In this document: positions 1-64,000 of the stretch, piece by piece | Position numbering within the stretch: the stretch's first letter is position 1 | How the letters are laid out: each line of letters starts with the position of its first letter | From: Squalus acanthias | Lineage: Eukaryota | Length of the DNA stretch: 64,000 nt | Assembly (NCBI GenBank): GCA_030390025.1 | Contig: CM059432.1 | Span: 69,752,001-69,816,000 of the forward strand | Reading direction: 5' to 3' | The notes under the pieces: model-generated | The model's input: only the letters and a program-made list of their open reading frames with translations | What the model was told of the DNA's origin: nothing | The model's database searches: none | Program-made: the position numbers and the translations under genes

Positions 1-270
1 ATGATGCGCTTCAGGTGCCTAGATAGGTCTGGAGGCACCCTTTAGTACTCGCCAGCGAGGGTGTCCAGAATGATATTGGTGTTCTGCGTCCTGCACAACA
101 TTGCGCAGCAGAGAGGATTAGAGATGGAGGATGACCAAGGCACTCATCAATCATCTTATGAAGAGAACATTGAAGAAAAGGAGGACATAGATGACAAGCA
201 ATATAAAAATGGGGCACTTATTGCCAGACCAGCCGTGTACATTGCTGCCAGGGATACCCTAAGAGCTTGA
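1..270 (+). pseudogene. PIF/Harbinger (HARBI1-like) transposase 3' fragment
   Basis: Frame 1 reads MMRFRCLDRSGGTL*YSPARVSRMILVFCVLHNIAQQRG followed by an acidic tail. This is the same C-terminal motif (FxCLDRSGG..QYS...CCMLHN) as the other Harbinger copies in the window. In-frame stop present. Confidence 0.8.
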
Positions 271-456
271 GGGTTCACACTAGAAAACAATGATATTCTC
301 CGGCCCACTTCCACCACCACCACGCTTCCCTTTACACAAAACAGTCCTTCAACCAAGTATACACCCATTGCACATCTCCCCAATGGGTCCCGTCATGTAT
401 TGATATTCATCATGAAGCAACTGAAAGGGCGAGTTGGACAAGACGGGGAAATGATG

Positions 457-1093
457 TGTTAGCATTCAACCTCATTCCTTCTATGGTTCACAACAACACG
501 TTTCGAGTAAACACAAGACACTTGATAGTAGAATATACAGAACAGACTTTATTGATATACAACACAGTGATCGGCCTAACAGTATACAAAGAGAGCAGCT
601 TTTTGGCTTCAAGTTCTATCTTTTGAGCCCTCTGAAGAACTGTTGCAAACCATGCTCCTTTAAAAATCATATTTTGCCTACATCAAAGGTACATGTCACA
701 GATAAGACCTCAAGATGTATCTATTCCAAATCCTTTGAAGACAAACTATTCACGTAAACATTTGTAGTTGTTTATTACAAAGCTACTTCCCTCAAACAAT
801 GCTTCCTGACTGTACTGTTCACAACCTCTTTGAAGAACAGGCTTTATTAACCATTATCTTACTACACTATAGCTATACCGCTAACTATGTGTTTTACCCT
901 AGCCCTTAATGTTTCCTTACATAAGCACTTCTCGCTTCAGAAGACAAGCTACGCATTCCTCTCACAACACTGCAAAGCCATCCTGTTTATATTGGAAAAC
1001 CTGTTGGTCCAAGATACAAAGAAGTTTGACTATTAACCCTTAACTCTTAACTCCCCAAGATGTCCAACATACAACTCTCCAGGATGTCCAACA
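457..1093 (-). mobile_element. Solo LTR (~637 bp) inserted into the Harbinger element
   Basis: Begins TGTTAG and ends CCAACA (TGTT...AACA inverted termini). Flanked by the 5-bp direct repeat TGATG (452-456, 1094-1098). AATAAA on the minus strand at ~548-553. Confidence 0.65.
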
Positions 1094-1099
1094 TGATGC

Positions 1100-2560
1100 A
1101 AATCATTAAATTTTATGTGCCGTTATAGAAAAAGGAAACTTAACAACATAACATAACATTTTGTTAAACACCCATGTGCATACCCTTGGTGAATTACACT
1201 TCCTACCACATGGTGTATCCCCAACAGCTTCAGCAAAGGTAGAGGCAGGCTACTCAGATCCTTGCTGTGACTGCTGAGATACTTTTGGCTTACGACCTCT
1301 GGGTTTTAGAACCCATGAGGGCTCTGCTTAAGACTGCGCCACCTACACCTGTACAGGGGCAGACTTGGCCATCGGGAGATGAGGCACCATGTTGGGTACT
1401 GGCTGAGAATTGGGCAACAGGTGAGAAGTGTGAGTGCTTTGAGTGGAGTTTCTACTTCCATGTCCCCTTTCACCATCATCCCTCTCCTGGCCCAGCACCA
1501 AATCACTCCTACCATTCTGTTGGAGAGCAGCTTGGTGTAGATCAATGACATGTTGTAAGGCCATGGATAAGGTATCTGTCGTCCTGGTTAAAACAGCAGA
1601 CATCTCCTGCATGGCCGTTGTCATGGCCTGCATAGACTCATTTGAGAGCCTTGCTTGAAGCTCCATGGAGGTGGCTACTCTTTCCATTGGCAGACATTCT
1701 CGCAAATACCTGCGACACCAATCCACTACTTTTGGAGCTGAACTCCTCCATCCTCTCCGTTATTGTGGAGAATGTGTGTGGCACGTCTCCCAGTACGTCG
1801 CAAAGTTACTGCTGTACCTCTATCATTCTCCTTCTCAACAGTGGCTCTCAGGGTTCAGCACCTGTTTCCAGCTGGGCAGAGCTTGGGGAGGATTCCGCCC
1901 CGACGCGGACTCTCCACAGCTATTCTTGCCACCAGTGTCTGCTCGTGCACACTTGCAAATTGTGAATCACCAGGTGAAAATCCAACTAACTGTCTAACTG
2001 GACCCACCGAAGTGCGAGTATTTGCGCTGGTGCATGGCTGTACATCATGAAGATGCACCTTCAGAAGGAATGAGGTCCTCTGAGGAATTATCATTAGGCA
2101 TGTTCACAGACAGTTGCTATATGTATGAAGGCCCTGGAAGACAAAAGAAATGGATATGAATTAGTCCTGGCAAATTAAAAAACTTTACAATCACCATACT
2201 CAGGCTTCTTATAGTTCAGTAATTGATAAAGTAAAGACAGCATGTGTGTCAGAGATATTTTTAATTCTGTCACCAGGCATCTGCATGTTCCTAGTCTCTC
2301 CATCTGCAGCAGAGGTATGACCACTGAGTTCTTAACCTTAAGACTGCTATCTAAAACTGGAGGCGGAAGAACTCTAGTCCTGAAGATCTTTAGGGAGTTG
2401 CAAACAAAAAGCTGCCACTTGCCTTTTTTGGTCCATAGCCTTGCTATGTGCCCCTCTTAGATGCTCCTATCTGAGGGAGCCAGACACAAGGAACAGGCAC
2501 CAACTTTTTTTGGGCATCCCTTCAAATGGGCGCCCACCTGGCAACCTGAGGAAAATGAAG
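1100..2560 (-). mobile_element. Decayed remainder of a Harbinger element (second, Myb/SANT-type gene region)
   Basis: Minus-strand ORF pieces (MERVATSMELQARLSNESMQAMTTAMQ) resemble the helical C-terminal part of the second ORFs of the other Harbingers here. Convergent with the transposase at 1-270. Confidence 0.45.
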
Positions 2561-3229
2561 TGGGAGACCCCGTCACATAGTTGTGTCTGCTTGGAGCTTA
2601 ACCACTCTGCCTCTTCTTGAGGTAGCCTAAGAACATTCCTGTGTAAAATTAAAAGAATTGAAAATATCTAGGGCAGAAAGGAGAGAAAAATCAGGGACTT
2701 CCTTATTTCTCTAGTAATCTGAGCCCTTACATATAAATATAAATTACATATAAATATATATAAATATGGTCTCAGCTTAGTTTTACATTTTCCATGTCTG
2801 GAGAATGTCTTTAGTTGGAACAGTATATTCTGTACCTGTAGTTATTTATTACTTAATGATTAGTATCATGTTACTAATTCCATAATAGCTTAGAAGCCAC
2901 CCACATAAGTAGGACTTTACACCATTATTAGTGCATTACAAAAGATATGATATGAGAAAGACTATTATTATGTTACTCATTTCTGTGGTCCTTGTGACTT
3001 GGATATTTCACAATGTATATTACAAGAATACTTTTACAAGTATATCATCTTCATACAACAAATTACACAAACACAAGATATATTGTAGGAGTGATGAGAG
3101 CAGGCAGTTTCAACCACTCATTATCCAAACAAAAAGGATAGATATAAGTATTTTAAGATGCTCCCTTAATGTATTTAATAATCGCATGTGACAATAAGCA
3201 GATCTAATCTGAAATATCTTTTTCTTCAG

Positions 3230-3311
3230 TTAGTGGATGGTTCCTTGACAAAGTCATCATTAACTATGAAGAGAATAACTACGAGTATGAATACGTTTTC
3301 ATTTGCAACAG
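3230..3311 (+). CDS. Host PLAT-domain gene exon (xSGWFLDKVIINYEENNYEYEYVFICNR)
   Basis: Acceptor tttcttcag|, donor AG|gtacac. Classic PLAT motif GWFLDKVII...FxCNR. Confidence 0.85.
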
Positions 3312-3434
3312 GTACACCCTGAATTTAAAAATTGTCCTGAATTGCTGAATTAGGCACCAAATTTAAACAATATAACTAGTCTGGACAACCTTTGAGTTTA
3401 TTTACTATACATTAATAATTTATTAAACTGACAG

Positions 3435-3490
3435 GTGGCTAGATGTGAATCGGGAAGATCAAAAAACTGAGAGAGAACTGATAGCAAAAA
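3435..3490 (+). CDS. Host PLAT-domain gene exon (RWLDVNREDQKTERELIAK)
   Basis: Acceptor acag|, donor A|gtaagt. Continues the previous exon in phase (AG|G = Arg) to give the PLAT end motif CNRWLD....D...EREL. Confidence 0.85.
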
Positions 3491-3599
3491 GTAAGTATAA
3501 GAATACATTTTTTTCTATCAGCGTATGTAGTTACTGTTTGATGAATCATACTGTAAATTAACAAATGCTAAATAGCAAGTTACATTTGTATAATGCCAG

Positions 3600-4690
3600 C
3601 CTTCATGAGGAGGGGGTCGATGGGGATTTGAACACCAAAAAAGAATTGAGAGAAGAGTTAAGGGAGGTGATCAACAGTGAAGTTTGAAGGGGTAGGTTTT
3701 GAGGAGGTTCTTGATCTCGATTTGCGTATTAAAAGGGGCTTACTGCCTGAGATAATGGTAGGCCCCTTTCTGGCCTCTTCATCGGTTTTAATGGGATGGT
3801 AAGGCTACCGGCTCCATTTTGAGGCCATTACTGCCCTGTTTACGTCAGCTGATAAAGTGAAAATTGACCCCAGAAAGTCAAGTTGAGATGTAATGCTGGA
3901 GGAAGTTGCAGAAGTAGGGTGAAGAGAAGCCATGTCACGAGTGAGAATTTTGAGATTAATGCTTTGGGAGATGGGGAGCCTGTGAAGATTGGCAAGGACA
4001 GGAGTGAAGGATGAGTGGGACTTAGGAGAGGATAGGATACAGGAGTCATGGAGGAGTTGGAGTTTGTGAAGGGTGCAGCTCAGCATACTAGCATAAAGAA
4101 CATTAGAGAAATCTAGCGTGGAGGTGACAGAGACGAGGGTGAGATAGGCAATATTTTGGTCTTGGTGATGTTGGATATGAAGCTCAGGGTTGAGCAGGAC
4201 TTCAAGATTATGGATTATTGGGTTTAGTCTGAATGGACAGCCAGAGAGAAGAATGTAATTGGAGGATAGTGAGTGGAGTTTCTGGTGAGAATTGATTAGG
4301 ATGGCTTTGGTCTTTCTGGAGGGAAGTGTGGTTCATTAATGATTTGAAATTGGATAGTCAGCACAACAACAGCTATGAAGTTCAGGTCGATGATAGAGTT
4401 GTAAAGCTAGATATCATCAGCATACATATGGAAGTTGGCCTTATGCATTGGATCATATTACCTAAAATAAGCATATATAGAAACAAAAAGAGGGAGCCAA
4501 GGATGGAACCTTGGGTTATGCCAGAAGAGCCTTTACTGGCTTGCAAGGAGAAGTCATGAAAAAGAAAGGTTGACTATGATGGAACACATAGGAACTAAAC
4601 TCTGAAAGGACATAGGAGATGAACCATGGAGGAGAGGTGGTAGAAGACAATGGAGTTATTGGCCATATCAAAGATAGCAGAGAAGAGGTA
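3600..4690 (-). mobile_element. Decayed L2-clade LINE 3' region
   Basis: Minus ORF 3805-4086 contains SFTPVLANLHRLPISQSINLKIL, like the L2 ORF2 C-terminal H(I)TPVL..LHWLP....I.FKIL motif. Boundaries approximate. Confidence 0.6.
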
Positions 4691-4916
4691 TCATCGGGTG
4701 AACAGGGAATTCTATTTCCTGTGGTTGGGGAATCAGTGATGAAGGGTCATCAATTGAAAATTATCACTAAAAGAGTGACAAGAGAAGTTAAGAGAAAATT
4801 GTTCGAGCATGGGATACTTTGACACAAGGAATAGCTGAGGCAGAGACCATTGCATTTTTAAGGCAAGAGTAGATAAACATTTGAAGCAGAGGAAAATACA
4901 AGGCTACAGGGAGAAT

Positions 4917-7900
4917 TTTTTCTCCTTCAAGTATTTATCCAAAATCCCTTTTGAAGGCTACTATTGAATCTGTATCCACCACCCTATCAGGTAGTGCATT
5001 CAAAATCCTAACCACTCATTGCATAAAAAAGTTTTTCCTCATGTTGCCTCTGGTTGTTTTGCCAGTCACCTTAAATCTGTGCCCTCTTGTTATCAACCCT
5101 TCAGCCATTGGAAACAGTTTATCTTTATTTACTCGGTATCTAAATCCTTCATGATTTTAAACACCTCTATCAAATCTCCGCTTCGCCTTCTCTGCTCCAA
5201 GGAGAACAACCCCAGCTACTCTAGTCTATCCACGTAACTGTAATCCCTCATCCCTGGAACCATTCTAGTAAATCTCTTCTGTACCCTCTCCAAAGCCTTC
5301 ACGTCCTTCCTAAAGTGTGGTGCCCAGAATTGCACACAGTACTCCAGCTGGTGCTGAACTAGTGTTTTATACAGTTTTAGCATAACTTCCTGGCTATTGT
5401 ACTCTATGCTTCTATTTATAAAGCTCAGGATCCCATATGCTTTATTAACTGCGTTATTAACCTGTCCTGCCACCTTCAAAGATTTGTGCACAAGCACCCC
5501 CAAGTCACTCTGTTCTTGCACCCCCTTTAAAATTGTACCATTTAGCGTGTATGGTTTCTCCTCATTCTTCCGACCAAAATGTATCACCTCACACTTCTCT
5601 GCATTGAATTTCATCTGTCATGTGTCCACCCATTCCACCAGCCTGTCTATGTCTTCTTGAACTCTATTACTATCTTTCTCACTGTTTGCTACACTTCCAA
5701 GTTTCATGTCATTTGCAAATTTCAAAATTGTGCCCTTTACCCCAAGTCCAAGTCATTAATGTATATCAAAAACAGCAGTGGTCCTAGTACTGAACCTTGG
5801 GGAACGTCACTGTATACCTCCCTCCAATCCGAAACACAGCCATTCATCACAACTCTCTTTTCCATCCCTTAGCCAATTTTGTATCCATGCTGCTACTGCC
5901 CTTTTTATCCCATGGGCTTCAATTTTGCTAACAAGCTTAGTATGTGGTACTTTATCAAACGCCTTTTGAAAGTCCATATACACCACATCAACTAAACTGC
6001 CCTTATCCACACTCTCTGTTACCTCATCAAAAAACTCAATCAAGTTAGTCAAACACGATTTGCCCTTAACAAATCAGTGCTCTCTCTCCTTTATTAGTCC
6101 ATGGTTGTCCAAGTGGCTGTTAATTTTCTCCCAGATTATTGTTTCTAAAAGCTTCTCCACCACCGACGTTAAACTAATTGGCCTGTAATTGCCAGGTTTA
6201 TCCTTCTCCCCTTTTTTGAACAAGGGTGAAAGATTTGCATACTCCAGTCCTTTGGCACCATCCCTGTATCTAAGGAGGATTGGAAGATTGTGGCCAGCAC
6301 CTCCACAATTTCTAGCCTTCCTTCCCTCAGCAATCTACGATTCATGCCATCCGGACCAGGTGATTTATCCAATTTAATTACCACCAGCCTTTCCAGAACC
6401 TCCTCTTTATCTATTTTTATCTCATCCAGTATTCCAGCAAGCTCCTCATTTACCATAGCTTTGGCAAAGTCCTCTTCCTTGGTAAACACCAATGCAAAGT
6501 ACTCATTTAGTACCTCAGCCATGCCTTCTGCCTCCACTATTAGTTATCCATTTTGTTCCCTAATCAGCCCCACGGCTCTTCTGACAACTCTTTTACTGTT
6601 AATATGCCTATAGAAGACCTTTGGATTCCCTTTTATGTTTGCCACCAATCGATTCTCGGACTGTATCGTTGCCCCACTTATTTCCTTTTTCACTTCTCCT
6701 TTGTACTTTTTATATTCAGCTTGATTCGCCCTTGTATTATTAAGCTGACATCTGTCATATGCCACCGTTTTCTGCTTCATCCTACTCTCCAACTCCTTCG
6801 TCATTCAGGGAGATCTGGCTTTGGTTGCCCTCCCTCACTCCCTTGTGGGAATGTACCTAGAATGTACCCGAACCATTTTCTCTTTAAAGGCTGCCCATTG
6901 CTCCATTACATTTTTGCTTGGCAGTATTTGACTTCAATTTACCCAGGCCAGATCCCTCCTCAATTCGTTGAAATTAGCCCTCCTCCAGTTAAGTATTTTT
7001 ATTCTGCATTGCTTCTTGTCCTTCATTGTTCTTGCACCTCTCAGTAATTTCTTTGCAAATCTGCTCCTCTATCTCCTTCTCACTATTTGGTGGTCTATAG
7101 AATACACTAAGTAGTGTAATAGCTCCTTTATTGTTTCTCAACTCCAACCAACTAGATTCTGTCTTTGATCCCTTAAGGACATTCTCTCTTTCTAGCGCTG
7201 TAATATTTTCCTTAATCAAAACCTCCTTTTTTCCTTCCCTATCTTTCCTGAATACCTTGTACCCAGGAATATTAAGCAACCAATCCTCCCCTTTTTTGAG
7301 CCAGGTCTCCGTTATCACCACAACATCATATTCCCATGTGGCTATTTGCGCCTGCAGCTCACCAACCTCATTAACCACACTTCATGCATTTACACACAGG
7401 CACTCCAAACCTAACTTAGACCTCTTTGTATTTTCTATGATCCCACCTAATTCTGTATTATTTCTAACTCTTACTGTCTCTCCTAGTCCTCTGTGCACCT
7501 TGTTTCTACTTTTTAATACTACATCCTGGTACCCAACCCCCTGGCGAATTAGTTTAAACCCACTCTCACAGTACTACTTAACCTGACCACAAGGATATTG
7601 GTCCCAGCTCTTTTCAGGTGCAACCCATTCATCTTGAACAGGTCCCTCCTGCCACAGAACTGGTCCCAATGTCCCAGGAATCTGAAGTCCTCCCTCTAGC
7701 CACACATTAACCTGCCATATCCTCCTATTTCTACTCTCACTGGCGCGTGGCACTGGGAGTAATCCACAGATTACAACCTTTGAGGTCCTGCTCTTTAACT
7801 TCCTCCCAGCTCAATTAACTCTGACTGCAGGACCTCAACCCTCTTCCTCCCTATGTCATTGGATCCGACATGGACCACGACTTCTGGCTCTTCCCCTTCC

Positions 7901-8230
7901 CCCCGCAGAATATTCTGCACGCTCTCCATGATATCCCTTACCCTGGCACCAGGGAGGCAACATACCATATGGGTCTCATGTCGGCGGTAGCAGAACTGCC
8001 TGTCTGTCCCCCTGACTATCGAATCCCCAATTACTACAGCGTTCCTACACTTTTGCTGCAACCCCCTGTGCAGTCCTTTGCCTCATGGTGCCAGGCTTTG
8101 GACCGCACTCCTTCGAGATGTCATCACCCTCACTACTCTTCAATGCTAAATATCAGTTTGAGAGTGCTACACTCCCGGAGGATTCCTGCACTATTTACTT
8201 CTTCCTACCCTTCCGGGTAGCCACCCACTT
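4917..8230 (-). mobile_element. Near full-length, disrupted CR1 LINE (ORF1 esterase + ORF2 endonuclease/RT)
   Basis: ORF1 SGNH esterase motifs VVIGDSIVRG/VCCLPGA/VVHVGSND (7795-8061). APE endonuclease DVVVITETWL...YRPPNS (6989-7378). RT pieces KSPGPDG, VYMDFQKAFDKVPH, MKFNAEKCEVIHFG, LEYCVQFWAPH. Multiple frameshifts. Confidence 0.9.
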
Positions 8231-8239
8231 GCTATTCTG

Positions 8240-8968
8240 AACTCTGTCTGTGGGGTGACAAGGCAGCAGTCGGGGACCACTGGAGACGGTCACCGGCAAT
8301 CGAGAAGATCGGTGGGGGGCTCGGAGCGCAGCAGCAAGGAGGGAGGGAGAGATCGTTGTGGGGGGGTGCGGGTGGGGGGGGTTGCCCAAGAAATCGCAGG
8401 GGAGGGTGGGAGGGACAGATGACGGGGGTGGTGGTGGAGAGATCACAGGGGGGATTGCGGGGGGCAAGATCACGGTGGGGGGTGGGTCCAAGAGATCGCG
8501 GGGAGGAGAGAAAGGATTGTGGAAGGAGAGATCGGATCGCAGGGAGCAGAGCGGATCACGGAGGCGGGAGGCGGGGGGGTGCGGGGGGTTGGTGGGGGAG
8601 GGGAGAGATCGCGGCAGGTTTACTTGAGGGGCTGGGAGTTAAGCTTTCCTGCGTCTCCTGGAAAGCACTTACCTGTTGGATCTGGCTGCTCCTGTCTTGC
8701 TTTAGTTGCTGGGTTTCCCGAGCCCTGGGAAAACCAGCCCACAGTCGTCAAATTTAAATGCTGCCAAAATCTGAGGAATGTAGCCTCATTAATGTATTAA
8801 AATCACTGACCCGTCTCTCCAGAGCGGGTTACTCGTCCGAGCCCAAACCTGCCCCGGTTAAACCAGAAGTATGCACGCTCACGGCGGGTTGGGGTCGGGT
8901 TTCACATTTTTTTCCAATTTAACCCCCTGACCCTCTCCCGCCCGTCATCGGGGAGTTAAAATTCCCCC
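8240..8968. mobile_element. Non-autonomous Harbinger-type element/MITE fragment
   Basis: Ends in GTTAAAATTCCCCC like the other Harbinger termini here. G-rich GATCG repeats, and the internal CACTTACCTG...CCCTGGGAAAACC block is shared with 45445-46120. Confidence 0.5.
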
Positions 8969-9331
8969 TAATATCTCTGCTATACCTTCATCCTCCACAA
9001 TTAAACTCTCTCCTTAATCCTGAATAGTGTTACCTTCTCCCTTTGCACCATTTTATATTTCTCATGGTTATTTTTCATATTGTTAGCCATAATTTTATCA
9101 TATGCCCCCATTTAAGTTTCAGTTTAGTTTTGACCTGCCCATTTATCCACAGAACGCTATCCGTTGATATATATTTATATTGTATTCTATCCATCTCATA
9201 TTTGAAGATTTCCCACTTCTCATCTATCAACCCATTTTTTAACTTATCTGGTAAGTTAATTAGGGCCCGATCTCGCTTTTCATTGAACTTTTCCCTTTTA
9301 CAGTCCAGCACACCTATCTTTACTCTAAATT

Positions 9332-10092
9332 GGCCCAGAAATTAAACATGGATGGTTCCCGCAGGGGTAAGGATTCCCCGCGATATCGCACTCCGCGCCT
9401 ACCTTTTTGCTCCGGGCCCACACGAACTTTAGTTTCAAACGCTCTCTCTGTTGGAACCGTGCAGTGCTTGCGTGACCCAGAGGCGCAATTAGTTCGTGCG
9501 AGCTCTGGGATCACGTGATTTAGTTAGAGCCAATGGCAGCACACCATCTTTCATTCATAGTTTTGACGGCAAGAGCTGTCAAAGCTATGAATACTACACA
9601 CCCCCAAAAGAACAGCTAAACCTCAATTAAATTTAAAAAAAGCCATCACATTAATAAAATAAGTATAGTTAAATAAATTAACCACTTTAAACAAAAAATA
9701 AAATTTTGAAAAAATGTAAAATCTTTTTAAAAGTTATAAAATAAACTTACCTTTCTTTAAAGTCTCTAAAAAAGATAAACCTGTTGAAAAAAAATTAAAA
9801 TAACACTTAATTAACTACTTACCTTGTTAAAAGGGGGTCCTACGCCTGCTTTCTTTGTGTGTAAAATCTTCACCACTTACCTGCGCGTTCAAAGCTGGAA
9901 AAAAAACTAAGTGCACTGCGTGCGCACAGCCTGTAGTGCGCACGCGGTTCACTTAGGAACCGCCCCCTTTTCAATTCACGAAGTGCCGGTTTCCCGCGCA
10001 TGCGCAGTGCATGCAGGAAACCGGCAATTCGGGATCTAATACGCGAGAGTACACAGTGCGTACTCTCGCGTATTAGGTTTAATTTTCGGGCC
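9332..10092. mobile_element. Young Harbinger-type MITE, family A copy 1
   Basis: Termini GGCCCAGAAATT / AATTTTCGGGCC. Flanked by AAATT on both sides. Nearly identical copy at 32206-32969. Inserted in a decayed CR1. Confidence 0.85.
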
Positions 10093-10974
10093 AAATTATC
10101 TTTTTCTATTTTACATTGATCCAAACAATATTGTGGTCAATATTTCCCAACTATTCTCCTAATTTAGCATCAGTTATTTGCCCCATTTCATTTCCAAAAA
10201 CAAAATTAAGAAATGCTTGTTGGGCTCGAAACATACTGATCTAGAAAATAATCGTGGATACATTCTAAAAAGCTTTCCCCACTTTGACCACATGCAATAC
10301 CTTTATCCCAGTCTATTTTGACTATTTTATACCCCCAATACTTTTTCCCTGTTGTTCGTACTTATCTGTGTTGTATAACGTTGTAATGAGAGAGCAGATG
10401 CTCTCAACATTAAAAATGAACAGAGTGGGGCTCTGCAAGTGCATCGAAGCATATGAGAGAACTCCTTTGTGGCTGACCTCAGTGTGACCTGCACCAATGA
10501 TCAGTGCACAGTGTACCATAGCAATCCACAGACACCTGTCCGAGGCGTGTTGCTGCAATATAACTGTATTGGTTAACACATGACAATGTTCAATCCTATT
10601 CGCAACCAGATATTTGTCCCACTTTTCTTTGAAGGAATTAATTGACACAGCAGCAACTGCTTTTGCTGGGTCTGGTCCCACTACTCTGCGCAAAAACTTC
10701 AACTCTGCTTGAGGCTTATTAATTTAAAATCTGTATTTTTTAGTCCTGCATTCAAAGTCCAAGTCAAATTGCTTATTTCTATTATATCATTTATGCCCTT
10801 CAGCAAGTCTAAGATTATAAGTCCCTTCTCAATCTGGTTTCCAATGAATACAACATCAATTTATCTTGTAATTTAAAGCCCTATGTCCCAGACCATTCTT
10901 GTCACTCTTCTTTGAACCTCTCCAACATGCTAATGTCCTTTTCAAATATTATTATGTACCTTAAACAACTTACC

Positions 10975-12510
10975 TAGCACAAAGGAAGATGGTTGTAGTT
11001 GTTGAAGGCCAATCATCTCAGCCCCAGGACATCGTTGCAGGAGTTCCTTAGGGCAGTGTCCTAGACCCAACCATCTTCAGCTGCTTCATCAATGACTTTC
11101 CCTCCATCATAAGGTCAGAAGTGGGGATGTTCGCTGATGATTGCACAGTGTTCAGTTCCATTCGCAGCTCCTCAGATAATGAAGCAGTCCATGCCTGCAT
11201 GCTTGCACGCAGCAAGACTTGGACAACATTCAGGCTTGGGCTGATAAGTGACAAGTAACATTCGTGCCACACAAGTGCCAGGTAATGACCATCTCCAACA
11301 AGAGAAAGTCTAACCACCTCCCCTTGACATTCAATGGCATTACCATCATCGAAAACCCCATCATCAACATTCTGGGGGTTACCATTGACGAGAAACGTAA
11401 CTGGACCAGCCACATAAATACTGTGGCTACAAGAGCAGGTATTCTGTGGCAAGTGTCTCACCTCCTGACTCCCCAAAGCCTTTCCACCAGGAGTGTGATG
11501 GAATACTCTCCACTTACCTGGATGAGTGCAGCTCCAACAACACTCAAGAAGCTCGACACCATCCAGGACAATGCAGCCTGCTTGATTGGCACCCCATCCA
11601 CCACCTTAAACATTCACTGCTTCCACCACTGGTGCACCGTAACTGCAGTGTGTACCATCTACAAGATGCACTACAGCAGCTCACCAAAGCTTCTTTGACA
11701 ACAACTCCCAAACCCACGACTTCTGCCACCTAGAAGGACAAGGGCAGCAGAAGCATGGGAACACCACCACCTCCAAGTTCCCCTCCAAGTCACACATTTA
11801 GAATCATAGAAATTTACAGCAGAGAAGGAGGCCATTCGACCCATCATGTCTGTGCCGGCCGAAAGAGCTATCCAGCCTAATCCCACTTTCCAGCTCTTGG
11901 TCCATAGCCCTGTAGGTGATGAAATTTCAAGTGTTCATCGAAGTACTTTTTAAATGTGTTGAGGGTTTATGCCTCTACCTTTTTAGGCAGTGAGTTCCAG
12001 ACCCCCACCACCCTCTGGGGGAAACCATTTCTCCTCAACTCCCCTCTAATCCTTCTACCAATTACTTTAAAATGTATACTTGATTGGCACCCCATCCACC
12101 ACCTTAAACATTCACTCCCTCCACCACCGGCGCACCGTGGCTGCAGTGTGTACCATCTACAAGATGCACTGCAACAGCTCGCCAAAGCTTCTTCGGCAGC
12201 ACCACCCAAACCCGCGACCTCTGCCACCTAGAAGGACAAGGGCAGCAGCCACATGGGAACACCATCACCTGCAAGTTCCCCCCAAGTTACACACCATCCT
12301 GACTTGGAAATATATCGCCGTTCCTTCATCGTCGCTGGGTCAAAATCCTGGAACTCCCTCCTAACAGCAGTGTAGGAGCACTTTCACCACACGGACTGCA
12401 GTGGTTCAAGAAGGTGGCTCCTCACCACCTTTTCAAGGATAATTGGGGATGGACAATAAATGCTGACTTTGCCAGCGACGGCCACATCCTGTGAATGAAT
12501 TAAAAAAAAA
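10975..12510 (+). mobile_element. Non-LTR retrotransposon (CR1/Jockey-group) RT and 3' tail fragments, with an antisense CR1 3' end inside (~11800-12070)
   Basis: GVP*GSVL.PTIFSCFINDFPS...GMFADDCTV RT motifs; ILGVTIDEKRNWTSHIN. The 3' tail ...GGACAATAAATGCTG...GAATGAATTAAAAAAAAA is also seen at 15920-16085, 29685-29930 (-) and on the SINE at 30573-30993. Confidence 0.8.
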
Positions 12511-12551
12511 CTTAATCGCTAAAAAAAATTGTCAATGATAATTTGGAATCT

Positions 12552-13133
12552 GGGCCGAAATTCCTGAGTCATTCTGGCCTAACTCTAGCAGGAGTGCACC
12601 AGAAGGGCCAGAAAATAGGCTAGGACCTGAGTCCACCGTCCGCCCCCCACCCCCCCCACACCCCCAACTTGGAAATGAAAGTTTATGCTGTGGCTTCCCA
12701 GGTGAGGTGAGCTCCAGCCAACCATTATTAAATGTATTGACTTCCTACAAACCCTGCATACTTGAGGTAGGGGGCATGTGTAGTGGCAGAGGTCACTGGC
12801 ATTGTGGAGGGTGCGGGCATGATTGCCAGAGTCACATCCCTGAGGAGTTTCTGGGTCATTGATTTCAATTGTTGCAGTTACTATAGGAAAGAATTCAATG
12901 AAGAGGGGTGGGTGGAATTTTTCAACTAGCATCAAAAATGGACACAAAGTGAGCGGGGCGATTGTGTCACTCACCCTGATGTCACACCCAGCTGTTTTGG
13001 GCAGGAGACACTGTTGTATATAAATGAGACCCGAGAGTTAAAATGGATGGGCTAGGATGAAGCCTCCATGGGGGTGTCCCTCCCGCCCCACAACCTACCC
13101 AACCCAAATGCGCCCAGAATTAAAATCCACCCT
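12552..13133. mobile_element. Decayed Harbinger-type MITE
   Basis: Termini GGGCCGAAATT ... TTAAAATCCACCC; no coding capacity. Confidence 0.45.
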
Positions 13134-14218
13134 TTAGGGCTGTAGATAGGGCTTTAAACTAAATAGTGGGGGGGAGGGGTCAGGTGAGGAGAAATTTAGG
13201 AAGTTAAAGAGAACGGACAAGGCAATAGTGCAGGGTAGCGATAGGGGTAATGATAACCAGAGTGTGTCAGGAAGGGACAGAGCATGCAAACATAAGAGTG
13301 CACTAGCAAATAGGGCCAGAGTAGGGAAAAATGTTAAAAAGTCAAAATTGAAGGCTCTTTATCTGAATGCATGCAGCATTCGTAACAAGATAGATGAATT
13401 GACAGCACAAATAGAAATAAATGAGTATGATCTGATAGCCATTACAGAGACATGGTTGCAAGGTGACCAAGGCTAGGAACTGAATATTCAGGGCTATTTG
13501 ACATTTCGGAAGGATAGGCAGAAAGGAAAAGGAGGTGGGGTAGCTCTGTTAATAAAGGATGAGATCAGTACAGTAGTGACAAATGATCTTGGCTCGGAAG
13601 AGCAAGATGTAGAATCAGTTTGGGTGGAGATAAGAAATACAAAGGGAAAGAAGTCACTGGTGGGAGTAATCTATAGGCCCCCTAACATTAGCTACACTGT
13701 AGGACAAAGTATAAATCAAGAAATAATGGGGGCTTGTAAGAAAGGTACTGCAATAATCATGGGTGATTTTAATCTTCATATCGATTGGACAAATCAAATT
13801 GGCCAAGGTAGCCTTGAGGACGAGTTCATAGAGTGTATTTGGAATGGTTTCTTAGAACAATACATTGTGGAACCAACCAGGGAACAGGCTATTTTGGATC
13901 TGGTAATGTGTAATGAGACAGGGCTAATTAATGATCTCATAATAAAGGATCCTCTGGGGAAGAGTGATCATAACATGATAGAATTTCACATTCAGTTTGA
14001 GGGTGGGAAACTTGGGTCTGAAACTAGTGTCTTAAACTTAAATAAAGGCAATGACAAAGGTATGGAGACAGAGTTGGCTAAAGTGGACTGGAAAAATAGA
14101 TTAAATGGTAAGATGGTAGATAAGCAGTGGCAGACATTTAAGGAGATATTTCATAACTCTCAACAAATATATATTCCAGTAAGAAAGAAAGACTCTATGA
14201 GAAGGATCAACCATCCTT
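13134..14218 (+). mobile_element. CR1 LINE ORF2 endonuclease fragment
   Basis: LKALYLNACSIRNK..DLIAITETWL, GGGVALLIK, IYRPPN, IMGDFN, LGKSDHN (ORFs 13228-13476, 13498-14226). Same family as 34001-37051. Confidence 0.9.
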
Positions 14219-14219
14219 T

Positions 14220-14925
14220 TACATGACCACCATAATCATGCACAATTAGATCTGGCTTTATCACCTCACCCTCTCTGCTGCTTAATCTTCTTCCTACTCC
14301 AGCACCATCCCATCACATTTAACCCCCTTGAACCATCTTTCCCCTCTCCTACCATCCTCACCTCCATCATCAAGTGCAAGGTGTCATGGATTTCTATCTT
14401 CAAAAATGAGACCATCTACTCATCTGTCTCACTGTTCCCCTGCCCGCTGCTTCCCCTATTCACAAGCCTCCTGTTGCCTCCCTTATCCTAGTCCTGACCT
14501 ATGGTGGTCTGCAGCTTCTCCTCTATCTTCACTTGCCCTCATCAGGGTCATCTCCTCCATGAGACCTACTATGTGCTGCCTCAACTCTCTTTACACATAG
14601 CTTCTGACCATCCAATTACCTCACTTCAACCCAATGCTGTCATACATTGTCAACATCCTCCTTCTTTCAGGTGTTGCTCCCTCCAAAACTGTTGTGATCC
14701 CTTCATCTTAAAAAGCTCATCTTTGATCCCTTCACCTTTCCAACAACTGCTCCATTCCTAACCCTCCCTTCCCCTCGAAGGTCCTCCACTACACCACCAT
14801 CACCCAATTCAAAGCTATTCCTTCCCCATACTTATTATTCAGGTTGCTTCAGTCTGGCTTCCATCCTGTCCACAGCACTGAGACTGCCTTGTTCAAAGCT
14901 ACCAACGATATCTTGTGTGACCACA
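14220..14925 (+). mobile_element. Decayed L2-clade LINE RT fragment
   Basis: C/T-rich sequence ending in an L2-like QSGF.P.HSTETAL.KATNDIL segment (~14850-14915). Confidence 0.55.
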
Positions 14926-15025
14926 GAAGATAGAATTTTACATCACAGAAGGAGGCCATTTTGGAGTCAGAATTAGGTGGGATCATAGAAAATACAAAAA
15001 TGCCTAAGTTAGGTTTAGAGTGGAT

Positions 15026-18000
15026 GGCCTAGAAATTCATGGGTTTCGTGCCGGTTGTTAAGGCCCAATTCAAGAAAAAAATGGCGGCCGCCACACTTAC
15101 GCCCACTACTGGCAGGTCCCACGGTGGCCACCATTTTTGGCTGGGCGGCAGCGCTGCTGATGTGTGCACTCGCTATCATTATGGAGATTATGCAAATCGT
15201 GATGTCAGTGAATGCGCAACGCACACTTGATGCCTGATCTGTCATTTTGGAGTGTACCGCACCTGTCTTAATTGCGACCAGCTTAACAAGGAGCTAGGAG
15301 GCTCCAGCAGTATTATTTAAAGGTATCATCAGCAACAACTTGCAGCTGTCATGTTTCTGCAGTTTGACTGGCTCTGTGGAACTTTCTGCAACTCTAACAG
15401 CTTTATAAACTTCTTTCAAGGTCCTAAGGTGACTGTGAGTGTTGGAACAAATGGAGGACGTCTTCATTCTTATTTAAAGACTTCTGCTCACAACACTTGC
15501 TCACAGTCATGGGGGCTCTACTGGCAGTCTCACGCTCGAGTATCTTCGGGAGAGGGAGCGGAGTCAGCGAAGAAGATGGGAAGATGCACGCAGAGGGAGG
15601 AGGAGGAGTGCTCTCAACAGGAGGCCTTACCCACCTAAGCTCTTCCGAGAGCACTTCTCGTATATACACTTAAGCGAGGTGCAGTGTATTAGGAGGCTTC
15701 ACTTCAACAAGGAGGTGGTCACAGAACTCTGCCACCTCCTACAACCAGACCTGCAGCCTGAGAGCAGGGTGACCATGGCTCCCCCAGTGGGCCTCAAGGC
15801 CACCGTGGCCCTCAATTTCTTTGCAAGCGGGTCCTTCCAGTCTGCAGCAGGAGACATAGCTAACATCTCCCAGTTCTCCGTCCATCACTGCATCCGGGAG
15901 GTCACAAAGGCTCTCTATACTGGGTCAAAATCCTGGACCTCCCTCCCTAACAGCACTATGGGGGTACCTTCACTACACGGGCTGCAGCGGTTCAAGACTC
16001 ACCACCTTCTCAGGGCAATTAGGGTTAGACAATAAATGCTGGCCTTGCCAGCGACGCCCACATCCAAGTAACGAATAAAAAAAAACACCAGGAGAAGGGA
16101 CTATGTTGTCTTCTCTCTGAGCAAAGAGAAGCAGGACGAGCATGCATTTGGCATTGCCAGGATAGCGGGTTTCCCCATGGTGCAGGGTGCCATTGACTGC
16201 ACCCAAGTGGCTTTGCGGGAGCCGCATAACAATCCTGAGATGTTCTATAACTGCAAAGGCTACCACTCACTTAATGTGTAGCTGATGTGTGACCACGCAC
16301 TGCGCATCCTGATGGTCAATGCCCGCTATCCAAGCTGCAGTCATGATGCCTTTTTCCTGCGTCAGTCCGGTGTGCCAGCAATCTTGCAGCCACCACGTCA
16401 AACCCGAGGGTGGCTGCTCACAGACAAGTGCTATCTGCTCTGCACCTCCGCAACCCCGACACTCGTGCCCAGCACTCATATAATGAGAGCCATGCTTCCA
16501 CCAGGAACATCATCGAGCAGACCATCGGGCTGCTGAAGCATCTGTTCCACTGCCTTGACCGCTCGGGAGGAGCCCTCCAGTACTCAGCGGAGTGGGTGTC
16601 CCATATCGTGGTGGTCTGCTGCATGCTTCACAACTTGGCCATCATGAGGGTGCAGCCCTTGCCAGCAGGGATTGCGGGACTGCCTCAGAAAGAGGAAAAG
16701 CAGGAGGATGAGGAAGAAGAGAGGAGGCAGGCAGAAAATCTCTCTTCAGCAAGAGCTGTCCGTGAATGCCTCATCAGACTCCGATTCCAGTGAATGAAAC
16801 CCCAGAAGCCCGTTGCTGACCATATCCTCATTAACCACACCCCTATCATACCATCCCTCTGTCATGGAATATCACAGCGTCCTCCTGGGCACAAAGCTCA
16901 AATGAGAGCCACCACAAAACAAACATTCAAACAAAATTATTAAATTGATCAACAATCAATTCACAAATACTATATCAACTAATCACCCTTGTGCGATCCC
17001 TTAGTGCCTGTCCTTCGGGTGCCCTTTCCTGCTCTAGTGCTCTGGTGCTCCTGCAAAGTGGTCTCCCAGTGACTGCAGCATTGCTGGTGGAAAGCTGCTG
17101 AGTTTCCATGGGGAGACTTAAGATGGCCAGGCAGGACAACCTCGAGCAGTTCTGGACCCATAAGGCCCAGTTGTAGACTGCATAAATGCAAGTCTTTCTT
17201 TGCACCACCGTGGCATGAGCGGCAGCAGTCTGGGCTGGCTGGCTGACAGGCAGCGGCAAGGGCAATGATGGAATGGCAGTGGTGGGAACAGGAATGTTGT
17301 CATCCTGAGAGAGGACAGCAGGTTCCTGCTCCACAGACCCACTGCCACTTTCCCCGGGGCGGTGCCTCTGCATTCCTAGCAGTCTGTTGGGAGGACAGAT
17401 GGCTGGACTGCTGCGACATCCCGCAAGCCCCGTTTGACAGTGGTAAACCCAGCCTTGGTAGCAGCAGTCTGAGCTTGTGCAGCAGCAATCTAAGACTGCA
17501 TGAGAGCAGTCTGATTGAATGGGGCAGCAAGCTGAGACTGCAGGACAGCGGCCCATGCTTCTGCTGCAGCACTAAGAAGTTGGGTCATTTCTGCCTGTGC
17601 TGCAGTGGCAGCTGCGACATCGCCCATCATAGGCAGCATCATGTCTGGGTCGACACGGTCTATCCTGGAGTTTTGAATCTTTCTAGCCTGGAAATTATGG
17701 ACTCCAAGCTCTGCGCAAAGCCCCGACAATGTTGGAGGCGGACTCCTCCATGCTCCTTTACATTGCCAAGAGGCTCTCTGGCAGGCTTGCCATTGTACTT
17801 AGGAATTCAGTATACATACCCATCACCCTTCTTCTGAGGTCCTCATCTGAGTCCTGTGCAGCAGAACTCACGCCCGAACTCGTACTGCGGGAGCTGGCCC
17901 CCGAGCTACCCTATCCCCCTGGCCTTGCTGCAGCTCACGTGTGTCCAGTGCCTCACCCTGTGCAGATCCCGCTTCTACATTACCCTCCAAATTACGTGCA

Positions 18001-18150
18001 GTGCTAGTTTCACATCTGCGAGTGTCAGATGCAGGGATGCTGTGTCTTTATCTTCTACCCCCTCGCTCTCCCCCATTGCCTCGGGGACAGGCTCTGCGAC
18101 TGCTTGTTCTTGGTTATCTGAAAGCAGAAAGGCATAAGAGTTCTCACTGC
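15026..18150 (+). mobile_element. PIF/Harbinger transposon, truncated; disrupted transposase (+, ~15450-16793) and convergent second gene (-)
   Basis: Left terminus GGCCTAGAAATT. Transposase pieces QCIRRLHFNKEVVTELCHLLQPD..LNFFASGSFQS..DIANISQ, AIDCT, HDAF, IEQTIGLLK..CLDRSGGALQYS..CCMLHN. Interrupted by a LINE tail at ~15920-16085. Homologous to 55602-59597. Confidence 0.85.
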
Positions 18151-19574
18151 TGAATGGGGCCTTGTTCGATCCTGGGTCTCAGCAGCATTTTCTCTCCCTT
18201 TTTTGGTTAAATTCTCCGTTATTTACAGTTTTTTTTTACCCGGCATTGATGAGCGGGTGTCAAAAACAGAGAACAAGGGAGGAGTTCCATCGTTCTTTTT
18301 CTTCCTTCCTTTCATTACCTGAATTTCTCTTTTCTCTCTCTTTCAGATCAATATAGTGATGGGAAACCAAATTTAAGTTGCTGATTCCTTGGTGTTTCAT
18401 CCATTCCAATCAAAATTCAATATTCCAATCAAACCCATTTGTTATTCCACAGTGTCACTCGATGTGTTTTATTACATTGTATTCTCTCGCGAGTAGAAGC
18501 CCGCTCCCTGTGGACCTGATGATGTTGTGAGCGCCTGCACAGCCTGTTTTGTTTACTGCGCGTCACCTCCAATCGCAGCTCAGTGGGAACATAGACAATG
18601 ACCCTGAGATGTCATGATTAACTTTGATGGGACACCTGACAGAGCAAATTCTCACTCGAGACATGAGTAACATAATTTTTGTAAGAGCTGTGACCTGTTA
18701 GAGATTAAATAAAGCCACTAATGAGGTTTATAAACCAAAAAAAGCAACTGATTTCATGGTTTTTAAGAGTTTGTCTGATTGCCTCATGATTTGAGATGAT
18801 GGGGTGGCAATATGACATTACTATATATATGCTTTTAAGTGGTTGCTGTTGCTGTCGTTGTTGTAAAAGTTGCTGTTGTAAAATTTGCCCACGGACAAAA
18901 AGGACGCGCTCAAAGGAGTTTGTGGCCCGCTCAGTACAAAACAAAATTAGACGGAACATTGCATCCATTTTCGGGACTTATCCAATTTCTAGGCCAATGT
19001 GTGTAAATGCACGAAGTGTGGCTAATAAGTTTGGTGAGCTGCAGGTGCCAATAGCCACGTGGGAATATGATGTAGTGGCGACAACTGAGACCTGGCTCGA
19101 AAAAAGGGAGGATTGGATACTTAATATTCCTGGGTACAAGGTATTCAGGAAAGGTAGGGAAGGAAAAAAAGGAGAATGGGTAGCCGTTTTGATTAAGGAA
19201 AATATTACAGTGCCAGAAAGAGAGAATGTCCTTGAGAATCTATGTGGTTGGAATTAAGAAACATTAGAGGAGCTATTATGCTACTTGGTATATTGTATAG
19301 GTCACCAAATAGTGGGAAGGAGATGGAGGAGCAGATTTGCAAAGAAATTACTGAGAGGTGCATGAATTATAGAGTAATGATAATGGAAGACTTTACCCCA
19401 ATATTGAATGGGGCAGTGACTGTGTTAAAGGGAGGAATTTCTGAAATGTGTTCAAGAGAATGTTCTTGATCAGTATGTTTCCTGCCCAATGAGGAAGGAG
19501 ACATAGATGGATCTAGTCCTGGTGAATGAAATGGGTCAAGTGGAGATTGTCACAGTGGAGGAATAGTGATCATA

Positions 19575-20466
19575 GGGGGAAAAATTCAGTTGGTTGCGCC
19601 TCCCGTTAGCACCTTAAGAGGGCGCTAATGGGGCGCAAATCATCTAGCGCCCGGGCACGGCCATGTTTGCACCGCTCGCGAAATTAACTAGACATTTTGC
19701 GGCGGCGCTAAACACTACCACCACGATCTCCTGCGCCGGCAGATCGTGACGTCAGTCGAGTGCGCAACGCCCCAGTATCGCCCCGGAGCGGATATTGAGT
19801 GGCGCCCCCTGCCTTACCGCCTGCCGCTAGCAACGACAGGTTGAGGGGAGCGTTTTGCAGTCAGGAAGGGACTGGGGGAGCGCTATTTAAAGGCGACCGC
19901 TTCCTGCCCTTTATTGTTAGTGACATTTTGAACCACGCTTTCTGAGAGAGAGAGAGAGAGACTTCTGGAGAGATTCAACGCTGTGTGAGGGAGTTTTGGG
20001 TACTGAGCAGCACTTTGCAGGTTCATTTTGATTTGCCTTTCCTTGTATCGATTTAGAAGAGACTGTGGGGGCTGCACTCGGAGCTCTTTCCCTGGTACTC
20101 TCCATTGTTCTTTCCAGCAGATTTGATGTACAGCTCTTTCCAGGCCGAGATTCAAGGCTGCAATGAGCAGGATGTGGATGGAAAGCAAGATCAACCCTCC
20201 CCTTTAAGAACTGGCCCGTGCCATTGTGTGTGTGTTCCATTGCTGACTGACATCACATGAGCTTCGCCAGCGCTCTGAGGTAGCGCCTCGCTCCTCGGCC
20301 TTTGCGCCTTAAGACAGGTGTGAAGCACCTGATTTAGCACTCCAATCACCTCCAGGGGCGATAAAAGTCAAGTTTGCAGTCGGTGGCGATAATTAGCGCC
20401 AGACGCTAATCTTTGCGCCCGGCCGATAATTGCACCCCAAATGGGGCGACACTGAATTTCTCCCCC
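19575..20466 (-). mobile_element. Harbinger-derived MITE, family B (inverted relative to the 38049 copy)
   Basis: GGGGGAAAAATT ... AATTTCTCCCCC termini with 3-bp TSD ATA. Reverse-complement near-identical to 38049-38945. Confidence 0.9.
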
Positions 20467-21640
20467 ATAGTGTCATAAGGTTTAGATTAGTTATGGAGAA
20501 GGACAAGGAGCAATCTAGAATTAAATACTTAACTGGAGGAGGGCTAATTTCAGTGAATTGAGGAGGGATCTGGCCCAGGTATATTAGAGTCAAAGACTGG
20601 CAGGCAGAAATGTAATGGAGCAATGGGCGGCCTATAAAGAGGAGATGGTTCAGGTACAGTCTAGGTACATTCCCACAGGGGGGAAAGGAAGGGCAACCAA
20701 AGCCAGAGCTCCCTGGATGACAAAGGAGTTGGAGAGTAGGATGAAGCAGAAAAAGGGGGTGTATGACAGATGTCAGTTTAATAATACAAGGGAGAATCAG
20801 GATGTATATAAAAAGTACAGAGGAGAAGTGAAAAAGGAAATAAGAGGGACAAATAAGAGAGACAGTACGAGAATAGATTGGCGGCAAACATAAAAGGGAA
20901 TCCAAAGGGTCTTTTATAGGCATATTAACAGTAAAAGAGTTGTCAGAGGAGTGGTGGGGCCGATTAGGGACCAAAATGGAGAACTATTGGTGGAGACAGA
21001 ATTCATGGCTAAGGTACTAAATGAATACTTTGCATCTGTGTTTACCAGGAAGAGGACTTTGACAAAGCTAAAGTAAACAAGCAGGTTGTTGGGATACTGG
21101 ATGACATAAAAATAGATAAAGAAGAGGTACTTGAAAGGCTGGCAGTACTTAAAGTGAATAAGTCACCCGGTCCAGATGGGATGCATCGTAGATTGCTGAG
21201 AGAAGTAAGGGTAGAAATTGCGGAGGTGCTGGCCACAATCTTCCAATCCTCCTTAGATACAGGGATGGTGCCAAAGGACTGGAGGGTTGGAAATGTTGCA
21301 CTCTTGTTCAAAAAAAAGGGGAGAAGGATGAAGCTGGCAATTACAGGCCAGTCAGTTTAATGTTGGTGGTGGAGAAGCTTTTTGAAATAATAATCTGGGA
21401 GAAAATTAATAGCCAGTTATGGGCAAGTATGAACGAATAAAAGAGAGACAGCACGGATTTGTTCGGGCCAAATCATGTTTGACTAATTTGATTGAGTTTT
21501 GTGATGAGGTAATAGAGAGGGTGGATAAGGGAAGTGCAGTTGATGTTTGATAAATACAACATAGGCTTGTTAGCAAAATTGAAGCCCATGGGATAAAAGG
21601 GCAGCCTGGATTCAAAATTCACTAAGGGATGGAAAACAGA

Positions 21641-24527
21641 GGGGGTGAAATTAGATAGTGTGAAAAACTGGCATGGGCACCGCGATACGAGGTATACCCG
21701 TAACCATTCAAGGAGCGCAGGCAGCATGTCAACTTCATTCTGCCTGCTAATTTTAATGATTGCAGCACACACCCTAGCACTGAACTCGCTGCTGACAGGC
21801 TGTGCACTCAGCAGGGGGCCGAAGTTCGCATTGTTCGAGGGAGGCTAGCTTTACTTAGCTTTACTTAAATCTTGCCTGCTCCTCTTAAAGGCAGGCTGCA
21901 CCTCTTAAAGGTGAGCTGTCTTCTGCAGGTGAAAAATGGTATAAGTGCTTCAGCACTAATGCAAATGGCTCAACAGGCCAGGGAAAGGCACCCAGGGTCC
22001 TGGACGCAGCACTCCAGCTTTGTGCAGGTGGTCAACACTGGAAGAGACATCCTCTACCCATAGAGGGCCAGGAGGCCCTCCAGAAAGAAAGATGTGGGAC
22101 AAGATCATTGAGGCAGTCACTGCCAGCAGTGTTGCCCCCAGCACCTGGTTCCAGTGCCCAAAGAAGTTTCATGACCTCAGATGAGTGGTCAAGGTCAGTG
22201 AATGCATCTTCAAAAGCCGTCTCCTACTAACTGCACCACTAGCCTCACACACTGCTCAATTCCTAGGTGAAGCTCATTCCTAGCTTCACCTCACCCTCTT
22301 AGAGGAGATGGTGCTGGTCATACTTGCCAGGGGCATGGCTGAGCCCTTGGCCAGTGGCGGGGCTGAAAGATTACAAGATGCTGGTATCCTCATACGCTAT
22401 CATCCTTCTCACATCCCATTTCCCCCTCATCCCACAATATTGTCTGATTTACAAAGTGCACATGGTGTGAGCATGCACCTCTTGCTTTAACCCTCTCCCC
22501 TCACCACAACCCTATCCTTGTGCCTTCCTCATTTCAGACACCCAAGAAATCTAGCCTGCCCAGCCAGTGGTTGACCAAGAAGAGGGATAGGAGAGTGAAG
22601 GAGAAGAAACACTGTTGTTCGATCTCACACTTCCAGCCACTAGCTCCTTGAGATCGTCCTGCAAGGCCATCTGCAGTCTCCCCACTGAAAGTCAGCAGCT
22701 TTCACCAGCTATGCTGCAGCCACTGGGGTAGCACTGCATAAGAGCACTAGGATAGGCAAAGGCACATGCAACACAGTCACTAAGGGAATTTACAAGGGTA
22801 ATTAGTTGATTTTTTGATGTAATATTGGATGCATATATGGATAAAGTTGGATTGGAAAGTTTGCTTTGTGGTGGCTTTTATTTCAGCATTGCGGTCAAGA
22901 AGACACTGTGATGGTCAGTAACAGAGGGAAGGTAAGGTGTGGGACTAATGTTGGAAGAGGAATTGGGGTTGTGTTCACTGGTCCAACAGGCGGATGATTC
23001 GATCCAGGATATCCTGGCCAGAAAGGGGCTGTCTGGGTTGCCTCCTTCCTTCTGCTTCCTCCTCTTCTGCTTCCTCCTCTTTTGCTTTTTCCTCTTCTGC
23101 TTCCTCCTCTTCTTTCTCTTCCTCCTCCTCTTCTTCCTCCTCCTCCCTCTGCGAACAGCTTGTCCCCTTTGCTGCCTCTGCTCGATCTCCATGTCATGCT
23201 GCAGCCCAAGTGTGACTGCAACTAGAGCCCCCAGGACTAGGAGCAAGTGGTCTTCTCAGAGGCCTTCCTTTAAGAGCCAAAGCCTTGCAAACGTCCAGCA
23301 GCACTCCCTTCACACTTTAACAACTTTTTAAGGGGGAAAAATTCGGTATCGCCCATTTTGGGGCACTAATATCGGCCGGGCGCAAAGTTTAGTGCCCGGC
23401 ACTAATTATCACCGACTGCAAAATTTGCCTCTATCGCCCCATGATGTGATTTGAGCACTAAATCAGGCGCTACACACCTCTCTTAAGGCGCAAACATCAG
23501 GGAGCGAGGCGCTACCTCAGAACGCTACCGAAGCTCAGGCGATGCCAATTACCATGGAAGCCAGACAGACTGGCGCCGTCTGGTTCTTAAAGGGGAGGGG
23601 CCATCTTGCTGGCCAGCCACTCCCTGCTCATCGCACCCTTGAAACTCGACCTGGAGAGACCTCAAAAGCAATTGTGTTGGAAGTACTAATGGATAGGCCC
23701 AGGGAAAGAGCTCGGCACGTAGGAACCTCAAAAGTGGTGCTGAGGGCAAAAACTCTTTAGGACAGCGTTAAAACCAAAAATTTTGCCAACAAGAAAAGGC
23801 AGGAAGCGCCCGCCTTTAAATAGCGCTTCCCCAGCCCCTTCCTGACTTGAAAACGTTCCCCTCTACCTGTCGTTCCTAGCGGCAGGCGCTAAGGCAGGGG
23901 GCGCAACTCAATATCCGGTCTGCGGCGCTACCGGGGCGTTGCACACTTGACTGACGTCACAATCTGTGGATGCAGGAGATCGTGGCAGTAGTGTTTAACC
24001 CTGCCGCAAAATGATTGGTCAATTTCGCGAGCGGCGCTAAAATCGCCGCGCTCAGGCGCTAAGTTCCTAGCGCCACTTTAGCGCCCCCGGAGGAGCTAAC
24101 GGGAGGCGCTAACCAACCGAATTTTTCCCCCTAAATGTCTTACACCAATAAAATGTAAAAAGACCAGTACAAAAGCAAAAATCTAAACTTACCTGAAAGT
24201 TGTGTGTGTCCCTTCAAGAAACTCTGGTAGAGGGTCCAGTGTACTGCTGCACGCACGTTGTGCCCTGCGTGCTTTGGAGAGTGCGTTAAAAAGAGCGGCG
24301 ATGTCCAAAATACCAGATTGTGTGTCAATTCAGCGTTGCACACCAATTGACGTCACGATCTGACTCATCTAAATATCTGGAGCCAGCGCAGGCAGCGGCA
24401 GCGCTGCCAACCTGCACAAAATAGTGGCCGCGGCGAAGCACCGGATGTGGGCGAAAGCAAGGCGGCTGCCATTTTCTCTTCCAAACCAGCGTTAATGGCC
24501 AGCGCAAACAGGCCAAATTTCATGGCT
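21641..24527. mobile_element. Internally deleted Harbinger element nested in CR1
   Basis: Termini GGGGGTGAAATT / AATTTCATGGCT with TSD AGA. Myb/SANT gene remnant on + (MAQQARER..QCPKKFHDL, ~21965-22200). Only the N- and C-terminal ends of the transposase remain on - (~22960-23240). Confidence 0.75.
23332..24131 (+). mobile_element. Harbinger-derived MITE, family B (diverged copy)
   Basis: GGGGGAAAAATT ... AATTTTTCCCCC termini with TSD TAA. Homologous to 38049-38945. Confidence 0.85.
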
Positions 24528-26574
24528 AGAGAGTTGTAGTGAATGCCTGCTTTTCGGACTGGAGGGAGGTATACAGTGGTGTTTCCCAGGGTTCAGAACT
24601 AGGACCACTGCTGTTTTTGATATACATTAATGACATGGACTTGCAGGTACAAGGTGCAATTTCAAAATTTTCAGATGACACGAAATGTAGAAGTGTAGTA
24701 AACAGTGAGGAAGACAGTAAAGACTTCAAGAGGATTTAGACAGGCTGGTGGAATGGCAAATTAAATTCAACGTACAAAAGTATGAGGTGATACATTTTGG
24801 TGGGAAGAATGAGGAGAGACAATACAAGCTAAATTGTACAAGTGTAAAGGGGGTGCAAGAACAGAGAGACCTGGGGGTGTTTTTGCGCAAATCTTTGAAG
24901 GTGGCAGGACAGGTTAACAAAGCAGTTAATGAAGCATATGGGATCCTGGGCTTTATAAATAGATGCACATGGGGCTAAATTCGATAGCTCCCGAAAACAG
25001 GCGCAGGGATCGTGATGCACGATTAACCTGCACCAGTTGGTTCTGATGCAGGCAGCACGCAAACTTCGTGCTGCCTGCTAATGTAAGTGATTGCAGCGTG
25101 CAGTCCTGTGCTAAACGCACTGTTGAGTGGCTGCATACCTCCGTGGGGGGCCAATTTCGTGCAAGACGAGCACCACTTAAAGCTATCCTTCACCTCTTAA
25201 AGGGGAGGTGCATTCTGGCTGGAGCAGGTGCTTGTAGTGGCTGAGGAAGAGAGTCTGACATGCAAGACGAGTGACTGATGGCGCAACACGGGAGAGAGCA
25301 TTCTCCAGGGTTCTCAGACACTTCACTGGAGGCCTTGGTGGAAGAGGTGAACAGGAGGAGAGAGGTCCTCTATCCACAGGAGGCCCTCCAGACAAACACT
25401 GTGAAGGCAGTGGGAGCAGGTAGCCGTGTCGGTCAATGCCGGAAGTCAAGCCCTGAGGACCTGGATGCAGTTCCACAAAAAGTTCAATTAACTCACACGA
25501 GTGGTCAAGGTCAGAGAATTCATCTTCAAATTCCATGTGCCACCAACGGCACCACTAGCCTCATACACTATTCAATGCACCACATCCCCATCACTCACCT
25601 ACCAACATTCTATCAAACAGGACTCATACCTCACATTCATAGCTTCACCTCACCCTCACACACTTACCACGGCTACAAGCCTCACATCCACATCTCACAG
25701 CTTGTACACACTGTCAGCTACTCCACCACGACAGGCACTCACTGACACAATTCCCTATTTTGCAGGACAAGTTGGAGTACAGCCAGAGGAAGCAGGAGCT
25801 AACCGGCGGGGGACAGGCACGCCTGCATGACCTTACCCCGATGGAGGAGACGGTGGTCGCCATCATTGGAACAGCCATCGCTGAGGCTTTGGCCAGCAGT
25901 CGGGCTGAAATCATCAAAGATGATGGTATCCTCATACACAATCCTTCTTCTCACATCCCACTTTCCCCTCATCCCACAATGTCTTTTGATTTAAAAGCTG
26001 CAGATGGTGTAAGCATGCATCTCTTACTTCCCCCCCCTCACACCCAACACTACCCTTGTGGCTTTCCCCTTTCAGAAACCCAAGAAGTGCAACCTGGCTA
26101 GGCAATGATGGAACAGCAGCAGATGGAAGAGGAAGAAGGCAGTGATGATGAACATACAGCACTGTCACTCGATTTCACACTCACAGCCACCAGCTCAGAT
26201 ACTGACATTCAACGTAATTTAGAGGATAGCTTACACGCGGGATCTGCATGTGCTGAGACACCAGGCACAAGGGGCCTGCAGCCAGGATGGGGGACAAGGC
26301 TAGCGCAGGTGCTAGCTCGCCGGAGTGCGAAGTCACACACCAGTTCTGCTGTAGAGGGCTCAGTGCCCTTGCTGTTGCCTGACAGCCAGCCAACCCAGAC
26401 AGCTGCCGCCCATGCCAAGATGGTGCAGTCCGAAGCTGGGCCTTCTAGGCCCAGAGCTACTCAAGGTTGTCCTCCAAGGCCATCTGCAGTCTCCCCCACT
26501 GAAAGCCAACAGCCTTCCACCAGCCATGCTGCAGCCACTGGGGTAGCACTGCGACTGGCAAAGGCACACGAAAA

Positions 26575-26987
26575 ACAACAACTTGTATTTATATAGCGCC
26601 TTTAGCATAATAAAACATCCCAAGCTGCTTCACAGGAGCATTATAAAACAAAATTTGACACTGATCCACTTAAGGAGATATTAGGGCAGATGACCAAAAG
26701 CTTGGTCAAAGCGGTAGGTTTTAAGGAGCGTCTTAAAGGAGGAAAGAGAGGCAGAGAGGTTTAGGGAAGGAATTCCAGAGCTTAGGGCCTTGGCAGCTGA
26801 AGGCACTGTCACCAATGGTGGAGCGATTAAAATTGGGGCTGCTCAAGAGGCCAGAATTAGAAGAGTGCAGATATCTCGGGGGGTTGTGGGGCTGGAGAAG
26901 ATTAAAGAGATAGGGAGGGGCGAGGCCATGGAGGGATTTGAAAACAAGGATGAGAATTTTAAAATCCAGGCATTGCTTAACCGGGAC
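26575..26987 (-). mobile_element. L2 LINE 3' end
   Basis: Minus ORF KQCLDFKILILVFKSLHGLAPPYL...AFSCQGPKLWNSFP with a (GTT)n tail. Confidence 0.85.
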
Positions 26988-27156
26988 TAAGACTGGCCCT
27001 AAGGGAAAGCACAAGGATGCTTAATTGACTTTTGTGTGCAATATGGCAAGGTTTGATTTATAAATTTGGTTTGGAATGTTTATTTTTTGTTTACTTTTAT
27101 TTTTGCATTGCAGCAAAGCGGACAGTGTGATGGTCAGTAACAGAGGGAAGATGCAG

Positions 27157-29173
27157 GCGGGTGAAATTGGGTATCGCCCCGTTTGGGGCGCTAACTTTTG
27201 AAATTCTTAAAATTTAGCGCCAGGCGCTAAGAATTCTGAACTTCTACTAAATTGGATGTTAGTGCCCCAGGAAGGATGTGGGGCGCTAAATCAAGCACTA
27301 ATAACCTCAGTGAGGCACTACAGTGGCGCTACCCGCAGAGTGCTAATGAATATCAGGTGCAATGCATTCAGCAATGATCCTTCACACTGGTTCCTTCCAG
27401 CTCTTAAAGGGGCGATTTCATCATTGTGCAGATGCTCATTTCCAGCATTGCTGGCTTTGAGGCGACCTGCGAGCAAGTGAATCCCCTGATGGCTACGGCT
27501 GTTCCCACTCCCAGGGAGAGAGCTCGTCGGTTCACAGATGTGGCATTGGTGGCTGGAGTGGAGCAAAGGAGGGCAGTGCTGTTCCTGGCCACTGGAAGGA
27601 GGCCATCGCCTCAGGTGTTCAGGACAATGTGGAGGGAAGTGTCCCAGGAGGTCTCGGCCAGTAGTGTGGTGGAACGCAGCCAGACACAGTGCCGCAAGAA
27701 ATTCAACAACCTCAGTCGGGTGGTCAAGGTGAGTACATGCTTCAGCAGCTCCTACATACCAGCATCTGAACCTCAGTCTGTGCACACTGCGCAAAGAACC
27801 ACACCGCCACCACTCACCCACCAAACATCTTCACCTACTCAAAACTCACATCCACATCTCACGCCTTGCCTACAATCGTGATTGCTGCGACTCATTCGGC
27901 AGCAGTTGGTGGGCGGCGTGGCCATCGGCGATGTCGATCCCATTGGGGGCAATAACGGTATCTTCAGCCCCTCTCCTTCTTTCGCTCCACTTCCCCTCAG
28001 ACCACAAACCTTTCTCACTTTCCACCTCCTGAGAATGTCTGCATTCCTTGTTCCATTCCTGCCCCCCTGCACTCACCTTAACGCAAGTGTTGTGCCTTTA
28101 TGCTTTCAGATCATCAGCAACCAGATGATCAGCCTAGCCCTGAAAGTGAGGAAGGAGAAGTGGATGAGGAGGAGCAATGCACCGCGTCATTGCATCTCTC
28201 ACCCGCAGGCACCACCTCAGATACTGGCACTATGCGATCTTTAAAGTCAAGTTTAGTAGAGGGGTCTGCACTGGGTGATGCACCGTGGACGAGCGGGAAA
28301 GGGTAGTTCGGGAGCCAGCTCCCTGGAGGGTGTGTTCGCGTGTGAGTTTGATGCACAGGACTCAGATGAGGACCTCGATGGGGAGGCATTCACAAGAAGG
28401 GTGATGGCCATGCACACTGAGTTGATAGGTGCAATGGCAAGGGCGCCCGAGAGCCTCTCGGCAATGGTAAGGAGCGTGGAGGAGTCCGCTTCTGACATTG
28501 CACAGAGCTCTGCGCACACCATGGAGCCCATCATTTCCACTGTGCAGTGGTCTCAGAGAGACCGTGCAGATCTAGACCTCGTGATGCTTGTCATGGGCGA
28601 TGTGGCAGCTTCCATTGCAGCACAGGCGGAAGCGACGCAAAGTCTTAGTGCTGTAATGCAGTCAATGGTTGTTGCCATCGAGTCTCAGGATCCAAATATT
28701 ACACTTTCAAATCTCCCCTCAATGAAACTGAAGAATCTTTATGTGCCAGAACACTCGTTAAAATTCAAAACGTTCAAATCGGTCAAAAGGCCTCTTTGCC
28801 TATGTGAAACTAACAATGCAGCATTGTTGGCCAACGGAAACGAAACCAGATGTGGACGCCTTTAAATAGCGCTCCTCCAGCGGACATCTGACTGAAAGCC
28901 ACCTCCTCTACCTGTCGTTGTTAACGGCAGGTGCACAAGCAGGGGGTGAGAGGGAATTTTTCATCCGGGGCGCTACTGGGGCACTGCACATGGCAATGAC
29001 GTCACGATCTCCGGGCGCAGGCGATCGTGGCGCAACGTTTTACTGCCGCCGCAAAACTCCCGCCGAATTTAGTGGGAGGCGTTGATATCGCCACCCCCGG
29101 TCGCAAACCCATTTGCACCCCGTTAGCGGCAGAGGCGCTAACGGGAGGCACAAAGGAGCCCAATTTTAAGCCC
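27157..29173 (+). mobile_element. Nested Harbinger derivative retaining only the Myb/SANT-like (MSANTD) gene
   Basis: Imperfect TIRs GCGGGTGAAATTGG / CCAATTTTAAGCCC with near-TSD CAG/AAG. ORF 27426-27881 RERARRFTDVAL...WREVSQEV...QCRKKFNNL. Subterminal sequence shared with family B MITEs. Confidence 0.75.
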
Positions 29174-30572
29174 AAGGTGTGGGACTGTTGGTGAATGCGG
29201 AATTGGGACTGCGTTTACTGGTGTGGCAACCGGATGAGTCGGTCAAGAACTGCCCAGCCAGAAAGGGGCTGCCTGGGTTGCCTCCTCCCTTCTTCTTTCT
29301 CCTCCTTCTCTTCTTCCTGCTCCTCTTCCTCCTCCTCCTCCTCTTTCTCCTCCCCTCCTCCTCCTGCTCCACCTCTCCTCCTCCTGAGCTGGTCGCCGTA
29401 TAGCTGGTGACAAGGGCTGTGCCCTCATGATGGCGCGGTTGTGCAGCATGCAGCAGACCACCATGAATCTCGACACCCGCTCTGCCGAGTACTGCGGTCC
29501 AGGCAGCGGAAGCATTGCCTCAGCACGCCAATGGTCTGCACGATGATATTTCGTGTGGCAGCATGTCTGTCGTATGAATGTTGCCCACGTGTGCGAGGAT
29601 TGTTCACCGGAGTCATGAGCCATGTTGTTAATGGATAGCCCTTGTCATCCAGTAGCCACCCTCTGGTTTGTTGTGGTGGCTCAAATTTTTTTTTTAATTT
29701 GTTTATGGGATCAGGGCGTCGCTGGCAATGCCAGCATTTATTGCCCATCCCTAGTTGCCCTTGAGAAGGTGGTGGTGAGCCACCTTCTTGAACCGCTGCA
29801 GTCCATGTGGTGATGGTACTCCCACAGTGCTGTTAGGTAGGGAGTTCAAGGATTTTGACCCAGCGATGATGAAGGATCGGCGATATACTTCCAAGTCAGG
29901 ATGGTGTGTGACTTGGAGGGGAACTTGGACCAGCATGATGCGCTGAGTATGGTCACACACCAGCTGGACTTTGAGGGAGTGGAATGGCAGAGTTGACATG
30001 TAGCGCTCACAAAGCGATGTGCGTGCAGTCAATGGCACCCTGCACCATGGGGAAGCCTGCAATCCTAGCAAACACTCGTGTTCACTCCGGTTGGTTGTCT
30101 CTGGCTAGAGGGAATAGAAAGCTTCAGTGACCTCCCTTATGCAACAGTGGATGGCAAATTGTGAGATGTTGCTAATAGCTCTAGCCTGGAAGAGAGCCAG
30201 ATGCATAAAAGTTCATTGCCATGGTCGCCTTCACAGCCACTGACAATGCGGTCCTTGCCCTGCTTTGAGGTTGGAGTTGTGGCTGTAGCAGTTGGCAGAT
30301 TTCAGTGAGGACATCCTTACTGAAGCAGAAGCATCTTACAGATTGTTCCTCGCTGAGGTTCAGGTAGGAGAAATGCTTCCTGAGCACTCTGGGATATGGC
30401 CTCCTGCTGAGAGCCTTCTCCCCCTCCTCCTCCTTCCTCTTCTAGCAGCTTGTCCTGTTGTGCGTGGTCTCTGCTCATTCTCCCAGTCATGCTCTATTCC
30501 AAGAGGAAGGCCTACCAGTGCACCCATGTTTGGGAGCAACTGGTTTGTGCAGAAGCCTTGAAGTCAGCAAAA

Positions 30573-30993
30573 TGGGTACGGTAGCATATGTTACTGGACT
30601 AGTAATCCAGAGGCCTGGACTAATGATCCAGAGACATGAGTTCAAATCCCACTATGGCAACTGGGGAATTTAAATTCAATTAAATAAATCTGGAATTAAA
30701 AAGCTAGTATCAGTAGTGGTGACCATGAAACTACCAGATTGTCGTAAAAACCCATCTGGTTCACTAATGTCCTTTAGGGAAGGAAATCTGCCGTCTACCC
30801 GATTGGGCCTATATGTGATTCAGATCCACAGCAATGTGGTTGACTCGTAACTGCCCCTCTGAAATGGCCTAGCAAGCCACTCAGTTGTATTCAAGAATGC
30901 GGCTCACCGCTACCTTCCCGAGAGCAATTAGGGATGGGCAATAAATGCTGTCCTTGCTGACGACATCCACATCCCGTGAATTAATTTAAAAAA
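30573..30993 (+). mobile_element. tRNA-derived SINE with LINE-shared 3' tail
   Basis: B-box-like GAGTTCAAATCCC (~30638-30650) in a tRNA-like head. The 3' end GCAATTAGGGATGGGCAATAAATGCTG...CACATCCCGTGAAT matches the LINE tail at ~12430-12510. Confidence 0.7.
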
Positions 30994-31449
30994 TGTCCTT
31001 CAGCACACCACTCCCTGTAGACATTTGCAACTTGAAACAACTATGGAATGTATCAACATCCAGAAGAAATCAACCAACAACTAACCTGTAAGTAGTTGAT
31101 GATCCCTTTAAATAGCACTGATGGGGGACCCTTCATGCTGCTTAACGCGTGTTCAGCCGTGTGAGGTTAAGAGGGGGCATCAGCTGGAGCATGGAGCTCG
31201 AAAATGGCAGTTCTGGTGTCAAATCAGCATTGCATGCTGATTGACATCAGGATCTGTCTGCTGTGCATACTTCCACCGGACGTCAGCTACACATGAGCTA
31301 ACCCCTTCACCAAGATGCCGTACGGCCTGATTCACAGCAGAAGTGTGTGCACACAGCTGGTGCCATTTTGGTCCCCGAACAGCACCCTTAACACCCACAA
31401 CGGGTGCTAATGAGCCCAATTTCGCACCCATAATTTCCTGAAAGTGCAA

Positions 31450-32125
31450 GCGCATAGAGTGAATGAGGAAAGACTATTTCCTCTTGTTGGAGAGTCAGTG
31501 ATGGTAGATAAAGCCATAAAAAGGCCAACAGCATTTGGGGTTTTACAAATAGGAGCATAGAGTACAGAAATAAAGAAGTAACGATAAATGTGTACAAAAT
31601 ATTGGTTAGGCCACAGTGTAGAGTATCGTGTGTAGTTTTGAGTACTCTGTTATAGCAAGAAGATTAAAGTCATAGAGAGTACAGCGTAGATTCACCAAGA
31701 TGATGTCAGGGATGGGAAACTAAAGTTATGAGAAGAGATTTGAGATACTGGGTCCATTTGTACTGGAGGAGACAAAGCTAAGAGAAGATTTAATAGAGGT
31801 TTTAAAATTATGAAGAATTCTGACAGAGTGAATAGGGAAAGATTATTTCCTCTGGTTGGAGAGTTAAGTGGTCATTAATTGAAAACTGTCACTAAGGAGG
31901 AGAGGTGTTAGGAGAAATTTCTTTACACAGGGTTGTTGGAGCGAGAAATACTTTGCTACAGACCTTTGCATCTTTTAATGGAAAATTGGACATAAATTTG
32001 AAGCAAAGGGAGGTATAGGGCTATGGGGAGAGATGGGGTCAGTAAGATTCCTTTTGGATTGCTCTAACAAAGTGCTCGCACAGACACAATGGGCCGAATT
32101 ACCTTTTTCTGTACTGTAAACTTAT
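31450..32125 (+). mobile_element. Old CR1 3' fragment
   Basis: Degenerate ILGF.NRSIEY..KEV....YK.LVRP..EY.V.F and CR1 3' UTR-like ATGGGCCGAAT..CCT.TTTCTGTACTGT. Confidence 0.6.
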
Positions 32126-32205
32126 ATTCTTCTGTGGATTCTCTGCATTTTAACGTGGCAGCCCTTTAAACAAAATTTCAGTAATATAAAAGAATATTTT
32201 ACATT

Positions 32206-32969
32206 GGCCCAGAAATTAAACATGGATGGTTCCCGCGGGGGTAAGGATTCCCCGCGATATCGCACTCCGCGCCTACCTTTTTTTTGGGGCCCACACGAAC
32301 TTTAGTTTCAGAGCCTCTTCTTGTTGCAACCGTGCAGTGTGTGCCTATCCCAGAGGCGCAATTAGTTCGTGCGAGCTCTGGGATCACGTGATTCAGTTAG
32401 AGCCAATGGCAGCACACCATCTTTCATTCATAGTTTTGACGGCAAGAGCTGTCAAAGCTATGAATACTACAAACCCCCAAAAGAACAGCTAAACCTCAAT
32501 TAAATTTTTTTAAAAAGCCATCCCATTAATAAAATAAGTATAGTTAAATAAATTAACCACTTTAAACAAAAAATTAAATTTTTGAAAAAATTTAAAATCT
32601 TTTTAAAAGTTATAAAAATAAACTTACCTTTCTTTAAAGTCTCTAAAAAAGATAAACCTGTTGAAAAAAATTAAAAATAACACTTAATTAACTACTTACC
32701 TTGTTAAAAGGGGGTCCCACGCCTGCTTTCTTTATGTGTAAAATCTTCACCACTTACCTGCGCGTTCAAAGCTGAAAAAAAAACTAAGTGCACTGCGTGC
32801 GCACAACCTGTAGTGCGCACGTGGTTCACTTAGGAACCGCCCCCTTTGCAATTCACGAAGTGCCGGTTTCCCGCGCATGCGCAGTGCATGCAGGAAACCG
32901 GCAATTCGGGATCTAATACGCGAGAGTACACAGTGCGTACTCTCGCGTATTAGGTTCAATTTTCGGGCC
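32206..32969. mobile_element. Young Harbinger-type MITE, family A copy 2
   Basis: Same termini as 9332-10092. 3-bp TSD ATT. Near-identical internal sequence. Confidence 0.85.
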
Positions 32970-33582
32970 ATTGTATAGAGTCATGCATTGTTATTTATTT
33001 GTATTTTGCTTCTTTTTTTTCATAAATGCTGTCAGGATAGGTTTGAAATACATGAGATTTTATTAATATGGAAAGATATGGGAAGAAAAATATATGAAAA
33101 GAAAGTTTTTTCTAGGGACATTATGCCAGAAGCATAGGATTTTTCAGTCCAGTAGGTGTTTTTGTAATATTGAAGAGCTTGTGGTCCTGCAACCACTGAT
33201 GAATATCAAGTAAATTTAATTTAAATCATTTTGAATGTATCAATTAAAAGCTTGTATTGTGGGAACAGAAATGCTTAGATTTAGCCAATTCCACTCCTCA
33301 GTTCAAACTAATTCAGATTATTTTATTAACTTTCATAATCAGACATTAATGACGTGTACAATAAAAAACAGACTGATTCACATAAATAGAAAAAAAAATA
33401 CAAATGCTGGAAATCTGAAATAAAAGCAAAATTGCTGAAACTTCACAGCATTTGTAAGGAGAAAAGATGAGTAAACAAATCAGGTTAGACCCTTCATCAT
33501 AATTCTTCGGAGAATGGTTAACTTTGAATTGGTTTTCTTCGATGTACTATAGTTTTGATTGTTACTATTTTGTACTGTACAG

Positions 33583-33749
33583 AGAGATTCAAGATCAAAC
33601 TGGAAACGGCCAAAGATTCAATGAAACCTGAAGACATTAAGACAGCTCTTGTGGTCTACGGTTCAAAGGGAAAAAGTGATGAAATAGTTCTGTCTTCAGA
33701 CAATCCAGAATTTCTCCATTTCCTTCCAGGAGCAGTTGATGAATTTATT
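33583..33749 (+). CDS. Host PLAT-domain gene exon (KRFKIKLETAKDS...ALVVYGSKGKSDEIVL...FLPGAVDEFI)
   Basis: Acceptor tgtacag|, donor ATT|gtaaga. N-terminal half of a PLAT domain (YG.KG.S..I.L...F.PG..DEF). Phase fits the exon ending at 3490. Confidence 0.85.
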
Positions 33750-34000
33750 GTAAGATATGAAATATGTTTAGAGTTTGTTTGATTTAAGAGTATTATGCAT
33801 AAGACCATATAATATGACCGACAAAGAGCTCATTGAGTATTATAATCTAGTGTACTCATAAGTGGAATAATTATCTAATCCAATTATAATTGAAGGATTC
33901 AGGTTCTGTCTTTTAATTACTGTGCTCAAAATTATTTACAATAACTAAGTAATATTTTACTTTTTGGTTCTTTTGAAGTATCAGAAATGATTTAAATAGA

Positions 34001-37000
34001 TAAATAGTGGGGGGAGGGTCCAGGTGAGCAGGAATTTAAAAAGTCAATGAGAAATGAAAAACCAATAGAGCAGGATAGAGATGGGGGAAAATAATAACCA
34101 GAGTGTGACAGGAAGGGACAGAATGTTTAAAAATAAATGTGCAACAGAAAATGGGGTAAAAACAAGGAGAAATGGTAAAAAGACAAAGTTAAAAGCTCTA
34201 TATCTGAATGCACGCAGCATTTGTAACAAGATAGATGAGTTGACGGCACAAATAGATACAAATGGGTATGATCTGATCGCCATTACACAGACGTGGCTGC
34301 ATGGTGACCAGGGCTGGGAACTGAATATTCCAGGGTACTTGACAATTCGTAAGGATAGACAGAAAGGATGGCTTTGTTGGTAAAGGATGGGATCAATGCA
34401 GTGAGAAGTGATATTGGCTCAGAAGATCAAGATATAGAATCGGTTTGGGTGGAGATAAAAAATAATAAGGGGAAAAGTCTCTGGTGGGCGAAGTCTACAG
34501 GCCCCCAAACAGTAGCAATACTGTTGGACAGAGTATAAATCAACAAATAATGAAGGCCTGTAAAAAAGGTACGGTAATAATCATGGGTGATATTAATCTC
34601 CGTATTGATTGGACAAATCAAATTGGCCTTGGTAGTCTTGAAGAGGAGTCCATAGAGTGTATCTGGGATGGTTTCCTAGAACAATATGTAATGGAACCAA
34701 CCAGGGAACAGGCTATCTTGGATCTGGTACTGTGTAATGAGACAGAATTAATAAATGATCTCATAGTAAAGGATCCTCTAGGAAAGAGTGATCATAGCAT
34801 GGTTGAATTTCAAATTCAGTTGGAGGGTGAGAAAGTTGTATCTCAAACCAGTGTCCTGATCTTAAACAAAGGCAATTACAATGGCATGAGGGCAGAACTG
34901 GCTAAAGTGGACTGGAAAAATAAATTAAAGGGTAAGACTGTTGAAATGCAGTGGCGGACATTTAAGGAGATATTTCATAACTCTCAACAAAAATATATTC
35001 CAGTGAGAAAGAAAGATTTTAAGAGAAGGGAGCACCATCCATGGCTAACTAAGGAAGTAAAGGATGGTATCAAATTGAAAATGAAGGCATACAATGTTGC
35101 CAAGATTGGTGGGAGGTCAGAGGATTGGGAAATTTTTAAAAACCAGCAAAGGATGACTAAAAAAATAATAGAGAGAAGATGAATTATGAGAGTAAACTGG
35201 CAAGAAATATTAAAACAGATAGTAAGAGCTTCTACAGGTATATAAAAAGGAAGAGAGTAGTTAAAATAAACGTTGGTCCCTTAGACGATGAGACTGGGGA
35301 ATTAATAATGGGGAATGGGGAAATGGCAGAGACTCTGAACAAATATTTGGTATCTGTCTTCATGGTAGAAGACACTAACAACATCCCAATAATGGACAAT
35401 CAAGGGACCATAGGGAGGGGGGAACTAAAGACAATCACTATCACTAAGGAAAAAGTACTTGGTAAAATAATGGGACTAAAAGTCGACAAGTCCCCTGGAC
35501 CAGATGGCCTGTATCCCAAGGTCTTAAAAGAAGTGGCTGCAGAGATACTGGATGCATTGGTTGCAATATACCAAAATTCCCTGGACTCTGGAGAGGTCCC
35601 AGCGGATTGGAAAACCGCAAATGTAGCACCCCTATTTAAGAAAGGAGGGAGACAGAAAGCAGGAAACTATAGACCAGTTAGCCTAACATCTGTCGTTGGG
35701 AAAATGCTGGAGTCCTTCATTAAGGAAGCAGTAGCAGGGCATTTGGAAAATCATGATGCAGTCAAGCAGAGTCAGCATGGTTTATGAAAGGGAAATCATG
35801 TTTAACAAATTTGCTGGAGTTCTTTGAGGATGTAACGAGCAGGATGGACAAAGGTGAGCCAGTGGGTGTGGTGTATTTGGATTTCCAGAAGGCATTCGAT
35901 AAGGTGTCACATAAAAGGTTACTGCATAAGATAAGAGCTTACGGAGTTGGGGGTAGAATATTAGCATGGATAGAGAATTGGCTCACTAACAGAAAGCAGA
36001 GAGTCGGGATAAATGGGTCATTTTTCGGTTGGCAAACGGTAACTAGTGGGGTGCCACAGGGATCGGTGCTGGGGTCTCAACTATTTACAATCTACATTAA
36101 TGACTTGGATGAAGGAACTGAGTGTAATGTAGCCAAGTTTGCGGATGATACAAAGATGGTTGGGAAAGCAAATTGTGCAGAGGACTCAAAGAATCTGCAA
36201 AGGGATATAGACAGGCTAAGTGAATGGGCAAACATTTGGTAGATGGAGTATAATGTGGGAAAGAGCGAGGTTATCCACTTTGGCAGGAAAAATAAAAAAT
36301 AAAATTATTATTTAAATGGAGAGAGATTACAAAATGCTACAGTTCAGAGGGACCTGGGGGTCCTTGTGCATGAAACACAAAAAGTTAGCATGCAGGTACA
36401 GCAAGTAATCAAAAAGGCAAATGGAATATTGGCCTTTATTGCAAGGGGGTTGGAGTATAAAAGCAGGGAAGTCCTGCTACAACTGTACAGGGTATTGGTG
36501 AGACCACACCTTGAGTACTGCGTACAGTTTTGGTCTCCATATTTAAGGAAGGATATACTTGCATTGGAGGCAGTTCAGAGACGATTCACTAGGTTAATTC
36601 CAGAGATGAGGGGGTTGACTTATGAAGAAAGGTTGAGCAGGTTGGGCCTATACTCATTGGAATTTAGAAGAATGAGAGGTGATCTTATTGAAACATATAA
36701 GATACTGAGGGGGCTCAACAAGGTAGATGCAGAGAGGATGTTTCCCCTCGTGGGGAAATCTAGAACACGGGGGCATAGTTTCAGAATAAAGGGTCGCCCT
36801 TTTAGAACTGAGATGAGGAGGAATTTCTTCTCTCAGCGGGTCATAAATCTGTGGAATTCTCTGCCCCAGAGAGCCGTGGAGGCTGGGTCATTAAATACTT
36901 TTAAGGTGGAGATAGACAGATTTTTGCAAGATAAGGAAGTGAAGGGTTATGGGGAGCGGGCGGGGAAGTGGCTTTGAGCCCAAGATCAGCCATGATCTTA

Positions 37001-37051
37001 TTGAATGGTGGAGCAGGCTCGAGGGGCCAAGTGGCCTATTCCTGCTCCTAT
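34001..37051 (+). mobile_element. CR1 LINE, nearly complete ORF2 with a few frameshifts/stops and intact 3' tail
   Basis: Consecutive ORFs 34081-36977 give endonuclease, [57 protein letters not shown]. Ends in (TTCTTATG)n. Confidence 0.95.
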
Positions 37052-37359
37052 TTCTTATGTTCTTATGTTCTTATAATAAACATCACTAAGCTGCTTAAAT
37101 ATGATCTAGTTAAAATGACAAATAAAATGCAGGAAGAAATACAATACTACTGAATTAATAAAGGCTGAAACGAAGAACATGAGTGAAAGAGAAACAGATT
37201 GAAAGTAAGGTAGATATACTTGTTTATGTAAGTGCTTTTAGTTTATAGTTTTACAATAAAAACATGTGTATAGCAGCAGATCTATGCATACAAACACATT
37301 TTACGTCAGACTTCCAATAGTAAAATTTTGTCCTGGCCAACATTTTAATCTTTATTTAG

Positions 37360-37579
37360 ATTTTTATTGAAGATGTGGGAGATATCTATAAGATTCGGAT
37401 CAACGGTGAAGAGCTGGGAAACTATGTGGGTTGGCATTTAGTGTCAATCCTTTTGGAAGATTTGCAAACAAAACAGGTTTTCACTTTTAACTGCAACACC
37501 TGGCTGTCCGCTACCAAAGAAGACAAGGAGCTGGTGAAAGAATTTTCTGTAACAAAAGAAGGACTAAACATGTTACCTG
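37360..37579 (+). CDS. Host PLAT-domain gene exon (IFIEDVGDIYKIRI...GWHLVSILLED...FNCNTWLS...LVKEF...LP)
   Basis: Acceptor tttatttag|, donor CCTG|gtagga. C-terminal half of a PLAT domain. Phase 0 matches the preceding exon. Confidence 0.88.
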
Positions 37580-38048
37580 GTAGGAATAATATAATCACTG
37601 CAGAAATTAGATAGAAGAGCTTTAAAAACTACTGTAAATTATTAACAAATATAAATGAAATTTTTATTTAATTTAATTTATTTGCATTATTTTAAAATGG
37701 TTTTTGGACCATAGCTATTTGAAGTATAAATGTGATGACAACATACAAATTTTATAGTTCAATGCCAAATATCTGTTTTCAGATTTTTTTGTTTACCAAG
37801 AATATACTAAAAAGAAATAAGCAGGACCTTTACAATATTTCTATTTTAGAGTATTGTTTTCTTCCTCTCTTTTAAACCTTCTATGCCACACACCATTCCT
37901 GTGAAGAAATGGCAAGCAAGTGACCTACTCCTAGGCCTCTGCCGATGCCAATGCTACTATTAAGCCACCTTTAATTGTTTGAGAGTAGCCCAGTCTGATA
38001 TGGCTTATGAATTTAACATCTTCCACTCATCTTTTAGAGAAACTCCAA

Positions 38049-38945
38049 GGGGGAAAAATTCAGTATCGCCCCATTTGGGGCGCAATTATCGGCCGGGCGC
38101 AAAGATTAGCGCCTGCCGCTAATTATCGCCTCCAACTGCAAACTTGGCTTTTATCGCCCCTGGAGGTGATTGGAGCGCTAAATCAGGCGCTACACACCTG
38201 TCTTAAGGCGCAAAGGCCAAGGAGCGAGGCGCTACCTCAGAGCGCTGGCGAAGCTCATGTGATGTCAGTCAGCAATGGAACAGAGACACAATGGCGCCGG
38301 CCAGTTCTTAAAGGGGAGGGTTGATCTTGCTCTCCATCCACATCCTGCTCATTGCAGCCTTGAATCTCGGCCTGGAGAGACCTGTACATCAAATCTGCTG
38401 GAAAGAACAATGGAGATTACCAGGGAAAGAGCTCAGAGTGCAGCCCCCACAGTCTCTTCTAAATCGATACAAGGAAGGGCAAATCAAAATGAACCTGCAA
38501 AGTGCTGCTCAGTACCCAAAACTCCTTCACACAGCGTTGAATCTCACCAGAAGTCTCTCTCTCTCTCTCTCTCAGAATGCGTGGTGCAAAAATGTCGCCA
38601 ACAAAAAAAGGGCAGGAAGCGGTTGCCTTTAAATAGCACTCCCCCAGTCCCTTCCTAACTGCAAAGCGCTCCCCTCAACCTGTCGTTGCTAGCGGCAGGC
38701 GGTAAGGCAGGGGGCGCCACTCAAATTGCGGTCCGGAGTGCTACCGGGGCGTTGCGCACTTGACTGACGTCACGATCTGCTGGCGCAGGAGATCGTGGCG
38801 GTAGTGTTTAGCGCCGCCGCAAAATGTCTAGTTAATTTCGTGAACGGCACAAACATCGCTGCGCACGGGCGCTAGTTGCTTTGCGCCCCATTAGTGCCCT
38901 CTTAAGGCACTAACAGGAGGCGCAAACCAACTGAAGTTTTCCCCC
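38049..38945 (+). mobile_element. Harbinger-derived MITE, family B
   Basis: GGGGGAAAAATT ... AGTTTTCCCCC termini with TSD CAA. Internal (CT)n. Retains only the first codons (MEITRERAQ) of the Myb/SANT gene. Confidence 0.9.
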
Positions 38946-41905
38946 CAAGTCTCTGCATGCCATGCCACCCTATGACATTGTGACCAAGTTCATGAACGAA
39001 TTGTGTGTTGAATTGCAAGTGCAAACTCTCCTCCATGCTAGAGCATCACACTGTCTATACCAAGAAAATATCTATATTATCACATCCAATTGCCAACCAA
39101 TTCTTGATTGTTGGTAAAGTAGCTGGACATGTAAAAACGTGAATGGGAGTAAAGATGACCAGAAATTAAAGGAAAAACAAACAAGTAAATGCAGATATGC
39201 CCAGGGAGGCAATCGAGCCTGGTGAAATCAGTCAATTTTAAGAGGGAGCTGGACTGGCATTTGATGGGAAAATTAATTGAGGGATATCGGTAATGAACTG
39301 TATATTCTGTGTTCGAATTCAGGGCCAGTCAGCTGGGCCAAACTGATCTTTTCTGGTCCTGCACATTCCAGTATTCTTATGTGTTACCCAGAGATAAAAA
39401 GGAAAAGAAAATGAGAAGAGAGGCATAGTCATTGTAAGAAGGTAAAATAAACTATGAAAAGTAGCTATTGGAAGATGAACAAAGAGATGAGGGAATTAAA
39501 GATTCTATGACATTCCAAGATGAAAATAAACAATGTATTACTTTCAATCAGTAGTCTCACAAAAGTATGATTGGTGAGCTATATGAGATCAAAATGTTGA
39601 CACTATCTGAATAATCTCTCATGGAATTGTTTACCTTGGAAAGTCTGAAGAGGTGACCAGAGCTGAAATGGATATATCTGCTGTCACAACAGTAAGTGCC
39701 TTTCCTCTTGTTATGCACCATATTAGACAAGAAATTTAGTATGTGATAAAAGTTAGCCTTTTTTATGGATAACATTATCTGTCTTGCAGTAAGCTCTGCC
39801 TGTCATTCTGCTGTCTTTTGTAAAGTTTCTGTCTGTCACACTTGGCATCATGAATAGTTTGAAGCAACCCAAGCCAATTTAATCTTTGCTTGTAACTTCT
39901 GTAAGTCCACTGTTAGAGGAGCTAAACGCAGTTTCATTTAATGAAAATGTCACTGCTGTCTTCTTGCCCATGCCCCCAGCTGCAGAATGCAACTTTACTT
40001 GATCGAAATGACAGTACTGTCTACTTGCTCCTTATGGTCTCCTTTCCAAATCATTAGAATTTTCCTTTTCTCTGTCTTCTGTCATGATTCTTCAATTTGT
40101 AGCTGTTCTACAGAGAAGTCTAGCCTTTTTGGCTCACTTTTCTCCTCCAAGTTTAATCTTGAAACCATAAAGAACTTCCATTGTTCCATATTGTTAACAT
40201 TATGATCAACGTGAAAGAGTACATTTTCTACTTCTGCACTCCTGGCTCATATGTATTAAAATTAATCAATGGTGCACCCACATAATTTTTTGTGCAGGAT
40301 AAAAATTTACCCCTATATTTTAGCCCCAAAAGATCTGTCAGATTCTCCATTCTCTGGACTCCAATAAGATGTCCTTAAGATGTGTGCCTCCAAATTATAT
40401 TGGACCTGTCCTATGGCATTCTTTTAATCACGCTTACTTTCAATCCACCCTTTCATCTACTTGGAATTTTCTATCCTTAAAGAAAGTGATTTCCTCTTAC
40501 CCTTCAAATTATATTGGTACTTTCTGAGGTAATGGAACCTGCTGTTAACTCTGAAATGGTCCATCCCCTTGAAAGTTCTGATATAATCCATGATTGACAG
40601 AATAGTTTTGCAGGGCTGCTCCTCTGGTGATTTTGTTGCTTGAATTATGCACTTCTGAAACACTGCTCCTGACGACTGTGGTGAATCATCGATCAATTCC
40701 TTGGTCCAGTGATTTAGTGACAAATTTAAAATGGGTATACTGTACATTATGTACAGCATTTATTTTCCTAGGCAGGTCTGGGGGATTCTCCCCAGAATTT
40801 TTTTAAATTTTTGACACTTTATATAATACAGTTTCCAGCATTTTGGAGTAGACCTTTTATATATTTTTTCTGCTGTGAATACAACCCCATTGTACTGAAC
40901 CGAAAAATCTAATAGTGAACCACATATAATTAACAAAATACCTTACTTGGTTCGTAACTTATTTATTGGTGTACCACTATACTTTTTTTCTGTCTGTTGG
41001 TGATATTTGTGCTTTGTTCCTCTGTCCCCTGTTTTAACTCCGGTGTTAACCCATTTATTTTAAGCGGCTAAATACCGCAGTTTAAATAACAGATAAAGGA
41101 ATGTTATATGAATGTGTTATGCTTTCGTCCACTTATATAATGAACAGCAATTTTTAGACTTTGGTCTCAAAATGAATAACTGATATATTTTATTGTTTGG
41201 TATAAAACAAACTCTCCATTACAGTAATTTCCAGAGCCTCACAATCTTCATCACAAGGCCTGATTCGCCTGGACTTTGTGTAAATTGATATCTTTTGGAG
41301 CCAGAAGCTTAACCTCCACAAATAAAAAGTGCATGTACCCAGTTACAATACAAAAGGACTTAAAGGCAACTACAGTAAAAAGCAAATAAATCCATGTCCC
41401 AGCCAAATCCAATATATATGTTGTAAGGTCGGTTCAAACTGGTTTTGAATTGTAGGCTGGAAGGGAGGATCCAAGCTACTTTTGAAAAAGTGCAGACTGT
41501 GATTCATTCAGTTAAAAGTATAACTCTCAATTATTTTGAGATCAAATGTCAATTATGAAAAGCTAGACAACTGGTGAAAGGGGCCCTGAAATTCCATGCC
41601 ATTTTTGGCGTTTTTGGGGCCTAAACTCAGGGCAACATTATTGACTGGCCAACAAAATAAGACAGATGCCATTTGCCCCAGTTTTCCATCCCAAAATCAA
41701 TCCCCCCATGTTCCCAAACACGAGTTGGCCCTTCCTGCAATCCAATTGCAAATTCCCATTTTAAATATAGTTAATTATCAGCTGCAGCCCCAAATGTCCT
41801 ACTTTATGCTTACAATACACTAGTGATAAGTTAGAATGAGAAATACAAAGCGCAGCAGTTGCCAGGATCGGTTGAGACAGGCAGAAGAGGGGCTTTTAAG
41901 TCTGG

Positions 41906-42617
41906 ACAACAACAACTTCTATTTATATAGCACTTTTAACATAGTAAAACATTCCAAGGCATTTCACAGGAGCATTATAAAACAAAATTTGAAAACGAGC
42001 CTCATATGGAGATATTAGGGCAGATGACAAAGAGGTAGGTTTTAAGGAGCATCTTAAAGGAGGAAAGAGAGGTAGCGAGGCAGGAGAGGTTTAGGGAGAG
42101 AATTCCAGAGCTTAGGGCCTCGGCAGCTTAAGGCACGGCCTCCAATGGTGGAGCGATTAAAATCGGGGATGCGCAAGAGTTCAGAATTGGAGGAGCGCAG
42201 AGATCTTAGAGTGTTGTAGGGCTGGAGATTACAGAGATAGGGAGGGGCAAGGCATTGGAGGGATTTGGAAACAATGATGAGAATTTTAAAATTGAGGCGT
42301 TACTTAACCGGGAGCCAATGTAGGTCAGCGAGCACAGGGGTGATGGGTGAATGGGACTTGGTGTGAGTTAGGGCACGAGCAGCAGAGTTTTGGATGACCT
42401 CAAGTTTACGTAGGGTAGAACGTGGGAGGCCAGCCAGGAGTGAGTTGGAATAGTCAAGTCTAGAGGTAACAAAGGCATGGATGAGGGTTTCAGCAGCAGA
42501 TCAGCAGAGGCAGGGACGGAGTCGGGCGATGTTACGGAGGTGGAAATAGGCGGTCTTAGTGATGGCGCGGATATGTGGTCGGATGCTCATCTCGGGGTCA
42601 ATACGACACCAAGGTTG
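41906..42617 (-). mobile_element. L2 LINE 3' portion
   Basis: Minus strand DPEMSIRPHIRAITKTAYFHLRNIARLRPCL...; same 3' end and (GTT)n tail as 26575-26987. Confidence 0.85.
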
Positions 42618-43449
42618 AGTGTTGAGAGTTTCACTAGCGATTACTGCAACCGGAAATAACTTTCTGGAGATTTGAATACCACTTGCACGCCCTGGAAGTG
42701 TTCTTTTTATACCCTTCTCATACTCCTGGATAAGATGCAAGAAAAAGATAGTTGTCTGATAGGTGATCCCTCTCTCACATCTAGACCCTGAATTTCCATA
42801 GGGTTCTCCTAATCTCCTGCCATAACTTTGGTAGGAGGACAGCAGAGCCACCATAGAAATGACATAAATTGCCATCTATGCCAGTGTCCTGCTGGAGAAC
42901 CCCTGAAGAAATTCCAGGTGCTAATCTCCAACCTCTTTCTCTATTGCAACTTTTCTTGTCTTTCTCTATTTTATTTATAGTTTTTATTGCGTGCTCCTCT
43001 GAAATCTCCTCCTGCGGTTTCTTCCAAGCTCCAAATACGCCATTCTACATACTCTTCCTCTTTCCTACATCCCCACTGTGTTGAAATCAAGACCCACGCT
43101 ATAGCTTTCAACTTCAATATTCTTCCCCATTGCCTGAATACTGTGGAATCTTGCACCTCTTACTTCCCTTAGTCTTCTCTTCTTCCTGCAATCTGTGGAC
43201 TTTTAAGACCCAATATTAATGTCAGTTAATCACTGCTTTCTGATTTATCTCATCGCTTTTACTTTTGTCAATATTGGTGGTATCCTGCACTATAGACTTT
43301 GGTCCTTCACCTTAAAAAGTACATTCAAGCAATACTGTGGACTCACATACTTCACTTATAAAATAACTAATTATTATCTGTTTCCATAGAATAACCTGGA
43401 GCATTAACTGAATTACTAGCAACAACAGAAGACAATCAAAAAGCTATCA

Positions 43450-45207
43450 TTAATTTACCAGGCATCAGCATAGAGACAGAGCTGGATTCACCTCCGCAAC
43501 ACAGCAAATCTCCATCACAGGACAGCACATACAGTGCATGGAGTTGATAGACCATGCATGAGCTGAAAGTGATCTAGAGAGACCAGTGAGATGATTACCT
43601 CATTCTCTGACATCCATAATGTGCTAGACCAGTAGTGGGCTGAAAGGTATACCTCATTGACCCAGGTAATGAGCAATATAGGGGCACTGCACCACAAAGC
43701 AGCATACGCCCGTCACCCCCACCCCCGCAACCCCACAGCGATTATTTGAAGCATTCCCCCTTCTGGTATGCCGTCTTTTGTGACCCTCACAACAGCAGAG
43801 CAGGCTCAGGAGTGGCCAAGCAGCTGGAGATGGGAGACGGAGAGAGGGGGACATCTCAGCAACCTGGTGACAGAATTACATATCATACAGCGACATGGCA
43901 TACATCAGTCACTCATATGGGGACTGATATCATCAGCCACTGAATGGTCATCATGTGCATAATGGTATGTGCACCCATTCTTCATATGGCATATCTAACT
44001 CATCTCTTTACTCTCCCACAGGTTCATTAAGAACCACCCCCCCCCCCCCCCCCGAACTGTCCAGGAGGAAGAGCAAGACGACTCCTCAGAGGAGCCTCCA
44101 GCATCTGAGGGCGCAGCCTCACCAGACATGAGTGCACCCAGCACCAGCACAGAGACACACGCCTCGGTGGGTCCGATGCGAGATAGAGTAGTGTTGTCAC
44201 CGGGGTCGTCACAAGTGAGCAAGAGCAGATGGTAGAGACAGGGACAGCAGTGGAGACTCCTCGCTGGAGGACACAGGACGCTCCCAGCTCTGCTCAGCTG
44301 CATGCAGGTGCTGAGCCTCGGGGCCATCCAGAAAGACGGCGATCCTGGAGGTGCAGCAAGAAGTGCAGGAGGCTCTGACAGGCTTTACGAGCGCAATGTC
44401 TACAAATGTTCAGAGAATGGAGGAGTCATATGAGTGAACAGCGTAAAGTTAAGTAAATCTGGCCATGATGAGGCCTTCCCTGGTCTCCCGAGCAGCAATG
44501 TGCTCGGGTGCTGATGCCCTCTGTTCTGTGCAGCATCAGGTGGTTGTGGAGAAGGTTGTGGTGTTGTAGGTGCTGCTGCTGTGCCTGGTGCTGCTGGTGT
44601 TGGGGCTCATCGTGGTCAGATTCTGAGGACCAAGGTTAGACAGAATAAATGGCACCCATGCTGATAGAATAGATAGCAGGTCAAGTAGAGTTGACAGAAG
44701 CAATCTGTCAATGGTGAGAGTGGTTCTTCCAATGAGGTGACACTGGATGGAAACTTTGCTGGAAATACTTGCAGCCTGCAGAAAGTTAAATTTGTGCTGG
44801 CAATGTAGTCAGCAACAGCTTCTGCCTGAGGAAAGTGATCAGCTGTGAAGTCGGAGCTTTTATAGTACATTTGATGCTTTCAAGTAATCAGCTGGAGCAA
44901 TGGCCACTCAACTCCCGCCTCAGGTTGACAGATGTGGTTCCCGAGCTGCGTGAATCCCGTGGCCATGCTGGGAAATTTGAAATGTAGGGGGGAAAAGGCT
45001 CTTCAGTGTCTGACAACAAGATATAATGATTTCAATTAGGTTGCTCGCCTCTGCTGGTCTGGTCGCTGCTGCACCGGCAAACACGCCTGAGGGAAAGGCG
45101 GGTGGGGGCGGGATGATGGCGGGTTCCCGACCTGCTCCGACTTTTTTCAAATTTCCCTCACGACCCGCCTCCGATCGCGCCTGCACGGACCCCAGAAAAT
45201 TGCAGCC
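43450..45207. mobile_element. Decayed Harbinger-related sequence with a right terminus
   Basis: Low-complexity SAPSTSTET-type ORF remnants and a GC-rich subterminal region ending GAAAATTGCAGCC. Boundaries uncertain. Confidence 0.4.
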
Positions 45208-45444
45208 GTAATCTTAATGGCCTCTATCAGTTCACCCCTCAGCCTTCTCTTTTCCAGAGAAAAGAGCCCCAGCCTAGCAAAAATCTATCGATCTCAGATT
45301 TAAAATTATTAATTGAGCTAGCATCTACATTGTGTAATGTTTGTTATGATTACAAAGTTGTTTCCGTGGGTGTGAAAGTGTAACCTGGTATCAGCTAGAC
45401 TGAGGTTATTTGCTTTGGCATGGGAGTTTCCCTTAACTGAAATT

Positions 45445-46120
45445 GGGGCCGTGTGAGTTTAACGGCAGGACCTCATTTAAATTTTCTGACTCAGTTTCCC
45501 GGCCAGATTGAGAGGCTGGCTGGCTGTTGGGCGGGAAGGACTGCGGCACCAAGCTACAGCGGAGAGCGAAGAGGAAGGAGGGAGAGATCGTGGGCTTGGG
45601 GGACATCGTGGAGGGCCTGGAAGGACATTGGGGGGCGGGCGGATTTGTACATCGGTGGGGGGAGGGGAGCGTGGAGAGGACATGGGGGGGCACGGAGAAC
45701 ACATCACGGGCCGTGAGTAGATCGGCGGGGGGGCGGGGTGGGGGCAAGTGCAGGAGAGGAGATCGCGTAGATCGGTGTTGGGGTGCGATCGCCAGAGGGT
45801 GGGTCAGTTCGCGGGAGGGAGGGTCAGAGGATTGCGGGGAGGGAAGCAGGTTACCTTGTGGGGCCGGGGGGAAGCACTCCTGCCCCTCCTGGCCCACAAG
45901 CAATGCTGTAAAGGCACTTACCTGATGGATCCGGCCCTTCTCGCCTCCCTTCAGTTGCTGTGTTTCCCGAGCCCTGGGCAATCTGGCCCACAGGCGTTAA
46001 AAGTAAAAGTTTGGTCAAATTTGAGGCGCGCAGCCTCATTAAAATATTTAAATGACAAACTTGCCTCTGGAGAGCAAGTTAGTCACCCGCCCCCGCCCCC
46101 GCCCCCCCCCCCCCCTCCCC
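45445..46120. mobile_element. Harbinger-type MITE fragment related to 8240-8968
   Basis: G-rich GATCG repeats. GCACTTACCTG..GGATC, TTTCCCGAG.CCTGGG and GCAGCCTCATT blocks shared with 8660-8800. Confidence 0.45.
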
Positions 46121-46184
46121 CCGACCCCTGTAGCAGAGTTCTGGATGAGCTCAAGTTTACAGAGCATGGAGGATGGGATGCTTG

Positions 46185-47789
46185 TGTAAGGGATACTCTC
46201 CTGACCCTGCGTGTCTCGTAACCTGTGAGGTTCACGCGGCTCTGTGCAGCCTGTATGTCAGTGCGGGTCTAGGCCTGGTCTCCAGCCAGTCTGGGAACAC
46301 TAGACACCCCTGTGAGTGGTTCGAATCACTCTCCCTTACGGTTCTAGACACTGGACTTAGATGCGAGAGCAGTAATGGAGATAAAACTCATGTAGACTTG
46401 GTTTGAACGGTACGAAATGGAAAATCTTTATTGCATGATACTGAAAATTATGAAATACATGTCATATGCACAGATTAATGACAGTACAATCTTACAAACA
46501 GTTATAATCACTCTTAGGGAAACGAGGAACGACCAGCACAACGTAAATAGGGCACACATTACAAATATCCTTAATCTTTAAAACCCTCCCCTATTAATGT
46601 CTATCCTAAAACTAGCTTCGTAGGATCCCGAGACTCATGCTCACCACTCGTAATAACTCGGAGAAATCCCGAATAGCTGATCGGATGTTTTTCACCGCAG
46701 CACCCACGTGTTGGTCAGGAGATCTCCTGGTCCCACTTGTTTACTGCTTCTGCTGCTCGGTCAGTCGGCTGGACCGTCCGCTGTAGTGAAGACCTCTGTT
46801 GGTGGGCTTCAAAGTTTAATCGTGGAGCACCGTTGTCAATATCACTGATACGATGTGTTTACACAGTCCAGTTATCATTGATGCAATATGTCTTGTTAAA
46901 GAAGAAAACTTCCTGTCGAGAAGACTTGGCTGATCGACCTACAGGCGCGGTCGGGATTTACTGACCGTGGCGATGGATAAGGTCTTCTTCTCTTCTCCTC
47001 TCATCTCATCTCATCTCATCTCATCTCATCTCGGGCCTTCGGTTCCGCTGCCAGCTACCAACATAGGTCTTTGCAACAGTCTTTTACACAGGAGCAGCCA
47101 CGATGATAACAGCAACAAGCGGCAAGAGTCAAGAACACGAGGCAAGAGCCAAGAGCAAGAGGCCAGAGAGAGAATGGACGGTTTGGGGCCTGCAATTATA
47201 GTGCACAGTTCTTCCGTTTCCCGCCCAACTACAATGTCCATTCTTTTGTTTAAGGTTTGGCGCCCAAAAATGTCCTGTACGGGTGATCTCTGTCCTTAAT
47301 GGGTTTCGGGGCTACTCCTGAATGTTTGAGTACCTGTTAATATTTCTCCCATTGTTAAATCGGTCGGTGTTCCCCCTGGAGGGGTTTGGGGCTTCCAAGT
47401 GTCCTGTATAACTACCTGCTAACGGCTCTCTCATCGTAGAGCCGTTGGGAGTTTACATACTAATGTCCTTTGGATGGGCCCTTGATGGCTTTCCTTTGTA
47501 CCTGGGAGACCGATTCCAGTATCGATGTTTATACTGTAAACCCATAATGTCCTGTGTATTGTCTTCACTGTGCTGAATCGTTATCGATCTTGCAAGAATG
47601 TTTATTGGAACGCCATCTTGTCTGCCTGTTGAAAAGTCTAGAATGTTCTGTCACGAGGTGCGGCGGCCATTTTACAGGCTGCTTGTGTCCAATTTAAACC
47701 TGACAGCATTCTGCTGAAATAAAAGCTGTTTGAACGAAACTTTGTGTTTTCTCCTTATTAATCAAATCGCGATAATTGCGAATTCTACA
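46185..47789 (-). repeat. 3' LTR (1605 bp)
   Basis: Direct repeat of 53827-55426. Starts TGTAAGGG and ends ATTCTACA on +. Six TCATC units. Confidence 0.95.
46427..46432 (-). terminator. Candidate poly(A) signal AATAAA of the 3' LTR
   Basis: TTTATT on +, ~240 bp from the outer end of the LTR (same site at 54069-54074 in the 5' LTR). Confidence 0.55.
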
Positions 47790-47800
47790 GTCCCTCCTGT
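47790..47800 (-). other. Polypurine tract (ACAGGAGGGAC) abutting the 3' LTR
   Basis: Purine-rich stretch immediately 5' of TGTAGAATT on the minus strand. Confidence 0.7.
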
Positions 47801-48213
47801 TGATGCGAATAACTCCGCTTATCGTATCAAAAATCTCAGTGGTGAGCAATCTTATCTCGATTTCACTCCGAATCCAGTAAATTAATCCCATAAAATTTTA
47901 ACTTGACTAGGGTCTCTGTGTCGTCCTTATTTCCCAAGAAAATCACATTTTATATCACCGTAGGCATCATTTGCCCTTAAACTTACACCACTTGTTTTCC
48001 TTTCCGGCGTAACCAGGCCGATACCTCACGCATCACCTGTATATTTGTCTTTTATTCAAGGGAAGGAAAAACAAAACCCAAAAACCAAACAATCAACACC
48101 ATCACCAAAATAAACAAATCCCAACTCTTAAACATATCGAGTTTCCAACGTATTTACAGTGAGTACAAACTTCCGCGGCGCACGTGGCGAGCGGGAGTGA
48201 CGCCGTTTTCCCA

Positions 48214-50565
48214 TTACACTGCGCTCTCATCGTGCACGCGCACGTAACGTTCTCGCCACTCTCCCGTGTTCTCATGCTTGGTGAGGCGTTTGTCTCTTTT
48301 ACAATGTATGAACAAAAGGTATACTACAATAAACACTTGACAGACGACTAAAATGTGGGAGGCTATTCTGACCCATGAGGGCACTTCAATATTCGTGAAC
48401 AGATTCCACCACGGTGGAACCACTATGTCCAAAATGTCTGTACCTATCTCGACGGTTTTCTGTTCTAATGTATAAAAATGCTTTTGTGACACCGCGACGG
48501 CTTTCAGAAGTTTGGTTAAATGCTCGGGGAGAGGGGGAATGAGGTACCCAAAATGTGCGACAAATCGCTGCAAGTCGGTAAAATTCTCTTTTACTGTGAG
48601 ATGAACAGTGGATGGTTCAGGGATTGGGATAATTCGCTGTTGTGCTACTTGAACTTCAGCCCTGGGTTTAAAACAGAAACTGCTGTCACTCACCGGACAC
48701 CGGCTACGGTTTCCATGCTGGTAGTGTTGCGCTGCAGTGGTAACACAGTATGTTCCACCCCCGATGTATGCTACCTGCGGAGGCACATGATCTTGTGCCA
48801 TTGCCTCCATGGTGCAATTCATGGACTTGGCGCCAGCCGTTCTGAACCCGCACTGTGGTGTTAAAAAGGCATTCAAGTGCTGGGGGCACAGTATTATGTG
48901 TGCTCCCCTGCCACGACAACCAGAGAGATCTGTACCTGTCATCGTTTGCTCCCAGCGGATGACGTAAGGTGGAACCGCTGCATAACGAATGTGGGCTCCC
49001 CCCTGAATGACACCAATGTTCTCTACCCGATACACCGGGGCGGGCTTTGCTGTGTTGCCCAAAACCGGCATGCGTAATACTATTCCCATAATAGTATGGT
49101 TTGAACGTCCGCAGTCCACGGGGACTGGGTAAGCTTCTGAAGCTAGCCTGAGCTGGCACGGACTTAATGCATTCTGAAAAGGGTGGAGCGCCCGCAGGTG
49201 TTTGTTACTTATCCAGGACGGAACCAAACCTTGTTTTAAATCCTCCAAATTACTGCGGCCCTCGCCCAGTAACCACGCCCCGTAAAGCACGCACACCTCG
49301 TTCTGCGCAGCTTGATCGGATGCATTCCGATCTTCCCTAATCAGGGCATTTACCGTACGCGCATGTTTCTCCAGCTCTGCTATGATTTCCTTTAAGTGGA
49401 GTGTCATGGCTTGGTCCTCGTGCAGACCCGACCCTACCACTTTATTCTCATCTGTAAGAATATCCTTTAACTGTGTTTTTAAACCATTAATCTGGGTCTG
49501 CAGCTCCACACTGTCTAGAGCGTTGACCACAGATGTCCCTGTGTTAAAAGCAGTGAACGCATCGTTCACCAAACCCCTTCTTTGCCTCCCAACTTGATCC
49601 AAAACTTCCTGCGGTGCGGTGTACAAACTTGTCTTATCAATTTCTGCAAAATCAAACTCGTAAAATTGCCTGAACATCTTGGTCAACAGGACCTGGTACA
49701 ACTGTTCCGTCTTTTTGGGGCACCACTCTGGTAACCGTACCTCAGTGAGATTTAAAATCACCGAGGCCACCGCGTAATGCACTCCCTGAAATAGTATCTG
49801 GTCTGTGGGGACCAGTACCAAACCGTTCCCGGGTCCCTTACTAGTTTTAGGGCACCCTTCTTCCTCAGTTAGAACTACCGGAATCGTGGGCGGGGCTTTG
49901 CGTGGGCGCGTAATGAGCTCAGTGGCATTTACTGGGATCGGAGAGTATGGGGCTCCGCACCCCCTGGTGCTCGCATCCCACCTCATCCCCTGTCCGTTAT
50001 CCTGCCACTGGTTAATAAAGAATATGGAGATGCCTTTGGGGCAAACGTACTTTGACCCCCACATACAAACATAAATCCCCTCATCCGGTTCCCACCATTT
50101 GTCCCAACAGACTTTCACTTGTCCATCTGTCCCCGTAATTGTCCGATGGGTATTATTACCCAGTCGCTCCCACTCAACCGAAGAGTTCCTCATAGTTTTG
50201 CTCAGCTTTCGCAGCCACCACCATCGGCTCAATGGGACATTCCCACTGCAGGTCAAACAAATCCGTTTGCCGACGGTGACGCTGATCCTGGGTGCGATGA
50301 TCCGTACTTTGGGGCACATTAAAGAAGTCTCTTTGTAGGCGAACCCCGATGTGCTGGAATACTCCGTTGAGTTCGTTCCCAGCCATCCTGGCCACCTTCC
50401 CTTGTGGAAATAGGTGCTGGTCCCTTCTGCCTTCCGTCTCCCGGTCCCATCCACCGCGATGGGGGCCGTGTCCCCGGAACATCCAAACACCACGACATCC
50501 TTGGTGAGGCCCCGATAGGCCAATCCACATCCGATTGCCGCGAGCAATACTATGAGTCGTTCCAT
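48214..50565 (-). CDS. env: Env-like class I fusion glycoprotein, 783 aa, with N-terminal Ig-like domain
   Basis: Signal peptide MERLIVLLAAIGCGLA. Ig signature VTVGKRICLTC..W..DEGIYVC. Furin site RQRR (aa 327-330) followed by a fusion-peptide-like GLVNDAFTAFNTGTSVVNAL and heptad repeats. Cys-rich region, TM IASHILVVCQVFIVVYLLFIHC, and basic tail with YVRV. Several N-glycosylation sequons. Confidence 0.9.
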   Translation of the reverse strand: MERLIVLLAAIGCGLAYRGLTKDVVVFGCSGDTAPIAVDGTGRRKAEGTSTYFHKGRWPGWLGTNSTEYSSTSGFAYKETSLMCPKVRIIAPRISVTVGKRICLTCSGNVPLSRWWWLRKLSKTMRNSSVEWERLGNNTHRTITGTDGQVKVCWDKWWEPDEGIYVCMWGSKYVCPKGISIFFINQWQDNGQGMRWDASTRGCGAPYSPIPVNATELITRPRKAPPTIPVVLTEEEGCPKTSKGPGNGLVLVPTDQILFQGVHYAVASVILNLTEVRLPEWCPKKTEQLYQVLLTKMFRQFYEFDFAEIDKTSLYTAPQEVLDQVGRQRRGLVNDAFTAFNTGTSVVNALDSVELQTQINGLKTQLKDILTDENKVVGSGLHEDQAMTLHLKEIIAELEKHARTVNALIREDRNASDQAAQNEVCVLYGAWLLGEGRSNLEDLKQGLVPSWISNKHLRALHPFQNALSPCQLRLASEAYPVPVDCGRSNHTIMGIVLRMPVLGNTAKPAPVYRVENIGVIQGGAHIRYAAVPPYVIRWEQTMTGTDLSGCRGRGAHIILCPQHLNAFLTPQCGFRTAGAKSMNCTMEAMAQDHVPPQVAYIGGGTYCVTTAAQHYQHGNRSRCPVSDSSFCFKPRAEVQVAQQRIIPIPEPSTVHLTVKENFTDLQRFVAHFGYLIPPLPEHLTKLLKAVAVSQKHFYTLEQKTVEIGTDILDIVVPPWWNLFTNIEVPSWVRIASHILVVCQVFIVVYLLFIHCKRDKRLTKHENTGEWRERYVRVHDESAV

Positions 50566-50578
50566 CCTTCCTTGGTTC

Positions 50579-50600
50579 CTGTGATCAGATAGAATGAGGT
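50579..50600 (-). promoter_or_regulatory. Candidate splice acceptor for env mRNA
   Basis: Minus strand CCTCATTCTATCTGATCACAG|GAACCAAGGAAGGATG: pyrimidine-rich tract and CAG|G 13 nt before the env ATG. Confidence 0.5.
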
Positions 50601-50849
50601 AGCCAGCCTCGCAAAAAGTCTCTGGCTTTTGTGAAGGGTGAGCGGGTCCCCTGACCTCGCCTCACGTAAACTTCAACGTTTGCTAAATAGACTTCCTCTA
50701 AACCTAGCCTTAAAACTCCCATCATTTTGTCGTTATCTGTTAAAAACACTACAAACTTAACCTTATTAAAACTACTTAAAACTTTAAACTAAAACTTAAA
50801 ACCTTAAACTAATAACTTTACAATGCCGCCCGTTCTCAGGGCGGCCCCT

Positions 50850-52010
50850 TTAAATCCTGAGAAGGCTGCTGCGAGCTCTTCCCGACGGTGGGAGGGCACT
50901 GACCCTTCCCTCTGATCTGCCGCAGCCTGTTGCTGCGCTGACCCTTTCCTCTGATCTGCCGCAGCCTGTTACTGCTTCGATGTGGCCTGTCTCTACCCGG
51001 GTTATCTTAACCTGAAACTTACGCCCTGGGGCAGCCTGTGGACCTGACCACATCTTCCTGGGCTGGGGTACTCTGCTTGACCTACGGGGAATTGCTATGG
51101 GCGGGGGCTCCGTGACGGACGGACCGGGTTCCGAGACCTCCAACGGGATGACCTGGGGTTCCATCACAGTCGCCAGCTCCGCCTCCGCTGACTCCGCCTC
51201 CCTAACCTCGGGGCTGGCAGTTCGTGGCCCCGCCCTGCTCGGCCCAGCAGGCAGCCCTTCACTCGTGAACTCTGCCTCCCCTGAGGACTGGACGTTCAAA
51301 GCGGGCGGCCACACCTCTGGGAACCACATAGCGGCTGGCCCGGCCTCCTCTAGCTCCTTCCTCCTGCTGTCGGGACCTGCAGCTTGTGTGTCCACCCCGT
51401 ATGGATCTCTACCTAGCGGCCCCAATCCTTCCAGACCGTTCCTCTGAAACCACCCGTCATCATCACTATGCTCATCTGCACTATCCTCATCTGACCAGGG
51501 TACCCTGGGTTCTTCGTCATCTAACCCCCAACTCCAGAAAAACGCTGCATGATCGTCCGGGATGTCCCTTCCCCTGATGCAAGCTGCTACGCCTGCCTGT
51601 GTGCCTTGTGGTCCTACCTGGGGCTGTGTTTCCCCACTCGCAGGTCTGGCCCCTCCCTTAAGACAGGCCACCGCCCCTGCTTGTTTCTGTGAAATCTCAC
51701 CTGCTGGAGGCTGCAGATTTCTATCCTGTTTTAAATCCTCATACTCCCTGCTCCTGGCTACCCTGTAGGCTGTTTTTATCTCTCTAAGCTGCCCTTCTAG
51801 CCTGAGCACGTCTAACTTTCCCATTGCTCGGGCGTTCTCCTCCCGCAAGGTCTGCTCTCTAAGCTGCCCTTCCAGCCCATCTATTTTCCCTATTAAGCGG
51901 GCGTTCTCCTCCCGCAAGGCCTGCTCTTTTAACCTGGCCTCCTCACCGCAGACCCCCTCCTGTGCGTGTCTTTTAAAAGGACACAGGTAGGCAGGCTGCG
52001 TGGGCTCTAG
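50850..52010 (-). CDS. ORF-X: 386-aa non-enzymatic extension in frame with gag (putative Gag-X readthrough product, 990 aa)
   Basis: After the gag TGA the frame stays open: LEPTQPAYLCPFKRHAQEGVCGEEARLKEQALREENARL... (31 codons before the TTG at 51917 used by the ORF track). Coiled-coil repeats, then acidic/Pro-rich sequence. No D(T/S)G protease, YxDD RT, RNase H or integrase core motifs. Confidence 0.75.
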   Translation of the reverse strand, partial: LEPTQPAYLCPFKRHAQEGVCGEEARLKEQALREENARLIGKIDGLEGQLREQTLREENARAMGKLDVLRLEGQLREIKTAYRVARSREYEDLKQDRNLQPPAGEISQKQAGAVACLKGGARPASGETQPQVGPQGTQAGVAACIRGRDIPDDHAAFFWSWGLDDEEPRVPWSDEDSADEHSDDDGWFQRNGLEGLGPLGRDPYGVDTQAAGPDSRRKELEEAGPAAMWFPEVWPPALNVQSSGEAEFTSEGLPAGPSRAGPRTASPEVREAESAEAELATVMEPQVIPLEVSEPGPSVTEPPPIAIPRRSSRVPQPRKMWSGPQAAPGRKFQVKITRVETGHIEAVTGCGRSEERVSAATGCGRSEGRVSALPPSGRARSSLLRI

Positions 52011-53822
52011 TCATTGGGTACTATTAGACGGTCCTGCGGCACCTACGGGGCCGGTTGCGACCGCCACCTGTCCACGCGCATTCAAAACCATCTTGCGCAT
52101 GGCTCCTAACACTGCTTCGAGGTCGTCGGGAGGGGTGGGTGCCTTTGCTTCCTTAGGCGGGACAGGCGCCTGGGCTCGGACCGCGGGATTTTTATCCTTG
52201 GAATCCTTCCAAGGGTTCCTGCAGTGCTTGCGCCAGTGCCCTGTCTTCCCACACCCGTAACAGGCATTACTTGCCTGTGGGGCGCGATTACCCTCCTGAT
52301 GCCACTCTCTTTGAGCCGGGGCTGCGGGTCGTACCTCATGTACTCTTCCCTTAAAGGGACGTGTCGTCATACCCCTTATGTTACGGTAACCTAACGTGAG
52401 TCGATTCAAGACCGACTCTTCCGTAAGGTTGAGGTCATTGGGATCGAACCAGGCTTTTGCCTGCTCTCTAACGGCTGGTAAACTGTTGGCTATTATGCAC
52501 CTAAGCCAATGAATTAAAGCGGCGCCTTCCACATCTTCGCGCTCGGGCGCACCTAGACAGCTGCGCTCATATACTGGCCACAGCCTGTCGGCAAAAACCT
52601 TCGGGGGTTCTCCCTCCATCTGCACTGTCTGTCCCACTCTAGCAAACGGACCTCCGTCGTTCGCTCCCACTACTTCTAGGACCTCATTTTTCAATTCCTC
52701 ATAACTTTTATTACCCCTCTTGCTATCGCCTGAGAGACACTGAAGGACCGAGCTATCTAACGAGAACAGCAGCATTTTTGCTGTCTCCCCATCATCGCAG
52801 CCGTTGATGGCTGCGGCTTGCTCAACTTCCCTAAAATGTACGGAAGGGTCGTCTATCTCGGTCAGCTTCCTTACGTGGTTTATCATGGCCCTCAGCTGAT
52901 GTGAACTGTGAGGCAACACCAGCTGTCCGAGGAGATCCCCCGGTTCTTCCCCACCGTTTCTGCTTGGGCCCCTTTTAATCCCCGTTACTGGATACAACGA
53001 TCCCTTTTCTACCTCCTTTTCAACGGGCTCTTTTGCTTCTTCCGTTGCTTCCTCCCTAACCCAGGTTTCTGAATAGCTGGGTGGCGCGGAGGGCGCAGTG
53101 GCTACTACTTCTTCTGCTTTACTTGGTGGGGAATTTCTAAATCTCTCATTTACTAGCGGCTGGCGTGCCGACGGATTAATAAGGCACACCATGCCGTTCG
53201 CATTATTCACGGCCTTTTTGAGGCTCTCTATCTCTTTTTCGCAGGCGCTATGGTCGGCTCCCTGAAACTTATCCTCAAGGGCCAACTTATACGCCGACCT
53301 AACCCCCATTAAGCTCTCTTCTTGAGTTCTTATCTGGGCAGCTTGACGGTTACATCTTTCCTTCATCCTACTCTCGTTTAATTTTGCTTCAGTGATCTGG
53401 CACTCGAGATACTCTACCCTTGTTTTAAGGTAACTGGAGACTTCCTGGCTTTCCTGGCGTAACTCATTTAAACTCTTAATGAGCGCCTCCCCTCCAGAAA
53501 CCTTCTCCTCCATTTCCTCCTCTAGATGCTTGATTCGAGCGGTTAGCGCTGTATTGGTCTGGTTTGAAATCTGAACCTGCCTTTTGTAGCACATAAGCCA
53601 GACTGCTTTCTCAACTGCCTTTTTATGCTCCTTACTATCCGTCCACCTTTCAGCTGCCTCTAGTGGGCTCTTATCCGCTAACAATTCGCTTATCCACTTT
53701 TTCGTTAGATTAACCTTTCCAAATACGTAATCCGCTATCTTTTCCTGCATCACATTTCGTACAGTCATTCCAAAATCTAACACACTACCCTCTCGCTGCC
53801 AGTGTCCTGCCGCGGTCGCCAT
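52011..53822 (-). CDS. gag: Gag polyprotein, 603 aa
   Basis: Directly after the 5' LTR/PBS. N-terminal coiled coil (~aa 85-205), PSAPPSY late motif (aa 244-250), helical capsid-like region, CX2CX4HX4C knuckle CYGCGKTGHWRKHC (52221-52262). Confidence 0.9.
   Translation of the reverse strand: MATAAGHWQREGSVLDFGMTVRNVMQEKIADYVFGKVNLTKKWISELLADKSPLEAAERWTDSKEHKKAVEKAVWLMCYKRQVQISNQTNTALTARIKHLEEEMEEKVSGGEALIKSLNELRQESQEVSSYLKTRVEYLECQITEAKLNESRMKERCNRQAAQIRTQEESLMGVRSAYKLALEDKFQGADHSACEKEIESLKKAVNNANGMVCLINPSARQPLVNERFRNSPPSKAEEVVATAPSAPPSYSETWVREEATEEAKEPVEKEVEKGSLYPVTGIKRGPSRNGGEEPGDLLGQLVLPHSSHQLRAMINHVRKLTEIDDPSVHFREVEQAAAINGCDDGETAKMLLFSLDSSVLQCLSGDSKRGNKSYEELKNEVLEVVGANDGGPFARVGQTVQMEGEPPKVFADRLWPVYERSCLGAPEREDVEGAALIHWLRCIIANSLPAVREQAKAWFDPNDLNLTEESVLNRLTLGYRNIRGMTTRPFKGRVHEVRPAAPAQREWHQEGNRAPQASNACYGCGKTGHWRKHCRNPWKDSKDKNPAVRAQAPVPPKEAKAPTPPDDLEAVLGAMRKMVLNARGQVAVATGPVGAAGPSNSTQ
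53804..53821 (-). promoter_or_regulatory. Primer binding site, tRNA-Arg type
   Basis: Minus strand TGGCGACCGCGGCAGGAC, 5 nt inside the 5' LTR boundary. Complementary over 18 nt to the 3' end (...GTCCTGCCGCGGTCG-CCA) of a vertebrate tRNA-Arg(UCG) as I recall its sequence. Confidence 0.85.
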
Positions 53823-53826
53823 TTTC

Positions 53827-55426
53827 TGTAAGGGATACTCTCCTGACCCTGCGTGTCTCGTAACCTGTGAGGTTCACGCGGCTCTGTGCAGCCTGTATGT
53901 CAGTGCGGGTCTAGGCCTGGTCTCCAGCCAGTCTGGGAACACTAGACACCCCTGTGAGTGGTTCGAATCACTCTCCCTTACGGTTCTAGACACTGGACTT
54001 AGATGCGAGAGCAGTAATGGAGATAAAACTCATGTAGACTTGGTTTGAACGGTACGAAATGGAAAATCTTTATTGCATGATACTGAAAATTATGAAATAC
54101 ATGTCATATGCACAGATTAATGACAGTACAATCTTACAAACAGTTATAATCACTCTTAGGGAAACGAGGAACGACCAGCACAACGTAAATAGGGCACACA
54201 TTACAAATATCCTTAATCTTTAAAACCCTCCCCTATTAATGTCTATCCTAAAACTAGCTTCGTAGGATCCCGAGACTCATGCTCACCACTCGTAATAACT
54301 CGGAGAAATCCCGAATAGCTGATCGGATGTTTTTCACCGCAGCACCCACGTGTTGGTCAGGAGATCTCCTGGTCCCACTTGTTTACTGCTTCTGCTGCTC
54401 GGTCAGTCGGCTGGACCGTCCGCTGTAGTGAAGACCTCTGTTGGTGGGCTTCAAAGTTTAATCGTGGAGCACCGTTGTCAATATCACTGATACGATGTGT
54501 TTACACAGTCCAGTTATCATTGATGCAATATGTCTTGTTAAAGAAGAAAACTTCCTGTCGAGAAGACTTGGCTGATCGACCTACAGGCGCGGTCGGGATT
54601 TACTGACCGTGGCGATGGATAAGGTCTTCTTCTCTTCTCCTCTCATCTCATCTCATCTCATCTCATCTCGGGCCTTCGGTTCCGCTGCCAGCTACCAACA
54701 TAGGTCTTTGCAACAGTCTTTTACACAGGAGCAGCCACGATGATAACAGCAACAAGCGGCAAGAGTCAAGAACACGAGGCAAGAGCCAAGAGCAAGAGGC
54801 CAGAGAGAGAATGGACGGTTTGGGGCCTGCAATTATAGTGCACAGTTCTTCCGTTTCCCGCCCAACTACAATGTCCATTCTTTTGTTTAAGGTTTGGCGC
54901 CCAAAAATGTCCTGTACGGGTGATCTCTGTCCTTAATGGGTTTCGGGGCTACTCCTGAATGTTTGAGTACCTGTTAATATTTCTCCCATTGTTAAATCGG
55001 TCGGTGTTCCCCCTGGAGGGGTTTGGGGCTTCCAAGTGTCCTGTATAACTACCTGCTAACGGCTCTCTCATCGTAGAGCCGTTGGGAGTTTACATACTAA
55101 TGTCCTTTGGATGGGCCCTTGATGGCTTTCCTTTGTACCTGGGAGACCGATTCCAGTATCGATGTTTATACTGTAAACCCATAATGTCCTGTGTATTGTC
55201 TTCACTGTGCTGAATCGTTATCGATCTTGCAAGAATGTTTATTGGAACGCCATCTTGTCTGCCTGTTGAAAAGTCTAGAATGTTCTGTCACGAGGTGCGG
55301 CGGCCATTTTACAGGCTGCTTGTGTCCAATTTAAACCTGACAGCATTCTGCTGAAATAAAAGCTGTTTGAACGAAACTTTGTGTTTTCTCCTTATTAATC
55401 AAATCGCGATAATTGCGAATTCTACA
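53827..55426 (-). repeat. 5' LTR (1600 bp)
   Basis: Direct repeat of 46185-47789 with five TCATC units. Followed on the minus strand by the PBS. Confidence 0.95.
54805..54900 (-). promoter_or_regulatory. Candidate LTR core promoter (TATA-like, Inr-like, two E2F-consensus sites)
   Basis: Minus strand TATAATT (54837-54831), CCATTCT ~25 nt downstream. TTTCCCGC (54854-54861) and TTTGGCGC (54893-54900) just upstream. Confidence 0.45.
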
Positions 55427-56079
55427 CTTGCCTGGAGAATATATAAAAAGTCAAATCTGGAGGTGACAAAGGCATGGATGAGAGTTTCAGCAGCAGATGG
55501 ACTGACACAGACATGCTGTTTTAGTGCCAGTGCCACTTCCCTCCAGATGGCATGAGTGACAGTTCTAGCAAGTCTCCTGCCATGGACACCCAACAGTCTG
55601 TGGTCTAGTAAGTTGGGGGTTTAGCGCCGGGCGTTACCACCCAAATCGGGAAAAAAATGGCAGCCACTGCATTTCCGCACACTGCCGGCGGGTCCCGTGG
55701 TGGCTGCCGATGTCCGTGCTCACTACACTTATGGAAATTATGCAGATCGTGTCATCAGTGAGTGTGCAATGTCTACTGGATGCCCGATCTGCGATTTTCC
55801 AGTTCGCCTCTCCACTTACTGGCCTGTCTTAATTGCGACCAGCTGAGCAAGCGTTGACAAGCAGCTAGGAGGTTCCAGCAGTGATATCTAAAGGGATCAT
55901 CAGCAACAACTTGCATCTAACATGTTTCTTCAGGTTGACTGGCTCTGTGCAACTTGCTGCAACTCCAGCAGCTTTATAAACTTCTTTCAAGGTCCTAAGG
56001 TAACAGGGAGTGTTGGTGCAAGTGGAGAACGTCTTCATTCTTATTTAAAGGCTTCTGCTCACAACACTTGCTCACAGTC

Positions 56080-57226
56080 ATGGGGGCTCTACTGGCAGTA
56101 CCCCCTCGTGCTCGAGTATCTTCGGGAGAGGGATCGGAGGCAGCGAAGAGGAGAAGCTGCACGCAGAGTGAGGAGGAGGAGGGCCAGGTGAGCTCTCAAC
56201 AGGAGGCCTTACCCATCTAAGGTCTTCCGAGACCACTTCTCTTATATCCACTTAAGCGAAGAGCAGTGTATTAGGAGGCTTCGCTTCACCAAGGAGGTGG
56301 TCACAGAACTCTGCCACCTTCTGCAACCAGACATGCATCTGGAGAACAGGGCAACCACAGCTCTGCCAATGGCTCCAAAGGTCACCGTGGTCCTCAATTT
56401 CTTCACCAGCGGATCCTTCCAATCTGCAGCAGGAGACATAGCTAACATCTCCCAGTTCGCCATCCATCGCTTCATCCGAGAGGTCACAACGACTCTCTAC
56501 ACCAGGAGAAGGGACTATGTTTTCATCTCTCTGAGCAGAGAGAAGCAAGAGGAGCATGCATCTGGCTTAGCCAGGATTGCGGGCTTCCCCTTGGTGCAGG
56601 AGGCCATCAACTGCAACCACATGGCTTTGCGGGTGCCGCATAACAATCCTGAGACCTTCCGTAACCGCAAAAGCTACCACTCATTTAAGGTGCAGTTGTT
56701 GTGTGACAACAACCAGCATTTCCTGATGGTCAATGCCCGCTATCCTGGCAACAGTCATGATGACTTCATCCAATGTGCCAGCAATCTTCTAGCCACCACG
56801 TCAAACCTGAGGGTGGCTGCTTGGAGACAAGGGCTATCCTCTCTGCACCTGGCTCATGACTCCTCTCCACAACCCCAACAGTCGTGCCCAGCACTCCTTT
56901 AATGAGAGCCATGCTGCCACCAAGAACATTATCAAACAGACCACGGGCTGCTGAAGCAACGGTTCCGCAGCTTTGACCGCTCGGGAGGAGCCCTCCAGTA
57001 CTCGGCGGAGCGGGTGCCCCATTTTGTTGGGGTCTGCTGCATGCTTCACAACTTGGCCATCATGAGGGCGCAGCCCCTGCCAGCAAGGATTGGGGGACCA
57101 CCTCAGGAAGAGGAAGCGGGAAAAGAGGAGGAGGAAGACGAGGAGGAAGGGAGGAGGCAGGCAGAAAATCCCCATTCAGCATGGGCTGTCCGTGAATGCC
57201 TCATCAGACTCCGATTCCCTGAATGA
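56080..57226 (+). pseudogene. HARBI1-like DDE transposase, disrupted
   Basis: MGALLAV..RR*ALNRRPYP..FRDHFSYIHLSEEQCIRRLRFTKEVVTELCHLLQPD..FTSGSFQS..GFPLVQEAINCNH..NRKSYHS..YPGNSHDD..LGDKGY..CCMLHNL. Premature stop and frameshifts. Confidence 0.85.
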
Positions 57227-57404
57227 AACCCCAGTTCCCCATTGCTCACCACATCCTCATCAACTATATACCCACCAGACCATCCCTCTGTCACAGAATA
57301 TCACAGTGTCCTTCTGGGCACAAAGCTGAAATGAGAGCCACCACAAAACAAACATTCCAAACAAAATTATTATATTTATCAATAATCAATTCACACATAC
57401 TATA

Positions 57405-59274
57405 TCAACTAATCACCCTTGTGCAAACCCTTAGTGCCTGTCGTTCAGGTGTCCTTTCTTGCTCTAGCACTCCTACAAAGTGCTGCCTCAGTGGCTGCAG
57501 CATGGCTGGTGGAAGGCTGCTGACTTTCCATGGGGAAGACTTCAGTTGGCCTTGCAGGACAACCTCGAGCAGCTCTGGACCTAGAAGGCCCGGCTGTAGA
57601 CTGCACCACCTCAGCATGGGCGGCAGCAGTCTGGGCTGGCTGGCTGACAGGCAGCAGCAAGGGCAATGGTGGAGTGGCAGGTATGCCGTCATCCTGAGAG
57701 AGGATAGCAGAATCCTGCTCCACAGCCCATTGCCACTTCCCGAGGTGGCGCCTCAGCATTCCTAGCAATCTATTGGAGGACAGATTGCTGGCCTGCTGTG
57801 ACATCCTGCAAGCTCTGTTCGACAGTGGTAAACCTAGCCATGATTGCAATAGTCTGATCTTGCGTGGCAGCAAGCTGAGACTGCAGGACAGCGGTCTGCA
57901 CTTCCGCCTGTGCTGCAATGGCAGCCGCAACATCACCCATCACACGCAGCATCATTTCTGGCTCGACATGGTCTCCCCTGGAGTTTTCCATCATTTCCAA
58001 CCTGGAAATCCTGGGCTCCAAGCTCTGCGCAAAGCCCCAGCCAATGTTGGAGGCAGACTCCTCCATGCACCTTGACATTGCCAAGAAGCTCTCTGGCAGG
58101 CTTGCCATTGCACCTAGCAATTCAGTGTGCATGCCCATCACCCTTCTTCTGAAGGCCGCCCCATCAAGGTCCTCATCTGAGTCCTGTGCAGCAGAACTTG
58201 CGCGCGAACACGCCCTGTGAGCTACCCTATCCTCGGCCTTGCTGCAGCCCACTTGCGCCCGATGCCTCATCTTGTGCCGATCCCGCATCTGCACTACCCT
58301 CTAAATTACATGCAATGCCACTTTCTGAGCTGGTGTCTGCGAGTGATAGATGCAGGGATGGTGTGTCTTCTTCTCCCCCCCTTGCTCTCCTCCATCGCCT
58401 TGAGGACAGGCTCTGCTGCTGCTTGTTCTTGGGGGTTATCTGAAAGCAGGAAGGCACAAGAGTCAGGTTATGGTGAAGGGAGTGGGGCAGGAAAGCAAGA
58501 TAACCATATACACAGCAACAGCAACGTGTAAGTGAGAAGAGATTGTGGGATGAGGGGGAAGTGGGATGTGAGAAGAAGGATTAGGAATGATCATACCGTT
58601 GTTGTCCCCAAGGGCTTCAACTTCACCCATTGCCACGGCCTCAATGACTTCCCCTCCAATGATTTTGAGCATGCGCTCCTCCAGTTGGCTCAACCTCTGT
58701 ATCACAGCTTGCGCCCTGCCTGTCTGTTGCTACTGCCAGTGATTGTGCCAGCCTTGGCCTGCAAGAGAAAGGGAAATGTGTCAGTGAGTGTGGTGCAATG
58801 TGTTTGGGTGATGTGCCTGCTGTAGTTGAATAGCTGTCAGTGTGTGCAAGGTGTGAAATGTGGGTGTGAATGTTGCAGCTGTGGTAAGGTTGTGAGGGTG
58901 AAGTGAAGCAATGATTGTGAGATCTGAGTAGTGTTTGGTAGAGATTGTTTGTAGGTGAGTGATGGGAGTGTGGTTCATTGAGCAGTGCATGAGGCTTGTG
59001 GTGCAGATGGTGGGATATGGCATTTGCTGAAGCCTTCACTCACCTTGACCTGCCGTGTGAGGTCATTAAACCTCTTGCAGCATTGGATGGAGGACCTGGG
59101 GACCACTCTGTTGGCCATCACATAATCAGATATCTCCTGTCACAGCCTTCTGCACGTATTGGCCGATGGCTTCCTGCCAGCTTGTGGGAAGAGGACAGCC
59201 TGCCTCCTCTCCAGTGCCTCCAGAGCTGCGTTTGAGAAGCGTCTTGTTCTCTTCCTCTGCTGCCGCTGAGCCAT
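57405..59274 (-). pseudogene. Harbinger Myb/SANT-like (MSANTD-type) accessory gene, spliced, disrupted
   Basis: ATG at 59274 (MAQRQQRKRTRRFSNAALEAL), CKRFNDL..QVK|GTGAGT donor (~59043), further exons (LSQLEERMLKIIGG; SAAQDSDEDLDGAAFRRRVMGMH). Confidence 0.7.
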
Positions 59275-60095
59275 CTCTTCCTAGTTGGTTGTTCTTCCAA
59301 GTGGTGCTCCAAATGGAATGACAATAAGGTGCTGTTGCATCAATGCACCTCCTCTTTAAGTATTGGATAAAGCCTAGGCCAAACATGACTTGGAATTAGA
59401 CTGCACCCGATATTGGCCCACCTGTTGTGCGGTAAGCCAATGAGCAGCAGTTTTAGTGCTGAGATCAGCACTATAATCATGTAAATGAGCACTAAGCATG
59501 AATTTTGCGTGTTACCTAGACCACTTTGACCTGGCGCAGCTAAATAGTGCTGGGCCATGACACCGCCCGTTTTCGGGCCATATCCAATTTCTAGACTTGT
59601 GTCTCCTGATCTCAATTTCCTCAATGATGGTTTGCAGGTAAGACTGTGAAACTGTGGCAGCTTCATCTCTGCCTGTATGTCCAGGCCCTGCTGCCTTGTT
59701 TGGCTGTGTGCGCCAGCTGCTCCTTAAGTAAATATTTTTGAAAGTGGCCGAAAAAGATTCATGAGACACGCAATTAAGTTAGCTGACAGTGAGGTGAGTG
59801 AGCCAAGCACTGTTCCTTACTTACCTTCTGGTCTCCAGTCTACTATTGCAATGTTCAGCCAGTATCATTTTAAATGTTGAACTCTAATTTTGATGCACTT
59901 CAGCAGATTAAACCCAGTTTACATGGGATTTATGCCAATGGCTACTCCAATGGATATGCAAATAAGTTGACCCAGCAAACTCTTGTGTAACCTCTCCAGA
60001 CCATCCGCAGGCACAGACCTTTATTTCAATGGCAAAAAAGTGGTGCAACTCACCATGTGGAAATTCACTCCCAAAATGCTCACGTTGGCAATATT

Positions 60096-60222
60096 GGGGG
60101 TAGTTTTCAACTTTGCCATCTGGTGTATCTGAAAGAATCACCTGCCATTTATAAATCCCGCCCGATTTTTGTTCCACTGATTTCAGGTTATCAACCAGGC
60201 GGCAAAGTTGAAAATTATCCCC
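60096..60222. mobile_element. 127-bp MITE
   Basis: ~22-bp TIRs GGGGGTAGTTTTCAACTTTGCC / GGCAAAGTTGAAAATTATCCCC with TSD ATT. Confidence 0.75.
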
Positions 60223-61136
60223 ATTATGTCAGTAATAAGCTAAATGTTGCTTTTCAAATAGCAATTATAAAATAGAGAGATTGGAAAGATATTTTTATGG
60301 TGTTTTAGTTTTATGGTTTTCCTAAATGAGTAGAAAGACTGATAGTATAAAATCTGGAGCCTATATCAGACAGGATTTTATGACCTTTGAAACTGGTGCT
60401 GTAATTTATTTAGCAGTGTAAAGTGTTCTTTTGTTGCTCAGACACCCATTATAAAAATGTTATACCTATTTTATGGCCCATAATCTTAAGTTGCACTTGG
60501 AATTCTCACATATTTGACCATTTCCTTCAGAAACAATTTAAACTTTGAATCTGTACTTGAGCCTTTGAATACTAAATGTAACATGCAATTTTCAAAATAT
60601 TTCTTCATTTTCCACATGCAAAATGCACAACATTTTTCATTAAGTGAGGGGCCCAAAACTTAGATGTGCATTATAAGGATAATTTTGCAAATTTGATCTC
60701 CCAGTGTGGAGAAAGCTTCCAGGTGGAAGAGCAGAATGGTAAAATTACCTCTTGTATGTATTTCTATATTATTTTGCTCTAACTTTTGGAGAGAGAAAGA
60801 AAAGTGCACATTACAGGGATAATTTTACAAATGCACCCTACTGGTGGGGAACCTCTCTCCATGCATGTTCGTAAAATCAGTCCTTCGGAGATCCAGGCTG
60901 CTTGCCTGGACTGCATCCCACATTGGGGCCCCCTTCCACCCATCTCGAGGCCGATACGCCATCTCATACGATGTACCGCCCTCCAGTACTTCACTGAGTC
61001 CCGAATGAGGCAGAGAAGCAGGAATTCCAGGTAGAGAGAGTCCTTGCAACTGCTTACTGACAATATTTGCCACGTAAGTGGCTGGCAGAGGTTATGCCAG
61101 CTCATACTCGGACATTGCAGGAACAGCAGAGACTTG

Positions 61137-61885
61137 GGGCTGGATTTTGTCTTGGGGTCGGGTTGGTGTCGTGTAATCCGCATTTCGTGTTTCCCCCCCG
61201 ACTCCAGATTAATGTGGATGCCTGATGCAATTTTCACTTAATTGGGCAATTGAGTTGGAGCATGTGGGAACCCATGAACTAATTAGTGTTTTCAGTCTGA
61301 AAGTCGCCTCTGATGATGTCATCATTGCTGACTGCCTAGTCTCAGAGACTGTTGGTGAGAGAGGACCTGCCTGGCTTTTGATGTGAGTGGACCTGGATGC
61401 AAAAATGGGGGGGTGGTGGGTGTAGAGGAGAGAGAGAGAGAGAATTTTTTTGCCAAGCAAGTCCTCCCAGGCAGTCTCTGAAGACATTCAATGCAGCAGC
61501 ATCACAGGCGACGTTCAGACCTAATACTACTACTACTACCTTCATCACATCTCCGTTGTAATAGTGGACCTGCAGCTGATAGTCAGCTATCCACTTGTGC
61601 TCCCGCCAGGTTTCACTGGAGTGTTTCACACCAGGCGTGCTTCACGTCAGAAGAGGGTTAAACTAGCTACAGCATTTCAAAATGGCATTACAGAGCCAAT
61701 TTAGAGCTTGTTAAGGGCTTTAATGGCCTCTCCCGCCTCTTGAAGGCGGGACGGAGTCGGGAACCCCGCGACTGATTATGTCAAAATTGCGTGGAGGCGG
61801 GATGGGGTCGGAAACCCCGACCCCGCAAATTTAACCCCCCACACGCCTCCAAACCCGACTCCATGGGTCATTCAAAATCCAGCCC
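61137..61885. mobile_element. Harbinger-type MITE
   Basis: Perfect 13-bp TIRs GGGCTGGATTTTG / CAAAATCCAGCCC with TSD TTG. Confidence 0.8.
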
Positions 61886-62034
61886 TTGGTCTAACTAGGC
61901 CTTTGACTTTTTCCGGTGGGTTCCGCTAGTCTGCTGCCAGAGTTACGGCAGGAGGCTGGCAGAACTCCTGAGGATCTTCGGAGTCTGGGTGTTCGACCAT
62001 GGTGCACTTATGTAACCTTCTTTTTATTTTATAG

Positions 62035-62189
62035 TGAACAACTACCTTGTTGCTGTGCATACTGGTGATTGTTGGGGAGCTGAAACTTATGCTAATGTAT
62101 TTGTTACACTGCATGGGGAAAGAGGAGACACTGGAATTAGGAGGCTGGAAAAATCTTTAGTACTTGGAGAAAAGTTTCAACAAAACAAG
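62035..62189 (+). CDS. Host PLAT-domain gene exon (VNNYLVAVHTGDCWGAETYANVFVTLHGERGDTGIRRLEKS...KFQQNK)
   Basis: Acceptor tttattttatag|, donor AAG|gtactg. Canonical PLAT N-half Y.V.V.TG...GA.T.ANV...L.GERGDTG. Phase fits the exon ending at 37579. Confidence 0.92.
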
Positions 62190-62341
62190 GTACTGTACAT
62201 TTATTGAACAGTTAAATCTGTTTTTAAGAAATTAAAATCAGTTGATGGAAATGGAAACAAAATGGGAATCATAAAGCCCAGAGCAGCTGATCATATAATT
62301 AAATTTACTTGCACTTACAACATTTTCATCATAACTTACAG

Positions 62342-62555
62342 ATTGACTCATTTTTGGTGAAGGCAGTATCTTTAGGCCAAGTGTCAAAGGTGATCATAGG
62401 TCACGATGGAGAGGGCTATGGTTCTGGAATGTATCTGAAGATGATAATAGTACGCGAATCAAAGGCTTCAAACACAGAATGGGTGTTCCCATGCTGGAGC
62501 TGGCTGGATAGCCACATTGGAAATAAACAAACTGTTCGCGAACTTACTTTGTTAG
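62342..62555 (+). CDS. Host PLAT-domain gene exon (IDSFLVKAVSLGQVSKVIIGHDGEGYGSGMYLK...WVFPCWSWLD...RELTLL)
   Basis: Acceptor cttacag|, donor TTAG|gtaagc. PLAT C-half motifs D.F...AVSLG....V.IGHD, FPC..WL. Confidence 0.92.
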
Positions 62556-64000
62556 GTAAGCTTTGTATCTATAGTGACGCTTCAAATTATGAATGCATGA
62601 CTCCACATCTGTAATCATCGAAGTCCTTGCTTAATTCTCCTTATAACGCTTATACAAGTTAATTCACTTAACAGCAAGCTCAATCCATGTACATTTTTAT
62701 TTTTCTACAGTGCTAAATTGCAAATGCCTGTACAAACAACCCATTTATTTTTCAACAAGTAATCTATTTCTTTTAATTCGAAGTTGCTTTCATTTTTTTG
62801 CAAGCAAAAATGCCTCTGTGTTGTTTTATTTAAATTGCTTAACTCAAAATACTGAATAGTTTGAATTTCTTTCAAGCAGAAAACAACTTTGAATTAGCCT
62901 GTCATTTGTATTTTTGGGGTTAAAATTCTGTTCCTGTCCACTGGCAGTACAAGTGCACACAGGTCACAGAGGAGGCGAGAAACATGGGGCACAGGCCTTG
63001 CACCCAATTAGTGTTTGCCCTGGGCTTTCTGGAGGTGCAGGAAACTTACACTGTTCTCTCGTGCGAGCCTGTTATGGGGCACTAATTCTACAGATTTGGG
63101 TGCAGTATTGCTGCCTCAGAAATTTCAGCGTGTGATCTTATAACGCTGTGCCTGCAGAAATTGCAATTGTGCACCCACCAGAGGTACCCTTAAAGCAGCC
63201 TTGCCTCACCTTCTGCAGTCATTTAAAAGGGAATTTCCTTGGGGCTTCTCCCGCTCCACCACAGTAATTCTGATGTAAGTTCAGCAGCTCCTCGGGGCCC
63301 CACAAAAATACTGCGGGTCACGGCTGTCTCGGGCTCGCCAGCCCTGGGCCTGGTCTTATAGAATCATAGAAATTTACGGCAAAGAAGGAGGCCATTCTTT
63401 CCCCCCTCCACCCCACCCCTCTCCCCCAGGACCTATCTGCAGCTACCACCGGTATCCCAGCTGCCAACATTCCTGTGGCACAAAACCAGTGAGCTGCCAG
63501 GGGATGCCCGTGTGGCGTCCACAGCTCGTGGGTCAGACTTAAACAAGGGCCGAGCTTCAAAATCGTGGCGACCGCTTCGCCGCCGGAGTGGGTGACTGGC
63601 CAGTGTGCTCTGCTGGTCAGCCACCCATAAGTTAACATTGCCCGATTCTCTCACCAGAGACTCTTCTGAGCTTTGCCTTCTATACTTTCCCCTCCTCTTG
63701 CCCAGGAATGGGAGGAGCCACAGCTCCATCTCACACAGCCCAGTCCCTCAGCATTGTTACAGCTTTATAGAGAAGTTAATTTAAAGAGGCTTGTAAGAAG
63801 ATTGTTTGCAAAATTTTTGGGCTATTTCTCAACTATTTTCCTGTTGTAATTTAGATGTTAAGATGCCTTTATGACAATTGCTGTGCAGGTGCAGCCTTTT
63901 TTCACAACAGCTTACAATAACGCCACTATGTGAGCCCATGGGACTCTACTTTAATCAATATTTTTTGGAGGAACAAGAGGAGACTAACAGAGTGATGCTG

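Follow-up and report, generated by a model that had tools for sequence, protein, structure and literature searches.

Background

Magiorkinis in 2012 is said to have linked the amplification of endogenous retroviruses (ERVs) to env loss as the usual route, and Hart in 1996 reportedly described snakehead retrovirus (SnRV) as having a Gag coiled coil and using an Arg-tRNA primer. The SnRV-like or clade Huo ERVs, which include SnRV and elephant-shark CmiERV lineage I, are known from chondrichthyans, occupy a basal position inside Retroviridae and split gag from pol by an in-frame stop (PMC4422223, PMC6001957, PMC12193657); the gag-pol readthrough context of SnRV has been described (PMC13517186). 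F-like Env, coiled-coil Gag, dual RNase H and non-autonomous families are found among lokiretroviruses and zebrafish BHIKHARI (PMC7947760, PMC12067270). In mouse ETn/MusD, koala recKoRV/KoRV and bovine ERVK[2-1-LTR] D/C, the centre of a competent ERV has been swapped for a piece of an older retroelement, and the resulting forms are trans-complemented and reach high copy number (PMC10924933). Arabidopsis non-autonomous Athila elements, of the plant Ty3/gypsy group, are LTR-gag-env-LTR units without pol, with intact ORFs under purifying selection (PMC2410132). Foamy virus Env and paramyxovirus and pneumovirus F proteins are subclass Ib fusogens (PMC11468914).

Here we analyze a locus in a 64,000-nt window, the whole stretch of DNA under study, from a cartilaginous fish. 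The element is a non-autonomous LTR element, in which the enzymes are absent while LTR, PBS and PPT are kept, and which has been amplified with individual target-site duplications (TSDs). Very probably it belongs, as a young and non-autonomous member, to an active ERV family of class III (SnRV-like / clade Huo grade).

Structure of the element

A first-pass annotation had described a complete provirus-like unit with LTRs, TSD, PBS, PPT and three open ORFs, and alignment together with an ORF check confirms this anatomy (Table 1). The element lies on the minus strand, and its 4-bp TSD reads CAAG in element sense. The two LTRs show zero substitutions, their sole difference being one 5-nt microsatellite indel; the single mismatch in the alignment of the pair falls in the flank, outside the LTRs. 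All 12 other two-LTR copies examined have an identical PPT sequence ahead of their 3′ LTR, and the PBS, set 5 nt internal to the 5′ LTR, overlaps the gag ATG. The assignment of the PBS to tRNA-Arg(TCG) is backed by 424 genomic matches (control 0), with ARAGORN calling tRNA-Arg TCG at both loci tested. The Arg-tRNA PBS observed here is a feature also reported for SnRV.

Table 1. Features of the element and their positions in the window
Feature	Positions	Strand	Remarks
TSD, left copy	46181..46184	-	4 bp
3′ LTR	46185..47789	-	1,605 bp, TG...CA
Polypurine tract (PPT)	47791..47798	-	1 nt before 3′ LTR
env	48214..50565	-	783 aa, open; F-type class I fusogen fold (predicted)
Candidate Ig-like domain, Env surface part (aa ~88-167)	50065..50304	-	weak Pfam matches below curated cut-offs
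Pol C-terminal tail (~264 aa)	50850..51644	-	3′ part of ORF-X; from downstream of integrase and SH3
Cassette, 334 bp, in frame	51645..51978	-	replaces 3.68 kb of pol
gag stop, UGA-CUAG context	52007..52013	-	in frame with downstream ORF; putative readthrough site
gag	52011..53822	-	603 aa, open
Primer-binding site (PBS), 18 nt	53804..53821	-	complementary to tRNA-Arg(TCG) 3′ end plus CCA
5′ LTR	53827..55426	-	1,600 bp, TG...CA
TSD, right copy	55427..55430	-	4 bp

Besides gag and env, the third long open minus-strand frame, earlier called ORF-X, follows the gag stop and measures 386 aa, or 324 aa when counted from its first ATG. Pfam returned no informative family for the Gag, ORF-X and Env products and none of the protease (PR), reverse transcriptase (RT), RNase H or integrase (IN) families in any of the three, so the reported lack of these enzymes stands. 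The other window frames of at least 200 aa are short pieces, three of six matching LINE endonuclease or DDE_Tnp_4. Gag comprises a coiled-coil-like N-terminus that is visible in the sequence, a capsid-like middle and one CCHC knuckle (52262-52221); an ESM Atlas feature match to Retrotrans_gag/Ty3 capsid (0.94) is taken as a lead only.

Copy number and pol-bearing partner

The junction diagnostic of the pol-less short form has 1,087 genomic matches and that of a pol-bearing long form with the same LTR has 2,171 (control 0 for both), these being counts of 20-23-mer matches that include tandem arrays, possible duplicate contigs and recombinants with a B-type gag. One such recombinant, L067, is counted within the 1,087. 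LTR pairs in the genome are spaced ~10.97 kb or ~7.65 kb apart, with 95-97% LTR identity. Among two-LTR copies, 9 of 12 show 4-bp TSDs with differing flanks, with 0-4 LTR mismatches; L029, which consists of two solo LTRs, was left out of the TSD counts. Both the multiplicity of the pol-less layout at different target sites and the existence of a pol-bearing partner with the same LTR ends and PBS, which the first-pass annotation proposed to look for, are thus borne out.

The breakpoints of the window element are common to all six further short copies and identical in 16 of 16 aligned loci, one of them the window's own, and contig X5, from another organism's run, spans the left junction at 51843-52049. 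Together with the junction count, these observations refute a one-off deletion among copies with a normal pol, or an assembly artefact, as the explanation of the locus, and leave it practically no probability. L026 carries a different deletion. In the further short copies gag is open in five of six, env in five of six and the post-stop frame in six of six, in a sample of the copies most like the window element in which intactness is therefore over-sampled.

The partner has open gag, pol (1,487-1,500 aa) and env in all five long copies fetched. Its Pol matches nine Pfam families, among them RT, integrase and two types of RNase H, in the PR-RT-tether-RNase H-IN layout that is common to all retroviruses and absent from the window element. 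The window element and the pol-bearing family, present in one genome, have LTR, PBS, gag, Pol tail and env in common. A scan of viral contigs with Pol gave no match. Since the enzyme gene is replaced in the pol-less copies, their copying would have to depend on a complete sister virus present beside them in the genome, and the proposed helper dependence agrees with an amplified pol-less layout beside a pol-bearing partner with matching cis signals.

The cassette and the gag stop

ORF-X, initially regarded as novel, is an in-frame continuation past the UGA-CUAG gag stop, built of ~11 codons from the beginning of pol, the cassette of 111 aa and the Pol tail. It is thus a chimera, about 70% Pol C-terminal tail plus a Gag-derived cassette, behind a leaky-type stop. 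The ~264 aa of the tail match Pol 1206-1500 (blastp); an Env profile gave no match to ORF-X. The cassette stands in place of PR, RT, tether, RNase H, IN and SH3 and carries a 75-bp internal duplication. From the tail start onward the element is ~98% identical in DNA to the long copies, and the Pol tail has a dN/dS of about 1.

Searched against the window's own Gag, Pol and Env, the window-encoded cassette gave no significant match, and an ESM Atlas query with it was uninformative (best 0.84). The link with Gag emerged only with a longer cassette form of subfamily C. The longest form is 45% identical to subfamily C Gag (E 1e-18) and scores 130 against the window Gag, compared with a maximum of 60 in 500 shuffles. 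By this similarity, the cassette is derived from a duplicated Gag coiled-coil segment. Stop-to-anchor lengths take ten different values, all multiples of 3, in the 29 loci in which frame could be scored, the anchor not being found in 8 of 37. Some cassette length classes stem from codon-phased repeats, which keep frame by themselves.

TGACTAG terminates gag in 11 of 11 long and short copies compared, and the UGA-CUAG context is a described readthrough motif (PMC13517186). In the partner, gag and pol lie in one frame split by a stop. Readthrough of the UGA would yield a putative minor Gag-cassette-tail product. A stem-loop after the stop gives z -2.5 in the window and 0.7 in a long copy over 124 nt, and z -0.2 to -1.7 in 13 sequences over 80 nt, where an inner stem recurs without significance. 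No splice joints were seen in contigs of four runs, whose RNA status is guessed or unknown.

Subfamilies and recombination

The same cassette replaces pol at the same position in two further, diverged pol-less subfamilies, B and C, with 67% and 44% Gag identity, respectively, to the window's subfamily A. Cassette dS between subfamilies is 0.12-0.28, whereas the neighbouring gag gives 0.68 to saturated, and cassette dN/dS between B and C is 0.22-0.25; gag and env of B and C compared with the window yield dN/dS of 0.07-0.26 where dS is finite. The B/C gag end continues into the cassette in all 13 loci picked and runs into protease in none. At 8 places listed on contig C1, a long-type junction is followed, ~3.61 kb further downstream, by B-type Pol tail (coordinates only). 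In a subfamily C example, both gag and env are interrupted by stops. Pol-less copies total roughly 1,460 (1,087 + 375 junction matches) against ~2,170 pol-bearing ones. Short copies do not form a clade by Env (AU p=0.006), which indicates that env has been exchanged between short and long copies.

Envelope

Env carries an N-terminal hydrophobic segment, an RQRR cleavage motif (49587-49576), a coiled coil and a C-terminal TM helix. The F-type assignment made at first pass holds at the level of the predicted fold: the Env model (pLDDT 63) matches hPIV3 F in Foldseek (E 4.6e-11; TM 0.29/0.48), and we predict that Env folds like paramyxovirus F, an F-type class I fusogen. The model also matches WDSV/WEHV Env, no foamy Env structure is among its listed top PDB matches, and Pfam PF00523 is matched by 0 of 37 Env members. 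The candidate Ig-like domain corresponds to matches below curated cut-offs, with Ig_3 at E 0.079 in the window Env and 0.0085 in homolog P0134, and V-set at 0.045 in P0159; a bamboo-shark homolog is named 'Ig-like domain-containing', and a single-sequence model of the Env N-terminus is unusable (pLDDT 34). Across copies, env is under strong purifying selection by dN/dS, which suggests that enveloped particles account for part of the spread of the whole family. Changes private to short copies number 10 synonymous to 1 non-synonymous in env and 21 to 12 in gag.

Placement of the partner

The partner is probably an ERV of the class III, SnRV-like / clade Huo grade. Its RT falls inside Retroviridae, nearest to frog and coelacanth class III/SnRV-like ERVs in a basal grade, in a tree that has a single reference each for loki and SnRV, none for foamy viruses or ERV-L, and basal branches without resolution. 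RT identity is 51% to the frog and coelacanth ERVs and 41% to SnRV; an exclusive grouping with SnRV was neither recovered nor rejected (AU p=0.125). Metaviridae or errantivirus affinity is rejected by the dual RNase H of the partner Pol and by the separation of its RT from the gypsy outgroup (100/100).

The loki-like family proposed at first pass, a lokiretrovirus lineage in a cartilaginous fish, would account for the F-type Env fold, the RXRR cleavage motif, the coiled-coil Gag N-terminus (cf. the 'smc-gag' of loki), the dual RNase H and the naming of the best Pol matches as NYNRIN-like. Those names are automatic, however, and gamma-like matches carry them too; the F fold is not diagnostic of loki, since an F-like Env is known from foamy viruses (PMC11468914) and the model matches WDSV/WEHV Env too. 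The RT motifs are unlike those of Loki-Pma and Loki-Aro, lack the loki motifs given in the Wang and Han supplement and resemble SnRV (60/101 positions identical to SnRV and 43/101 to Loki-Pma, counted by eye over two RT blocks). The loki-motif RT, P0193, is only 34.5% identical and lies outside the clade that unites the partner with other retroviruses (100/98), and an AU test with this one loki reference rejects its grouping with the query (p=0.037). No peptide of the three nearest named matches occurs in the part of the loki supplement that was searched. We therefore regard a loki assignment as very improbable.

Discussion

In the mechanism we propose, the long form would supply PR, RT and IN to the short form, whose RNA would be packaged together with the long form or in its particles. 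Gag would be made normally from the short form, UGA readthrough would give a minor Gag-cassette-tail fusion in place of Gag-Pol, and Env would presumably come from spliced RNA. The cassette may have reached the present autonomous backbone by template switching during reverse transcription, with older pol-less lineages as its source, and such switching may keep refreshing gag, tail and env.

What the pol-less copies contribute can be read in two ways. They may share the work with the enzyme-bearing form by supplying functional Gag and Env, together with a selected Gag-cassette fusion that would co-assemble via its extra coiled coil, a reading to which we give somewhat less than an even chance. 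The open frames of the short copies, their private changes in env and gag, the low B/C dN/dS values with no pol-bearing B/C gag in the 13 loci, the frame kept across ten lengths, the constrained cassette between B and C and the Athila precedent all speak for it. Against this, env is shuffled between forms and the selection signal may derive from the long form; within subfamily A the cassette is without significant constraint (4:6 private, 1:6 shared) and tail dN/dS is about 1 or more; and the frame argument is weakened by the codon-phased repeats and the eight loci lacking the anchor. These same features, the intermixed Env, neutral tail and unconstrained cassette, favour short genomes that spread purely in cis by efficient packaging and copying, their genes intact by youth and recombination with the autonomous form and their post-stop frame open by chance or to shield RNA from decay. 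The subfamily C example with stops and the parallels with ETn/MusD, recKoRV and the bovine D-type fit as well, but those parallels have lost coding capacity, B/C gags have low dN/dS without an observed pol-bearing B/C gag to refresh them, and the frame persists through changes in cassette length; we give this reading, too, somewhat less than an even chance. The fullest version of the former, in which a transferable Gag-derived 'pol-replacement' cassette repeatedly made satellites whose Gag and F-type Env still work and whose readthrough Gag-coiled-coil fusion is under selection, and recombination maintains a cooperative two-component retrovirus, seems to us rather unlikely.

No description of the family or the cassette was found in the searchable literature, most subscription papers and Repbase/Dfam being outside its scope, and the family may already have a library entry. 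One cassette moving between lineages, with pol-less beside pol-bearing copies, offers a large natural data set on cooperation or parasitism of defective retroviral genomes. The presence of an F-fold Env in a chondrichthyan class III lineage outside loki bears on whether Retroviridae had an F-type Env ancestrally (Wang and Han, scenarios 1 and 3).

Compared with described systems, the family shares RT motifs, basal position and in-frame gag-pol stop with the SnRV-like ERVs, but its stop is UGA-CUAG where SnRV has UAGGGC, and frog and coelacanth RTs are nearer than that of SnRV. It resembles lokiretroviruses and BHIKHARI in Env, Gag, RNase H and non-autonomous members, although the RTs do not group together and BHIKHARI Bik-1 and Bik-2 retain gag alone, pol and env both being absent, where gag and env are kept here (PMC7947760, PMC12067270). 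The predicted fold of Env matches F proteins (PMC11468914), yet sequence identity is 10-14% and Env has a candidate Ig-like N-terminal domain. A pol-less layout with gag and env already has a plant precedent in Athila, with recombination between distant families and mobilisation in trans (PMC2410132), the part consulted showing no Gag-derived in-frame replacement cassette; here, recombination between forms is what the data show. The defective vertebrate ERVs used for comparison lose coding capacity: ETn, recKoRV and the bovine D-type keep only portions of the flanking genes, and bovine D-types have no intact ORFs (PMC10924933). In the present family, gag and env are kept in roughly 1,460 pol-less copies, full-length and open in the window element together with the post-stop frame, and one cassette recurs in three subfamilies.

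Structure and age of the element

The retrovirus-like unit in the window is real (see table). Its LTRs differ solely by one microsatellite unit, it is flanked by a 4-bp target-site duplication (TSD), and its primer-binding site (PBS) complements the tRNA-Arg(TCG) 3′ end exactly; the joined PBS/tRNA pattern has 424 matches genome-wide (control 0), and ARAGORN called tRNA-Arg(TCG) in both loci examined. At the shark rate of 2.2e-10 substitutions per site each year assumed in PMC4422223, zero LTR substitutions over 1.6 kb imply an insertion age below ~4 Myr. Three frames are open. The gag frame encodes 603 aa with a single CCHC knuckle, a second frame of 386 aa continues in gag's phase behind a TGA-CTAG stop, and env encodes 783 aa, RQRR among them. 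Enzyme families were sought in these frames and none was detected, so that the first-pass annotation holds regarding both the LTR/TSD/PBS unit with three open frames and the lack of enzyme motifs between the LTRs.

The gag ATG overlaps the first PBS bases, as it does in the diverged subfamilies B and C described below. No leader therefore separates the 5′ LTR from gag, and packaging signals, we infer, must sit in the LTR or inside gag. The primer tRNA-Arg(TCG) is carried by large tandem arrays (unit ~1.62 kb) at G000:C26:38.99-42.2 Mb (L047, L048).

Features of the element and other transposable-element pieces in the window
Feature	Position	Strand	Remark
5′ LTR	53827-55426	-	1,600 bp
Overlap of gag ATG and PBS	53804-53822		
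Replacement of the 3.68-kb segment	51978-51645		334 bp
Pol tail	50850-51644		
Weak Ig-domain signal (Env surface part)	50065-50304		Also seen in homologs
3′ LTR	46185-47789	-	1,605 bp
Other pieces	13477-14226, 34469-36977, 56192-56902		Broken LINE pieces (endonuclease Pfam matches) and a DDE_Tnp_4 transposase fragment

A pol-bearing partner with the same LTR

An LTR search of the 3.71-Gb assembly containing the window gave 4,149 candidates; the 40 that were scored yielded 41 matches, and LTR pairs among these listed matches were spaced ~10.97 kb or ~7.65 kb. All five long copies fetched have open gag and env and a pol of 1,487-1,500 aa, in gag's frame behind an identical stop, encoding PR, RT, tether, RNase H, IN and SH3 domains. 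They are ~98-99% identical to the window element outside one 3.68-kb segment, in whose place the window has 334 bp with junctions identical in 16/16 short loci aligned, the window's own included. Allowing up to one mismatch, and including tandem and possibly duplicated contigs, short junctions matched 1,087 times genome-wide and long junctions 2,171 times (controls 0). The pol-less layout proposed earlier is thus recurrent rather than a one-off deletion, and a pol-bearing partner exists. A clear 4-bp TSD flanks 9 of 12 other two-LTR copies (LTR mismatches 0-4). Among six additional short copies, five have an open gag, six an open post-stop frame and five an open env. The copies examined were picked by likeness to the window, which favours young ones.

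One locus (L026, G000:C19:44748200-44757000) carries a different internal deletion, lacking gag, PR and RT and retaining the RNase H-integrase part, with a frameshifted env and its own TSD. Tandem runs of cassette-bearing elements lie at G000:C3:64.28-64.32 Mb and C1:143.66-143.67 Mb (spacings ~6.4 and 7.7 kb).

Origin of the post-stop frame

In the frame that had been called a novel ORF-X, ~11 codons from the start of pol are followed by a cassette of 111 aa and then by ~264 aa of Pol tail. An internal cassette 20-mer has 782 genomic matches, many without the window's junction; six of eight such loci fall in two diverged subfamilies, B and C, the window's own being A (labels coined here). One example of each reads LTR-PBS-gag-TGA-cassette-tail-env-LTR. 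The B example (Gag 67%, Env 93%) has a 1.7-kb LTR pair 99% alike; the C example (Gag 44%, Env 69%) has a 0.82-kb pair 98% alike and stops in both gag and env. The B/C junction has 375 genomic matches, and all 13 loci selected by the B/C gag end run on into the cassette, with protease following in none.

In its longest form the cassette shares homology with residues ~140-217 of Gag (45% against Gag of C, E 1e-18; 32% against window Gag, score 130 versus a maximum of 60 over 500 shuffles). Between subfamilies, cassette dS is 0.12-0.28 and adjacent gag dS runs from 0.68 to saturation; right-hand crossover points differ among loci. These comparisons suggest that the cassette arose once, when a coiled-coil segment of Gag was duplicated, and was later transferred by template switching. 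Among the 29 of 37 loci with a scorable anchor, ten lengths (279-396 nt) occur, every one a multiple of three, some stemming from codon-phased repeats, so that the classes are not all independent; one of the length classes or loci scored has an internal stop. At L072 (G000:C3:22098700-22099300) sequence resembling the end of the same family's LTR breaks the cassette, which probably reflects a nested insertion.

The Pol tail is unusually long and Pro/Glu-rich (~270 aa beyond SH3 in the partner's Pol); no such tail is listed for its relatives in frog and coelacanth. It evolves near neutrally, its frame nonetheless open.

Placement of the family

Modelled from a 37-row alignment (pLDDT 63, pTM 0.46), Env matches paramyxo- and pneumovirus F in the PDB (best E 4.6e-11) and, in BFVD, F-type glycoproteins, the predicted fold agreeing with the F-type env first proposed. 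The BFVD matches include WDSV and WEHV-1 Env (E ~1e-7), hinting that epsilonretrovirus Env may be F-like too; a fish filovirus glycoprotein ranks third. By sequence, Env is nearest to homologs from a skate (75%) and a sawshark (53-59%), with other sharks and frogs next, an order that suggests a cartilaginous-fish host. Two sawshark gene models (P0007, P0008) join Env-family pieces to Niban-like and zinc-finger genes and are probably annotation chimeras.

The RT of the partner shares 51% identity with ERVs of frog and coelacanth and 41% with P0018, a protein with an RT that agrees almost letter for letter with the SnRV row in the supplement of Wang and Han (PMC7947760). Against P0193, a protein bearing that supplement's lokiretrovirus motifs, the figure is 34.5%. 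In a tree of 44 rows out of ~200 RT segments, with one lokiretrovirus row and without foamy or ERV-L rows, the lokiretrovirus row is sister to every other (100/98). The AU test rejects query plus lokiretrovirus (p=0.037) and does not reject query plus SnRV (p=0.125), a grouping the tree does not recover. The family, previously proposed as loki-like, is so in Env yet is not classed as a lokiretrovirus; on RT sequence the class III, SnRV-like grade, already known from elephant shark (PMC4422223), seems its best placement. In the available part of the PMC7947760 lokiretrovirus supplement, neither of two chondrichthyan genomes looked up is marked positive.

Selection and proposed mechanism

Synonymous to non-synonymous counts in env are 10:1 private and 22:3 shared for short copies, and 34:5 and 8:0 for long ones, marking strong conservation of env in the two forms alike. 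The env genes of short copies do not form a clade (AU p=0.006, against p=0.27 for gag); short and long forms therefore recombine, and the env constraint is not attributable to the short form alone. In short-copy gag the counts are 21:12 private and 7:8 shared. The comparison across copies proposed earlier shows conservation for env. What counts against a functional reading is that the cassette within A has 4:6 private and 1:6 shared changes, a result short of significance, and the Pol tail 1:11 and 3:8. Between B and C, cassette dN/dS is 0.22-0.25 across 67 codons.

Both forms have common cis signals and recombine, the pol-less layout has been amplified, and one cassette spans three subfamilies. 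The long form would supply the short form with PR/RT/IN-type enzymes in trans. Gag would be translated off genomic RNA and Env from spliced RNA. UGA-CUAG is a described leaky context with ~1% or more readthrough (PMC13517186), which may yield a minor Gag-cassette-tail fusion. Short forms may contribute protein, or they may be parasites refreshed by recombination; the two readings are equally likely, each at somewhat less than even odds.

Relation to known systems

Our literature search found no account of the present ERV family or of a shared Gag-derived cassette replacing pol. Athila likewise includes pol-less gag and env elements under purifying selection (PMC2410132), ETn, recKoRV and bovine D-type ERVs show central swaps as well (PMC10924933), and BHIKHARI elements are gag-only lokiretrovirus derivatives (PMC12067270).

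Follow-up and report, generated by a model that had tools for sequence, protein, structure and literature searches.

The window, the whole 64,000-nt stretch of the Squalus acanthias genome analyzed here, carries on its minus strand a retroviral element bounded by long terminal repeats (LTRs) and a target-site duplication, with gag, an open frame of 386 codons behind the gag stop (ORF-X), and env (Table 1). The two LTRs of this copy differ by one mismatch and one 5-nt gap over 1,608 aligned nucleotides. The first two bases of the primer-binding site are overlapped by the gag ATG; the site matches tRNA-Arg(TCG), and tRNA-Arg is presumably also the primer of the snakehead retrovirus (SnRV).

Gag has an N-terminal coiled coil, a capsid-like region and one CCHC knuckle. 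A Pfam search returned no match for it, and its features match those of retrotransposon Gag/zinc-knuckle clusters (0.93). For Env, Pfam matches were sub-threshold only and PF00523 was not matched; comparisons with the PDB and the Atlas gave no support for a likeness to the paramyxo/pneumovirus F protein, and a structure model from the single sequence was unusable (pLDDT 33). Exogenous SnRV has accessory ORFs expressed from spliced RNAs; between env and the 3' LTR of the element, no ORF of at least 120 aa was found on the element strand. We regard the anatomy of the element and of ORF-X described here as almost certain.

Table 1. Features of the element in the window (positions are those of the window)
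Feature	Position	Strand	Remarks
Target-site duplication	55427-55430 and 46181-46184		4 nt, CTTG
5' LTR	53827..55426	-	1,600 nt, TG...CA
Primer-binding site	53804..53821	-	18 nt; matches host tRNA-Arg(TCG) at its 3' end
gag	52011..53822	-	603 aa; ATG at 53822, stop TGA
UGA-CUAG stop context	52007..52013	-	type II readthrough motif; stop at 52013-52011
ORF-X codons 1-11	51978..52010	-	Pol start remnant, upstream of the protease active site
Predicted stem-loop	51941..52004	-	+10 to +73 after the stop; prediction only
ORF-X codons ~16-95	51727..51965	-	coiled-coil piece from sister-family gag, in frame; 23-aa unit duplicated
ORF-X linker, codons ~96-122	51645..51726	-	also in older pol-less subfamilies
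ORF-X codons ~123-386	50850..51644	-	post-integrase Pol tail including its stop; acidic, Pro/Gly/Ser/Ala-rich
env	48214..50565	-	783 aa; ATG at 50565; RQRR cleavage motif; C-terminal hydrophobic segment
Short polypurine tract	47790..47798	-	adjoins the 3' LTR
3' LTR	46185..47789	-	1,605 nt

The gag stop and its predicted stem

The 3' end of gag reads ACC CAA TGA CTA GAG, and the same frame remains open for 386 codons, to position 50850, with a TTG at codon 32 (51917) and the earliest in-frame ATG at codon 63, all as an earlier note on this DNA had described. Because Gag has 603 aa counted from its ATG, suppression of the stop would yield a protein of 990 aa (Gag-X). The possible stem that the same note placed downstream was recovered as a prediction: the hairpin CCTGTGT/GCACAGG at +27 to +55 forms the apex of a longer stem predicted from +10 to +73, whose pair probabilities are mostly >0.9. 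Its stability is modest, with a z of -1.2 over the 80 nt from the stop (further value, -1.5) and of -2.9 over +10 to +72, a window chosen post hoc (further value, -2.4), and change on both sides was seen in only 1 of 17 pairs. Autonomous copies of the family have an equivalent predicted stem, from +10 to +70. By predicted energy, the stem is weakest in old copies of donor-like type, at -12 to -14 kcal/mol; the youngest copies reach the strongest value, -26.5, similar to the -27.3 of autonomous copies. This series is biased towards the window, since it was measured partly on the structure taken from it. Simple homology was considered for the likeness between the 3' arm and the autonomous arm and was rejected, because the arm of old copies is donor-gag sequence.

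TGACTAG is found in 57 of 60 young pol-less copies, which had been chosen by a motif without the stop itself, as well as in 20/20 autonomous copies and 2/2 sister-family junctions. Conservation of motif and frame among copies, a check proposed in the earlier note, holds for the young layer (57/60 and 56/60); of the older pol-less copies, 24/37 read TGA CTGG and 12/37 read UGACUA(G). CTGG occurs at only three autonomous-type junctions. In the young copies TGACTAG is kept no better than the adjacent bases (3 changes in 420 sites versus 16 in 2,160).

ORF-X is an internally replaced pol

Where pol should be, the note had seen a non-Pol protein. Pol sequence makes up about 275 of the 386 codons of ORF-X, which corrects the tempting reading of a new gene in place of pol. 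ORF-X is an internally replaced pol, composed of the Pol start, a Gag coiled coil from a sister family and the Pol tail. The coiled-coil piece has 79 to 83% DNA identity to the donor-family gag, and the tail has 98.2% DNA identity over 795 nt to an autonomous copy (L158). Of 60 young copies, 36 lack the linker between them and have a crossover into the integrase end in its place.

No PR, RT, RH or IN domain was found in ORF-X, for which Pfam matches were sub-threshold only. A homology search with the whole ORF-X yielded 0 matches among 8,000 candidates of 212 to 676 aa, and its coiled-coil part, compared with 1.8 billion representatives, gave two weak coiled-coil matches. Two other sources of the filler, a frameshifted protease and a copy of the element's own gag, produced no significant match, the source being the sister family, and a search for a second gene hidden in another frame of ORF-X found none. 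The initial suspicion that ORF-X is a lokiretrovirus smc gene was rejected, because smc precedes gag in lokiretroviruses and the RT of this family appears SnRV-like.

Autonomous and pol-less copies share one genome

About 829 autonomous-type junctions are present in the same genome. Copies sampled from these carry, behind the same stop, a complete Pol of 1,500 aa with protease, RT, two RNase H-type domains, integrase and the tail, and 18 of 20 have a frame of 1,494 to 1,511 codons. The same TGA CTAG stands before a full Pol, which bears out the readthrough-type gag-pol junction proposed earlier; likewise, protease comes right after the same L-E-P-x-Q-P-x-Y-L-C-P start, as had been anticipated for an autonomous relative. 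Young pol-less copies account for about 733 exact, dispersed junction matches, and several hundred older copies have the same design; copies with the filler number ~1,100. Autonomous and pol-less types are 93 to 97% identical in gag, env and LTR.

The pol-less subfamily lacks enzymes that are encoded by a co-resident relative with common LTR, gag and env, and it has amplified after pol loss, with its junctions dispersed; the copy in the window is flanked by a target-site duplication of its own, and its LTRs are nearly identical. Among 60 young copies, the frame is open in 50 for gag, 45 for env and 56 for ORF-X. The two types recombine: their tails are intermixed on the tree, and 25 of 56 pol-less tails lie within 1% of an autonomous tail.

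The best matches of the autonomous RT are amphibian and coelacanth elements (51 to 53%), and endogenous members of the SnRV clade have been reported in elephant shark and coelacanth (PMC4977317). Judged by eye, the autonomous RT motifs (QGVLR, VNS..WPV.KPD.SWR.T.DYR, LDISNGFWSI.L and QQYTW..LPQGFH.SP.IFHQ) agree with those in the SnRV row of the supplementary alignment of PMC7947760, in which LDISNGFWS is present in SnRV rows alone; they differ, again by eye, from those of the Loki rows. Lokiretroviruses and zebrafish Bhikhari share with the element an N-terminal coiled coil in Gag, pol-less members, and an Env with an RxxR site and coiled coils, and a published survey records lokiretroviruses in 0/6 cartilaginous-fish genomes. 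SnRV, as described in PMC2717909, also has a single stop between gag and pol in a common frame, and one zinc knuckle. Its junction is given as UAGGGC (PMC13517186), whereas UGACUA and a predicted stem are found here; the Env cytoplasmic tail has 136 aa in SnRV (PMC12193657) and about 35 aa in the element, and the family further differs in its ~270-aa post-integrase tail and its large pol-less partner family.

Selection on the open frame

In 56 of the 60 young copies, ORF-X runs open to a common end. The 238 shared variant codons include no real stop, against an expectation of 9.6 (P about 7e-5); in the remaining five frames, stop columns number 4 to 21. For codons 1-92 alone, 0 stops versus 1.3 expected is not significant. 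As the pol-less tail recombines with autonomous copies, much of this signal may stem from selection there.

Length changes have also respected the frame. In 58 copies, 13 of 16 gap runs in ORF-X are multiples of 3 and two others sum to one 33-nt crossover, compared with 14 of 56 multiples of 3 in the intergenic stretch. In the part found in pol-less copies only, stop-to-tail distances take five values, every one in frame, and older copies have added spacings of 168, 237 and 243 nt, in frame except for one single copy.

The gag and env of pol-less copies are still under purifying selection, with dN/dS of shared variants about 0.3 for gag and about 0.05 for env (18 copies), next to 0.07 for the Pol enzymes. 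For ORF-X the value is 1.1 to 1.3, and purifying selection on its amino acids is weak or absent in young copies. The Pol tail of autonomous copies is also open and fast-evolving (dN/dS 1.2 to 1.4).

Why is the frame behind the stop kept?

The element is best read as a defective copy, complemented in trans, from a family resembling the snakehead retrovirus; mouse IAP 1delta1 is a comparable case. Intact copies probably make Pol by UGA readthrough, since their gag and pol share one frame with a single stop between them. An ancestral template switch may then have swapped most of pol, in frame, for a piece of sister-family gag, and the resulting cassette of stop, stem and coiled coil would have passed from one subfamily to the next as its surroundings (gag, tail, env and LTR) were exchanged with the contemporary autonomous partner. 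Compared with old subfamilies, the window's cassette retains 83 to 87% identity, against only about 70% for gag and env.

Overall, we favor an explanation, to which we give an even chance, in which ribosomes likely pass the stop at a low rate to make Gag-X and this translation helps the defective RNA in cis, with enzymes supplied in trans by intact copies. Selection would then act mainly to keep the frame behind the stop open and translated, more than to keep a specific protein sequence, a view for and against which we find the balance equal. The benefit could be RNA stability against the nonsense-mediated decay (NMD) that a long 3' untranslated region provokes, or cis-preference in packaging. 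Readthrough elements are reported to shield mRNA from NMD, an effect that depends on how long the downstream frame is (PMC5360307); as ORF-X spans only 1.2 kb of a 3' region estimated at 5.6 kb, such protection would be partial.

Could Gag-X instead act as a protein? The earlier note had proposed something close to this, a low-abundance Gag-X co-packaged into particles where Gag-Pol would otherwise be. Readthrough would give a few Gag molecules an additional coiled coil of Gag type plus an acidic tail, and these molecules would co-assemble into particles; we consider this possible, at well below even chances. Co-assembled Gag-X would help the defective RNA to recruit helper Gag-Pol, or would compete with it, an idea that we hold just as tentatively. 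The captured piece is exactly a Gag coiled coil, later duplicated in frame, and reviews describe the IAP 1delta1 fusion protein as acting in cis. Codons 25-62 point to a protein as well: in 23 older single-unit copies they have 10 synonymous and 6 non-synonymous shared variants (dN/dS 0.24, p 0.005; singletons, 0.88), and pairwise dN/dS between the window and old copies over codons 1-92 is 0.32 to 0.65, in comparisons that are not independent and lack a transition correction. However, the low value is confined to one of five blocks, the others giving 0.78 to 0.94, and conversion by donor gag could also depress it. In 56 young copies, moreover, the coiled-coil region has a dN/dS of 1.3 to 1.5 (5 synonymous and 17 non-synonymous shared variants), the young subfamilies have deleted half of the captured piece, and old and young tails are strongly divergent.

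In a variant that we think unlikely, the leaky stop, stem and captured coiled coil form a parasitic cassette that hopped between backbones, readthrough gives a decoy Gag-Pol, and the youngest subfamily rebuilt its stem. If this were true, pol-less genomes would recruit or out-compete helper enzymes, yet supply their own Gag and Env, and the parent-like stimulatory stem of the youngest subfamily would have arisen from gag-derived sequence.

It is improbable, to a slightly greater degree, that stop context and tail are passive relics refreshed by recombination, the frame being open owing to youth and to the open-frame origin of its pieces. The intermixed tails, the near-identical LTRs, the dN/dS of about 1, the relaxation of CTAG to CTGG in most older copies and the early ends shared by two pairs of old copies (154 and 168 codons) fit such relics. 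But the capture junctions, a 69-nt duplication, changes of +6, -3 and -9, a block deletion and both crossovers all preserve the frame, and they sit where autonomous copies have no counterpart; the cassette, in addition, survived while gag and env diverged by about 30%, and the adjacent non-coding stretch has mostly out-of-frame indels. Least probable is that ORF-X, or just the Pol tail, encodes an accessory protein expressed through its own spliced RNA or an internal ATG, with the gag stop incidental: the open, fast-evolving autonomous tail is accessory-protein-like, SnRV splicing is complex (PMC12193657) and the codon-63 ATG has a purine-rich context, but the sole acceptor-like pyrimidine tract found lies after the ORF-X stop, before env, none being found within ORF-X, the frame upstream of codon 63 is likewise kept, and that ATG sits in the duplicated unit, absent from autonomous copies. 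Four sequencing runs consisting of contigs alone covered all 30 bins and displayed no splice joint, a result that is neutral for this reading.

Known systems and the meaning of the signal

IAP 1delta1, a non-autonomous mouse element whose gag-pol fusion works in cis according to reviews, offers a precedent for action in cis: there too what remains after an internal deletion is a chimeric ORF in frame, enzymes come in trans and the element has amplified beside its parent. It differs in having lost part of gag and in its constitutive fusion, whereas in the present element both gag and env are complete, purifying selection acts on them, and a retained leaky-type stop precedes the chimeric frame. 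Bovine ERVK[2-1-LTR] C/D, MusD/ETn and KoRV-A/recKoRV have likewise had a central segment replaced by a piece of an old retroelement with the flanks kept, and their competent and defective types recombine, as described in PMC10924933; the defective types of bovine ERVK[2-1-LTR], MusD/ETn and KoRV appear there without intact genes, whereas most young copies here are open.

The junction resembles the type II UGA-CUA signals of alphaviruses and humans in its UGACUAG and in a predicted stem from about +10; alphavirus readthrough stems begin at +9 to +16 (Table 1 of PMC13517186). Retroviral junctions are given in the same source as UAG-GGA/GAU/GGC and UGA-AGA/CGA/AGU, with no UGACUA among those it gives. 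The review literature, in the sections consulted, mentions no readthrough measurement for the SnRV-like lineage. As a retroviral junction in this lineage, the UGA-CUAG motif is apparently undescribed so far.

Whether a readthrough signal serves enzyme production or the RNA itself, through stability or cis-preference, is a question raised by the case of IAP 1delta1 and by studies of NMD in murine leukaemia virus. With hundreds of young intact and pol-less copies, plus older layers, in one genome, these two roles of the signal become separable.

Anatomy of the pol-less element

The junction lies in an LTR element (Table) whose LTRs of 1,600 and 1,605 nt are one mismatch and one 5-nt gap apart, whose target-site duplication is 4 nt, and whose primer-binding site (PBS) matches host tRNA-Arg(TCG). 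The order gag, stop, ORF-X (the frame 3' of the gag stop), env and every detail given in the earlier note on the gag end, the TGA CTA GAG and the 386-codon frame are found in the sequence. The PBS codes for the first Gag residues: it begins 5 nt past the LTR, and its first two bases are overlapped by the gag ATG, so that PBS and gag have no leader between them. The primer tRNA of this family also occurs beside tRNA-Ser(GCT) in large tandem arrays with a period of ~1,623 nt at ~39-42 Mb of contig C26 of genome G000 (L172-L174; 427 matches in all). Some pol-less copies lie ~7.7 kb apart (C1:143657905, 143665628, 143673346, and others), consistent with head-to-tail tandems with a common LTR.

Features of the element and its surroundings in the window
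Feature	Window position	Strand	Description
LTR element	46185-55426	minus	9,242 nt
PBS and gag start	53804-53826
gag	ATG at 53822	minus	603 aa
Gag stop context			TGA CTA GAG
ORF-X			386 codons
Donor gag match in ORF-X	51941-51727		79-83% DNA identity
Pol tail in ORF-X	51644-50850		98.2% DNA identity to the 3' end of an autonomous pol
Stretch 3' of ORF-X stop	50588-50850		GC hairpin, U-rich tract, acceptor-like TTTTTAACAG, 46-codon ORF beginning MMGV
env	48214-50565		783 aa
Element region covered by runs	47800-54600
Repeat family also seen in ORF-X of one copy	9332-10094; 32206-32970
Fragments, presumably of the Harbinger-type transposases and CR1-type LINE ORFs they resemble	15478-16793, 56192-57138; 5216-7586, 13477-14226, 34469-36977

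The ATG of the MMGV ORF lies upstream of the env ATG, in frame with env in some copies. Only two Env relatives were found, from skate and sawshark, which points to a probable cartilaginous-fish host; the N-terminal part of Env has a weak immunoglobulin-like match (PDB 1f97, E 0.99), and its Cys-rich C-terminal half resembles, by eye, viral F proteins. One copy (L062:6762-7521) carries a 753-nt repeat within ORF-X. The element is covered under every label in runs X1, X3, X5, and X9 (labels organism A, B, and C), and one organism-B contig crosses the pol-less junction, showing 2 differences over 207 nt; more than one label thus carries the pol-less form.

Composite origin of ORF-X

Judged by its sequence, ORF-X is a Pol start, a Gag coiled coil from a sister family, a linker, and a Pol tail, because its parts match the ends of autonomous pol and the donor gag. 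Fourteen of 20 loci picked from gag hits have a long pol-type region 3' of the same stop. At one of these autonomous relatives, L066, the frame of 1,507 aa comprises protease, RT, an RT-linked RNase H-like domain, RNase H, and integrase, bearing out the earlier expectation of a protease behind this stop, and its terminal residues are identical to those of ORF-X. On the 5' side the match to autonomous pol stops 11 codons past the TGA, and the middle of ORF-X has no match in the autonomous copy compared. The earlier note was thus right about the junction but misread what follows it as a non-Pol protein.

A motif from this middle has 1,122 exact genome matches, compared to 733 for the young pol-less junction and 829 for the autonomous-type junction. 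Among 49 extra middle-motif loci from contigs C1 and C2, 6 place the motif in the N-terminal coiled coil of the sister-family gag, and the other 43 are additional pol-less copies, almost all from older subfamilies. Donor Gag is 36 to 38% identical to that of the window element over 156 aa, and the donor family likewise joins gag to protease at a TGA CTAG (2 junctions observed). This older autonomous family (L176, L179, L184, L208, L214, L216) survives as degraded copies. The autonomous Pol tail itself (L066 codons ~1240-1507) is an acidic, Pro-rich stretch of ~270 aa 3' of integrase, open in frame though its dN/dS is 1.2-1.4; the database relatives listed are without such a tail.

Conservation of the stop, the frame, and the sequence

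Young copies were taken in list order by a motif that leaves out the stop: 60 copies from the first 100 listed places, out of 733 in all. As the earlier note anticipated, they keep both TGACTAG (57/60) and an ORF-X open to the common end (56/60; range in the 60, 368-410 codons), with gag open in 50/60 and env in 45/60; sampled autonomous copies have TGACTAG in 20/20 and open pol in 18/20. Against special conservation of the motif, the young copies keep the stop context no better than neighboring bases, and among 37 parsed extra pol-less copies (6 more were unparsable) 24 have TGA CTGG, 12 CTAG, and 1 TTGG. By contrast, CTGG occurs at only three autonomous-type junctions. Since UGACUG is described as a natural alphavirus readthrough context (PMC13517186), the CTGG junctions of older copies need not be dead. 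The frame stays open for at least 290 codons in 21 of the 37, and two pairs of copies stop early at a common point, one at 154 and the other at 168 codons.

From its sequence variation, the ORF-X frame is more firmly held than its sequence, given the open-frame counts alongside dN/dS (on variants found in at least two copies unless stated): 1.14-1.28 for ORF-X (56 copies) and 1.24-1.38 for the autonomous Pol tail, against 0.32-0.36 for gag (46 copies), 0.05-0.06 for env (18 parsed of 45 open copies), and 0.07-0.08 for the Pol enzymes (18 copies). ORF-X singletons give 0.58-0.65, and no constraint was seen in its other reading frames. Shared variant codons of ORF-X include 0/238 stops, with 9.6 expected. 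Gap runs in the 58/60 copies with an end anchor are multiples of three in 13/16, two others being one 33-nt crossover, compared to 14/56 in the intergenic stretch. Codons 25-62 in 23 older single-unit copies have a dN/dS of 0.24 (p 0.005), but three other blocks 0.78-0.94; this hints that the coiled coil was under constraint in older copies.

Probable history of the pol-less lineage

In the oldest pol-less copies there is a single coiled-coil unit and a longer Gag piece; in later forms a 69-nt unit is duplicated, one block is missing, and there are two crossover points into the Pol tail. The cassette (stop, stem, and coiled coil) appears to have been inherited while the backbone was swapped with the current autonomous partner, because the oldest copies are 83-87% identical to the window in the cassette and only ~70% in gag/env, and young pol-less and autonomous tails intermix in a tree (25/56 within 1% of an autonomous tail). 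A similar pattern is described for bovine ERVK C/D, MusD/ETn, and recKoRV (PMC10924933).

A stem is predicted from +10 to +73 in the window type, with a predicted counterpart at +10 to +70 in autonomous copies. The 5' arm derives from pol, and the 3' arm of pol-less copies is donor-gag sequence that pairs with it by happenstance. Folding energies over +10..+72, a measure that leans towards the window's own structure, run from -12 to -14 in old copies resembling the donor, via -19 to -23, to -26.5 kcal/mol in the window, with -27.3 kcal/mol in one autonomous copy. This modeled series fits selection for a stronger readthrough stimulator, but z-scores are modest and covariation is thin (1/17 pairs).

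Presumed readthrough and relation to known elements

What would keep such a frame open? By analogy, the presumed stop readthrough in the autonomous parent has good backing from established knowledge, since only one stop separates its gag from its pol, which share a frame. The arrangement is that of snakehead retrovirus (SnRV) and Ovex1, for which suppression is presumed (PMC2717909). For the pol-less form we favor a benefit in cis, whereby readthrough would pay through the translation of the open frame, because the protection from NMD that readthrough elements give an RNA is described as scaling with the frame behind them (PMC5360307) and the fusion of IAP 1delta1, a nonautonomous mouse element, is said in reviews to act in cis (PMC7411935, PMC6466679). 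That Gag-X, the putative 990-aa product, functions as a protein is conceivable but doubtful, with the coiled-coil hint to be set beside the high ORF-X dN/dS. Junction and ORF-X as passive relics seem unlikely. Production of ORF-X from a separate spliced RNA or internal start is very improbable, as no acceptor-like site was seen inside ORF-X.

Compared by eye, the autonomous RT shares motifs with SnRV and is unlike the Loki rows in the part of the PMC7947760 supplement alignment compared. Its best database matches are elements from amphibians and coelacanth (51-53%), besides one further element at 91%. The portions consulted of PMC5210030, PMC10435555, and bioRxiv 2024.03.25.586437 hold nothing further on this family, and the open literature searched yielded no description of it, nor of any ERV that lost pol but kept its readthrough junction. 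SnRV-clade ERVs are known in fish, the elephant shark included (PMC4977317, PMC12193657). The partly misread junction is a real feature, and a variation on already known kinds of element.
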